Source: Planctomycetota bacterium (GTDB lineage Bacteria > Planctomycetota > J058 > JARGOJ01). From it: 47,398 nt of DNA. Shown piece after piece: positions 1 through 47,398 of the stretch (its first letter is position 1; each line of letters begins with the position of its first letter). Both the position numbers and the translations under genes were made by a program. The notes below the pieces were generated by a model. The model saw nothing but the letters and a program-made list of their open reading frames with translations. It was not told where the DNA came from and did not search any database. Where the stretch lies: positions 1 to 47,398 of the forward strand of contig JARGOJ010000001.1 in the NCBI GenBank assembly GCA_029210225.1, in the 5' to 3' direction.

Positions 1-39
1 GGCAACTGCGATAGTCAGTGCACTAGCAAAAGCTTTCAT
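1..39 (-). CDS. 5' end of an exported-protein gene running off the left edge (13 codons visible)
   Basis: ATG at 37-39 on the minus strand, preceded by a GAGGAA Shine-Dalgarno. The first codons, MKAFASALTIAVA, resemble a signal-peptide core. Confidence 0.3.
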   Translation of the reverse strand, partial: MKAFASALTIAVA

Positions 40-224
40 GATTTCCTCTTCTCTTATTCTTCTTTTCCCTACGCGTCCCGTATGCCTCTCTCTTAAGCGA
101 GCACCGTGCCAAAACGATATTTTTTATGACATTCGTTTAGCATGATATTAAAAGAGCATATATGTCTCTCTGCAGTATCAAATTGGATACACTTGTCTTG
201 TAGAGCTTAAAAACAAGGGTACAT

Positions 225-258
225 AAGAAGACCTGGGCGGCCATTCCCAGGTCTTCTT
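225..258 (-). terminator. Hairpin downstream of the secretin gene
   Basis: 13-bp perfect stem aagaagacctggg / cccaggtcttctt with an 8-nt loop, about 80 nt past the secretin stop. There is no clean T-run. Confidence 0.45.
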
Positions 259-336
259 GAAGGAAAATAGTGGAGAGGACAACGTTTCAGGAATCCTCAA
301 CTCCATGTGCTTCTATATTAAGTAGAAGGGCATGCC

Positions 337-2454
337 TCAATCAAATGGATTCGCGCTTCCAGTTCCAAAGAGTTCGAAAGCCTTGTCTTGCAGGCGACCT
401 TTACGGGAATTTTCGTCAGGAACGATGGCCGGTAGCCAATCTTCACGCTCTGATTCACGGTGGGCTTTCTCTCGTAGGAAAGAAGTGGCGCGGACATCAT
501 CGCGAAAGTTATCGTCGAAGAAGATCACAGGGCGAATGAAGACATAGACCTTGGTGTGGTCCTCTGTCCGTCGCCATTGCTTGAACAAGTGTCCCAGGTA
601 TGGAATATCTCCAAGGAAAGGGACCTTCGACTCAACGATCTGATTTCCCTGACGGTCAAAGCCACCGAAGACGATGTATTTCCCGTTAGGAACTGTCACT
701 CGGCCTCGATACTCCCGGGAGCTTGTCGCTGGAGGCAAGGTTGGGCTTGGACGTGCGCCAAAAGAAGAAATGACCAACTCAACCTCTAAGGTCAGGTTGT
801 CGTTGCTGTTCACCTGGGGTTGAATCGTCAAGGTGGAGGTCGCGTCGACGAACTGCACATTCTGCTGAGAGGCCACGTTATTAACAGTTGTCGTGTTAAA
901 GGGCTGGCGGTTACTGACTCGAAAGGTCGCCGTATCATTATCATTCGTGATCGCGAAGGGGGTCGTGATTCGCTTTGACTCCGTGTATGACTGAAGAACG
1001 TTGAGAATCACAGGGACCTGATCGAAGGTGTCTTTCGTAAGAAGAGCAGTGACTCCCTGTTGAAGGCGGTTGACTGCGTTACGACCCACACCATTTTGAT
1101 CCACAGTGATATCTGATAAGCCAAAGCTTGTCGCAGCCAAAGGACGAATCGATCCTTCATGAGGCTGAGAAAGAGCGGCCAACTCTGTCGCAATGGTCAA
1201 ATCGTCATTCGCTGATATCTCCCAAACCATAGCTTCAATAAAAACGCGACGACGCTTCTTGTCGAGCTGGCGGAGGAGCTTGCGAATGGCTGCGTATTCA
1301 TCTTCTTCAGCTTGAATCAATAAGGAGTTTGTCCGTTGATCCGCGACAATCCGAGTGTCGATTTGGCGAGGAGCACCAGTTTGTTGAACGGCTCCTCCTC
1401 GAGCGCCCCCGACTCCTCCGCGAGTATTCCTATTATTAACGCCTCCGGTGTTTCCTCGTCGCACAGTAGAGTTTGTGTTGGTGCGACTTTGAAGTTGATT
1501 AGAGAAGAGCTCTTGGAGTTTGTCGGCGAGGATCTCAGCGTTGGAGTTCTGACATTTATAAACGTGAAACTTGCCGGTCTCTTCTTTGACTCGAACGTCA
1601 AGCTCAGCGATGAGGCGCTCTATCTCTTCAAACTGGTAGGAGTAGGCTCGCATAATGAGCTTTCCTGTTGGATCGTGAGCAATAAAGAGAGGAGCCGCAA
1701 TTTGGGCATTGACGGCAACGGCAAAACCTTGAGGTCTGTTTTGAGGTTGGTTGGCAGCGAAGAGCTGTGAGAGTACCTGAGTGATCTCGGAAGGGACGGC
1801 AAACTCTAAACGACGCAAACGCATGATTTGCCCTGGAGCGCGAATATCGAGAGCTTTGATAATTTTTCGGTAGTAGACGACGTTCACGGCAAAATCGGTG
1901 ACGAGGATCACTTCGGGGCCTCGAACATAGAGGATTTCCCCAGCGCGGCTCCGGTCTTGATTTAGGATTCCACGAAGATTCTGAAAGATCTCACTTCCAG
2001 CGCCGTGATCGATTTGAATCACCGCGGTCACGATCTCATTACTAATGGTCGCTTTGTCGTTCTTATCCTTCTTAATAGGGAAGGGTGGATTCTGGGTTGT
2101 TGGTATATCCCGCTTAAGAAGGGCCTTAATGAGAATTTGACCGCCAGGAATCTTCTCTTCAACGATGGCTATGCCATTCATTTGAAGGATCTTCTTGAAG
2201 ACACTCCAGCTCACTTTGTTTGTCCGAGTAAGCAAGTTGATTTGCTGGCTTCTCACCTTCGTATCGGCGACAACAATGTGTCCGAGGGTGATTCCCCAGC
2301 TCTGAAGAACCTCATCGACCTTGAATTTTTCCCCGGGATCGAGAGTCAATTCAAGAACCATATCATCGAGGTTCTTTGGCTTGGGTTTGGCGTCTTGAGC
2401 CCACAGGTTGGAGCTTGCAAGAATACCAACAGCAAGGATTACAAAAGTTCGCAT
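337..2454 (-). CDS. gspD: Outer-membrane secretin, GspD (type II secretion / type IV pilus) family, 705 aa
   Basis: Signal peptide MRTFVILAVGILASSNLWAQD from the internal ATG at 2452-2454. Secretin-N-like repeats (FHVYKCQNSNAEILADKLQELF; RIVADQRTNSLLIQAEEDEYAAIRKLLRQLD). C-terminal secretin motif VPFLGDIPYLGHLFK. Confidence 0.85.
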   Translation of the reverse strand: MRTFVILAVGILASSNLWAQDAKPKPKNLDDMVLELTLDPGEKFKVDEVLQSWGITLGHIVVADTKVRSQQINLLTRTNKVSWSVFKKILQMNGIAIVEEKIPGGQILIKALLKRDIPTTQNPPFPIKKDKNDKATISNEIVTAVIQIDHGAGSEIFQNLRGILNQDRSRAGEILYVRGPEVILVTDFAVNVVYYRKIIKALDIRAPGQIMRLRRLEFAVPSEITQVLSQLFAANQPQNRPQGFAVAVNAQIAAPLFIAHDPTGKLIMRAYSYQFEEIERLIAELDVRVKEETGKFHVYKCQNSNAEILADKLQELFSNQLQSRTNTNSTVRRGNTGGVNNRNTRGGVGGARGGAVQQTGAPRQIDTRIVADQRTNSLLIQAEEDEYAAIRKLLRQLDKKRRRVFIEAMVWEISANDDLTIATELAALSQPHEGSIRPLAATSFGLSDITVDQNGVGRNAVNRLQQGVTALLTKDTFDQVPVILNVLQSYTESKRITTPFAITNDNDTATFRVSNRQPFNTTTVNNVASQQNVQFVDATSTLTIQPQVNSNDNLTLEVELVISSFGARPSPTLPPATSSREYRGRVTVPNGKYIVFGGFDRQGNQIVESKVPFLGDIPYLGHLFKQWRRTEDHTKVYVFIRPVIFFDDNFRDDVRATSFLREKAHRESEREDWLPAIVPDENSRKGRLQDKAFELFGTGSANPFD

Positions 2455-2719
2455 GGGTGATTTCAGCACTGACTGATCCTCAATGGTCCATCTCATAGAA
2501 GCGCAAGATCCTAAGATAACTTTGAGCTTCAAGACACATGGAAAGGTGAGATTTTATGGTTTGACGGACTTTTAGAAAGAGGGTTCAGAACGGATAAGGA
2601 ATGGATTTTCGCGAGTCTTGGCCAGATTTTTTGCTTTTTAACAAGACGGGGCTCTCATTTTTCTTAAGCTTTGCCCCTTAAAAGTCTAAGAACAGCAATA
2701 AAGTCGAAGGGTATTAAAC

Positions 2720-3283
2720 ATGGGAAGCATGAACGAGATCACTCGGGGCAGCACGATTTCACTGAATGATCAGCTCTGGGAAGTGACTGAGCACCTTCAT
2801 GCTCGTACGGGGCAGCGCAAACCAACAATGTGGACCAAGCTCCGAAATTTAAAGACCGGCAAGGTGATCGAGAATCAATTCAAACCGAGTGATAAAGTTG
2901 ATTTTATTCGCATCGATAGCAAGCCCATGGAATATCTCTATCGTGACGGGCAAAATTACGTCTTCATGAACCAGGAGACTTATGAGCAGCCTGCGATTCC
3001 TAAAGAAGTTGTTGAGCATATGCTCGATTTCTTAGTTGAAGGTACGGTTTGTAACTTTCGTTTCAACGAAGAAGACATTGTCGGAGCCGACTTACCCGAC
3101 ATTATGGAGTTCGAAGTCACAGAGGCTCCTCCTCATGTTCGAGGAGACACAGCGACCAATGATTTGCGTGAAGTCACAGTGTCTTCTGGGGCTGAGGTGA
3201 AGGTTCCCGCTTTTATCAAAGCCGGTGAACTCATCAAAATAGACACACGTACAAAAGAGTATGTAGGCCGCGCAAAGAGCTAA
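2720..3283 (+). CDS. efp: Translation elongation factor P
   Basis: Length of 187 aa and EF-P motifs throughout (KLRNLKTG, YLYRDG..YVFMNQETYEQ, VPAFIKAGELIKIDTRTKEYVGRA). The modification loop is atypical (see findings). Confidence 0.9.
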   Translation: MGSMNEITRGSTISLNDQLWEVTEHLHARTGQRKPTMWTKLRNLKTGKVIENQFKPSDKVDFIRIDSKPMEYLYRDGQNYVFMNQETYEQPAIPKEVVEHMLDFLVEGTVCNFRFNEEDIVGADLPDIMEFEVTEAPPHVRGDTATNDLREVTVSSGAEVKVPAFIKAGELIKIDTRTKEYVGRAKS

Positions 3284-3302
3284 AACAAGCGCTTCAGCGG
3301 AA

Positions 3303-3359
3303 AAATTAAAGAGAGGGTGGAGTTCTTCGTCAAGAATTCCTCCCTCTCTTTAATTTTTT
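3303..3359 (+). terminator. Rho-independent terminator after efp
   Basis: Stem aaattaaagagaggg..gg / cc..ccctctctttaattt followed by a T-run. Confidence 0.8.
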
Positions 3360-3544
3360 CTTGGAGATAACAAAACGGACATGCTATACATAAAGATACG
3401 GCTTTCCGTTAAGGCGTAAGAAATGTATGTAAGATATAGATATGTATGTGTGTATTTCATTAGGAAAGTTTCAGAGGAGTTAGAGAACTTATATAACTTA
3501 GTTTGTCACGCACTTCCGTTATATGGGAGGTGAGGAGAATACTC

Positions 3545-6500
3545 ATGACAACAAATTTAAAACGAAATCTGCTTTTTTCAGCAGTCACAACGATGGGTTG
3601 TGCTTTGGCCTTGTCAGGGCCTGTTTATGCGCAAGAGCAGTCAAACGGTAATCACGACGGCAATAATGGTAATGGTGTTGGAAATATCCTCCTTGGCAAT
3701 CAAGGAAACGATGGAGCCAATGGCGCCGCCGGTGGAACTAGAAACCACAAAGAGACCGTTAAGAAAAACAGCACAGGCTGCACTTCTCGTGGCACTGTGA
3801 CTTACAAGGAACCGACTACAAAGGGTTTCACTTGTAAGAAAGCCTCCATTGATCAATACAAAGAAATCAAGGCGAACAATCCAGGGTGCGAGGTTATCTC
3901 CACTGATGGTGGATCAGACGATCCTGATTTCGCAAACATGGAAACAAGCTTTGTTGGAGCGATCTTCGCGCCAAACACAACTTGTACTGTCACTTACGTC
4001 CCTGCACGTGAAGTGGAAGACGGCGTGACCATCCCAACAGAGGATGATCTTGATACTTGCGAGAATGTTTATTTCAAGCGGGTCAAGTGCTACTACGTCA
4101 CTCTTAATAAAGAGAAGTGCTTCAAGTTCAAGCGTCGCACAGACGCTGAAGTCAACGAAGAAGCAAGTGAGTGTCAAGGTAGAATAGAGAAGGCGCAAAA
4201 AGACGAGAAGGACGCACGCGAAGCTCTCGAAGACGCCGAAGAAGACGTTAATAAGAAGACAAGAGAATATGAGTCTTGCAAGAAAGACCGCGATGAAGCT
4301 GACACTAAGCAAAGAGCTTGTCTTCGCGATAAAGACGACTCTAAGAGAAAACTAGACTCATGCGTTAGAGACAACAAGTCTTCTCAGAGCAAGAGAAAGT
4401 CTTGTGGCGATAAGTACAACAGCGATAAATCGAAATATGACAACGAGCGTAAGAAGTACGATGACCTCCGTGTCTCTTGTAGTAACAAATTTGAGAAGGT
4501 TGAATCAGCTCGTAAGACGGCTGAAAATCGTCAAAAGACTCTCATTGAGAAGCAAGCCAAGTCTCGCGAAGTGATCGCTGAGTGCGAAGCTGTTTTTGAA
4601 GAAAAACGTAAGAGAGACTCTGGCCTTGACACTTTAGACGACGTCGACTTTGACGAAGTCAGCAAAGCTTTAGACGTTCTCACTGGTTATGTCGAGCAAG
4701 AGTTCAGACTCCTTCAGAAAGACCGCAGCGAAGGCAAGTGCAACGGCTGGTCAAACACCTCCTTCTCTTCAATGTCCTTCCGTAAAGACGGACAACTTTG
4801 TGTGTCTGTTTACAGTGGTCTTTACACCAAGTCAGAAGCTGGCGAAGGCGACGTTTCTGTCGCTAAGTATCAAAAAGACGCTGAAACAAAGAGCTGTGGT
4901 GACGGCGATCCTTTGAAGTCAAACTCTTCTCTCAAGCGTAACAGCGAGACAGACTCATTCCGTGACAATGCTTGCGAGCGTATTCAATACGACTGGAAGC
5001 AACGTTGCCGCAGTTATGCAAACTTCAATCGTTTGGTTCCTCAAGCTGAGACAGCAAGCACTCGCTACGTTGAAGTTCAAGAGTCTTCAGAGAGAGTTTA
5101 TGACACACGTTGTATTCCTTCTACCAATGAAGAAGCCAACAAAGACACCCTCGCGAACCTCTGTAGCTCATACGAAGGTAAGAGCCTTTCAGCGGCTCAA
5201 AAGCGTATTGAAGAAGTGAAGAACCAAGGCTTCGGCAAAGACATTGTCAATGTAAGAATCCCTGACTTCTTCGTTCGCCTCGGTGACGAAGACGCCTTCG
5301 GTTTCAGAAACATTGGTAACTACTACGCTTCTTTCGGTGGCGCTTGCGACACTGACGGAAACGGATTGCTCGGCCCTGGTGAGTTCATGCCAAACCTAAA
5401 TGGTGGCGAAGGTATTAAATCATCTTGTGCAACAGGCGCTAAGGACGACTTCTGTAACCGCGACAACGCCGAGTTGACTGACACTGCCAACTACTCAAAC
5501 GGTTGTGTTGTTCACGTTGGAACAACGGGATCAAAGTATACCGACGTCGCCCTCTCTACTAGCTGGACCTCTTCACTCAATAAATCAAAGACAAAGGGCT
5601 TCTACTACAACCATCCTGGTAAAGACCACGACGGTCGTATGCACACAATCGCTGGTAGAACTTATGAAGAGATTGCAGCTGCTGGTTTCCCTGATGGCGG
5701 ATCGTCACGCAACCTTCCCAACATGCCTGGCCTTGTGGTCGATTGTAAAATCAGCCCAGCGACTCTCGCTAAGTTGCGTCGTAATAACAGCAACAAGTTC
5801 GGTTCAATCTTCGTGAATATTCTCGCTGCTGACTGGGACGTTCCTCCATTCAAGCTTGTGATCACGAATGCTAATGGCGACTCCTACACTTACCCAATCA
5901 CTCGCCAGTCGAATGCTAAGGGTGAAGACGGAATGGTCCAAGCCGGATTCGTAACATTGAGCATGGATGACTTCTGTGACGCGAGTGGAAACTTCTTCCT
6001 TCAAGCGAACTTTGAAGCTCCTAAAGAGCCTTATGTCACTATCGACTACCTCGAAGTCAGCACTCGAGTCATCTCTGTGGAGCCTGATCAAAACGAGCTT
6101 TATGTCACAGGTGATATCCAAGTTGGTCCTGACGGTGAGTCGAAGTATGACATTACCGATCACTCTGGTGCAAAGCTTCGCGCTGAAAGCCTTCGCTTCG
6201 TTCCTGAGCCAAAGCTCGACACAAGTAAAACTCCTAGTCCAAGAACCTTTGGACCTGGAACGACGACAATCCTCACCTCCGAAACTTACGACAACTTTGT
6301 CCTTTCAGCTGGTTCAACAGTGATCATCAAAGGCAATGTGACTCTTAACGTTCTCGGAAAAATGGAAGTCCCTCTCGGATCTCGCTTAATCATGGAAGAT
6401 ATCAGCCCAGGACGCGCTTCAAAAGCTGAGATCTTTGTCGGTGGTGACGTAAACATCACTGGAATGTTCGAGAACACTGTTGCCAAGAACTTCCGCATTG

Positions 6501-6718
6501 TGTCCATACAGGACGCAGCCAACGGCGGAGCTGGCGTGAACATCACGATCTCTAAAGATTTCATTGGTGCTATCGCTGCGAAAGACGTCCGGATTACCAC
6601 AGAGAATGGCGCTAAAATCAGCTTTACTTACGATAAAGCGGCTGCTCTTCAAGGTATTGAAGGAAGTAAAGAACGACTTGTTGTTAAGGCTCTCCTCGAC
6701 GACAGACTCGGCAACTAA
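3545..6718 (+). CDS. Large secreted Cys-rich protein (1057 aa) with a charged coiled-coil segment and a beta-helix-like C-terminus; function unknown
   Basis: ATG at 3545 preceded by GGAGGTGAGGAG. Signal peptide MTTNLKRNLLFSAVTTMGCALALSGPVYAQE. K/D/E-rich region with regularly spaced Cys. The C-terminus has repetitive V/I-x-I-x-G strands. It heads a cassette with three pseudopilin-like genes. Confidence 0.7.
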   Translation: MTTNLKRNLLFSAVTTMGCALALSGPVYAQEQSNGNHDGNNGNGVGNILLGNQGNDGANGAAGGTRNHKETVKKNSTGCTSRGTVTYKEPTTKGFTCKKASIDQYKEIKANNPGCEVISTDGGSDDPDFANMETSFVGAIFAPNTTCTVTYVPAREVEDGVTIPTEDDLDTCENVYFKRVKCYYVTLNKEKCFKFKRRTDAEVNEEASECQGRIEKAQKDEKDAREALEDAEEDVNKKTREYESCKKDRDEADTKQRACLRDKDDSKRKLDSCVRDNKSSQSKRKSCGDKYNSDKSKYDNERKKYDDLRVSCSNKFEKVESARKTAENRQKTLIEKQAKSREVIAECEAVFEEKRKRDSGLDTLDDVDFDEVSKALDVLTGYVEQEFRLLQKDRSEGKCNGWSNTSFSSMSFRKDGQLCVSVYSGLYTKSEAGEGDVSVAKYQKDAETKSCGDGDPLKSNSSLKRNSETDSFRDNACERIQYDWKQRCRSYANFNRLVPQAETASTRYVEVQESSERVYDTRCIPSTNEEANKDTLANLCSSYEGKSLSAAQKRIEEVKNQGFGKDIVNVRIPDFFVRLGDEDAFGFRNIGNYYASFGGACDTDGNGLLGPGEFMPNLNGGEGIKSSCATGAKDDFCNRDNAELTDTANYSNGCVVHVGTTGSKYTDVALSTSWTSSLNKSKTKGFYYNHPGKDHDGRMHTIAGRTYEEIAAAGFPDGGSSRNLPNMPGLVVDCKISPATLAKLRRNNSNKFGSIFVNILAADWDVPPFKLVITNANGDSYTYPITRQSNAKGEDGMVQAGFVTLSMDDFCDASGNFFLQANFEAPKEPYVTIDYLEVSTRVISVEPDQNELYVTGDIQVGPDGESKYDITDHSGAKLRAESLRFVPEPKLDTSKTPSPRTFGPGTTTILTSETYDNFVLSAGSTVIIKGNVTLNVLGKMEVPLGSRLIMEDISPGRASKAEIFVGGDVNITGMFENTVAKNFRIVSIQDAANGGAGVNITISKDFIGAIAAKDVRITTENGAKISFTYDKAAALQGIEGSKERLVVKALLDDRLGN

Positions 6719-6805
6719 TCATTTAACAATGACTTACAGCCATGCATCTTGGTCCTTATAAACCATAGATGCATGGCTTTTCCTCTATTTACACGAGAGG
6801 TCTAT

Positions 6806-7543
6806 ATGCGAAATCTATTCAAGAACAATTCAAAGCAAAACAAAAAACAACACAATGAGCGCGGTAACTCACTCTTTATGTGCCTCATTATTTCAAGCGT
6901 TTTCATTACCCTGTCCCTCACACTCATCACCTCAGTAGATACAAACAGAAGGGTTGTAACCCACAACACCAACCAGTTTCTAGCTCATCAGTCGGCCCTC
7001 ATCGGCATGCAGATATCTGTAGATATGATCAACGAAGCCTTCCTAGACCCAATCTCCTCTATTCTCAGCGTTGATACTGCTGGAAATATTGAAGGAGTTG
7101 GAAAGTCTCGATCAGATCCTTTTGTTGCTGGGCTTCCTCCCATAAGTGGTCACACCAGACTTGGTCTCGGAGCCATTGAAGACACGATTCAAGATTTCCG
7201 AGAGGTGCCTTTTACGGGAATCATGCCAACTCAAACCCAGCTTGAAGAAAAGCCTAACGGTTACTTCTTCGTTCAAGCGAAGCGTATTCAAGACTCTTGG
7301 GAGCTAAGGATTCGCGGCAAGTGGCGCAAAAACGTCCGACGCATCCGCACCCTTGTCACACCTGAAGAAGGCAAGCCTTTTAGGCTTGGTATTTATGGAA
7401 CCTCAAGCGTTGTTGTGGATGGTCCGGGAAACATTGACTGGATCAACTCAGAGGATCTTACCGACATCGATACTCCTATTGTCCTCGATTCTGGCGGTAA
7501 CATGACTGTAGTTAAAGATCCTGATAACACCAACAATCCATGA
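6806..7543 (+). CDS. Pseudopilin-like protein (PilX/GspK-like N-terminal anchor), 245 aa
   Basis: ATG at 6806 with a GAGAGG RBS. Basic N-terminus followed by a single hydrophobic helix, ERGNSLFMCLIISSVFITLSLTLI. Confidence 0.55.
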   Translation: MRNLFKNNSKQNKKQHNERGNSLFMCLIISSVFITLSLTLITSVDTNRRVVTHNTNQFLAHQSALIGMQISVDMINEAFLDPISSILSVDTAGNIEGVGKSRSDPFVAGLPPISGHTRLGLGAIEDTIQDFREVPFTGIMPTQTQLEEKPNGYFFVQAKRIQDSWELRIRGKWRKNVRRIRTLVTPEEGKPFRLGIYGTSSVVVDGPGNIDWINSEDLTDIDTPIVLDSGGNMTVVKDPDNTNNP

Positions 7544-7563
7544 ACTCTGATTGGAGTATATAA

Positions 7564-8037
7564 ATGAGAAGAAATTTTAAGCTTCGATCACTCTTCGGCT
7601 TCAACCTTATTGGTGTAGCCATTGCTTCCTCGATCCTCAGCCTTGTAGGAATGGGAACAATCTCCACCGTCATTAGTTCAATCAAACTTGACTCAGTAAG
7701 CCGCGATCGAAATTTAGCCGTTCGAGCCGTTCAAGCAGAGTTTGAAAATATCCAGTTAATGGATAAGACAACCTTCTTGCAAAACTTTGATTTATCGAAC
7801 GTTGGAGTTTTGAGTGGAGATTTTCCTGTTCCAGGGCTCATTCACCAACAGGATTCCAGCGGCAATGACTTGCCCTCAATTGGTTTTATCTATGTGACAG
7901 TCCCACCAAAATTTGCAAGTAGTCCGAATGGCTCAGAAGTTTTCAATGTCTATGTCGAGGTTCGATATAGAAACAAATTTGTAGGAGATATCACCCAAAA
8001 ATTTACTCTTATAGTAACTCCGCCCGCAAGCTTTTAA
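7564..8037 (+). CDS. Pseudopilin-like protein with a degenerate prepilin N-terminus, 157 aa
   Basis: N-terminus RSLFGFNLIGVAIASSILSLVG resembles a prepilin methylation domain but has Gly where the usual Glu+5 would be. Confidence 0.55.
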   Translation: MRRNFKLRSLFGFNLIGVAIASSILSLVGMGTISTVISSIKLDSVSRDRNLAVRAVQAEFENIQLMDKTTFLQNFDLSNVGVLSGDFPVPGLIHQQDSSGNDLPSIGFIYVTVPPKFASSPNGSEVFNVYVEVRYRNKFVGDITQKFTLIVTPPASF

Positions 8038-8048
8038 GGAGTTTCATC

Positions 8049-8732
8049 ATGTTTAATAAAAGACTTATATCAAAACAGTTTTCCCTACTTGAAGTCAGTA
8101 TATCCGTTGCAATTATGGGGATTTTGGTTGGAGCAATGTTCAGCCTTGTATCGGTCGCGGCGGATGCTTCCAGAAACAGCATTGATCTTATCGCTAAAGA
8201 TGTTGATGCCGATCAAGCGCTCACAGGCTTGATCAAACAACTTGAGACCGCAGTCGTCGATACTATTGTCGAACCTCAACTCAACACGGTTCCAACTCAA
8301 CGGGTTGTCTTCAAGAAGCAAGTCGATTTCATTCCTCCTGCTGGCCCTGGCTTAAAGCCTGTCTTTATTTTCTCAGAGGAGACTGTCATTCGTCTAGCGC
8401 AAGAAGCTCCAAGGAACGTTGCTATTGGAAGCAATGCTCTCGCTGACATTCTTGGAAACGGTATTGACGACGATGGCGATGGCTATATTGATGAAGGATC
8501 TGTTGTTTTGGAGATTGGTGGCGCAAGAAGAGCCGTTCTTATCGAAAACATTACCCAGCTGAACTTTTCAAGAAACTCAAAGCCCTCATTGACAGTCAAT
8601 ATCGAGAAAGTTGTTCGGCAGAAAAAGCAGCAATTTGATTCTACAGGCGTCCCCAATGGAGTCAAATTTCGCTCAATCAATATTTCTAGAACGATCTATC
8701 TCGCTAACAACCAAGACTTCAGCGATAATTAA
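8049..8732 (+). CDS. Prepilin-type N-terminal domain protein (minor pseudopilin-like), 227 aa
   Basis: N-terminus KQFSLLEVSISVAIMGILVGAMF matches the (G)FxLxE + hydrophobic helix pattern. RBS GGAG lies upstream. Confidence 0.6.
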   Translation: MFNKRLISKQFSLLEVSISVAIMGILVGAMFSLVSVAADASRNSIDLIAKDVDADQALTGLIKQLETAVVDTIVEPQLNTVPTQRVVFKKQVDFIPPAGPGLKPVFIFSEETVIRLAQEAPRNVAIGSNALADILGNGIDDDGDGYIDEGSVVLEIGGARRAVLIENITQLNFSRNSKPSLTVNIEKVVRQKKQQFDSTGVPNGVKFRSINISRTIYLANNQDFSDN

Positions 8733-8813
8733 TTCTTCTCCTAGGAATAATTGACCGCATGTTGTTAGAATAATAAGAACGCCTTTTCGGAAGCTTAAAT
8801 GCACTTTCCGAAC

Positions 8814-8850
8814 AGATCGCACCTGACATATACAGGTGCGATCTTTTTTT
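8814..8850 (+). terminator. Rho-independent terminator ending the pseudopilin cassette
   Basis: 12-bp perfect stem agatcgcacctg / caggtgcgatct, 7-nt loop, then TTTTTTT. Confidence 0.85.
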
Positions 8851-9025
8851 GTACCCAAATGAATGCCATGTCTTCATAAAACGACAAGGGTGAGTCAAAA
8901 AAGCTCGCTTAAAGCGCTCCGCTGTTTCGGATTTTATTTTTTTACTTTTGGTACAAGTCTTGTTATTGTTTGAGTAGTGTCAGGATTCATTTAACTAAGA
9001 TTCAACTCATTTAAGGGAGACAGTC

Positions 9026-9214
9026 ATGAAAGCTATTCTAGGCTCTTTAGTCGTCGCCGCAGCCTTCGCCTTAGGCGGAACAACAGCAACGAACGCTTGT
9101 GGTGGAATGACCACAGTCAACCCACCCCCACTGACTCTCGATGATCCCGTCGATCCTCCAACATTCGACGAAGAAGATCCAATTGAGCTCGGCGATGGTG
9201 AGTGCATTCTCTGA
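9026..9214 (+). CDS. Small exported (possibly lipo-)protein with an acidic Pro-rich C-terminus, 62 aa
   Basis: RBS AAGGGAGA. Signal peptide MKAILGSLVVAAAFALGGTTATNAC. A paralogous C-terminus is encoded at 47313-47398 (-). Confidence 0.6.
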   Translation: MKAILGSLVVAAAFALGGTTATNACGGMTTVNPPPLTLDDPVDPPTFDEEDPIELGDGECIL

Positions 9215-9228
9215 AATCCATTTCTGAG

Positions 9229-9274
9229 TAAAAAAGCAAGGAAGGCGGCCCAAAGCCGTCTTTTTTGCTTTTTT
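9229..9274 (+). terminator. Rho-independent terminator
   Basis: Composite hairpin aaaaaagcaag..ggcggc / gccgtc..ttttttgctttttt. Confidence 0.6.
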
Positions 9275-9316
9275 CAGATAGCCCAAATCACCTAGGACCA
9301 CTCTCCTCACACAATT

Positions 9317-10423
9317 ATGAACCATGACCCCAACTACAACTGGTTTGATGATGCAAGCAAAGCATCCCTTCCAGAGGTTGTTGAAGCTTTGGGTCTTAAG
9401 CAAGGTCGACAAAGCTTCGGGCCATGTCCAAGCTGTGGAGCCGAAACTCGTGAGAAGGGACGAACTCGTCACCCAATTGGCATGACAACCGATCGACAGG
9501 GTTGGCATTGCTTCCCATGTGACCTCTCAGGAAACGTCATTAACCTTGTCTGTCTCTGCCTTCTTGGAAGCTCCAAAGCTCAAAAAGAACAATGGAATCA
9601 AGTTCGTCGTTGGTTCGCCGCTCAACAATGGTGTCGAGGCCTTCCCGGTGAAAACACACAAGCGACCCCCAGGGTTCTTAAAAGAAAGCGCCCTCCTAAG
9701 ACCACCCCCAAAGACTATTCAAAGGCCCTTAGCCATTTCAAAGGCGAGGTTCAAGAGTTCTGGCTTCATACACTAGAACCACTAAGTCGGCCTTCAAAAG
9801 CCTCTGAGCAAGCTCTAAAGTGGCTCAATCAACGTGGCTTTACCGATCAATACATTACAAATATCGCCGATCATGACCTCGCCCGAGTTTTGCCTCACCA
9901 AGTCTCTTGTCCAAAGTGGGCTCGCTTTGCGGGTCAGCCTTGGAATAAACAAAGCTATCACTTAGTCTTTCCAGCGTTTAACAGCCACGGTGAGATGGCC
10001 AGTCTTCGAGCGCGCAAAATATCAGAGAGCTCTGGTCCAAAGAGCATCGCTCCAGACGGAGCTGGGGCTTTTCCGACGGCGCGAAACTTTGTCCAAGCAA
10101 ATGATATTGGTCAATTGCTTTTAGAAACTGGTAAAAAACCAGAATGGTGGACAGGGAATCTCCCGATAAAAATTGTAGTCGTTGAAGGAGAGCCGGACTT
10201 TCTCTCTTGGGCTGGTCGAGTAAGCGATGCCGATGAGCACCCTCTGGCCGTTTTTGGAATATGGTCAGGCGCTTGGACAGACGAGATAGCAGCTCGGATA
10301 CCGGAAGGATCGAGGATCATTATTCGAACCGATCATGACAAAGCCGGCGATCGTTATGCCGAGAAGGTTCGAGCAACCCTATCAAAGCGTTGCATTGTTC
10401 TAAGGACCAAAAACAGGACTTAA
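9317..10423 (+). CDS. DNA primase, CHC2-like zinc finger + Toprim domain (phage/plasmid type)
   Basis: Zinc finger CPSCG..x24..GWHCFPCDLSGNVINLV. Toprim acidic motifs IVVVEGEPDFLSWA and IIIRTDHDKAGDRYAEK. Confidence 0.75.
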   Translation: MNHDPNYNWFDDASKASLPEVVEALGLKQGRQSFGPCPSCGAETREKGRTRHPIGMTTDRQGWHCFPCDLSGNVINLVCLCLLGSSKAQKEQWNQVRRWFAAQQWCRGLPGENTQATPRVLKRKRPPKTTPKDYSKALSHFKGEVQEFWLHTLEPLSRPSKASEQALKWLNQRGFTDQYITNIADHDLARVLPHQVSCPKWARFAGQPWNKQSYHLVFPAFNSHGEMASLRARKISESSGPKSIAPDGAGAFPTARNFVQANDIGQLLLETGKKPEWWTGNLPIKIVVVEGEPDFLSWAGRVSDADEHPLAVFGIWSGAWTDEIAARIPEGSRIIIRTDHDKAGDRYAEKVRATLSKRCIVLRTKNRT

Positions 10424-10426
10424 AAA

Positions 10427-11530
10427 ATGGGTAACACCCCTGATGACAATGATCTCTTAAGAAGTGGACAGCTCCCCATTGATCCAGAGGCTGACTCCGT
10501 TCCTATGGACGACCCCAATGTTCGAGAGGATCGCGAGCAATCCACGCTTCCAGAGACCGTCGGTCATCACCTCCCACAGTCGATCCAAAGGATGTTCCGA
10601 AGAGCAGCCTTTGAAGAGACCCCCATTTCACTTCCTTGGGACAACATTAACGAATCCCTAAGTGGAGGACTTTGGCCAGGTATGTATGTCCTTGTAGGAA
10701 ACACAGGGACTGGTAAAAGTCAGTGGGCTCTACAAACAGCGCTTTTTGCAGCTCAAAACGACACCCCCATTCTCTACATAGGGCTAGAGCTTGACGAACT
10801 CAGTATTGTCGCTCGATTGCTCGGCTTGCTATCCGAGCAAAGATGGTCTTATCTAGCCCATGGTTATGACCGATCAAACATAGAGAAAGTCGTTTCAAGA
10901 TTTGGTCCCGAGCTCGAAAAGTTGCCTATTCACACAGAATTTGCCCCGCCTTATGGTTGGAACTACAATAGACTCGAGCGTAAAGCCAAGCTCATGCGGG
11001 AGAAATACCCCCTCAAGAAGGATTCAGAAGGTCAAGTCATTCGAGGAAGTCGACCTTTCATGATTATCATTGATTACCTTCAAATCGTCGCGGCGCCCCC
11101 GAATGTCCGTGAAGACCTCCGCACCAGAGTTCAGAAAACGGCCTACGCGGCGCGAGCTATAGCCCGAGAGCTTGATGCCATTGTCCTTTTACTCTCAAGC
11201 ACCGCCCGAGAAAACTACTCAGTCTTAGGAGGCTCTGAAAGTAAGAAGGGACAAGCCCTAGGCGAAGGAAACCCAGCGCGTTTAGTAGGCTTAGGCAAAG
11301 AGTCGGGAGAAATTGAATACGGCGCGGATGGAGTCTTTGTCCTATCTCGCGAGCCATGGAAAGATAAAACACCACCTCAAGGAGGAACGGTTAATCATCT
11401 TGCCATTGCAAAAAACCGATCGGGTCCTCCCTCCTGGTGCCGTCTCCGCTTTAACTTTGACCGCTTTGAAGAGGAAAGTACACAGGACTTCAATATAAAA
11501 GAGAAGCGTGACGAGGAGCTGTCCATTTGA
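10427..11530 (+). CDS. DnaB C-terminal-domain / RepA-like RecA-fold ATPase (replicative helicase-like)
   Basis: Walker A VGNTGTGKSQW and Walker B MIIIDYLQIV (the DnaB-like DYLQ motif). The C-terminal motif is HLAIAKNRSGP. Confidence 0.75.
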   Translation: MGNTPDDNDLLRSGQLPIDPEADSVPMDDPNVREDREQSTLPETVGHHLPQSIQRMFRRAAFEETPISLPWDNINESLSGGLWPGMYVLVGNTGTGKSQWALQTALFAAQNDTPILYIGLELDELSIVARLLGLLSEQRWSYLAHGYDRSNIEKVVSRFGPELEKLPIHTEFAPPYGWNYNRLERKAKLMREKYPLKKDSEGQVIRGSRPFMIIIDYLQIVAAPPNVREDLRTRVQKTAYAARAIARELDAIVLLLSSTARENYSVLGGSESKKGQALGEGNPARLVGLGKESGEIEYGADGVFVLSREPWKDKTPPQGGTVNHLAIAKNRSGPPSWCRLRFNFDRFEEESTQDFNIKEKRDEELSI

Positions 11531-13434
11531 AGAATAATATTGAGAGGAAAGACAACTCATTTATATACCCAGACATTCGTCAGCAAGTAAAATTAAGGCT
11601 TTCCGAACTCATTCAGTATTTCGAAGAGACCCTCTCTCAATTAATGGACATTTCAATTGTCGAAGACGTTCAATTTCATAGAGACAAAAAGCCTATTCCA
11701 GGAATTAAAATAAACTATAAAGATTCTGAGCGTAAAACAGGGGCTAAACAGGCTATTTTACTTGTCAAAGAGTCAGAGTGGCCTAGAGATTTAATGCTCC
11801 CATTGACTATTGATGAGGCTATTAAAACTGTAAAAGACGGCCAAAAATTACTCATCGACAGTGTTTGTGAAGAAATAAGCTATACCGCAGCCGCTTGCAT
11901 GGATCCTAAGACAAGGAAACAAGCCCTCTGCAGACCATTCGTTAGTCGCGAGTGGCCTTGGTCAGATAAACATTCTCCAGGAAAGGCCATCCGAGCCCTC
12001 CTCTCCATACTCGAGACTCCTCCCCCCAAAGAATTCCCCCACTGGTCCGAGTCTCCTCACTCCCAGTGGAACCCTAGAGCAGCGTTCTTGGACGTGGCTC
12101 ATTGGGCCAAGCCAGGGCTTAATAAAATTAAAAAAGGTCTGGGAAATGACTTCTTAAAACGCGTTGAGAATCGCCAGTCTTTTGACTTTCTTGAAATGAC
12201 CTCTGACAAGCAAGTCCTTGATAGATTAAATCCTCCCGGACTGGCTTTACTCTTCTTGGCCGAGGAGGAAGTGAAAGAAGGGCTTAAGAGAAGCGCGATT
12301 GCGGTTGACGCCGGGCGACCTCATCACGATCTATTTACCGGTTGGCGAACAGCGAGCGGTAAGCACAGACGCACTGGATCTATCAAGGCTCGATATACAG
12401 CGAGCGAAGAGAGGGTCGAGCTTTTTGATAGGACAAAGAATAAGTGCGTTCAGTTGACCGTTGACGCTGAAGACGGAAGCCTTCAAGAAGAGATCATCAA
12501 GGCCCTGCGAGATACAATCAGCCCGGAAGGTTTTAAGCATTGGGCTGCGCTGCTTCTTCTTATGTCTAAACAAGGCGCCAGGCAAGGCTGGGTGCGCTGG
12601 ACGATGGAAGATCATCTAAATGCCCTCGGATATAGTGAGCGAGTTCGCTACAACCAGCAACGGCTTGATGAAATCGCCAAGGTCATCGAACTCTTCACGA
12701 AGCTTGAATTGATCGTCTACAACCCCACAGGGACCATTCGTGCAGAGAGCCCTCTGGTTCATGTTGGAACTCGGTATAAGCGGCTAGAGAAGAGCCGTTG
12801 GCAGCTTGATGGTCTTGAGCTGCGAATCAATCCTCTGCTTTACAGCGGAGTCCGAAACATGGAAACCGGAAAGCCCGGAAATCAGTGGTTTCCGGTCCCC
12901 GAAGAGCTGGCCCAGATCGATCATATTCGGCACCCCAACGCGATCCCTTTAGCGCTTCTTATGGCGATTCGCTGGCATTGGGATCTCTTTCAGGGAGACC
13001 AACAGAAGAAATATTACCTCGCTTTAAAGGGAAAGAATCTCCTCGAGCTTGCCGATATGGAAGTCGGGAATACCAATAAGAAGAGAACCTGGATTCAACT
13101 TGAGCGAGAGCTTGACGAACTCAAGAATATAGGGCTTCTCGGACGTTGGGAGTGGCACGGTCAAGCCCGGAGCCAAGAAGGCGTTTGCCGCTTTTATCCC
13201 GCAGAATGGCTTCTTGATAGAACCATACGGAAGTTGCGTCCAACGGAGGCCATTCCTATCGATATTCCTAAGACGGGGAAAGAGCTTCGATCTTGGCGTG
13301 AAGAAAAAGGATGGACTCAGGCAAATCTCGCGAAGCACATCGGTGTCTCCCGAAAGACCATCATTCGAGCAGAGAGTCAGAGTGACAAGAAAATCACCTC
13401 AAACCTGTCCAAAGCTCTCAAAAACTCCGCCTAA
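11527..13434 (+). CDS. Putative replication initiator / DNA-binding protein with a C-terminal XRE-type HTH, 635 aa
   Basis: TTG start overlaps the upstream stop (TTGA). C-terminal HTH LRSWREEKGWTQANLAKHIGVSRKTIIRAE. The gene sits directly upstream of the iterons. The Rep role is inferred from position only. Confidence 0.5.
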   Translation: MKNNIERKDNSFIYPDIRQQVKLRLSELIQYFEETLSQLMDISIVEDVQFHRDKKPIPGIKINYKDSERKTGAKQAILLVKESEWPRDLMLPLTIDEAIKTVKDGQKLLIDSVCEEISYTAAACMDPKTRKQALCRPFVSREWPWSDKHSPGKAIRALLSILETPPPKEFPHWSESPHSQWNPRAAFLDVAHWAKPGLNKIKKGLGNDFLKRVENRQSFDFLEMTSDKQVLDRLNPPGLALLFLAEEEVKEGLKRSAIAVDAGRPHHDLFTGWRTASGKHRRTGSIKARYTASEERVELFDRTKNKCVQLTVDAEDGSLQEEIIKALRDTISPEGFKHWAALLLLMSKQGARQGWVRWTMEDHLNALGYSERVRYNQQRLDEIAKVIELFTKLELIVYNPTGTIRAESPLVHVGTRYKRLEKSRWQLDGLELRINPLLYSGVRNMETGKPGNQWFPVPEELAQIDHIRHPNAIPLALLMAIRWHWDLFQGDQQKKYYLALKGKNLLELADMEVGNTNKKRTWIQLERELDELKNIGLLGRWEWHGQARSQEGVCRFYPAEWLLDRTIRKLRPTEAIPIDIPKTGKELRSWREEKGWTQANLAKHIGVSRKTIIRAESQSDKKITSNLSKALKNSA

Positions 13435-13494
13435 TCAAAACAAATAAAACACACATTCGTGCATGAATTTTTATGGGACATTGCCCTAGAGAAA

Positions 13495-13663
13495 AAGGGA
13501 CAAAAACCTGCAGACCCTGTTAATTATCGCTTTGTTAGAAAGGGACAGAAACCTGCAGACCCTGTTCAGAAAAAGGGACGGAAACCTGCAGACCCTGTTC
13601 GAAAAAGAGACGGAAACCTGCAGACCCTGTTCGAAAAAGGGACAGAAACCTGCAGACCCTGTT
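13495..13663. repeat. Five direct 27-nt iterons (AAGGGACRRAAACCTGCAGACCCTGTT)
   Basis: Copies at 13495, 13540, 13573, 13605 and 13637, spaced 45/33/32/32 bp (about three helical turns for the last three spacings). Confidence 0.85.
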
Positions 13664-13724
13664 CAAAATCGCCCTTCTAGCCCTTGTACCATGCGGGTTT
13701 GCCATCCTCCTTCTAGGTATTCCT

Positions 13725-13740
13725 TCTAGGAATTCCTAGA
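13725..13740. repeat. Perfect 16-bp palindrome TCTAGGAATTCCTAGA between the two iteron clusters
   Basis: Self-complementary by inspection. TTCTAGG also occurs at 13711-13717. An AT-rich stretch follows at about 13783-13818. Confidence 0.6.
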
Positions 13741-13946
13741 TGACCTTCACCGATACTTTCAGGTATCGCCTCGGTCATTCTGAAAGAAATAATTCCCAAA
13801 TAAAACTAAAACTCATCTCGCGAGTTCGTCGGGAAAGTGATGAGTTTTTACAGATTTTGTGGTGATGAAAATCTCTGACGCAAATCGCGCACTGCGTTAG
13901 GGAGTTTTGTCAGGGGAAATCGATGAATGGGACACTTGGAGTGTCG

Positions 13947-14049
13947 AAGGGACGAAAATCTGCACACCCTGTTTTTATCGTTTTGACCTTGGAAAAACAT
14001 GGAAAGGGACAGTCTGTATTCGAAGGGACGAAAACCTGCACACCCTGTG
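13947..14049. repeat. Two variant iterons (AAGGGACGAAAAYCTGCACACCCTGTK) plus a degenerate half copy
   Basis: Copies at 13947-13973 and 14023-14049, with a partial AAGGGACAGTCTGTATT at 14004. They are in the same orientation as the first cluster. Confidence 0.7.
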
Positions 14050-14060
14050 CAAATAAGGGC

Positions 14061-14098
14061 CGAGCCCGTTTGCAGCGGGGAGTCTGCAGACGGGCTCG
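14061..14098 (-). terminator. Hairpin downstream of the 14145-14804 (-) gene
   Basis: 9-bp stem cgagcccgt / acgggctcg enclosing a second small inverted repeat (ctgcag..ctgcag). The T-run is weak. Confidence 0.35.
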
Positions 14099-14144
14099 AT
14101 TCGAGAGAGGAAACAGAGAGTTTAGGGAGAGAAGAGTTTGAGTT

Positions 14145-14804
14145 TTACTTGAAGATTCGCTTGAACTGCTTGCCAATCCTGCCGCCGAGGCGACTTGCTT
14201 CTTTTGAGACGCGACCTCCGCTTCGACGAGCTTCACGGTTGATCTGGCGTCCTGTTCGCCTTGTCTGGCCAGACAAGCTTGAAGCACCTCGGCGAGTTTG
14301 ACGGTTGATCTGGCGTCCTGTTCTTTTCACTTGCCGTGAAAGCGTCGCGCCATTTCGGTTGCCCTGGGCAGCAATGCGTCGTCCGTCAACTCGAACAGTC
14401 GTTCGCCCTCGGATATGACAACGGCAGTCTGAGATAAAAACTCGGACTCTTTGGTGAGCCGTCTTGTAGTAACCGGGGATGGTTCGAGTTTTCCAAACGG
14501 TTCTATAACAACCAGGCTCCTGGCGAAGAATGCGAACGCAGCGGGTCACTGGAGGACGCCAAACAGCTCGGCCATAAGAGTCGCGGACCCAACAGCCGGC
14601 TTGGATCACTTGTGTCTGATTTTCGTAGTAGGAGCGGCCAGGGACCCATTCACGGGCCTGATATCGGACGGACTGAGGAGCAACCCATTGTTTGACTGCT
14701 TGGGTCCGGTATTCGTAGTGACCGGCGTTGCATGCATCCGCTTCTTCTGGAGAAGCAAAGAAAGCAGCTGTGGCCATAGTCGCAAGCACTAATAATTTCT
14801 TCAT
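14145..14804 (-). CDS. Secreted Cys/Arg-rich protein with a tandemly repeated basic C-terminus, 219 aa
   Basis: ATG at 14802-14804 with an AGGAGG RBS. Signal peptide MKKLLVLATMATAAFFASPEEADA. 22-aa repeats (..RRTGRQINR..) are encoded by an identical 23-nt repeat at 14235-14257 and 14301-14323. Confidence 0.65.
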   Translation of the reverse strand: MKKLLVLATMATAAFFASPEEADACNAGHYEYRTQAVKQWVAPQSVRYQAREWVPGRSYYENQTQVIQAGCWVRDSYGRAVWRPPVTRCVRILRQEPGCYRTVWKTRTIPGYYKTAHQRVRVFISDCRCHIRGRTTVRVDGRRIAAQGNRNGATLSRQVKRTGRQINRQTRRGASSLSGQTRRTGRQINREARRSGGRVSKEASRLGGRIGKQFKRIFK

Positions 14805-15027
14805 GGGAAAGCCTCCTGCTGGGTGTTTTAACTTTTCTGGTCCGGTTGTTTTGTTGCCGAAATGCATAAACACACGCCGTGCCAAAGCCTATATTTTTTC
14901 ATAAGTCCTTTGTTTTCAATGAAATTGGATTTTACAAGACGCGTTCTGTGGGCTTGAACCAACACGAAACTCTTTGACCTGTCGCTTGAGACAAACAGTT
15001 TTTCTGAAAACTTCTCCCTTGCGCTAC

Positions 15028-15060
15028 CTACTCGTTAGTAGATAAACTACTCATGAGTAG
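15028..15060. promoter_or_regulatory. Two palindromic operator-like sites upstream of the TetR gene
   Basis: CTACTCGTTAGTAG (15028-15041, 5-bp arms) and the perfect 14-bp palindrome CTACTCATGAGTAG (15047-15060), 19 nt before the tetR-family ATG. Confidence 0.6.
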
Positions 15061-15078
15061 ACAAAGGAGTAGAGAGCT

Positions 15079-15672
15079 ATGAATTTATTGGAGAAGCGCA
15101 AGGTCTCAAGTACGAAGGACCGTCTCTTAGAGGCGGCTGAGATCGAGTTTGCATTGGGAGGCTTTGACGGCGCCAAGCTCGCCGACATTGCCAAGAGAGT
15201 CGGAATCAGGCGTCCCTCTCTTCTCTATCACTTCCCCTCTAAAACCGAGCTTTACAAGGCAACCGTCGAGCGAGCCTTTGAACAACTCGGTCAGACTCTC
15301 GGCTTCGGTATGAGCAGCTCCGGGACCTTTCGTGATCGCCTTCAAGCAGTCACCGAGCGCTTCAGCGCTTTCCTCGAAAAGCGCCCTTTCCTAGCCCGCC
15401 TTGTTATTCGGGAGTTCCTCTCAGGAGACGGTCCTGGACGCGCCATTCTCCTCTCCAAAGTCGCTCCTCTCCTCGACTTTGTGGAGACATTTATCGAGGG
15501 AGAAGGTCGAGAGCTTGTACGAGGCTCTCTACCGATTCGAGCGGCGATTATGAGCTCTGTGTCGAATATTCTTCTAAAAAACGCTTCAGGAGGCCTCCAG
15601 GAGGCTCTATGGGGCTCTGGTGATCACAGTTGGACTTTGACCCGTTTTGTTTTCTTTGAGAAGGAAGTTTGA
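15079..15672 (+). CDS. TetR/AcrR-family transcriptional regulator
   Basis: N-terminal HTH RLLEAAEIEFALGGFDGAKLADIAKRVGIRRPSLLYHFPSKTELY. Confidence 0.9.
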   Translation: MNLLEKRKVSSTKDRLLEAAEIEFALGGFDGAKLADIAKRVGIRRPSLLYHFPSKTELYKATVERAFEQLGQTLGFGMSSSGTFRDRLQAVTERFSAFLEKRPFLARLVIREFLSGDGPGRAILLSKVAPLLDFVETFIEGEGRELVRGSLPIRAAIMSSVSNILLKNASGGLQEALWGSGDHSWTLTRFVFFEKEV

Positions 15673-15674
15673 GT

Positions 15675-16757
15675 ATGAAAGCGATCCCCTATGCCCTGGC
15701 ATACTTTTATCCCCTTTGCACGGTTCTCGGTTTTATAGCGGGAGACATATGGACCTTCTCGGGAGTTTTCTTCTTGTTTGTCATGACGCCAATCATGGAC
15801 GAGCTCTCTGGGTCGAAAGAAGCAAACCCAAGTGGAGAAGCTGAGGAAAAGAACAAGAAGAACCTGGCCTTTGATTTCTGGCTCTGGTTTTGGGTTCCGG
15901 TTCAATTAGCGATTATGATTTTCGGCGGCTATAAAGTGGGCTTTGAAGCTCTCACAACCGTCGAGTTCTTTGGAGTTGCTTTATCAACGGGGATTGTGAC
16001 CGGAGGCATAGGAATTACCATTGCCCACGAGCTTATGCATCGCCAGGGGTCATTTGAAAGAGCGCTCGCTGAGATTCTAATGACCCTCGTTTCTTATTCT
16101 CACTTTTGCGTCGAGCATGTTTACGGTCACCACAGAAATGTCGCGACCCCAGAAGACCCAGCAACTTCAAGGTTTGGAGAGAGTGTCTATCAATTTTTGC
16201 CAAGAACTCTCCTGGGAACTCTGAAGAGCGCTTGGGTTCTCGAGAGAGCGCGTTGCGAACGATCGAACATTCATGCTTTAAGCCTTAGAAATAGACGCTT
16301 TCGCTATCTAGTCACCGTGGGAACGATCTATGGCCTATTGGCGCTTTTAACGACGCCTCTTGTGCTTGCTTACTTCGCGATTCAAAGCACTGTGGCGGTG
16401 CTTCTCCTAGAAGTGATTAATTATGTCGAGCATTATGGTCTCCAAAGAAAGAAGCTTGAATCAGGGCGTTATGAGCGGGTTCTTCCAAAGCACTCTTGGA
16501 ACTCAACTCACCGTTTAACGAGCTTTTATCTTTTTAATCTTCCCCGCCACGCCGATCACCACTATCTGGCCAGTCGCCCTTACTACAACTTACGCCACAT
16601 GGAAGGCAGCCCTCAGCTTCCGGCCGGCTATGCGACAATGCTTCTCTTGGCTCTTTTCCCCCCTGTTTGGAAGAAAGTTATGGACCCGAGAGTGAAAGCT
16701 TGGAACGCCATAGAGTCGACCATCGAAGCTCCGAAAGACCTTGTTGCGACTTCCTAA
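15675..16757 (+). CDS. alkB: Alkane 1-monooxygenase (AlkB-type membrane di-iron hydroxylase)
   Basis: All four AlkB histidine motifs are present: HELMHR, EHVYGHHRNV, NYVEHYGL and LPRHADHHY. The N-terminus is multi-TM. The ATG lies 2 nt after the TetR stop. Confidence 0.85.
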   Translation: MKAIPYALAYFYPLCTVLGFIAGDIWTFSGVFFLFVMTPIMDELSGSKEANPSGEAEEKNKKNLAFDFWLWFWVPVQLAIMIFGGYKVGFEALTTVEFFGVALSTGIVTGGIGITIAHELMHRQGSFERALAEILMTLVSYSHFCVEHVYGHHRNVATPEDPATSRFGESVYQFLPRTLLGTLKSAWVLERARCERSNIHALSLRNRRFRYLVTVGTIYGLLALLTTPLVLAYFAIQSTVAVLLLEVINYVEHYGLQRKKLESGRYERVLPKHSWNSTHRLTSFYLFNLPRHADHHYLASRPYYNLRHMEGSPQLPAGYATMLLLALFPPVWKKVMDPRVKAWNAIESTIEAPKDLVATS

Positions 16758-16897
16758 ACCTCAAAAAATATAAGACCTCGAAGAGTTCCAATTTCTTGTA
16801 AAACAAGGCGACCTTCGTCTTTGTTCATCGCGCTAAAAAAGCTATGAATGAGGACCAAGGTCGTCTTGTCATTTGGGTTTAGCAAAAGGTTTTGTCA

Positions 16898-19800
16898 ATG
16901 GGATCAACAGTTTTAGATTTATGGGCGGGGCGAGCTGAACTCACTCTAAACTTGGAAAAGGAGTCGAAGCTCTGGGTTCTGGTTAGAGATCCTATTCGTA
17001 AAAGTGAAATTTTAAACGCAATTCAAAGCCAGAAAACCCTCCTTTGCCAGTTCAAGGTTCTACTCTATGAAGACCTGGTCGGAAAACTCGCAAGTCTTAA
17101 TAAACCAGCGTTGACGGTGCTTTCTGAGAAGAGCGCCCTGGCTTTGTTAAAGAGCATTTATGAATCCCATGAAGATCAATTTCGGGAACTCAATAAATAC
17201 CGAAGCCAAATGAAAGAACGACAAGCAGGGAGCTTCTACCGGGAAATATACAAATCTCTCAAAGAGGCTTGTTCTTTTACTTTGAAAGGAGAAGAGAGCT
17301 TTGATGGGGAGCTTGGAAGAGAGGAACTTAAACTTCTTTTAGAACACTATAAAAACGACCAATTAAAACAGTCTTTTGTCGACCCCTTTGTTTGGCTTGA
17401 TATCCTCTCTGAATCCTTTCCAAGTGAACTTAAAAAGGAGCTTCCAGACTTCTTCATTGTTGATCAACTTGAGAATATTAAGCCCATTGAAGAACGCTTT
17501 TTGGGATCTCTCGCAGAACAGATAAAGAATTTCTTTGTTGTTGCGCCGACTGATTTGCTGTCCCTAGCCCATAAAGATAAGGGCTCTATGCCTTTTCTAG
17601 ATTACGTAAGAGGATCGGGTCGCTTACTTGAGAGTCATAAATCAGAGATTGAATTAGTAACCTTAGCGCAAAAAAAACAAAGCAATATTGTTAAAGCTCT
17701 ATTCAATGAGGGTTTAGGTAAGCAGACGATCACTGCTGACCATTTAGAAATATGGTCTTGTCACGACTATCGAGAGGAACTAAGCACTCTCATATCTCGA
17801 ATTCAGGATAAGAAGAACAAGGGCCTTTGGGAATATGAGGATGTTCATGTCGCTGTTCCCGATATAAGCCTTTACAGCGGCTTAATCGCCGAGTTGTTCC
17901 AGGATGCAGAGCTCCCCTATTTCCTGTCCCAGAAAGCGCCGCTGAATTCATATCCATCAATTGCTCGCCTGGGAAGTCTATTTTCTTGGCTTGAAACGGG
18001 CTATAGCGAAGCCATGCTGGCTTGTCACTCGTCCCTATCTAAAGGAACTAAGGGTGCGAAGATCGTTGAGAAGGACCTGGCGCATTTCCGGGCCCGATAT
18101 AAAAACTATGACAAGCTCTTTAGCGATCTGGAAGCCAAAGGCGACTTTATAAGCTTTGGAGAAAAGGTGAACCACGAGCTTGATGCGCCGAGGCTTCATT
18201 CGGCCATGCGGAAAGCTCAGGCAAGGGGTGGGATCGACTTCGAGGAAGACTGGTTAAACCCTTTATTTATAAGCTCTAGATACTGGATGGGCAGTAAGTT
18301 CGAGAGTCTCTATTGGGTCAGTAATGTTCTTCTCGACCTCGTCGCTCTTGAAAAATCGTGGAGAGACTTTGAGGCCTTAAGGTATGAAAGCCTGACTATT
18401 GGGGAGGGAGTTCAGTTTTTGAAGGAGCTGTTTCCAAAGGACATTCTTGAGAAGGAAAAAGAGACCCTCGCCGAAGATAACAAGGACGTCTTTGAAACTC
18501 TCTTTGGGGAGAACAAAGAAGCCTTCGAAGAGCTGTTTAACCTTTTGGATGACTTGGTTGAAGAGGAAAACTTAGGAGCGCAAAACGCCTGGACCGATGA
18601 CTCCGTCAAGATTGGTTTAAGCGGTCTAAAAGACCTTATTTTCGAGTCTATGGGCCGGGGTCCTCGACCCAATCAAGATCTTCCTAATAACGCTGTTTAT
18701 ATAACGACTTTGCGGGAAGCACGATCTTTTGGTCTCGATCGCAAGGTCCTATTTTGCTTAGGTCTGACGACGAGTATTGTTCACAACATGGGGGATCTCG
18801 ATTATCCTCAGAGAAAGCTCCTCGATGACCATCCTCGCTCTCCAGAATACGATCCAAACGCCTCCATACGCTGGACTTTAGGGCGATTCCTCCAAGAAGA
18901 AGATTGCTTGGTCTTAAGCAGTCCTCGTGTGAAGGAGAATACTGAGGCTCTCCCTACAACTATTCTTGCTGATTTAAAGCGCTGGATTGATAAAGGATAC
19001 TTGGTTTTAAGGGATCCAGAAGAGCTTAAGTTTCAATCAAATAGAGATAAACTTATCGATGATCCGCGCTTTATCCCTTCCCCCTTAAAAGGTCATGTTG
19101 AAGACTCCATAAAGGTTATTGAGGCTCGATCAAATCCAATAATGACACCTTTTGACGGCTATCTGGGGTCGATTTACGACATCATTGAGAAGGCAAAGCC
19201 TGAAGAGGCCAATGAGTATTCCCCGACTATGTTGGAGATACTCGCCGATTGTCCTCATCGCCACTTCTTCGCCAATATGATTTACCTCCAAGAGTTCCCA
19301 GAGGTGAAAGAAGAGCTTCCGAGGCACGAGGTTGGAACGGCGGTTCATGCTTGTTTGGAAGACTTTTGGGAGCTTGAAGATGCTTGGCAGGGAGAGCCGA
19401 TTGACGGGGACAACTTTGACCAGGCTTGCGAGGTTATGAATCGGATTGCTCTGAGGGTTCTTGAGAAATCAGGGATCGATTGGAATCGCGGTCCATTAAG
19501 ACGTTTTGATCGGCACAGTATCCTTTTGGGGCTTGATAAAGAAGGAGATAGCGGACCTCGGGGGATGTTAAAGGCGGCGCTTGCTTATCACAGAGATTTA
19601 CCTTTTCTCGCCGGTCCACCGTTTAAGACTGAAATGAAGTTTGGAATGGAGAAAGAGGCTCCTGTTCCTATTACTGAAAAGGTCTCGGCCCGAGGAATTA
19701 TCGATCGTTTAGACCTGACCTACGATGAAAACGATCAAGTTCATTATCTAATTTTGGACTATAAAACAGGGCGCGGAAAGACCATTCGTGATGTCGAGAA

Positions 19801-22800
19801 AGGTAAGGCTCTGCAGATTGGTATCTATGCTTTGGTGACCCGCCATCTCTTCTCAAAGATGGGGACTATGGGGGTTCGCGGGGGTGTTCTTGTTCTTAAT
19901 GAACCGAATAAACGGGGAGGAGAAAAGTCGGAGGCTTTGGACCACCCTCTTTATGGTGTTTACCGCGAACATATAACAGCGACAAAGAAAGGGAGAACCT
20001 GGGTTTGTGGGGAAGATCAGGGCGAGATTGTTGAGCAGAATTTAGAGGCGGTTAAGGCGAAGATTAGCAAGCTTGACGATCAAGTCAGAAAAGGCGAACT
20101 CTGGCAGGAACAGTCCCCCGCAGCCTGTGGTTATTGCGATTACAAAGACATCTGCTTTCATGAAGAGTCTATTTTAGAGGAGAAAAGGAAGAACGCGGGA
20201 GAAGGTATTCGGACCCTTGAAGAGCTGCCTCCAGATACTCGGGAGAAGACTCAGATATTGAAGCGCGACTCGAAGCGTAAGAGTCGGAAAATGGGATCCA
20301 AGGCGGTCAAGCTTTCAAAGGAACAAGAGTTGGCGGCGGATTCTTCTCGGTCGGCTTCAGTGTCTGCGGGGGCAGGGTCGGGGAAAACCTTCATTCTTAA
20401 AACTCGGGTCGCTCGGTTAATTCGAAGCGGTGTGTCTGTCCGTTCAATACTCGCGATTACCTTTACCGAGAAAGCCGCTGGGGAGATTCGTGAGCGAATT
20501 GAACAAGCTTTGGGTGAAGCGCTTGATGAAGGATCGGTGGATGGCCGCGATTTAACGGCTGAAGAGAAGGCTCTCTTTGTCAAAGCTCGCAGTGAGATGG
20601 CCTCCGCTTCCATTTCAACAATTCACTCCTTCTGCCATCAGCTCATTGCCATGGATCCCCTGCTTTCATCCGTGCCTTCGGCCTTGAGAGTGATTACAGG
20701 ACCAGAGCTTGAAGATATTGAACGAGAAGTGACGCGCTTGTTGTTCTCTCATAAGTCGCCGGTCTCTGAAGATATTGAGAGTTTGCTTAACGATGGAATC
20801 GCGGTTAGGACTCTGCGCCGGGAGATCCGCTTAAGGTTGACTCACCAGGCAGGAACACGCCAGCTTGTCGAGGGCATGACGCGGTCGACTGCGGATTGGG
20901 CAGAGCTTTTTCCGAGGCTTCAAGATGCGCTTTTAGAAAAGCAGCTTCTACCTCTTAAACGCTTTGTTCAAGAGTGGGTTTTAGCGGCCGGAGATTGGGC
21001 AGATACGGAGGACGGTCAGAGTTATTTAGCAGCTAGAGACAATCGGGAAGAAGAGTTCGAAAGGCTGCTTATTGAGGTTGAGGATGCACTGACTGATCTG
21101 AAGAGAGAGCAATACGTTGAGGCCTGTGAAGGCTTTTTGTCGTGCCTTGAGCGACTCAAAACACGATCGTCTGTGGCGGCATTCAGGAAGAGTAAGAAGC
21201 TTCCTCAGAATTGGTGGAAGGAGCTTCGGGACGAGTTAGAGTCGGCGAAATTGCCGGAGCCAACTCATAGCTTTGAGAAGGAACATGCCTCTGTTCGATT
21301 GGCTTTACGTTTCTTAAGCGTGGTTCAAAGAGCTCAAAACATCTATCAAGAGAAGAAGAGAGAGTTTGGGGTTCTAGACTTTGAAGATCTCGTAGAGCGC
21401 GCTTATCAGATGCTTGTCGGTGAGACGGTTTCTGAGGATCTGGAGGAGCGTCGGGAGATTCTTATTAAGAAATTGCATGAGCGCTTTAAGCATGTCCTTG
21501 TTGATGAGTTCCAAGATACAGACCAGCGGCAATGGGATATTGTCCAAGCTTTGATTCAGAAGGACTCGAAGGATTCGACTCTCTTTATTGTGGGGGATGC
21601 GAAGCAATCCATTTATAGCTGGAGAAACAGTGATAACCGCGTTTTTGAGAAGGCGAGAAATGTTTTAGAGGCGGAGTTAGATGGTCAGAAGTTGGTCTTG
21701 TCGGATAACTATCGCTCTGGTCAGGCTGTGATTGATTGGGTGAACACCTTCTTTGAGAATGTTTTTAAGAGCGAGTTTAATGTCGACTTTGGCGGCGATG
21801 GTTCTAAGTTTGTCGACACCGCTGTTCTTCCCCAACCTATGAAAGCGGCGAGTTCTCTTCCTGAGGGTTCGGTTCATGTGATGTGGATTGATAAAGCTCG
21901 GGAGTCGGACAATTCTTATTTCAAAGACGAGACTCTCGACGAGTTTATGAGCGTGGCGAAGATCACTCAGAAGATCTTGGAGGGGGATGCGCGCTTCACG
22001 GTTCCTGATCATGAGGGGCCGACAATTGGAATCTTATGTCGAACAACGCGGACTCTTCGAGGAATGGGGCAGGCGCTCGATCGTTTGGCGATACCTTATT
22101 CTTCAAGTCACAGGGCTGGATTCTTCACTCAAGAGTCTGTGCAAATTATGGAGACGGCGTTAAGGGCCCTTGTCTTCGAGCAGGATGATATCTCTTTGGC
22201 GGGCTTGCTCCGAGGTCCTCTCATGGCTTGGACTGATCGCGATTTGTTAGAGGCTAAAGTCGCTCTACATAATGCTCGGAAGGGTCGTCGTTGGACAGAG
22301 GCTTTGCGGAACGGAGAATGGAATAGTGACGAGCGAGGGCAAGCGTTCTTCAGGCTTTATAGTCGTTGGAAGCATGCTTTAGATTACTGTACTCCTTCGG
22401 CTTTACTGCGCTTAATCGTGGCGGATACGGGCATTGATATAGCTTACGCGGCGACAGATAGGATGGCGTCTCTCCGTAACATTCGTCGCCTTATTGAGAT
22501 GGTCGAGCAGGTTGAGAAAGAGTCCTATTTATTAAACGGGGTGATTGATCTTCTCTCATGGATGAACAGTCAGCGCTTTACAGCTCCGGAGGGAGCGGCC
22601 CTTGCTCCGGCGGATGATATTCCAGTGTCCTTGACGACGATTCATGGCTCGAAGGGGCTTGAGTTTCCTATTGTCATTTTGCCGGGTCTTGGGCGGCGTT
22701 GTTTGCAGGATCAGGACTTCATTGAAGTGGAGCTGCCTGGAGATGAGGGCGTTTATAGTCTCGGTATGAAGGTCCTCTCAAAAGACAAAGGTTATAAGCG

Positions 22801-23110
22801 GGTCGATACGGTCCTCTCGTCGATTCTGAAGCAACGGAGTCATGCTCGGAGTCGGTCTGAAGAGAAGCGCCTCTTTTATGTGGCCTGTACTCGGGCGGCT
22901 TCGCATCTCATCTTGCCTGTTGTGGCGAATAGGAAGCAGAGCTTTGATTTTGATGGAGGTGAGGCGAAGGTGCGGCGGGCGCTTCGATTCGCGAGCAGCC
23001 ATCGCCGTTTAGTTGTCTCTAGCGCCATACCCGATGAGCATGAAGACCCCGGTGAGTTTGAGTATAGATCGGCGTCAAACAGCGTCTTTGTGCCGGTTAT
23101 ATCTCTCTAG
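16898..23110 (+). CDS. Single-polypeptide AddB-like (Fe-S PD-(D/E)XK nuclease) + AddA/UvrD-like helicase fusion, about 2070 aa
   Basis: N-terminal half: Cys at LADCPHRHFF (19250), nuclease motif IIDRLD..LILDYKTGR (DYK at 19757-19765) and CGYCDYKDIC (20126-20155). C-terminal half: UvrD motifs AGAGSGKTF (20366-20389), ILAITFTEKAAGEIRERI, LVDEFQDTDQRQW, TIHGSKGLEFPIV and RLFYVACTRA. No stop separates the two halves. Confidence 0.8.
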   Translation: MGSTVLDLWAGRAELTLNLEKESKLWVLVRDPIRKSEILNAIQSQKTLLCQFKVLLYEDLVGKLASLNKPALTVLSEKSALALLKSIYESHEDQFRELNKYRSQMKERQAGSFYREIYKSLKEACSFTLKGEESFDGELGREELKLLLEHYKNDQLKQSFVDPFVWLDILSESFPSELKKELPDFFIVDQLENIKPIEERFLGSLAEQIKNFFVVAPTDLLSLAHKDKGSMPFLDYVRGSGRLLESHKSEIELVTLAQKKQSNIVKALFNEGLGKQTITADHLEIWSCHDYREELSTLISRIQDKKNKGLWEYEDVHVAVPDISLYSGLIAELFQDAELPYFLSQKAPLNSYPSIARLGSLFSWLETGYSEAMLACHSSLSKGTKGAKIVEKDLAHFRARYKNYDKLFSDLEAKGDFISFGEKVNHELDAPRLHSAMRKAQARGGIDFEEDWLNPLFISSRYWMGSKFESLYWVSNVLLDLVALEKSWRDFEALRYESLTIGEGVQFLKELFPKDILEKEKETLAEDNKDVFETLFGENKEAFEELFNLLDDLVEEENLGAQNAWTDDSVKIGLSGLKDLIFESMGRGPRPNQDLPNNAVYITTLREARSFGLDRKVLFCLGLTTSIVHNMGDLDYPQRKLLDDHPRSPEYDPNASIRWTLGRFLQEEDCLVLSSPRVKENTEALPTTILADLKRWIDKGYLVLRDPEELKFQSNRDKLIDDPRFIPSPLKGHVEDSIKVIEARSNPIMTPFDGYLGSIYDIIEKAKPEEANEYSPTMLEILADCPHRHFFANMIYLQEFPEVKEELPRHEVGTAVHACLEDFWELEDAWQGEPIDGDNFDQACEVMNRIALRVLEKSGIDWNRGPLRRFDRHSILLGLDKEGDSGPRGMLKAALAYHRDLPFLAGPPFKTEMKFGMEKEAPVPITEKVSARGIIDRLDLTYDENDQVHYLILDYKTGRGKTIRDVEKGKALQIGIYALVTRHLFSKMGTMGVRGGVLVLNEPNKRGGEKSEALDHPLYGVYREHITATKKGRTWVCGEDQGEIVEQNLEAVKAKISKLDDQVRKGELWQEQSPAACGYCDYKDICFHEESILEEKRKNAGEGIRTLEELPPDTREKTQILKRDSKRKSRKMGSKAVKLSKEQELAADSSRSASVSAGAGSGKTFILKTRVARLIRSGVSVRSILAITFTEKAAGEIRERIEQALGEALDEGSVDGRDLTAEEKALFVKARSEMASASISTIHSFCHQLIAMDPLLSSVPSALRVITGPELEDIEREVTRLLFSHKSPVSEDIESLLNDGIAVRTLRREIRLRLTHQAGTRQLVEGMTRSTADWAELFPRLQDALLEKQLLPLKRFVQEWVLAAGDWADTEDGQSYLAARDNREEEFERLLIEVEDALTDLKREQYVEACEGFLSCLERLKTRSSVAAFRKSKKLPQNWWKELRDELESAKLPEPTHSFEKEHASVRLALRFLSVVQRAQNIYQEKKREFGVLDFEDLVERAYQMLVGETVSEDLEERREILIKKLHERFKHVLVDEFQDTDQRQWDIVQALIQKDSKDSTLFIVGDAKQSIYSWRNSDNRVFEKARNVLEAELDGQKLVLSDNYRSGQAVIDWVNTFFENVFKSEFNVDFGGDGSKFVDTAVLPQPMKAASSLPEGSVHVMWIDKARESDNSYFKDETLDEFMSVAKITQKILEGDARFTVPDHEGPTIGILCRTTRTLRGMGQALDRLAIPYSSSHRAGFFTQESVQIMETALRALVFEQDDISLAGLLRGPLMAWTDRDLLEAKVALHNARKGRRWTEALRNGEWNSDERGQAFFRLYSRWKHALDYCTPSALLRLIVADTGIDIAYAATDRMASLRNIRRLIEMVEQVEKESYLLNGVIDLLSWMNSQRFTAPEGAALAPADDIPVSLTTIHGSKGLEFPIVILPGLGRRCLQDQDFIEVELPGDEGVYSLGMKVLSKDKGYKRVDTVLSSILKQRSHARSRSEEKRLFYVACTRAASHLILPVVANRKQSFDFDGGEAKVRRALRFASSHRRLVVSSAIPDEHEDPGEFEYRSASNSVFVPVISL

Positions 23111-23117
23111 GGTTGTT

Positions 23118-23134
23118 TATAAACCTTGTTTATA
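23118..23134. promoter_or_regulatory. 17-bp palindrome TATAAACCTTGTTTATA, copy 1
   Basis: 7-3-7 inverted repeat located 8 nt after the helicase-nuclease stop. The surrounding TTTATAAACCTTGTTTATATTTTTAG is identical in all three copies. Confidence 0.6.
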
Positions 23135-23287
23135 TTTTTAGGCGCTCGAAAATGTCTAAAGTTATGCCTGGCATTGGTCGATAGGCGGCTGAAAATTGAA
23201 AGAGTTTTGAAAAGGTTGAAACTCTTCAGGAAAATATGGGTCAAAGGCGGCAAGTCTTATATTTTAGAGAGATTGGAAGATCTTGTG

Positions 23288-23875
23288 ATGACAAAGAAAA
23301 TGTTGGCGGCTGTGTTAGTTATGGCCTTTTGCGGAAGTCAGTCTGTTTCGGCGGATGTGATTCCAGGGAACGTGAAGTCTGTGAAGCACACAATCACGTT
23401 TACTGGGCTTAAGAAGTTCAAAGGTAAGAAGTTCATACTCTCGCCGACAAACGGTCATTACAGGGAAACAATGCGTGGTGGGAAAATTAAATTTGCGGTT
23501 ATAGAAGAGGGGAAGCCTGTTCACTTTGGCAGTCACTTTTCGCCGAAGGTTTATGTTGTTGACGATTCTTTTGATCTGAAGACGATTACGAATGCCTGGT
23601 TCAAGAAGAAGGACCATATTGTTTCAAAGAAGATCAGTCGCTCTTCATTTATTGATCGCTCAAGCCCAGTCATGTCTATTAAGACGACTTATGAGCTTGT
23701 CAAAATCGAGAAGAAGGTTCTTGTCCTCAAAGAGAAGACAACGAAATCGAACAAGGCTGGAAAAGTGATTAAGCCGAGTGATAGTCCAAAGCAGAAATTG
23801 TTCTATGGCCTGCCTTTATTGACACTCTTCGCCGGGTCTTTTTTACTTTCCCGTCGCAAGAAGAACGCAGAATAA
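23288..23875 (+). CDS. Exported protein with a C-terminal GLPLL-TM-SRR anchor/sorting-like tail, 195 aa
   Basis: Signal peptide MTKKMLAAVLVMAFCGSQSVSAD from the ATG at 23288. The C-terminus is YGLPLLTLFAGSFLLSRRKKNAE. Confidence 0.65.
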   Translation: MTKKMLAAVLVMAFCGSQSVSADVIPGNVKSVKHTITFTGLKKFKGKKFILSPTNGHYRETMRGGKIKFAVIEEGKPVHFGSHFSPKVYVVDDSFDLKTITNAWFKKKDHIVSKKISRSSFIDRSSPVMSIKTTYELVKIEKKVLVLKEKTTKSNKAGKVIKPSDSPKQKLFYGLPLLTLFAGSFLLSRRKKNAE

Positions 23876-23912
23876 GGCTCTTCTTGATTGTCCTCTGACT
23901 TGTCTGGCCGAT

Positions 23913-23929
23913 TTATAAACCTTGTTTAT
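23913..23929. promoter_or_regulatory. 17-bp palindrome TATAAACCTTGTTTATA, copy 2
   Basis: Identical 26-nt core. The roughly 90 bp downstream also resembles the region downstream of copy 1. Confidence 0.6.
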
Positions 23930-24047
23930 ATTTTTAGCGCCTCGGAATTATCTAAAGTCATAGGACAATCGATGACGATAACGTGCCAAAATTGAAAGAA
24001 GACCGTCAAAGCTTGAAGATATAGGCTTTAAAATAAGGAGAATAATC

Positions 24048-24230
24048 ATGGGAAAAGTTGTTTGCTTGGCCGCTGGAATGCTTGTCTTACTCGGAACAAC
24101 AGCCGCTTACGCAGATATCGCTCCGCCTCCTCAAGAGAATGTCTTGCTCGGTCGGTCTTTGCTAGTTGGCTTGCCTTTGCTTGCTCTCATTGCTGGGTCC
24201 TATCTTTGGTCTCGTCGCAGCGCCTCTTAA
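24048..24230 (+). CDS. Mini exported protein (60 aa): signal peptide + short linker + the same GLPLL-TM-SRR tail
   Basis: Strong RBS AAGGAG. Signal peptide MGKVVCLAAGMLVLLGTTAAYAD. The C-terminus is VGLPLLALIAGSYLWSRRSAS. Confidence 0.6.
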   Translation: MGKVVCLAAGMLVLLGTTAAYADIAPPPQENVLLGRSLLVGLPLLALIAGSYLWSRRSAS

Positions 24231-24258
24231 TAGGTTGATGAGAGAGGAAGGCTTTTAA

Positions 24259-24573
24259 GTGGATCCATGGCTTCTATATTTGAAAGCATTCCTTATTACG
24301 ATTGCCATTGAGGTGCCTCTCTTTACTCTGCTATCAGGAATCAAGCCTCGTTTATCAGCGGCGAGAGATGGCTTCTTCGTGAACCTCTTCACCCATCCTC
24401 TGGCTGTCTTTTCGGTCTGGTTTTTAGCAGCGCCTTTCGGTCTGATCGAGGCGCTTGTCTTCCTCGCCGAGGCCCTTCTTTATTGGAAGATCTGTCGTCT
24501 CTCGGCCTCTAAGGCTTTCGCCCTTGCCTTTCTTCTCAACGCCATCACAGCTTCCTTGTCTTTTCTTATATAA
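24259..24573 (+). CDS. Small polytopic membrane protein, 104 aa, unknown function
   Basis: GTG start. Three to four hydrophobic helices by eye. Co-directional and closely spaced with its neighbours. Confidence 0.5.
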   Translation: MDPWLLYLKAFLITIAIEVPLFTLLSGIKPRLSAARDGFFVNLFTHPLAVFSVWFLAAPFGLIEALVFLAEALLYWKICRLSASKAFALAFLLNAITASLSFLI

Positions 24574-24578
24574 GGATA

Positions 24579-25517
24579 GTGATCGTGGATTGGGATTTTC
24601 TAGCGCCTATCCTCAATGAGTTTACGAACCCTAGTCGCCGTCTCTATTGGCCCTATCTTCTCATGGCCGGGGGGATGGCATTGCTCTTGGTTTTTCTTAG
24701 AAAATCGGAAGGGTGGGGGAGCTTCAGAGCTTTTGTTGATACTGCAGAGAAGCGCCGAAGCCTGAGGACCGACCTGGTCTTTTTCCTATCAAATCAATTT
24801 ATATTCGCCGCGTTCTTCTTGCCCTTACTTATTCAGCAGGAAGCGGTAACGACTTGGACGATTCAAAGCTGGGGGCTGTCGATACCCGTTCTATTTGAAG
24901 GGACAAGCCTGCCCTTAAACCTTACTTTGAGCCTCTTCTTAGTCGTGATTTTCGACGGCACTCTATTCCTGGTTCATTGGGCGATGCACAGGGTTCCTGT
25001 TCTGTGGTCTTTTCATAAGGTTCACCATGGGGCGGAGGCATTGAATCCATTGACGGCTCACAGGTCTCATCCTCTTGAGATCTCTATAACGACTTTCGTC
25101 TTGGCGATAACAATGGGACCAAGCACGGCCTGCCTTCAACTTCTCTTTCCAGCTTATGAACTCTTTGATTTATGGGGCGCGAACGTGTTTTTGGTGGCCT
25201 TCTATTTCCTTGGATATAACTTGCGGCATTCTCATATCTGGCTCGACTATCCAAAAGTGATAAAGCTCGCTCTTATCAGCCCCGCTCAGCATCAAGTTCA
25301 TCACAGTGTGGCTAAGGAGCACTGGGACAAGAATTACGGTTTTATCTTCTCCTTCTGGGATCGCGCCTTGGGGACGTACTACTCTTCTTCAGCGCGGGAG
25401 AACCTGACCTTTGGTTTATCTCCGGAGGATCAGAAAAAATATCGTCAGGTAGGGCAACTCTATTTCGAACCGTTTGTTGATGCAGCCCAATGTTTACGTA
25501 GAAAAGACGATTTATAA
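24579..25517 (+). CDS. Fatty acid hydroxylase / sterol desaturase superfamily membrane protein
   Basis: GTG start with an AAGGA RBS. Histidine boxes HWAMH, HKVHH and HQVHH. Multiple TM segments. Confidence 0.75.
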   Translation: MIVDWDFLAPILNEFTNPSRRLYWPYLLMAGGMALLLVFLRKSEGWGSFRAFVDTAEKRRSLRTDLVFFLSNQFIFAAFFLPLLIQQEAVTTWTIQSWGLSIPVLFEGTSLPLNLTLSLFLVVIFDGTLFLVHWAMHRVPVLWSFHKVHHGAEALNPLTAHRSHPLEISITTFVLAITMGPSTACLQLLFPAYELFDLWGANVFLVAFYFLGYNLRHSHIWLDYPKVIKLALISPAQHQVHHSVAKEHWDKNYGFIFSFWDRALGTYYSSSARENLTFGLSPEDQKKYRQVGQLYFEPFVDAAQCLRRKDDL

Positions 25518-25529
25518 ACCTTGTTTATA
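25513..25529. promoter_or_regulatory. 17-bp palindrome TATAAACCTTGTTTATA, copy 3
   Basis: Overlaps the TAA stop of the hydroxylase gene (25515-25517). Confidence 0.6.
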
Positions 25530-25680
25530 TTTTTAGAGGGCTTCAGATTAGAGGCTGAAGTGCCGATATTTTTCTTGGAAAAAAGTAGAGGCGCTCTTGT
25601 GTGTTTTGAAAAGAAGATGATACTATTTAATTGTTAGGAATATTTTAGGCCCATGGCCTTTCCTAATAGCGATCTTTGAC

Positions 25681-25950
25681 AGTTAAGAATGTTTTGAGCA
25701 AATAGGTCTAGCCTGGTGCTTTGCACCTCGAGAGGCGTTGCGCCTCTCTGGCTCTATATTTTGCCAAACCTCATAAGGAAGGTTGTTTCAGCATAAAGAC
25801 CGCGGTGGACCCCTACTAGTCCCCGTGACCTGAGACAACCTTGCCTATCAAGGTTTCACGGGGACTAGTAGGGGTCCACCGCGGTCTTTATTGCAGTGAA
25901 CCTTCCATATTCCAGGTCTAATTGTAGGCTTTGCTTAAACATTCTTAACT
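25681..25950. repeat. Compound inverted repeat upstream of parA; the core is a perfect 36-bp stem (25793-25828 / 25856-25891)
   Basis: Core arms are ataaagaccgcggtggacccctactagtccccgtga and its exact reverse complement, separated by 27 nt that contain a nested aacctt/aaggtt repeat. Outer arms are agttaagaatgttt (25681-25694) and aaacattcttaact (25937-25950), plus ggaaggtt/aaccttcc. Confidence 0.85.
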
Positions 25951-26139
25951 TCAAAATCTCGCCTCTTGAAAGCTTGATTCGCCTTTATCACAAGGGACTG
26001 AAACGCTTTCCAATTCCACTCAGAGACTATTTATAGAAAGAGATGCTTCAAGCATTTCTAAGACTTTGCCGAAAAACCGTTATCGGGATCAATCTCCCTA
26101 TAAGGCCACTTTGTTTCCTACGGATTCCAAGGTTTCTCC

Positions 26140-27138
26140 ATGCAAGTCATCTCCATTGTGAATCGAAAAGGCGGCGTTGGAAAAACAACGACAGCCGTTT
26201 ACCTCTCTCTTTGTCTTGCCAAGCTCGGTAAGCGTGTCTTAACGATCGACCTCGATCCTCAAGGAAACGCGACTCAGTTATTGGTGCGCAAGACCTTCAT
26301 CCCTGATGACAAAACCATCGGCGATGTTTTAACGGGAGAGGTCTCAGGCTTGAAAGACGTGATTGTCGCGTCGGATGTTGGTGAGCTTGATGTGGCTCCC
26401 GCCTCGGATCGAATCAAGGAGGTTGAGCGCCGCATCGACCGCTACCCACTTCGGGACTTCCTTCTTTCCAATGCATTGAAAGAGGTCGATTACGACTTCG
26501 TTGTGATTGATACATCTCCGGCGGCGGATTCCAATCTCGTGCGAAATGGAATCTTCGCGTCCACCCACGCTATTATTCCCATTGAGGCGGCCTTGCTCTC
26601 AATGAGTGGCTATGTCCTCGCTCTTGAAGATCTCCACACCCTCTTTCGTCACCTTCCTGAGGATGGCCAGCCAGTACTTCTTGGGCCGCTATTAACGCGC
26701 TGGGATAAGAGAGAGAGCGTTGCTGTTGAGTGTTTCGATTACCTCACGGAGCACGAGGACGAGCGTTTTCCTACGGCGAAGTTATTCGGCACAGTGATTC
26801 GCACGAATACAAAGCTTAAGAATGTCGTTGATCCCAGTGAACTAAAGCCTCGCAAAAGAAGTTTTGATGATCACATGGCTTTGGCGAACGAAGTGATCTC
26901 TAGAATTACAGGGGTTGCACCTGAGAAAGTCGCTAAAAAGCTGGCCAAAAAGAGAACGAGAAAGGCTCCCGCTAAAAAGAAGATCACTTCTAAAACCGTG
27001 ACGAAGAAAGCTCCGGCGAAGAGAACCGTGAAAGCCAAGACAACGAAGACGGCCGTTAAGAAAGCTCCTGCTAAGAAAACTCGCCGCCGAGTGCAGAGAA
27101 AACGAACCGTAGCAACAAAGACAGGGAGCGCTTCATGA
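26140..27138 (+). CDS. parA: ParA/Soj-family partition ATPase with a Lys/Ala-rich histone-H1-like C-terminal tail
   Basis: Deviant Walker A NRKGGVGKTTTA and the motif VVIDTSP. The tail (about 26925-27135) reads KKLAKKRTRKAPAKKKITSKTVTKKAPAKRTVKAKTTKTAVKKAPAKKTRRR. Confidence 0.9.
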   Translation: MQVISIVNRKGGVGKTTTAVYLSLCLAKLGKRVLTIDLDPQGNATQLLVRKTFIPDDKTIGDVLTGEVSGLKDVIVASDVGELDVAPASDRIKEVERRIDRYPLRDFLLSNALKEVDYDFVVIDTSPAADSNLVRNGIFASTHAIIPIEAALLSMSGYVLALEDLHTLFRHLPEDGQPVLLGPLLTRWDKRESVAVECFDYLTEHEDERFPTAKLFGTVIRTNTKLKNVVDPSELKPRKRSFDDHMALANEVISRITGVAPEKVAKKLAKKRTRKAPAKKKITSKTVTKKAPAKRTVKAKTTKTAVKKAPAKKTRRRVQRKRTVATKTGSAS

Positions 27139-28118
27139 TTCGTAAGAGTAAATTCCGAACTTCTTTTCTCAATGAAATCGAGAAGACAGTTAAAGCACGG
27201 GGAGGGAAGGCCGAGCAGGACATTGAGGCGCTCAACGCTCCAATCGACAAGGTCTACCCCGACCCAGAGCAACCTCGCGGCACTCCGGACCCAGAGTCCG
27301 ACGACATGGTCTCCTTGCGTCGCTCCATCCAAAGCTTTGGGATTTTAGAGCCTCTTCTTGTTATTCGTGACAGCAAGGGCCTCTATCGCTTGATCGCCGG
27401 TCACAGGCGTTTATTGGCCGCTCAGAGCGAGGGACGAAGCCACGTTCCTGTTCGCGTCTTGCGAATGAAAGAAGACATCGGCCAGGTTCGCCTCATTCAA
27501 TTGACTGAGAACCTTCAACGAAAGGATCTATCACCGATTGAAGTTGGCCTTTGCCTTGTGACGGTTGCGAATTTGGGGAAGCTCAAACAAGTCGAGCTGG
27601 CTAAGAAGCTCGGCCTCTCCCAGCCAATGATTGCTTACTACCTGAGCATGAAGAAGATTTGCAAGAAGGCTGTCAAAGAGATCGAGAAGCGCTCGGAAGA
27701 CTTCACCTTTAAGTTCTTGATAAAACTCGCGAGATTGAAGAGTGAGAAAGAGCAGCTTCAAGCTCTCGAAGACTATAGACAGTCTTTAGGAGAGGGCACG
27801 AAAGTTCAGACTCTTCCGCAAGGCGCGAATGAAGACGATCAAGACATGGCTGTGCCAACCCGGCAACGTCATAAAGGTCGCGCTTATCGTTGGAGACCAA
27901 GACTACGCTTTCAGTGTCGGGACTATGATTTCGATGTGACGAGGGCAAGTCGGCCAGAACAAAAAAGCATCAAAGTCGAAGTGCCGATGGCGATGGACGA
28001 GAAGGAGATTCTCGAAGCATTCAAGAGCGTCTATCGCAAAATGACCGGCTTGGACTGGTCTCAAATTGACGCTGATGAAACCGCCGAGGAGGTGGTCGAT
28101 GAGGGAAAAACGTCTTAG
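27135..28118 (+). CDS. parB: ParB/Spo0J-family partition protein
   Basis: ATGA overlap with parA. ParB-N motifs ILEPLLVIRD..YRLIAGHRRLLAA, an HTH region, and an acidic C-terminus. Confidence 0.85.
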   Translation: MIRKSKFRTSFLNEIEKTVKARGGKAEQDIEALNAPIDKVYPDPEQPRGTPDPESDDMVSLRRSIQSFGILEPLLVIRDSKGLYRLIAGHRRLLAAQSEGRSHVPVRVLRMKEDIGQVRLIQLTENLQRKDLSPIEVGLCLVTVANLGKLKQVELAKKLGLSQPMIAYYLSMKKICKKAVKEIEKRSEDFTFKFLIKLARLKSEKEQLQALEDYRQSLGEGTKVQTLPQGANEDDQDMAVPTRQRHKGRAYRWRPRLRFQCRDYDFDVTRASRPEQKSIKVEVPMAMDEKEILEAFKSVYRKMTGLDWSQIDADETAEEVVDEGKTS

Positions 28119-28149
28119 ATAAAAGATGAATGACCCTCGTCGTAAGTTT

Positions 28150-28190
28150 GGGAAGGTCTCCTAGGGGGAGGCCTTCCCATTCTGCTTTTA
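28150..28190 (+). terminator. Hairpin after parB
   Basis: gggaaggtctcc / ggaggccttccc (one G-U pair) followed by attctgctttt. Confidence 0.5.
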
Positions 28191-28422
28191 AAGGCGCCAA
28201 AATGCGTACCAATATGCTTTTTAGATAAATTCTGAAAGAAGACCTCCCCTTATGCGAAGATATTTGATAGGTTTTTTTTAGGTATGCATAGATCGAAGAG
28301 AAGGAAGGGGCGTCTTAGTTCCAAAGACGTCATCCATGCCTTGACAAATCGCCAGTTAGAAGTGTCTAGTTGGACTTCCGAATTTTCTTTCCGGGACGCA
28401 TCGGATTCTTGGGAAGGTTGCC

Positions 28423-31338
28423 ATGAGCACCACAATTACTCTTGAAGATATCCGTCGGGCATGGAAGTCTCAGGACCCAGCTTTGCCTCGACTGGTTGTA
28501 TCTCTCGCCAATATGCGAGAACCCTACAAAGCTCCTCGTAAGGACGGTGTCCTCACGTTTAGCGAATACTACAGGACCATTCGGTCGTGGCAGTTTGCTC
28601 GTAAAACGAAAGACGAGCAAGCGCACTATCGCATGGAACGGATGAAGGAGCTCGAATCTCGAGATCCGGAAGTCCCACTCCCTGATCGCGTCAAAGTATG
28701 GACGATCATCATGGAGCTTTGGGAGACCAATGGTCCTTATGAGCGTTCGTGTTTGCTTGAGATCATCGAGAAGGTCCCTCTTCGTTGGGGTGCCTGGCGA
28801 GCTTTGAAGCGAATTTTTAAGCAGGCTGAAGAGAGCCACGACACGGAGGTCTTCGGCGCGATCGCCGCCCGTGTTGACCAATCTTTTCAGAATCACCGCG
28901 ATGACGAAGTGACTCGGCGCACGATTGCTTATATGCGACGTCGGGCCTGGCGTTATCTGAGGCGTCAAGCTGAGACCTTGCCAGCAACCTATGCGGATGC
29001 TGCGGTTGATATCCTTCGCTTCTATACAATCACTTCGACATACCAGTGGCGAACGAACTGGATTTCCAGCCACATTTGGTTCCATGATCGAGGCGGCTAT
29101 AGCCGGAATTCTTTCAGCCTTCCTTGGAAGATCCCATCGATGATCAAGAGTCGCGCTTACAGCGATCTCTGGCTTCGGACTCCAAGACCGCTTTTTACTT
29201 TGCTTGAACGAGCGAAGGCCGAGCAGGTCCGGCAATTTGCTGTGGAAGCTTTGAAGACAGATTTTAGAGCTTCATTAAGGGATGTTGAGCCGTCTTGGGT
29301 GATTCGTCTGATTAATGTTCGCAGTCAGATTATTGACGACTTCGTCGTTTGGCTCTTAAAGAATGTCCCTCGCTTCGAGCAGGGCGCATTCCGCGATCTG
29401 GGCCTTCACGAGCCTGTTCTTGGTCTTTTAAGCTCCCCATCAAAAGATGCCAGGGCTTACGCGGCTGCTTACGCTAGAACTCACGCTCGCGACTTGCCAT
29501 TAGAGCAGTTGATTCGTTTGGTTGATAACGACAATGAAGCGGTCCGTCAGCTCGCGATTGACTTGATTCAAGATAGGGATCCTCGGGAAGAGGTCGGTCT
29601 TGATGCTTGGGGTCAGTTGCTTGAGACCAAGTATGGTTATGAGCTGGCGACTTCAGTTCTTCGCAAGCACTTTGGAACTCGGGAATTGCATCTTGATTGG
29701 TTCAAGGAGAGATTGCTCTCTAAGAACAATAAGGTCTTTAAGTTTGCTTCGGAGTTATTCCCTAAGGTTCACACTCCAGAGAATCTTGAGGCTCAGTTCT
29801 TCATTGATCTTGTTGAAGATGAGCGAGTGATCAAGGGGTCGAAATCGACCATTGTCAATTTCGCTTTTACAAATCTTGAGAACTACCCAATTGAGAAGAT
29901 TGGCGTTGAGTTCCTTAAGCGCTCTTACCTGCAAAGCATGACAACGAATAGTGTGCAGCAGTGGATCAATAAAGATCGCATTGATGTTCGCACATTTGGC
30001 ATCGACTTCTTTAAGTGTCTTGCATATGAGCCGAATTGGAAAGAAGACGCTTGGGTTAAGGAATTAAGAGAGAGTGGGCGCTCCTGGGCGGAGAACCTAT
30101 CCTTCTCTTGGAGTCTTTCTACGGGGGCCTTTAAGGTCCTTGGAGACCGTCGCTTCTTTAGTCCGAAGGAGCTTGGCTTCAAGTGGCTCATGGAGCTTGC
30201 TGAGTCGACTTATTCGGGCTATCACAACTTTGCCATGAACTACATGATCGACGCGTTCAAGCCTTCGGACTTTGCTCCTGAAGGATCGACGGGCGATCCA
30301 GTCTCTGCGGGATGTGATTATTTATGGGATGCGACAATTGCAGATGGAGAGGAAACGCCGCTGTCGCGTTTCACTCAAAGCTATCTGCGTCATCACCATG
30401 CCCACATTGGTAAGAAGCTAAAAGAGAAGCCCTTTGAGCAGGATGCACTTATCCCTGAATTATTTTTGAGCTTCGATCGTGTTCGAGTGCTTATGAATGA
30501 CTCACGGAAGCGCATCCGTGATTTTGCTCTAGAGTTGGCGCTTTGGGACTTTGCTCGCTGGAATCCTTCTATGGAGGATATTGTCGAGCTTTGTGAAAAT
30601 CCTTATCCGGAAGTCTTTAACTTCATGTCTAAGGCCCTCTTGGCGACAAACAAAGACGAGCATAAGCACTATCGAATAGACACTTCAAAGGTCTCTTCTG
30701 ACTCTGTCTATCGTTTCTGTGAGTCCTTAGATAAGGGCACCCGCGCTTTGGGAATGAAGTTGATTTCCAGCAATTCAAAGCTGGCTGATCCGACAGAGTT
30801 GTTTCGCCTTTCAGAGAGTCCTGACCGTCAAGTGCAGGCTTTTGTGATTCGTTCTATCTGGTCTCTTTACAGGGATCGAGGCATCACAATGCATTGGACG
30901 CCTCCTCCCAGACCCGCTGCGAAGTCGAAGAAGGGTGCGTCCAAAGAGGAGAAGAAGGCCGAGCAAGAGGCGAAGCTTGTTGTTTCTTCCGGACCTCCTC
31001 AGAAGCCAGATAACTTGCCAGCGGAGCCGATTGTTCTTCGTGATTTCATGAGAACGATTCTGTTTACTTTGGCGCCTGCTCGTTTACCGAAATCTTCGAA
31101 GTCTAAAAGTGGTGAGGGGGTTCGTTTGAAACCCTTGCCAGCTCGTAAAGCCAAATTGTCGCTCATCGAGATGATTCGGGATATTGCTGTGGAGGACAGA
31201 GACTTCGCAGTCTTTGTCACGCCTCTTTTAGAGGAGTTCATGGCGTCCCATGGAAAGAGTGAACATGACGCTTGTCTTGTTGCTCTGACTCGTATTGACA
31301 AGGCTCATGGAGACCTTCAAATCAAGGAGGGGTCTTGA
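28423..31338 (+). CDS. 971-aa predicted all-helical (ARM/HEAT-like) protein with a basic disordered linker near the C-terminus; first gene of the RT operon
   Basis: Long uninterrupted ORF with RBS GGAAGG. Leu/Arg/Glu-rich helical-repeat character (e.g. NDNEAVRQLAIDLIQDRDP). I saw no catalytic motif. The K-rich segment is AAKSKKGASKEEKKAEQEAK. Confidence 0.7.
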   Translation: MSTTITLEDIRRAWKSQDPALPRLVVSLANMREPYKAPRKDGVLTFSEYYRTIRSWQFARKTKDEQAHYRMERMKELESRDPEVPLPDRVKVWTIIMELWETNGPYERSCLLEIIEKVPLRWGAWRALKRIFKQAEESHDTEVFGAIAARVDQSFQNHRDDEVTRRTIAYMRRRAWRYLRRQAETLPATYADAAVDILRFYTITSTYQWRTNWISSHIWFHDRGGYSRNSFSLPWKIPSMIKSRAYSDLWLRTPRPLFTLLERAKAEQVRQFAVEALKTDFRASLRDVEPSWVIRLINVRSQIIDDFVVWLLKNVPRFEQGAFRDLGLHEPVLGLLSSPSKDARAYAAAYARTHARDLPLEQLIRLVDNDNEAVRQLAIDLIQDRDPREEVGLDAWGQLLETKYGYELATSVLRKHFGTRELHLDWFKERLLSKNNKVFKFASELFPKVHTPENLEAQFFIDLVEDERVIKGSKSTIVNFAFTNLENYPIEKIGVEFLKRSYLQSMTTNSVQQWINKDRIDVRTFGIDFFKCLAYEPNWKEDAWVKELRESGRSWAENLSFSWSLSTGAFKVLGDRRFFSPKELGFKWLMELAESTYSGYHNFAMNYMIDAFKPSDFAPEGSTGDPVSAGCDYLWDATIADGEETPLSRFTQSYLRHHHAHIGKKLKEKPFEQDALIPELFLSFDRVRVLMNDSRKRIRDFALELALWDFARWNPSMEDIVELCENPYPEVFNFMSKALLATNKDEHKHYRIDTSKVSSDSVYRFCESLDKGTRALGMKLISSNSKLADPTELFRLSESPDRQVQAFVIRSIWSLYRDRGITMHWTPPPRPAAKSKKGASKEEKKAEQEAKLVVSSGPPQKPDNLPAEPIVLRDFMRTILFTLAPARLPKSSKSKSGEGVRLKPLPARKAKLSLIEMIRDIAVEDRDFAVFVTPLLEEFMASHGKSEHDACLVALTRIDKAHGDLQIKEGS

Positions 31339-31341
31339 TCC

Positions 31342-34300
31342 ATGTCTAATAAACAGACAATGTATCTTCAGTACCGCGGCCAAATAAGAGCTCTCGCGAG
31401 TCGGAACGAATATCTATATTTCGTAACGACTCACGAGGAAGATCAGGCCACGGCGCTCTACCGATTGAATTCGACGACGGCTAAGTTAGCGGCGATCAAG
31501 CTTCATGGCGGGAGCGGAAAAGCACTATCTATTACTGATAAAGAGCTTTTCATTGCCAACGTCGAAGATTCTTTAGAGCGCTTTCGTTTTGACACTGAGA
31601 AGGTTGAGCCTTTCGGGCCAGCTCTTGGTGGCGCAGTTATGGGCTTGGCGTCCGTCGCAAAGAATCGCTTGGCGGTTCTCGCGGGTTCGGACCTTGTCAT
31701 TCTCTCTAAAGAGTCAGGAGCTGAATTACAGCGCTTTGATATCGGTGAGGAATGTCACTCAATTGCTGTGAATCCCGATGGTCAATGGCTTGCTGTGGGT
31801 AGCAATCTTGGAACTGTCGCGATTTTCGAGTGTGAGAATAAAGACGACTTCGTTAAAGGCGATGCTCAGAAGCTCCACGAAGGGGCCGTGAAGGCGATGA
31901 TCTTCGATCGGGAAGAGCTTCGTCTCTTGTCGACTGGTTCTGACTGTAAGCTGAAAATGACTCACGTTCGTGGTCGTCTCGATCCTGAAGATCGTGGTGG
32001 CAAGAGCAATCATGAGCAACCAGCCGTTCGCCTTATTGATGGTCCGATGGCTGGCCCCGAAGGAGTCTTCTATAGTGGGGGCACCGATAAGACTTTCAAG
32101 GCCTGGCCAGCAGGATTAAATAAGAAGCGTCCATTCACCATGCGCGATGGTGTCGGCGTTGTTGTTGACATGGCCCTTGTTGAGCATAAGAAGCGGCCTC
32201 ATTTGGTTGTGGCATCAAACGATGCGACGCTTCGCTTCTGGGAGCTAGAAGATACAGGGCGCCCTAAAGAGCGGGTTCTTATCTGTCGGGGTGCTATGGC
32301 TCGCGCCAAGCATGAGCTCAAACAAAAAGAGACCGAGCGAAGAGACGCTGTCTTAGACTTACTGGCGAAATACAACGATACTCAGTCGATTAGCCTACTC
32401 ACTGAGCAGGCTCTCAACGACGGGGACTACAAGCTTCGAGTCAAGTCAACCAAGCTCATCGCGGATCTTGGTAATCTCAGAACAATGACCTCTCTTGAGC
32501 AACTGCTCAACTCAGCAGATGAGGGTGTTCGGGAAGAGGCCTTGACGGGTTTAAGGTCTCTTGAAGGCCAAGAATCTATTCGTCCTCTGCAATTGGCGAT
32601 TAAGACTGGGAAAAAAGACGTTGGCTTACGTGCGATTACTGGTCTCGAAGAGCTATCTTCAAGCAATGATCAAGCTCTGGTTGAGCTAACAAAAGCTCTT
32701 GAAGTGAATACTACAGAGATTCGCACAGCGGCGCTTGTTAGCTTAGAGAACGTCTACGGTTCCGAACAGCTCTCCGAGGCTCATCTTACGGGTTTAAGGT
32801 CGAGCAAAGCAGATATTCGCAGCCTCTCTCTCACTTGGGCCTTTCAAAAAGGTCTCCTCGACGAAGAAGCCATTCAAGCGGCGCTTCGCCGTCATGGAGA
32901 AGATGACAGCGCGGATGTGCGTCATACTGCCTTTCTTGTGTCTACGCTCTCTCGTCCTTCTTTGACGAAGGCTCTACGAGAGCGAGATAGCGATTTGCAT
33001 CGCAACTTTGTGGAACTTGAGACTCACGGCAAGAACATCGAAGAAGTTGATTTGCCAAAGGCTCCAACAGAGGTGACAGTTGCTCCTGGAGACCTTGACC
33101 ACTTCGATTTGAATCCATTGTTGCAAGCGATGGCGAGTCGGGCTTTGGATACTTGTCTCCGTGGCGCGACCTCTTTAGCTTTACTTCAAGATTCCCGGGC
33201 TTTCGGAACCTTGCTTCAGTTAAGCCGGGAGAAAGATGATCAGACTCGGGTTGAGGTTTGTAAGGCGCTTAAGAACCTTAATGATCCCCGAGGTATTGCC
33301 CGCCTGCGTCTCATGATTCGAGACGGTCAAGCGGGAGTTCGCGATGCGGCCTTCAGCGCATTGATTCAATTGGAGTCAGAGACTCCCCTTGAGGCTGCTC
33401 AAGCGGGGTTAAATGCCGATCATGAAGATGTGCGGCGTCGCGCTCTTCAATTACTTATTGAGCAAATTAAAGCGAATCCTCCGCAATCGAAGGAAGAGCT
33501 TTCTTGGCGCTTAATAGAGCGTTCTCTCAATGATTCTTTTGCAGAAGTACGCAGTGAAGCATTTAAGGCGTGTTTGAACCTTCAATTCGCTGGAGGTGGT
33601 GAATCAACGCTGCGCTTTGCGTTGAAGAGTCTTCATAGAGACGTTCGCAACGAAGTCTTCGTCGAGATTATGGCCCAGCTAAATCAGGATTGGGCTTGGC
33701 CATTACTTCTAGAGATGCTTTGCGATCCAGATAGCTCACTCCGCAAAGAAGTCTTTGCTTTCGCAACAAAGAGGGCCAAGGGGCGGACCATTGAGCTGCT
33801 TTCGGCTTCTCTCGATTGTCCTTACAACGATCTCCGTGGAGAAGCGACAAAAGCTCTAAATACATGTAAGGAAGAGGGCGCGGAGGCGCTTCTTTTCAGG
33901 GCTTTGGATGATTCTGAAGAGAGTGTTCGTCAGTTAGCATTGAGCGCCCTCTTGAATACTGGTTCACCGGCGCTGTCACGAGTTATGAAGAGCAAGTATC
34001 CCGACGTTCGGGCTCGGGCCGCTCACGCTCGGGCTTTGGAGGGTGACGAGGATTCAATGATTCCTCTCTTGCAGCTTGTCACAGAGGATGAGCCTGATAT
34101 CTCTGACTTCAAGGCGAAGTGGCAAGAGCGTGTTGAGCTTGCTCTTAAGGGACTTGCAGAGCTTGGAGCTCCAGGAGCTCTCGATACTTTGGAGCCTCTT
34201 TTAGAGAGTAAGATCCAAGGAATACGTCGGGGCGCAGCCAAGGCAATGGCTTACTGTTCAAGACCTGACAATAAAACGGCTCTACTTGCGGCTTTAAGAC

Positions 34301-37300
34301 ACTCTGATGCTGCTATTAAAATGTCTGCTGCCCTCGGATTGGCAGCGTGCGCAGACACAACAGGAACCTCTGTGATCTTTGGAGGCGAAGGATCTGGAGG
34401 AGCATCTCCGGATGTGGCTTTGAGAGCTGCTTTAGCTCTTGGAGAAAAGGCTGCTAACAACCTCCTTTCATTCCTTGATTCACCCCAAGATGATATTCGC
34501 TCTCGGGTTTTCATGGCTCTCATGCTTCTAGAGGCAAGCAGCCCTGGCCCTGAGGGAACACCGGAGCGGTGTTTGGCGGGATTGTCGGCAGATAGTCCTG
34601 ATATTCGTATGCGTTCGGCGGAGGCGTTGGAGAACTACTCCGACCCCAAGGCTTTCGGTGACTTTGTCGTAAAGCTCTTCAATGATCGCAGTGACGATAA
34701 GCCTTGGACAGTGGAATCGGGAGTCATTGAGACTCTCGGAGATGTTCTTGCTCATGGCGATTCTATGCTTCGCTACCGGGCCGGAGGCCTTCTAGCGTCT
34801 TTGAGAGAGAAGAAGCAAGATCGCTTCGATCGAGCTTGGGGTCGCTTTAGTCGTCGCTTTGACAATGAGATCAGCGCGGCCAGGGCTAAGAAAGAATCCA
34901 TGTCCAGCTCGGCAACTCGTCCTGGAGCTGAAGAGACGGCGCGTCTGGTCTTCGGTACTTATGTCGGACTCAGTCGTTTGCAAGATCACAGCTCGGCCGT
35001 TCAAATTCGTCAGACTGCGCTTCGTCGTCTCTTTGAAGCAAGTGAGAAGAACAGCTCGCTTAACAATTCAGTGAAGCCTGTTTTTGTCTTGGCTCTCGGT
35101 GATTCAAATAACAGCGTTCGCAAGCAAGCCTTCGAGTATCTGTCAAAGCTTATGCCAGATGTCGCGTCTCTTTGCACTCAAGCCTTGTCTTCAGGTCAGC
35201 GAGATGTGGGGGCCTTGGGCTTTCAGAAGCTTGTTGATGAGGGGGATGCTCAATCAAGCCGCCAAGTGCTTGAGAGGGTGCTTAAGAACAACGTGGATGG
35301 TCTTGAGTTTGAGGCTTCTCAGATACTCGGCAAACAAGTGGGTTTGATTCCAGCCTTAGAGCTTGGCTTTGAAGCGAAGTCTGAGAGCTTGAGGGGTGAT
35401 TCAACACGTCAGATTGCCAAGAACTATGAGGACAATGAAGAGGCTGCAAACGCATTGCGACGGGCTCTTAAAACTCGGTATCGTGGCGTAAAGATCTTGG
35501 CTGCCATGGAGTTGGCTTCTAAGCAAGATCCAGCGGCTTTCGATTTCTTAAAGAGTCTTCTTCTCAGTGATCGAAAGCGAGAGCAGAAGAACGCGATTAA
35601 GAGCTTGAAGAGGCTTGGAGATAAAAGAGCAGGAGCTCTGTTTCTCGATCGTATTGATAACGACCCAGCGGGGACTGCGCTTCATGCGGAGCTCTTTTCC
35701 GGAGTTGGTGAAACTCGTAGCGAGGCGGTCCTTGATCGCCTGCTTCAATCGATTAAGAAGAATAAGAATCGCAATGAAGCTTTTGAAGCAGCCTTTATTA
35801 TCACTGGCTACGACCAAGCGGTCGGCGATGATTTGAAGGATCCCGGCTGGGAAGAGAAGCAGGAGCCAAGAAACGGAGGGGCTTTAGCGAAGTTGATGGA
35901 AGTGACTTACAGGATCTCTGATGAGTCAAAGCTCTCAAGGTTAATCCCAGCTGCTCGTTGGTGCCGAAGCGAGGAAGTCACTGATATTCTTAATTCCCTC
36001 GCTTACTTCCCCAAAGAGAAGGTTCGCCATGAAGTGGTTGAAGCTTTAGGGTGGCGGGCAAGAGAGCGGAATGGCTCAACAGAGATCTTAGAGAAGCTTC
36101 TTAAACATGACGATGGCGTCACAGGTTTCTTGGCGGCGGAGGGGCTTGCTCTCTCTGGTGGCAAAGAAGGCCTTTCAGTTCTCCAGGCGAGCGTTGAGTT
36201 GCTCGCTGACGTGAATCAGCGACGTCGGGCGGTGAAGGCACTCGGTAAGCTCGGTGACGAGCAGGCCTTGGATCTCTTGCTTCGTATTATCAATGATACC
36301 GGTCATGCTCTCCAGGAAGAGTCGGCTGAGGCCCTTGGTCACATGAGTGAATCAGACCAGGCAGAGAGTGTCTTCAAGACGCTCTCAAGGCTTGCGGAAG
36401 GAAGTTATGGCGTTGCTCTCAGTGCGATGACTGGCTTGCGTTGGTTCGATTCTATGGACGCTTGGAGCTTTATTAGGAATCGGGCTGCGGATAACTCATG
36501 GATGGTTCGAGAGCATGTGGCGAAGCTGCTTGCCCACGACAAGGATCCAGAGGCACGGAATATTCTCATTAAGAGGATTGAGTCGGACAATGACTCAGAC
36601 GTAATTGAAGCAGCGGTAAAAAGCCTTAAGAAGATCTGCGGTGAAGACTCTCTCGATGCGGATTACGCGCTTGTTTGCAGTCAGCATTCTCACATGGTCA
36701 ATAAGGCCCTTGAGCGTTTGAAGGAGAAGGGCGATTCGTCTGTTCTTCTTGAGATCTTGCCTAAGGTGTCTAGCAACCACGTCAACTCAGTTGTTGAGGT
36801 TCTTCTTTCTCGGACTCCGTTGCCTATTGCGGCGGCGGCGAAGGTCCTTGAGACAAGCACTCAAGAGCGAACGATTAAGATTGCCTCGCAGATTTTAGGA
36901 CGCGGCGGAGAAGAGGCGAAAGAATACGCCGGATCTTTGGTGAAGGCTTGCTCTCGTTGGCAGGAAATGTGGGTCAAAGAGCGCTCTGAGATTTCAGATG
37001 GGGATCGTAATCTCTACACAAAAATGAAGGCATTAACTGAGACTTACCGGATCATGCTTTGGTCTTGTGGTCGCTTGAATGCTGGTGGAGAAGCGTTGAT
37101 CGCGGCGTCTGATCCTAAGTATTTCACAGAGATTCGAGAAGCAGCGCTCACTGGTTTGAGTATGGGTCTTGGTGGTGACGCTGGGATTGAGGCTCTTGCT
37201 AAAGCGGTGGTCGATGCAGACGCGTCGATTCGCTCTCTTGCGTCTTCAGGCCTTACAAAGTTAGCGCCAGAGAAGGCCGCGAGCCTTGTTTCTTCGGTCC

Positions 37301-37698
37301 TTGATGATCGAACAAGCTTGAATCGTTTGCTCTCGGGTGTTGATAACGACGACTCTCGGATAGCTCTTCGGAGCGCCGCAGCGACGGTTCATCACCAGGG
37401 TGTCGCATTGCCTCACTTGATCAATCGCGGAGATATTGACGGCCTTGGAGCGGCTTTAGCAGACGCCAAGCTTCCCGAGGCGACAAGACTCGGAGCGATT
37501 GAGGGCTTGGCTCGTATCGCTAGCGTTCAAGCGGAGACTGTCATTGTGAAAATGGCGAAGGACGAGGCAGAAGACGAAGACTTGCGGAAAGCGGCCTGGC
37601 GCGCCTTGCGCCGATCGAAGCGCTATCGGGCTCGAAAAGAGGCTTTAGCGAAATTGACGAGTGGGGACAAAGCGGACGGGTCAAAAGCTGACGCTTGA
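31342..37698 (+). CDS. 2118-aa giant: N-terminal WD40-like beta-propeller + about 1800 aa of HEAT/PBS-lyase-type repeats
   Basis: WD-like blades DGQWLAVGSNLGTVAIFE, STGSDCKLKMT, SGGTDKTFKAW and ASNDATLRFWE. Dozens of D-x-R-x-x-A-x-x-AL units follow (DVRHTAF, GVRDAAFSAL, DVRRRALQLL, EVRSEAFKAC, SVRQLALSAL ...). It starts 3 nt after the previous stop. Confidence 0.8.
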   Translation: MSNKQTMYLQYRGQIRALASRNEYLYFVTTHEEDQATALYRLNSTTAKLAAIKLHGGSGKALSITDKELFIANVEDSLERFRFDTEKVEPFGPALGGAVMGLASVAKNRLAVLAGSDLVILSKESGAELQRFDIGEECHSIAVNPDGQWLAVGSNLGTVAIFECENKDDFVKGDAQKLHEGAVKAMIFDREELRLLSTGSDCKLKMTHVRGRLDPEDRGGKSNHEQPAVRLIDGPMAGPEGVFYSGGTDKTFKAWPAGLNKKRPFTMRDGVGVVVDMALVEHKKRPHLVVASNDATLRFWELEDTGRPKERVLICRGAMARAKHELKQKETERRDAVLDLLAKYNDTQSISLLTEQALNDGDYKLRVKSTKLIADLGNLRTMTSLEQLLNSADEGVREEALTGLRSLEGQESIRPLQLAIKTGKKDVGLRAITGLEELSSSNDQALVELTKALEVNTTEIRTAALVSLENVYGSEQLSEAHLTGLRSSKADIRSLSLTWAFQKGLLDEEAIQAALRRHGEDDSADVRHTAFLVSTLSRPSLTKALRERDSDLHRNFVELETHGKNIEEVDLPKAPTEVTVAPGDLDHFDLNPLLQAMASRALDTCLRGATSLALLQDSRAFGTLLQLSREKDDQTRVEVCKALKNLNDPRGIARLRLMIRDGQAGVRDAAFSALIQLESETPLEAAQAGLNADHEDVRRRALQLLIEQIKANPPQSKEELSWRLIERSLNDSFAEVRSEAFKACLNLQFAGGGESTLRFALKSLHRDVRNEVFVEIMAQLNQDWAWPLLLEMLCDPDSSLRKEVFAFATKRAKGRTIELLSASLDCPYNDLRGEATKALNTCKEEGAEALLFRALDDSEESVRQLALSALLNTGSPALSRVMKSKYPDVRARAAHARALEGDEDSMIPLLQLVTEDEPDISDFKAKWQERVELALKGLAELGAPGALDTLEPLLESKIQGIRRGAAKAMAYCSRPDNKTALLAALRHSDAAIKMSAALGLAACADTTGTSVIFGGEGSGGASPDVALRAALALGEKAANNLLSFLDSPQDDIRSRVFMALMLLEASSPGPEGTPERCLAGLSADSPDIRMRSAEALENYSDPKAFGDFVVKLFNDRSDDKPWTVESGVIETLGDVLAHGDSMLRYRAGGLLASLREKKQDRFDRAWGRFSRRFDNEISAARAKKESMSSSATRPGAEETARLVFGTYVGLSRLQDHSSAVQIRQTALRRLFEASEKNSSLNNSVKPVFVLALGDSNNSVRKQAFEYLSKLMPDVASLCTQALSSGQRDVGALGFQKLVDEGDAQSSRQVLERVLKNNVDGLEFEASQILGKQVGLIPALELGFEAKSESLRGDSTRQIAKNYEDNEEAANALRRALKTRYRGVKILAAMELASKQDPAAFDFLKSLLLSDRKREQKNAIKSLKRLGDKRAGALFLDRIDNDPAGTALHAELFSGVGETRSEAVLDRLLQSIKKNKNRNEAFEAAFIITGYDQAVGDDLKDPGWEEKQEPRNGGALAKLMEVTYRISDESKLSRLIPAARWCRSEEVTDILNSLAYFPKEKVRHEVVEALGWRARERNGSTEILEKLLKHDDGVTGFLAAEGLALSGGKEGLSVLQASVELLADVNQRRRAVKALGKLGDEQALDLLLRIINDTGHALQEESAEALGHMSESDQAESVFKTLSRLAEGSYGVALSAMTGLRWFDSMDAWSFIRNRAADNSWMVREHVAKLLAHDKDPEARNILIKRIESDNDSDVIEAAVKSLKKICGEDSLDADYALVCSQHSHMVNKALERLKEKGDSSVLLEILPKVSSNHVNSVVEVLLSRTPLPIAAAAKVLETSTQERTIKIASQILGRGGEEAKEYAGSLVKACSRWQEMWVKERSEISDGDRNLYTKMKALTETYRIMLWSCGRLNAGGEALIAASDPKYFTEIREAALTGLSMGLGGDAGIEALAKAVVDADASIRSLASSGLTKLAPEKAASLVSSVLDDRTSLNRLLSGVDNDDSRIALRSAAATVHHQGVALPHLINRGDIDGLGAALADAKLPEATRLGAIEGLARIASVQAETVIVKMAKDEAEDEDLRKAAWRALRRSKRYRARKEALAKLTSGDKADGSKADA

Positions 37699-37719
37699 TA
37701 GATTTCGGAGTGTTTTCAA

Positions 37720-39594
37720 ATGTCGACTGATGGAAATCCAGCAAACGCTGAAGAAGGCCCAGAAGGAGGCGATTACGTTTTCCGCTATGGAGGACCCAGT
37801 GAGGTTCGCCCAGAGGAAGATGGAAGTCGGCTCTCCCTTGTCGCTAATGAGGCTCGTAGGGCTGTTCGAGCTGAGGGCCAAGTCAAGGATCCTTTGCGAT
37901 TCCGCGAAGCCTTGTCGGTCATGTATGCCGTTGTTGGTAGTGACTATCGATATGTGCCCAAGGATCGCACGGCTTATCTTGCTTACTTAAGGCAACAACA
38001 GGCGGCACCTAAAAAGAGTGTCTGGGAAGCTCAGAAGTCTTATTTCGATTGGATTCAGAGAAACGACCCCTCGGCGTATCTCATCCTTGATCCAGTAATC
38101 TCTGTTCAACCTGATGGTCTCTTCTTTGAGGTCTTCAGTAAGGACGAGTCAACCTATGCAAAGCTGCAGGTTGATTGGGATTGCGTGGATATTGAAGGAG
38201 AATTGAAATACGGCACGACAAACATTGACTTCTCAAAGGGCTTCTTCGATAGCATTCAACAAATGCGCGGCTATAGAAAGACTCGTCTCTCTGTAGGCAA
38301 GGAAGAAGTGAAGATAGAGACCGATGGGGAGCAACGCCTTGAGAAGAAAGTGAAGGTTCCAGATAGCTGGATTCGTGCTTTCCTCCAAGTGCAATCAGCG
38401 GCGACTCTGCCTCATATCAATTTTTCAATTGCTCCTATCGACTTCTACAATGTCCTTCGTTATCTGCGTTTTCACTCAGATCAAAAGGGCAAGGGCCGGG
38501 GTTTAAGAATTGAATTGATCCCTGGAGAGCAGCCACGCCTGGTGCTTGAGCCTTGGGAGAAGGTCTTTACGACAAGTGGAGACGTTTATAAAGGTAACAG
38601 CTCTGAGGTGATCCGTATTTGGGGTCGTCGCCGCCTTATGTTAGTGCGTCGCTTGCTCCCATTCTTGGATAGCATTGACGTTCATGTGCTCGGATCGGGG
38701 ATGCCAAGCTTCTTTGTCTTCAAAGCTGGCCCAATGACTTTAACAATGGGTCTCTCCGGCTGGACGGCGAACAATTGGGCTCAGATTGTCAGCTTTGACT
38801 TGCTCTTGCCTCGTCAAAGAACGGCGAAAGATGAGCTTGAGAAGATCTTGGCTCATCTCTCAGATAAGTATTTCGCGACTCGAAAAGAGATTGGCGAAGC
38901 CATAGGAATCAACGATTCCAGGCTTATGGCTGCGCTTCAATTAGGTTGTCAGCAGGGCTCCTTGATGTATGACATCGACGGAGAAGTCTATAGGCTTCGC
39001 CAATTGACAGAGCAGCCCCTCGATTGGGATCGCCTTGAATTCCGCAATGATAATGAGCGAGTGGCTCACGATCACTTGGCAAAGGGTGCCATGACTCTTG
39101 AATCGGAGAACCGGGTTCACAGTAAAGGCATTGAAGTCGTTGGTTCTATTCATGTAGAAGCCGATCAACGGGACTATCGCGTCGAGTTTATTATCACGCC
39201 TATTGGTTTCTTAACTCGGGTCAAATGCACATGCCGGATGTTCCGGACACATCGCCTTAAGAATGGTCCTTGCAGCCATATTGTTGGGCTTCGTCTCTTC
39301 TATGCGAAGGAAGAAGCGCGGCGCCGTGAACTGGCCAGCAAAGGTGAACTGCGAGACACTGTCACAAACGAAACAAAGACCTTCGCCAAGCGTCACAACA
39401 AGGGCGAAGAGGTCTATCAGCTTTCTCTCAATCACCAACGTATGAAAGTTCGTTGGGGGCAGCGAGGAAGTCGTCTGCGAATCCAAAACCTTGTTTTCAA
39501 CTCCTTAGAAGATGCCCGCGAAGCCTATTACGCCAAGGTCGACGGACTTGAATCTAAAGGTTATCTGGATGCAACAGAAGGTGGGGTAGCCTGA
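37720..39594 (+). CDS. SWIM zinc-finger + C-terminal WGR domain protein, 624 aa
   Basis: SWIM finger CTCRMFRTHRLKNGPCSH (CxCx12CxH) at 39226-39279. WGR domain YQLSLNHQRMKVRWGQRGSRLRIQNLVFNSLEDAREAYYAKVDGLESKGY. Confidence 0.8.
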   Translation: MSTDGNPANAEEGPEGGDYVFRYGGPSEVRPEEDGSRLSLVANEARRAVRAEGQVKDPLRFREALSVMYAVVGSDYRYVPKDRTAYLAYLRQQQAAPKKSVWEAQKSYFDWIQRNDPSAYLILDPVISVQPDGLFFEVFSKDESTYAKLQVDWDCVDIEGELKYGTTNIDFSKGFFDSIQQMRGYRKTRLSVGKEEVKIETDGEQRLEKKVKVPDSWIRAFLQVQSAATLPHINFSIAPIDFYNVLRYLRFHSDQKGKGRGLRIELIPGEQPRLVLEPWEKVFTTSGDVYKGNSSEVIRIWGRRRLMLVRRLLPFLDSIDVHVLGSGMPSFFVFKAGPMTLTMGLSGWTANNWAQIVSFDLLLPRQRTAKDELEKILAHLSDKYFATRKEIGEAIGINDSRLMAALQLGCQQGSLMYDIDGEVYRLRQLTEQPLDWDRLEFRNDNERVAHDHLAKGAMTLESENRVHSKGIEVVGSIHVEADQRDYRVEFIITPIGFLTRVKCTCRMFRTHRLKNGPCSHIVGLRLFYAKEEARRRELASKGELRDTVTNETKTFAKRHNKGEEVYQLSLNHQRMKVRWGQRGSRLRIQNLVFNSLEDAREAYYAKVDGLESKGYLDATEGGVA

Positions 39595-39596
39595 TC

Positions 39597-40904
39597 ATGT
39601 CGAACGGTACCGATCTCAACAAACTCTGGGAAGATATCGGCCGCGCTGGCGGCATTGATAGCTACGTAGACAAACAACTCCGCGAAAAAGGCTTCTTAGT
39701 AAGCCGTCGCAACACCGAGAATATGAGCAAGGCCAAATTAAAGGCCTACAAAGAATCTCTTAAGAAGGAAGCTGCTGAGAAGAAGCGCTTTCACAAAGAA
39801 GCCTGGCTCGCCTACCGCGCCAATCATATTGTCCATCTTGGCGAGAACGTTTACTTCAACGACGCGGACAACTTTGATCGCTGGGATCTCCCCAACGCCG
39901 AAGAGCGCGCTGATGAAAACGAACTTCCAAAGTTAGACAATCCCAAGCAGCTCGCCGAAGCTCTCGGCATCACGATCTCCGACCTTCGCTGGTTGGCCTA
40001 TCACCGCGATGCCGCGACCAGCCTTCATTACCGCGCTTTCACCATTCCCAAGCGAGACGGATCAAAGCGGCAGATCTGGGCGCCATTGCCAAAGCTCAAA
40101 GCAGCTCAACACTGGATTCTCCGCAACGTCGTCGAGCACCTCCCTGTTCATGGCGCGGCCCATGGCTTCCTACCAGGGCGCTCAATTGCCTCGAACGCCG
40201 CCGCCCATACGAACTCTAAGATTGTTGTCAAAGTTGACCTCAAGGACTTCTTCCCAACAGTGACTCTTCCCCGAGTCAAGGGAATCTTCCGCAAGGCTGG
40301 CTATAGAGAGCAAGTCTCCACTCTACTCGCCCTCATCTCCACCGAGTCTCCTCGCGAGATCGTCGAGAAGGACGGGAAGACCTATTACATTGCTATGGGA
40401 CCACGGTGTTTGCCTCAGGGAGCTCCAACAAGTCCAGGTTTGACCAACACCCTCTGCCTCCGTCTCGACCGCCGCTTAACAGGGCTCGGGAAGAAACTCG
40501 GCTGGCGCTATACCCGATATGCTGATGACTTAACCTTCAGCTTGCCAAACGATCACAAAGGCGCCCCTAAGCTGGGCCTTCTCCTTGGTTCTATCGGTCG
40601 CATCGCTGCTGACGAAGGCTTCGCGGTTCATCCCAAGAAGACCCGAGTTGCTCGTAAAGGATCGCGCCAGAAGATCACTGGTCTTGTTGTTAATGGTGAG
40701 GGGAACCCTCGGGTGCCTCGCAAATTGAAGCGTGAGATTCGCGCCGCCATTCACAACTTAAAGAATGGTAAGGGTCTCAAAGAGGGCGATAGCTATAGCC
40801 GCATTGCGGGATACGCCGCCTATATTTGCATGACGGAACCAGAGCTTGGTCAAAAGCTTATTAAAGAGCTCGCTTCTATTGATCCTCCTGCAGAATCAGA
40901 GTAG
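39597..40904 (+). CDS. Retron-type reverse transcriptase with an N-terminal extension of about 100 aa
   Basis: Motifs YRAFTIPKRDGSKRQIWAP, LKAAQHWILRNV, VDLKDFFPT, LPQGAPTSPGLTN, YTRYADDLTFS (YADD at 40518-40529) and QKITGLVVNG (40674-40682 = ITG). It starts 2 nt after the SWIM-WGR stop. Confidence 0.9.
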   Translation: MSNGTDLNKLWEDIGRAGGIDSYVDKQLREKGFLVSRRNTENMSKAKLKAYKESLKKEAAEKKRFHKEAWLAYRANHIVHLGENVYFNDADNFDRWDLPNAEERADENELPKLDNPKQLAEALGITISDLRWLAYHRDAATSLHYRAFTIPKRDGSKRQIWAPLPKLKAAQHWILRNVVEHLPVHGAAHGFLPGRSIASNAAAHTNSKIVVKVDLKDFFPTVTLPRVKGIFRKAGYREQVSTLLALISTESPREIVEKDGKTYYIAMGPRCLPQGAPTSPGLTNTLCLRLDRRLTGLGKKLGWRYTRYADDLTFSLPNDHKGAPKLGLLLGSIGRIAADEGFAVHPKKTRVARKGSRQKITGLVVNGEGNPRVPRKLKREIRAAIHNLKNGKGLKEGDSYSRIAGYAAYICMTEPELGQKLIKELASIDPPAESE

Positions 40905-40929
40905 AAGCCACTTAGAAGAAGGCAAATAG

Positions 40930-40970
40930 GAAGAAGGAGCCTCGTTAATCAGGCTCCTTCTTCTATTTTT
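40930..40970. terminator. Bidirectional rho-independent terminator between the RT operon and convergent fumC
   Basis: 12-bp perfect stem gaagaaggagcc / ggctccttcttc, 10-nt loop, then TATTTTTT. Confidence 0.8.
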
Positions 40971-40997
40971 TCCATTGAATTAGGCGCTGAAACCGCC

Positions 40998-42389
40998 TTA
41001 TTTATTGGGTCCGACCATGTTCTCTGGACGCACAGCTTCTTCAAACTTCTCTGGAGACATTAGGCCAAGCTTGTCGGCCGTCTCTTTGAGGGTCTTATTC
41101 TCTTTGTAAGCTGTCTTGGCGATCTTCGCCGCGTTATCGTAGCCGATATGGGTGTTGAGAGCAGTCACAAGCATCAGTGAGTTGTGGAGGTTGTGATCGA
41201 TTTGCTCTAGGTTTGCTTCAATTCCGACAGCGCAATTGTCATTGAAAGAGTCGCAGGAATCAGCAATGAGACGAATAGAATGAAGCAAGTTATGAATCAT
41301 TACTGGTTTGAAGACGTTCAACTCAAAATTACCGGAGGCCCCGCCAAAGTTGATCGCGACGTCGTTTCCAAAGACCTGAGCGCAAACCATAGTCAGCGCT
41401 TCACACTGAGTTGGATTGACCTTTCCAGGCATAATTGAACTACCTGGCTCATTCTCTGGAATCCGCAATTCACCGATACCACAACGCGGTCCTGAAGCGA
41501 GCCAGCGAACATCGTTAGCAATCTTCATAAGGCTTCCTGCGAGTGTTTTCAAAGCACCACTGGCAGCAACCACAGCATCGTGGCCCGCGAGGGCTTCGAA
41601 CTTATTCTCCGCAGTCACAAAAGGACAGCCCGTCAATTCAGCGATCTTTGCAGCCACTTTACTGGCGTATTGAGCGTGAGTATTGAGACCTGTTCCCACA
41701 GCCGTTCCACCGAGGGCCAACTCATTGAGATGATCCAAAGACTGGCGAACATGGCGAAGGCCGTGATCGAGCATGGAGGCGTAGCCTGAGAACTCTTGCC
41801 CGAGGGTTAGAGGAGTCGCATCTTGAAGGTGAGTGCGGCCGATTTTGACGATGTCTTTGAAGGCTTCGGCTTTATCAGCGAGTGTCTTTTGAAGCTTAGA
41901 AACAGCAGGGATCAAGCGATTGTGAATCTGCTCGACAGCGGCGATGTGCATGGCTGTTGGGAAGGTGTCGTTTGATGATTGAGATTTATTGACGTCGTCG
42001 TTGGGATGAATAGGGTCTTTCGATCCCAGGGTTCCACCAGCCATTTCGATGGCGCGGTTTGCGATGACTTCGTTGCTGTTCATGTTTGTCTGAGTGCCGC
42101 TTCCGGTTTGCCAGACAACGAGAGGGAAGTGATCGTCGAGCTTGCCTTCAATGACTTCGTCTGCGGCCGCGCAGATAAGCTTGCACTTCTCATCAGAGAG
42201 GCCGCTTAGTTCATTATTGACGAGGGCAGCGGACTTTTTAACGAGACCAAAAGCACGGATCATCTCTCTTGGGAAACGGTCTCCGCCGATTTTGAAGTTC
42301 TGTAAAGATCGTTGAGTTTGGGCGCCCCAATAGCGATCGGAAGGAACTTCAACGTCTCCCATGGTATCGCGTTCAATTCTATGGCTCAT
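40998..42389 (-). CDS. fumC: Class II fumarate hydratase
   Basis: [28 protein letters not shown] from the ATG at 42387-42389 (RBS GAGGAG). Fumarate-lyase signature [16 protein letters not shown]. Confidence 0.93.
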
Positions 42390-42584
42390 CAATAAGTCTC
42401 CTCTTCCAGAGTTTCCTTGTTCCTGAAAATCTCCCTTATGCTCCAAGAAAACTTTGTCGGAACAAGAGGTACTCCCGGATCTTTAGAGTTTTTCTGGATG
42501 CTTTTTTCCAAGGATGAGAACTCAAGGGTCAAAGTAAGTCAAAATCGTCCAAACTGTCTCAACTCTGAAAACATGCTCTTCCAT

Positions 42585-42614
42585 AGTTCAATAAAATATA
42601 TCTTTTATTGAACT
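42585..42614. repeat. Perfect 12-bp inverted repeat AGTTCAATAAAA-N6-TTTTATTGAACT in the AT-rich region upstream of the recombinase
   Basis: Seen directly. A second small hairpin, ccctat-aaaaa-ataggg, lies at 42624-42640. Confidence 0.6.
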
Positions 42615-42692
42615 ATCCTCTCGCCCTATAAAAAATAGGGATTCTGGAAGAACGGATATCGGCTTCCTTCAAATAGATATATATAAAACTGT

Positions 42693-42698
42693 TATAAT
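42693..42698 (+). promoter_or_regulatory. Candidate extended -10 (TGtTATAAT) for the recombinase gene
   Basis: TATAAT at 42693-42698 preceded by TGT, about 48 nt upstream of the ATG. The -35 (TTCAAA, 19-nt spacer) is poor. Confidence 0.3.
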
Positions 42699-42745
42699 GA
42701 CTTTTTAATGATCTATTATCAAAATGAGCTTATAGGGGTCTCTCT

Positions 42746-43363
42746 ATGGTTGGTCGGCCAGTTGGATCGGGTGGACAAGCAAAGGAACTATCCCGAGATG
42801 AAATAAAGAGGATCAATCTTTGTTTAACGGGGAGCGCTCATGAACATCGAAATCGAGGACTCTTCTTTTTGGGTCTCGGATCGGGTATGCGCATCGCGGA
42901 GATCTGCCAACTTCGAATTCTCGATATCGCACACTTGGATTTGAAGAAGGAGAAGATCGATGTGTTCTCGAGTCTTGTTTTGGAAAAGCACTCCACGAAG
43001 AGTAAGAAGAGTCGAACTGTTTACCTGAGTAGGCAAGCATGCCAGGCAGTGAAGGACTATTTGGAGCTGAGGAAAGCTAAGGACGAAAGCTTGCCCCTTT
43101 TTCCAAGCCAGATGAATCGCTTGGAGTCGCTAAAACCAAACACAGCCATCTTGATGCTCTCAAAGATGTTCAAAGCGGCAGGGGTGCGTCATGCTTCGAG
43201 TCACTCCCTAAGAAGAACTCACGCGAATGCGCTGCGACGAAAAGGCGTCGACTTAAAGATCATTCAAGAGCAGCTCGGTCACTCTTCTTTAGCGACAACG
43301 GAGCGATACTTCAAAGTAGATCCTGTCGAGACTAAGAAGGCCGTTGAGAATCTGAAATTCTGA
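42746..43363 (+). CDS. Tyrosine recombinase/integrase, short (205 aa, essentially the catalytic domain only)
   Basis: Catalytic residues in context: GMRIAEI (Arg), HSLRRTHA (H-x-x-R) and LGHSSLATTERYF (His/Tyr). Confidence 0.8.
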   Translation: MVGRPVGSGGQAKELSRDEIKRINLCLTGSAHEHRNRGLFFLGLGSGMRIAEICQLRILDIAHLDLKKEKIDVFSSLVLEKHSTKSKKSRTVYLSRQACQAVKDYLELRKAKDESLPLFPSQMNRLESLKPNTAILMLSKMFKAAGVRHASSHSLRRTHANALRRKGVDLKIIQEQLGHSSLATTERYFKVDPVETKKAVENLKF

Positions 43364-43378
43364 CTGTACATAAAATAA

Positions 43379-43396
43379 GGCCCATCAAAGTGGGCC
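43379..43396 (-). terminator. Weak hairpin between the convergent recombinase and flp genes
   Basis: 6-bp stem ggccca/tgggcc. The minus-strand side is T-rich. Confidence 0.3.
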
Positions 43397-43425
43397 CTAA
43401 AACAACTCATGTTGAAGGCCGGGTA

Positions 43426-43635
43426 TCAACCACCGGGGATATCAGCAATAACTTCTTTCTCGATGGTGCCTTTGCCTTTTTCGAAGCCTTTTTTGACTTC
43501 GCCACCGAATAGCTTCACGGCTGTGATCAAAACAATAGCGATAAGACCGACGATAATAATGTATTCCGTCATGCCTTGTCCGCGCTTCATACGCTTACGG
43601 AGAAGATTTCTCATTGGATCCTCATTTTCCTTCAA
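43426..43635 (-). CDS. flp: Flp/Fap-family type IVb pilin precursor
   Basis: Flp motif KRGQGMTEYIIIVGLIAIVLITAV. The true start may be the second ATG at 43612-43614 (MRNLLRK). Confidence 0.8.
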   Translation of the reverse strand: MKENEDPMRNLLRKRMKRGQGMTEYIIIVGLIAIVLITAVKLFGGEVKKGFEKGKGTIEKEVIADIPGG

Positions 43636-43816
43636 CAGTTGAGTTTCATAGGCCGTTGTTCTTGTTCTATATCCTTAGCGATTTTAATGCCAAAGAAATC
43701 AAAACTCTTCTTTCCCTTTTACTAAAACACACCAGAGAAGAGAAGAGGATTTTCAATTGCTTTTAATATCACAAATTGAGACGCATATGAATATAGATGA
43801 AACGAAATAAAACGCT

Positions 43817-44776
43817 TTAACACTTATTTTCCTCAAGATGCCTGCGCCATGAGAGGAAAAGGCTTGTCAAAGATGATTCTAACGATCCCGGGCGCTCTCC
43901 AGTCTCCTTTACAAGCTTCCCAGGATCTCCTCTGACCTCCGGAACCTCAACACTTCGAAAGCGTTTCTTGTCTATTTCGATGCAGATTTTAAGGCCTGAG
44001 ATCTCGCCAAGGATTCCAACAATTTCGGAAATCGCAATACTTCGGCCGGAGCAAACGTTGTAAACATGGCCGCTCCGTCCCTTCTCGATCAAGGATCGAT
44101 AGGCATTCATTCCATCAACCACAGAACTAAAATCTCGTTTCGCGCTAAGGTTTCCAACCCGGAGAACAATTTCTGACTGTCCTTTCAAAGACGCTCGGGC
44201 CATTTGCTTAGCAAAATCGGAACAGACATAAGAATCACTCTGCCCCGGTCCCGTCAGATTAAAGGTCCTCGTCGCCACAAGGCAGAGACCTGCAGGGCTG
44301 TGACGATCGGACTCCCTCAGGCTCATTAATGTGCTCCCAACCCGGCTAACACCATAGGGAGAGAGAGGCCGAAGCGGCGTTGATTCTTTGATAGGTAGGT
44401 TCTCAGGATCAATAGGGCCGTACTCCTCGGCAGACCCCACAACAAGAACGCGGGCCTCTGGGCTACGCTTCTTGATCCCGCTTAAAACATGATAGGTCCC
44501 GAGGACATTGGTCCTATAGGCCTCTTCTTGATGATGAAAGGATTCCCTGACGGACGCAAAGCCCGCCAAGTGATAAATGCGATCGGGGCGCGATTTTATA
44601 AGGGCTTCTTCAATACTACTCGGCTCATTGATATCGACTTTGAGGAAAGAAGCAGAGCTTGCCAAAACTGGTCTTTTTTGGCGCCCCGTAACAAAGACCT
44701 CTTCTCCAGCCTTCTCACAGAGCTGCGCCAGGTGAGACCCGCAAAAGCCGCTTCCTCCAAAAATGAGAGTTCGCAT
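43817..44776 (-). CDS. NAD-dependent epimerase/dehydratase, GDP-4-dehydro-6-deoxy-D-mannose reductase (Rmd)-like
   Basis: Rossmann motif IFGGSGFCGSHL. SDR-extended length. It lies immediately downstream of gmd (3-nt gap). Confidence 0.7.
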   Translation of the reverse strand: MRTLIFGGSGFCGSHLAQLCEKAGEEVFVTGRQKRPVLASSASFLKVDINEPSSIEEALIKSRPDRIYHLAGFASVRESFHHQEEAYRTNVLGTYHVLSGIKKRSPEARVLVVGSAEEYGPIDPENLPIKESTPLRPLSPYGVSRVGSTLMSLRESDRHSPAGLCLVATRTFNLTGPGQSDSYVCSDFAKQMARASLKGQSEIVLRVGNLSAKRDFSSVVDGMNAYRSLIEKGRSGHVYNVCSGRSIAISEIVGILGEISGLKICIEIDKKRFRSVEVPEVRGDPGKLVKETGERPGSLESSLTSLFLSWRRHLEENKC

Positions 44777-44779
44777 TGT

Positions 44780-45787
44780 CTAAACCAACTGTTCGTACCA
44801 AAAGTTACGACGATGCATCCCCGAAGAGCTCTTCCTCACCCGCTCCAAATCACTCTCCACCATTCGAGCCACCAACTGGGAGAAATCAAGCTCTGGAGAC
44901 CAGCCAAGCTTTTCCTTCGCCTTGGCCGTGTTTCCACAAAGATACTCCACTTCGGCAACCCTCTGAAAGCGTTCATCAACCTCAACGAAGTCTTGCCAAT
45001 CAAGGTCGACATGAGCAAAAGCGCGCTCGCAGAAGTCTTGAACCGAATGGGTCACTCCCGTCGCGATGACATAATCATCCGGGCGCTCTTCTTGGAGCAT
45101 GGCCCACATCACCTTGACATAGTCCCCAGCAAATCCCCAGTCTCTCCGCGCTTCGAGGTTTCCAAGCTTTAGAGTTTCTTTGAAGCCATGCTTAATCATC
45201 GCGACATGACTGCTGATCTTACGGGTGACAAACTCAATGCCCCGGCGCTCCGACTCATGATTGAAGAGTATCCCCGAGGACGCGTGAAGGCCGTATGATT
45301 CGCGATAATTGACCGTCATGTGATGGGCGTAAACTTTAGACACTGCATAAGGGCTCCGAGGATGGAACTTCGTATCCTCATCCTGAAAGTCTCCTTCAAC
45401 CTTGCCAAACATCTCACTCGAAGACGCCTGATAGAAACGGATCTTTGGATTGATCAGACGAATAGCCTCAAGCAAGCGACAAGCACCGAGGGCCGTCACT
45501 TCCGAGGTTAGAAGCGCTTGCTCAAAGGATGTTGGGACAAAGGATTGCGCCGCCAGGTTGTAGATTTCATCAGCCTCGACCTTCTGGATAACATGGATAA
45601 GGCTCGATAGATCAAGCAAATCAGCGTGATGAAGAGTCAAGCGATCTTGAAGATGCTCAACTCGAGCCATAGACGAAGTGGAAGCTCGCCGTAAAATCCC
45701 ATGGACTTCGTATCCTTTATCTAGAAGAAATTCGGCTAAGTAAGATCCATCCTGACCCGTTAGGCCAGTGATTAGAGCCCGTTTCAT
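44780..45787 (-). CDS. gmd: GDP-mannose 4,6-dehydratase
   Basis: MKRALITGLTGQDGSYLAEFLLDKGYEVHGILRR, RFYQASSSEMFG, SPYAVSKVYAH and ILFNHESERRG. Confidence 0.93.
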   Translation of the reverse strand: MKRALITGLTGQDGSYLAEFLLDKGYEVHGILRRASTSSMARVEHLQDRLTLHHADLLDLSSLIHVIQKVEADEIYNLAAQSFVPTSFEQALLTSEVTALGACRLLEAIRLINPKIRFYQASSSEMFGKVEGDFQDEDTKFHPRSPYAVSKVYAHHMTVNYRESYGLHASSGILFNHESERRGIEFVTRKISSHVAMIKHGFKETLKLGNLEARRDWGFAGDYVKVMWAMLQEERPDDYVIATGVTHSVQDFCERAFAHVDLDWQDFVEVDERFQRVAEVEYLCGNTAKAKEKLGWSPELDFSQLVARMVESDLERVRKSSSGMHRRNFWYEQLV

Positions 45788-45893
45788 AAACGCTCACGTT
45801 CAATAGATTCTGAGAAAGATTCGATAATGCCTTTGAAACGCACTATCTTGACTCGATGTTCCAGAGCGTCAGTTTAAAAGAGTTCATACAGCT

Positions 45894-47081
45894 ATGGTAG
45901 ACCCAGATAAGAACAAGACTCCCGAGATATCGGTGATTGTGACCACCTATAATAAGGAACGTGAGCTCACTCTTGTTCTCGAAGCCTATCGCCATCAGAG
46001 CTTCAAAGACTTCGAGCTCATCATCGCCGATGACGGCTCGGGAGAAGCCACGAAGAAGGTCATCGAAGAAGCCCGAAGCTGCTCCGACTTCCCTATCATT
46101 CATTCCTGGCAAGAAGATGATGGCTTCCGTGCGGCCCGCTCCAGAAACCTCGCTGTTTCAAAGGCGAGGGGGAAAATCTTAGCCTTAACCGATGGGGACT
46201 GCGTTCCCCTTCCCAACTACCTTGAAACCGTTAAGAACACCTACAAAGAATCTTGCTACCTCGCCGGAGAACGATATTTACTGAGGCAGGAAGAAGCGAG
46301 TCACATCGAAAAGGGCAAGATCTCCGAAGGAGCTGGCAAGTATCTGAAATCTCTTATTCCAGAGAGAGAAGAGAAGCGACTCTCGAAGACTCGCCGCAAG
46401 AACCGCTTTTATCGAACCTTTCGCCTGAAAATACGACCCACGGTCATGACCTGCAACTTTGCCCTTAGCAAAGACGACCTCTTAAAAATCAACGGATTCG
46501 ACGAGCGCTATGTGGGTTGGGGTCATGAAGACACAGATTTGGGCCGTCGCCTCCGAAGCCTTGGAATCAAGTCCGCCAACGAACTCTCAGAAGCAAAGCT
46601 CATCCATCTCTGGCATAAGACTGAGGCATCCTTTGCCGGACGAGTCAGAGATTGCGCGAATGCTTCTTACTTTGACCGAGGCTTTTATCTACCGACATGC
46701 CGCAAGGGCTTAAAGCACAGGGACTACAGCGACTTAAAAATCAGCATAAAGGCATCGAACTCAGAGCTTCAGGAACTCGGAGAGCGGCTGCTCTCAGGTC
46801 AAAGCGCTGACAAAGCTGAGATTGCTATTCTTCTTCAAGGGAAGGACGCTGGAGCATCCTTGAAGTTTCCAAAGGACGTTCATGTGCCAGTCCTTGTTTT
46901 AGAGAGAGGTGCTTCTGTTCCTACTGGACTTCTCAAGAAGGCCCGATTGATTCTGACCGGAGAGAAACTCGATGAAAGCGCTCTTAAGGCTTTCCAAGGA
47001 ACCGTTGAGATCTTAGAGAGCCCATCTTTGAATGAAGAGGGCCTTAAGGAAATCCGGCGGAAGCTCGACGAAATCATCTAA
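45894..47081 (+). CDS. Family 2 glycosyltransferase with an extra C-terminal domain
   Basis: GT2 motifs SVIVTTYNKERELTLVLEAYRHQSFKDFELIIADDGS and LTDGDCVP, plus a galactosyltransferase-like GWGHEDTDLGRRL. Confidence 0.8.
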   Translation: MVDPDKNKTPEISVIVTTYNKERELTLVLEAYRHQSFKDFELIIADDGSGEATKKVIEEARSCSDFPIIHSWQEDDGFRAARSRNLAVSKARGKILALTDGDCVPLPNYLETVKNTYKESCYLAGERYLLRQEEASHIEKGKISEGAGKYLKSLIPEREEKRLSKTRRKNRFYRTFRLKIRPTVMTCNFALSKDDLLKINGFDERYVGWGHEDTDLGRRLRSLGIKSANELSEAKLIHLWHKTEASFAGRVRDCANASYFDRGFYLPTCRKGLKHRDYSDLKISIKASNSELQELGERLLSGQSADKAEIAILLQGKDAGASLKFPKDVHVPVLVLERGASVPTGLLKKARLILTGEKLDESALKAFQGTVEILESPSLNEEGLKEIRRKLDEII

Positions 47082-47100
47082 CAAAGGATAGCAGTCAACT

Positions 47101-47232
47101 ATGACCCCAGAACCTTCTGTCAACTTCTCGCTCATTTTCTCTGTGGTCTGTGCTGTCGCAGGCTTTGGCTTGTTGACAATGATGTTCATTATCTTGTCTC
47201 GCCCAGGCGGAGGTGATGGGGAAGATCAGTGA
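47101..47232 (+). CDS. Possible 43-aa single-TM peptide
   Basis: Hand translation: MTPEPSVNFSLIFSVVCAVAGFGLLTMMFIILSRPGGGDGEDQ*. Followed by a terminator. The RBS is weak, and the ORF is too short for the ORF track. Confidence 0.3.
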   Translation: MTPEPSVNFSLIFSVVCAVAGFGLLTMMFIILSRPGGGDGEDQ

Positions 47233-47259
47233 TCTCTTCATTGATTCGAAAAAATGACA

Positions 47260-47284
47260 AAAAGCTGCCGAAAGGCAGCTTTTC
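47260..47284. terminator. Bidirectional terminator hairpin
   Basis: aaaagctgcc-gaaa-ggcagctttt, flanked by an A-run and a T-run. Confidence 0.7.
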
Positions 47285-47312
47285 GTGTGTCAGGATCAAA
47301 CTCTGATTCGAT

Positions 47313-47398
47313 TCAGAGAATGCACTCTCCGTCGCCGAGCTCAATTGGATCTTCTTCGTCGAATGTTGGAGGATCGACTGGATCGTCAAGTGTGAGTG
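47313..47398 (-). CDS. 3' end of a paralogue of the 9026-9214 small exported acidic protein (runs off the right edge)
   Basis: Minus-strand translation is ..LTLDDPVDPPTFDEEDPIELGDGECIL*, identical to the last 27 aa of the 62-aa protein. A 47-nt stretch (47332-47378) is the exact reverse complement of 9149-9195. Confidence 0.7.
   Translation of the reverse strand, partial: LTLDDPVDPPTFDEEDPIELGDGECIL

What the first reader, a model, noticed from the sequence alone, without database searches (positions are those of the whole stretch)
28423..40904. Four-gene operon coupling a retron-type RT to a SWIM-WGR protein and two giant helical-repeat proteins: candidate undescribed RT-based system
Seen: four same-strand ORFs (971, 2118, 624 and 435 aa) are separated by only 3, 21 and 2 nt. 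They are bracketed by hairpins at 28150-28178 (after parB) and 40930-40963 (shared with convergent fumC), so they read as one transcription unit of about 12.5 kb. The last ORF is a clear retron-type RT with an intact YADD. The third ORF combines a SWIM finger with a WGR domain. The second is a WD40 propeller fused to about 1800 aa of HEAT repeats, and the first is another helical-repeat protein. Scanning the translations by eye, I found no Walker A, nuclease, TIR, protease, toxin-like or TM segment in any of the four, so the RT is the only evident enzyme. Known (from memory, not searched): characterised RT defence systems (retrons, DRT/UG, AbiA/AbiK/Abi-P2) pair the RT with a compact effector and/or an adjacent ncRNA. 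SWIM, WGR and large helical-repeat (DUF4132-type) proteins co-occur in enigmatic MoxR/vWA loci such as E. coli molR/yehI-yehLMPQ, which contain no RT. Inference: this is a hybrid architecture in which an RT replaces or joins the SWIM/WGR/repeat-protein module. I cannot assign it to a named system. Its position directly after parAB on an apparently accessory segment fits a conflict, defence or plasmid-maintenance role.
Basis: partly seen in the sequence, partly recalled or inferred. Interest (0 to 1): 0.88.

Follow-up and report, generated by a model that had tools for sequence, protein, structure and literature searches.

The report
Known type XIII retron, ncRNA found

Summary
The claim that the system is undescribed does not hold. 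All four proteins match PADLOC's retron type XIII models almost end to end, and Mestre et al. 2020 describe this RT + SWIM + HEAT/ARM system, including a variant with two HEAT genes. The gene order is kept in 90 of 90 related loci.

New here:
- **The missing msr-msd ncRNA is at 25669-25962.** It folds far better than shuffles (z = -15.7). It is homologous to an element directly upstream of ORF1 in 83 related loci. Covariation is strong (58 of 76 pairs change on both sides).
- **ParA/ParB separate the ncRNA from ORF1 only in this lineage.**
- **The distal msd stem is hypervariable.** Some relatives carry 2-3 tandem ncRNA copies that differ only there.
- **The SWIM-WGR protein models with a PCNA-like clamp fold.** No nuclease fold appears among the 50 listed structural matches.
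- **The contig may be a ~47 kb circular replicon.**

The biological function of type XIII retrons is still untested. Verdict: a new member of a known kind, of moderate interest.

The parts
25669..25962 (+). msr-msd non-coding RNA gene of the retron (the whole element, from a1 to a2)
   Evidence: MFE is -164.2 kcal/mol against -81.3 +/- 5.3 for shuffles, z = -15.7. nhmmer hit at 25702-25929, E = 2e-39. CM hit of 86 bits. Homologous to the element upstream of ORF1 in 83 loci. Covariation: 92.8% of cells paired and 58 of 76 pairs changed on both sides.
25669..25710 (+). a1, the 5' arm of the terminal duplex; it pairs with a2 at 25925-25962 (35 bp)
   Evidence: Helix coordinates come from the fold. 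Across 56 copies, each copy's own flanks pair at a mean of -41.5 kcal/mol, against -29.3 +/- 7.4 for flanks from other loci.
25711..25711 (+). Predicted branching (priming) guanosine, in the invariant UAGC just after a1
   Evidence: A13, G14 and C15 are invariant in 55 copies. Position. Its role is inferred by analogy with characterised retrons; the Ec86 'UUAGC' context is recalled from memory.
25715..25766 (+). msr hairpins: GGUGC/GCACC, GAGAGGCG/CGCCUCUC, and a weak third hairpin
   Evidence: Helices 3 and 4 are 99.6-99.8% paired with compensatory changes. Coordinates.
25768..25924 (+). msd template region (~150 nt): a conserved basal stem, a 39-bp stem whose distal part is hypervariable between loci (25789-25828 with 25856-25896), and a conserved apical hairpin (25837-25855)
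   Evidence: In helix 7, 28 of 29 pairs covary. The variable stem is 0.33 identical on average, against 0.73 for the scaffold. Coordinates.
25925..25962 (+). a2, the 3' arm of the terminal duplex
   Evidence: (I3).
26140..27138 (+). parA. A lineage-specific insertion between the ncRNA and ORF1, probably not a retron component
   Evidence: AAA_31 E = 1e-37, plus CbiA and MipZ. Homologues occur near this system only in L081 and L087, out of 167 loci.
27135..28118 (+). parB. Part of the same insertion
   Evidence: ParB_N E = 5e-13 and HTH_ParB. PHROG ParB-like families.
28149..28179 (+). Terminator-like hairpin after parB. It implies that ORF1-RT has its own promoter in 28180-28422
   Evidence: 14-bp stem followed by a T-rich tail. 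No sigma-70-like promoter was found by the consensus scan.
28423..31338 (+). ORF1, a HEAT/ARM solenoid protein (PADLOC HEAT-ARM_XIII PDLC02921). It lacks the BRCT insert that most homologues have
   Evidence: 1117 bits, residues 4-967. AF2 pLDDT 84.7, all-alpha. PDB matches are karyopherins, CAND1, PP2A-A and condensin HEAT subunits. BRCT insert seen in homologues.
31342..37698 (+). ORF2, a WD40 beta-propeller followed by a giant HEAT-repeat protein (PADLOC HEAT-ARM_XIII PDLC02919)
   Evidence: 2009 bits, residues 5-2100. Pfam HEAT_2 E = 1e-76 and beta-propeller hits at residues ~30-300. PDB sequence hits are to HEAT-type alphaRep repeat proteins only.
37720..39594 (+). ORF3, the SWIM_XIII protein. 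It has a PCNA-like clamp-fold core that carries the conserved D124/D132/E137/D170/E208 ('DEDE') residues, then a helical/winged-helix region, a SWIM finger (C503-H520) and a C-terminal WGR domain (~550-612)
   Evidence: 623 bits. Motifs. AF2 pLDDT 81.3, pTM 0.76. All top 50 Foldseek PDB hits are PCNA or sliding clamps, E ~6e-7, TM 0.6-0.67 normalised to the target.
39597..40904 (+). Retron reverse transcriptase, type XIII (RT clade 10)
   Evidence: RT_XIII 546 bits, against 316 bits for the next model. NAAAH, YADD and ITG motifs. Ec86 RT 3e-43.
40929..40964 (+). Terminator-like hairpin between the RT gene and the convergent fumC
   Evidence: 14-bp stem followed by a T run. Fold z = -3.3.

Best explanation
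The locus is a type XIII retron of the four-gene subtype: HEAT/ARM protein, WD40-HEAT giant protein, SWIM-WGR protein and RT. Its msr-msd non-coding RNA gene lies at 25669-25962. In relatives this RNA gene sits about 100 nt upstream of ORF1, at the 5' end of the operon. In this lineage a parA-parB cassette plus a terminator has been inserted between the two.

**Shown:**
- the identity of all four proteins;
- perfect synteny;
- a conserved, covarying, retron-shaped RNA on the operon strand.

**Inferred from how characterised retrons work:**
- The RT binds the msr hairpins.
- It primes from the 2'-OH of the conserved G (25711) next to the a1/a2 duplex.
- It copies about 150 nt of msd template into a multicopy single-stranded DNA that folds into a long hairpin.
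- This RT-msDNA particle is then bound by the nucleic-acid-binding SWIM-WGR/clamp-like protein and the two solenoid scaffolds, forming a large complex.

**Most speculative step:** the complex surveys for an invader or a DNA perturbation, with the hypervariable distal msd stem acting as the specificity or decoy element. On triggering, it would release an activity of the conserved acidic site of ORF3, or another toxic output, giving defence.

**Confidence by step:** about 0.9 that this is a type XIII retron, about 0.8 that 25669-25962 is its msr-msd RNA, and about 0.45 that the biological role is defence. The overall figure given is a compromise between these.
For: - PADLOC type XIII models match all four proteins nearly full length. 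Mestre et al. 2020 describe the same components, the DEDE motif, the CxCx12CxH finger and a two-HEAT-gene variant. All of these motifs are present and conserved here.
- The RT has the retron hallmarks and is closest to solved retron RTs.
- Synteny holds in 90 of 90 loci, with frequent 1- or 4-nt gene overlaps.
- ncRNA stability: z = -15.7.
- ncRNA homology: E = 2e-39 to an element found upstream of ORF1 in 83 of 142 evaluable loci, always on the + strand, at a median of 107 nt from ORF1.
- ncRNA covariation: score 0.523, against 0.150 for shuffles (0 of 500 reached it) and 0.09-0.16 for slid controls. G.U pairs fit only the + strand.
- The terminal duplex is kept even though its sequence varies.
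- The ~150-nt template matches the msDNA lengths encoded in the names Ne144, Mx162 and Sa163, which Mestre et al. list as type XIII.
- ORF3 is built from nucleic-acid-binding modules: a clamp fold, SWIM and WGR.
Against: - No experiment on any type XIII retron's function was found in the held literature. msDNA production from this particular ncRNA is untested.
- The ncRNA is 13.6 kb from the RT start, not contiguous with it as in canonical retrons.
- About 40% of related loci (mostly Myxococcota, plus L082 and L083) show no copy of this RNA within the fetched sequence.
- No recognisable toxin or effector domain is present.
- The published 'DEDE transposase-like nuclease' idea is not backed by the fold search, which gives a clamp fold.
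- High protein conservation, apparent vertical inheritance and a conserved neighbourhood are unusual for defence islands.
- I could not run Mestre's type XIII covariance models, and Rfam has no matching family.
Confidence: 0.7

Rival explanations
1. Same molecular machine (a type XIII retron that makes msDNA), but its role is a domesticated cellular one in DNA repair, replication or chromosome biology rather than anti-phage abortive infection. The msDNA hairpin would act as a built-in DNA-structure ligand for a PARP/BRCT/PCNA-like sensing complex.
For: - Mestre et al. report that type XIII trees correlate with host 16S (0.78) and suggest vertical inheritance and possible domestication.
- Conservation across phyla is very high: RT 58-71%, ORF3 ~52% and ORF1 ~50% identity.
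- The same flanking genes recur in the window, L083 and L085.
- The domain set (WGR, BRCT in most ORF1 homologues, a PCNA-like fold, HEAT solenoids) resembles eukaryotic DNA-damage-response proteins.
- There are no relatives on phages or viral contigs.
Against: - Every retron whose function appeared in the papers returned by my searches acts in phage defence (abstracts).
- A hypervariable msd stem and tandem diversified copies look like arms-race features.
- The system is absent from many bacteria, so it is not essential.
- No experiment bears on this either way.
Confidence: 0.25
2. In this lineage the retron is functionally coupled to ParAB as a plasmid-maintenance or addiction module of a ~47 kb circular replicon. 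The ncRNA-parA-parB transcript would tie msDNA supply to partition, so that cells losing the replicon are killed.
For: - parAB lies exactly between the ncRNA and ORF1, and the same layout is kept in the 96%-identical relative.
- The window is a whole 47,398-nt contig.
- Its end and start are adjacent and collinear in a relative's 44.6-kb contig.
- It encodes a primase, a DnaB-like helicase and an integrase.
Against: - ParA/ParB homologues are absent from the other 165 loci, many of which lie on 7-16 Mb chromosomes.
- A terminator separates parB from ORF1.
- Plasmid databases hold only distant homologues, and those are on megaplasmids.
- Circularity is inferred, not shown; there is no terminal overlap.
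Confidence: 0.08
3. One reading: a previously undescribed RT-based system, a hybrid in which an RT joined the SWIM/WGR/DUF4132 module of MoxR-vWA loci, with no ncRNA partner.
For: The domain vocabulary (SWIM, WGR, long helical repeats) is shared with the E. coli yehF-yehI-yehLMPQ locus. Pfam alone leaves ORF1 and ORF3 essentially unannotated.
Against: - It is named and modelled as retron type XIII.
- There is no MoxR or vWA gene in the window.
- ORF3 and YehQ share only the SWIM finger, and ORF1 and YehI show no similarity.
- A retron-type ncRNA is present.
Confidence: 0.02
4. The structured element at 25669-25962 belongs to parAB (a centromere or parS cluster, or a regulatory leader) and has nothing to do with the RT.
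For: It lies 178 nt upstream of parA and contains long inverted repeats.
Against: The same element, with the same conserved blocks, lies directly upstream of ORF1 in 83 loci that have no parAB. Its covariation pattern, including G.U pairs, indicates a structured RNA on the operon strand rather than a protein-binding DNA palindrome.
Confidence: 0.02

Closest known systems
Retron type XIII (Mestre et al. 2020, NAR, PMC7736814; PADLOC models RT_XIII, SWIM_XIII, HEAT-ARM_XIII, WGR_XIII). Includes the classical myxobacterial retrons Mx162, Mx65, Sa163 and Ne144
   Same: - RT of the same clade by best HMM.
- A SWIM protein with the DEDE motif and the CxCx12CxH finger.
- HEAT/ARM accessory proteins, including the described variant with two HEAT genes.
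- A long msd (~150 nt) and a long a1/a2 duplex.
- The same host phyla (Myxococcota, Planctomycetota).

   Different: - The ncRNA is at the far 5' end of the operon (13.6 kb from the RT here), not next to the RT as I recall for Mx162.
- A parAB cassette is inserted between the ncRNA and ORF1.
- ORF1 lacks the BRCT insert that most homologues have.
- The WGR domain sits at the C-terminus of the SWIM protein, not on the HEAT protein as in cluster 216_1.
- The carrier may be a small circular replicon.

Retron Ec86/Eco1 and other structurally solved retrons (Ec78, Ec83, Eco8, Ec67, Kva2)
   Same: The RT is homologous (E = 3e-43 to Ec86). It has the same NAXXH/YADD/xTG motifs and the same ncRNA logic: an a1/a2 duplex, a G next to a1 in a UAGC context, msr hairpins and an msd stem-loop.
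   Different: Those retrons pair the RT with one compact enzymatic effector, such as a nucleosidase, an ATPase-nuclease, an OLD nuclease or a HEPN protein. Here there are about 3,700 aa of non-enzymatic-looking scaffold and binding proteins and no recognised toxin.
E. coli yehF-yehH-yehI-yehK-yehLMPQ locus (WGR, DUF4132, MoxR AAA+, vWA, SWIM)
   Same: It co-occurs SWIM, WGR and very long helical proteins in one gene cluster. YehQ (614 aa) is about the size of ORF3.
   Different: The window has no MoxR or vWA genes, and the yeh locus has no RT. ORF3 aligns with YehQ over 27 columns only (the SWIM finger, which sits at the other end of the protein; probability 3.7%). ORF1 and YehI show no significant similarity (0.6%), and ORF1 has no DUF4132 Pfam hit.
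DRT/UG and Abi reverse-transcriptase defence systems
   Same: An RT embedded in a multigene locus that is annotated as defence-related.
   Different: The RT scores far better against retron models than against any DRT model (Drt2 28.9 bits against a cutoff of 390). The retron-specific motifs and a retron-shaped ncRNA are present.

Membership tests
Retron (general) | Retron-type RT with YADD, region X (NAXXH) and region Y (xTG) | tested here: met
   NAAAH, YADD and ITG are in the translation. NCBIfam retron St85/Ec67 families at 1e-58 to 2.5e-68. Ec86 RT at 3e-43.
Retron (general) | An msr-msd ncRNA gene in the locus: terminal a1/a2 inverted repeats, a conserved G next to a1, short msr hairpins and a long msd stem-loop | tested here: met
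   Window 25669-25962, z = -15.7. 58 of 76 pairs covary and 92.8% of cells are paired. a1/a2 pairing is locus-specific. UAGC is invariant.
Canonical contiguous (msr-msd)-RT cassette (Ec86 layout; also Mx162 as I recall it) | The ncRNA lies immediately upstream of the RT gene | tested here: not met
   The ncRNA is 13.6 kb upstream of the RT start in the window. In 83 relatives it lies upstream of ORF1, more than 11 kb from the RT. This is a difference of layout. The type XIII classification rests on the RT clade and the accessory proteins.
Retron (general) | Production of 2'-5' branched msDNA | not testable with these tools
   Needs expression and nucleic-acid analysis.
Retron type XIII | RT belongs to clade 10 (RT_XIII) | tested here: met
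   PADLOC RT_XIII gives 545.9 bits over residues 5-429, and the next model gives 316 bits. This rests on the best HMM; no phylogeny was built.
Retron type XIII | An associated cluster 114_1-type protein with Dx7[D]x4Ex30-32Dx37E and a C-terminal SWIM CxCx12CxH | tested here: met
   SWIM_XIII 622.7 bits. D124, D132, E137, D170 and E208 are invariant or nearly so in 56 sequences. CTCRMFRTHRLKNGPCSH.
Retron type XIII | HEAT/ARM accessory protein(s) upstream of the SWIM gene (the two-gene variant) | tested here: met
   PDLC02921 1117 bits and PDLC02919 2009 bits, both near full length. Order is conserved in 90 of 90 loci.
Retron type XIII | Match to the published type XIII ncRNA covariance models | not testable with these tools
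   The models and supplements are not held. Rfam has no matching family.
Retron type XIII | Anti-phage or other biological function | not testable with these tools
   No experimental paper on type XIII was found.
MoxR-vWA-SWIM-WGR-DUF4132 loci (E. coli yeh type) | MoxR AAA+ and vWA genes in the cluster | tested here: not met
   Neither was found in any window ORF that was scanned.
MoxR-vWA-SWIM-WGR-DUF4132 loci (E. coli yeh type) | Homology of the SWIM protein to YehQ and of the helical protein to YehI/DUF4132 | tested here: not met
   hhalign probability is 3.7% (SWIM finger only) and 0.6%. No DUF4132 hit at E <= 10.
DRT/UG or Abi RT systems | RT best matched by UG/DRT/Abi models | tested here: not met
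   The top 25 PADLOC RT hits listed (of 49) are all retron RT models. NCBIfam Drt2 gives 28.9 bits against a cutoff of 390.
ParABS partition system (the inserted cassette) | A ParA-type ATPase plus a ParB with the N-terminal and HTH domains | tested here: met
   AAA_31/CbiA and ParB_N/HTH_ParB. PHROG ParA and ParB families. A parS site was not looked for.

The most novel reading that the evidence does not exclude
The four-gene type XIII retron is not a toxin-sequestering abortive-infection device. It would be a sequence- or structure-programmable surveillance complex. The hypervariable distal stem of the msDNA, diversified between species and between tandem ncRNA copies while the scaffold stays 96-99% identical, would set specificity as a guide, decoy or bait. 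A PCNA-like/SWIM/WGR reader and two giant HEAT scaffolds would carry out recognition, much like a bacterial counterpart of eukaryotic DNA-damage-sensing assemblies. In this lineage it would ride on a small ParAB-partitioned circular replicon.
Probability: 0.12. Interest if true: 0.8.

Novelty: new member of a known kind. Interest (0 to 1): 0.35.

Why it matters
As a claimed new system it does not stand: it is retron type XIII. The family still matters. It includes the first retrons ever found (Mx162 and its relatives), and no experimental study of its function turned up in the held literature.

This analysis gives concrete handles for experiments:
- the exact ncRNA and the predicted priming G for this subtype, which sit where a search immediately upstream of the RT or within +/-10 kb of it would miss them;
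- a hypervariable msd stem, with tandem diversified ncRNA copies in relatives;
- a predicted clamp-like fold, rather than a nuclease fold, for the conserved 'DEDE' region of the SWIM protein.

The parAB insertion and the possible 47 kb circular carrier are curiosities of this lineage.

Tried and rejected
- **Rfam.** A gathering scan of the whole window and an E-value scan of 27500-42000 gave no relevant family.
- **Other places for the ncRNA.** I first looked in the ORF1 leader (28180-28425, z = -1.6), the 3' end of ORF3 (z = +1.1) and the RT-fumC spacer (only a terminator). All were rejected.
- **Supplementary tables of Mestre et al.** Not held.
- **Downstream-of-RT regions.** They share no conserved sequence between loci.
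- **Divergent ncRNA in loci without a hit.** I searched the Myxococcota loci, L082 and L083 with nhmmer --max, motif scans and a covariance model of the msr half. Nothing was found. L083 has a 28-nt inverted repeat of similar geometry but no msd-like hairpin and no sequence similarity, so it is left open.
- **Sliding-window folding scan.** It timed out.
- **Metagenome scans.** The scan with the single protein found nothing. The scan with the alignment gave only relatives of <=54% identity, so I could not determine whether the 79-87% relatives carry parAB.
- **Mobile-element collections.** Viral contigs and phages gave no relatives. Plasmids gave only distant homologues on megaplasmids.
- **The window's variable msd stem.** No phage match.
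- **E. coli YehQ and YehI.** No homology beyond the SWIM finger.
- **Named Mx162 RT.** I could not retrieve it for a direct ncRNA comparison, because the RT search lists only the best 120 hits.

Full report
**1. Observation**

| ORF | Coordinates | Length |
|---|---|---|
| ORF1 | 28423-31338 | 971 aa |
| ORF2 | 31342-37698 | 2118 aa |
| ORF3 | 37720-39594 | 624 aa |
| ORF4 (RT) | 39597-40904 | 435 aa |

The gaps between them are 3, 21 and 2 nt. Terminator-like hairpins followed by T runs lie at 28149-28179 and 40929-40964.

The domain calls hold:
- **ORF4 is a retron-type RT.** RVT_1 scores E = 8.5e-20, and NCBIfam places it in the retron St85/Ec67 families. It has the NAAAH, YADD and ITG motifs. 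The closest solved structure is the retron Ec86 RT at 3e-43.
- **ORF2 is a WD40 propeller followed by a very long HEAT array.** HEAT_2 scores E = 1e-76.
- **ORF1 is an all-alpha solenoid.** The AF2 model has pLDDT 84.7. PDB neighbours are karyopherins, CAND1, PP2A-A and condensin HEAT subunits.
- **ORF3 has SWIM and WGR features.** The Pfam scores are below threshold. The sequence nevertheless shows the exact CxCx12CxH finger and a 'RWGQRGS...KGY' WGR signature. Public sources label its homologues 'SWIM zinc finger' or 'WGR domain' proteins.

ParA, ParB and fumarase C flank the unit.

**2. What it is**

PADLOC's models for retron type XIII match all four proteins almost end to end:

| Protein | PADLOC model | Score |
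|---|---|---|
| ORF1 | HEAT-ARM_XIII PDLC02921 | 1117 bits |
| ORF2 | HEAT-ARM_XIII PDLC02919 | 2009 bits |
| ORF3 | SWIM_XIII | 623 bits |
| RT | RT_XIII | 546 bits (next model 316 bits) |

Mestre et al. 2020 (PMC7736814) define type XIII as RT clade 10, the clade of Mx162, Mx65, Sa163 and Ne144. The type includes a protein with a Dx7[D]x4Ex30-32Dx37E motif, a winged helix and a CxCx12CxH SWIM finger. [quoted passage not shown] In ORF3 the motif maps to D124, D132, E137, D170 and E208. All five are invariant or nearly so in 56 homologues.

Synteny is perfect. Across 167 related loci from genomes and metagenomes, all 90 loci that hold all four genes keep the same order and strand. Gene junctions often overlap by 1 or 4 nt. 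Hosts are mainly Myxococcota (Nannocystis, Minicystis, Polyangia) and Planctomycetota (Singulisphaera, Gemmata, Tundrisphaera, Tautonia), plus Desulfosarcina.

**3. The missing ncRNA**

A retron needs an msr-msd RNA. Nothing convincing lies next to the RT, in the ORF1 leader or at the 3' end of ORF3, and Rfam has no matching family.

Comparing the regions upstream of ORF1 between loci revealed a conserved element of about 230 nt on the operon strand. In the window, the homologous element is a strikingly structured sequence upstream of parA.

- *Stability.* Window 25662-25968 folds at -164.2 kcal/mol, against -81.3 +/- 5.3 for shuffles (z = -15.7).
- *Homology.* A profile of the core hits window 25702-25929 at E = 2e-39. 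It also hits upstream of ORF1 in 83 of 142 evaluable loci, always on the + strand, at a median of 107 nt from ORF1.
- *Covariation.* On 55 copies, 92.8% of cells are paired (72.5% in shuffles). 58 of 76 pairs change on both sides. The covariation score is 0.523, against 0.150 for shuffles (0 of 500 reached it) and 0.09-0.16 for slid controls. Frequent G.U pairs fit only the + strand.
- *Terminal duplex.* The flanking arms pair with their own partner at -41.5 kcal/mol, against -29.3 +/- 7.4 with arms from other loci.

The anatomy in the window is canonical:

| Feature | Coordinates |
|---|---|
| a1/a2 duplex (35 bp) | 25669-25710 with 25925-25962 |
| Invariant UAGC with the predicted priming G | G at 25711 |
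| msr hairpins | 25715-25766 |
| msd template (~150 nt) | 25768-25924 |

The msd template has a conserved base, a 39-bp stem and a conserved apical hairpin. The ~150-nt template length fits the 144-163 nt msDNAs after which the classical type XIII retrons are named.

**4. Differences from the usual picture**

(a) *Position of the ncRNA.* It lies at the 5' end of the operon, more than 11 kb from the RT gene (13.6 kb in the window). A recent survey searched within +/-10 kb of the RT with the published models, or de novo in the 600 bp upstream of the RT. Such searches could miss it.

(b) *parAB insertion.* Only in the window's lineage (the window plus two 96-100% relatives, L081 and L087) is the ncRNA separated from ORF1 by parA, parB and a terminator. 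ParA/ParB homologues are absent from the other 165 loci. The RT must act on the RNA in trans anyway, so this split is tolerable. It does imply a separate promoter for ORF1-RT, which the consensus scan did not find.

(c) *Hypervariable msd stem.* The distal ~25 bp of the msd stem varies greatly while pairing is kept: 28 of 29 pairs covary. Thirteen loci carry two or three tandem ncRNA copies upstream of ORF1. In most of the arrays compared, the copies are 96-99% identical in the scaffold but only 29-63% identical in that stem.

(d) *Fold of the SWIM protein.* The AF2 model of ORF3 has pLDDT 81.3 and pTM 0.76. Its 50 best PDB matches are all PCNA or sliding-clamp structures, with E ~6e-7 and TM 0.6-0.67 normalised to the target. 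No transposase or RNase H fold appears among them. From the secondary-structure layout, I infer that the clamp-like part is roughly residues 120-350, which would place the conserved 'DEDE' acidic residues in a clamp-like double domain. The search output does not give the aligned query range. A winged-helix region, the SWIM finger and the WGR domain follow.

(e) *No BRCT in ORF1.* Most ORF1 homologues carry a BRCT insert, and the window's protein lacks it.

**5. Mechanism**

*Shown:* a retron RT, its accessory proteins and a retron-shaped, covarying RNA form a conserved unit.

*Inferred from characterised retrons:* the RT binds the msr and primes on the 2'-OH of G25711. It copies the msd into a hairpin msDNA of ~150 nt. 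The RT-msDNA particle then associates with the accessory proteins.

*Speculative:* ORF3, built from nucleic-acid-binding modules, reads the msDNA. ORF1 and ORF2 scaffold a large complex. A change in the msDNA or in the complex on infection triggers an output. No toxin domain is recognisable. The output could be the acidic site of ORF3 or something not yet definable.

The main rival keeps the same machine but gives it a domesticated role in DNA metabolism. Apparent vertical inheritance, very high conservation, a shared chromosomal neighbourhood and the WGR/BRCT/PCNA-like/HEAT domain set all point that way.

A coupling to plasmid maintenance is possible only for this lineage.

**6. Comparison with known systems**

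It is a member of retron type XIII, and all the sequence-level criteria I could test are met. It departs from the canonical contiguous ncRNA-RT cassette.

But profile comparison shows only the SWIM finger in common with YehQ (probability 3.7%) and nothing with YehI (0.6%). The window has no MoxR or vWA genes.

It is not a DRT/UG or Abi system.

**7. Context**

The window is a whole 47,398-nt contig. Besides the retron it encodes:
- a primase;
- a DnaB-like helicase;
- a giant PD-(D/E)XK-UvrD protein;
- ParAB;
- a short integrase;
- housekeeping-like genes, including EF-P, fumarase, a secretin, sugar epimerases and fatty-acid enzymes.

In an 87% relative on a 44.6-kb contig, the sequences homologous to the window's end and start are adjacent and collinear. 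This suggests a circular replicon of about 45-47 kb. There is no terminal overlap to prove it.

No relatives occur on phages or viral contigs, and only distant ones occur on megaplasmids.

**8. Verdict**

The claim of novelty is not. This is a new member of a known, bioinformatically defined but experimentally unexplored retron type.

What this analysis adds:
- the located ncRNA;
- the lineage-specific parAB insertion;
- the hypervariable and tandem msd stems;
- the clamp-like fold of the SWIM protein.

Interest is moderate, at 0.35.

Noticed in passing
window 1-3283 and 45894-47398; L085 16837-21302: The window's end (GT2 gene, 47252-47398) and start (secretin, EF-P) are adjacent and collinear in an 87% relative whose contig is 44.6 kb. 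The window is itself a whole 47,398-nt contig. This suggests a circular ~47 kb replicon that carries both replication/partition genes and housekeeping-like genes. No terminal overlap was found.
   Followed up: partly
L021 9216-9889; L025 9203-9880; L047, L052, L066, L073 (2 copies each); L067 8865-9808 (3 copies); L059 (3 full copies plus 1 partial, spread over about 10 kb): Tandem arrays of the retron ncRNA lie upstream of ORF1. In most arrays the copies are 96-99% identical in the scaffold but only 29-63% identical in the distal msd stem. In L067 the copies are more diverged (scaffold 74-78%, stem 17-30%), and in L051 the two copies are identical.
   Followed up: partly
ORF1 homologues (e.g. 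L070 9992-13249); window ORF1 residues ~618-628: Most ORF1 homologues (~1075 aa) carry a classic BRCT domain inserted in the solenoid, and NCBI names them 'BRCT domain-containing protein'. The window's lineage (938-981 aa forms) lacks it.
   Followed up: partly
L085 7578-8126; L082 9984-10550: The 77-87% relatives have an extra ~185-aa gene between ORF2 and ORF3. It encodes three ribosomal L7/L12 C-terminal-domain-like repeats (Ribosomal_L12 E = 3e-19). It has no PADLOC model and is absent from the window, where the gap is 21 nt.
   Followed up: partly
window 16892-23110 (+): A giant 2072-aa protein fuses a PD-(D/E)XK nuclease domain to a UvrD-type helicase. It hits PADLOC's GajB and RTasHel helicase models at the domain level only. 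It may be a separate defence or repair gene on the same contig.
   Followed up: no
window 9317-13434 (+): A Toprim primase-like protein, a DnaB-like helicase and a 635-aa protein with a C-terminal HTH lie in a row. This replication-module-like cluster is consistent with an autonomous replicon.
   Followed up: no
window 42746-43363 (+); L085 13078-13692: A short (205 aa) tyrosine-recombinase-type integrase is conserved next to fumC in the 87% relative. Next to it, the epimerase-epimerase-GT2 block is inverted and relocated compared with the 53% relative L083.
   Followed up: no
L081 position 1 = window 25862; L087 position 1 = window 25876: Two independent Logan contigs of close relatives both begin inside the long perfect msd hairpin. 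This probably reflects assembly breaks at the inverted repeat, and it explains why their ncRNA is truncated.
   Followed up: yes
window 28157-28176 and 28238-28257: The arms of the parB terminator hairpin can alternatively pair with a segment 61 nt downstream (20 nt, 80% complementary). This could be an alternative structure in the ORF1 leader. The leader as a whole is not unusually stable (z = -1.6).
   Followed up: no
L083 9507-9534 and 9779-9806: In the 53% relative, which has no parAB and no detectable ncRNA of the family, a 28-nt, 96%-complementary inverted repeat with 244 nt between the arms lies ~195 nt upstream of ORF1. That is the same geometry as the window's a1/a2 pair. It has no sequence similarity and no long inner hairpin (z = -4.1). 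It may be a divergent or replaced ncRNA.
   Followed up: partly
window 9024-9229 vs window 47252-47398 (via L085 18189-18440 and L083 452-642): A sequence of about 200 nt that overlaps a 62-aa ORF in relatives appears twice in the window in opposite orientations. One copy is near the contig end, and the other is upstream of the primase gene.
   Followed up: no
L070 8440-9992; L161; L004: A few other loci also have something inserted between the ncRNA and ORF1. In L070 it is a 360-aa opposite-strand ORF of unknown function in a 1.5-kb gap. The ncRNA-ORF1 junction therefore seems to tolerate insertions.
   Followed up: no
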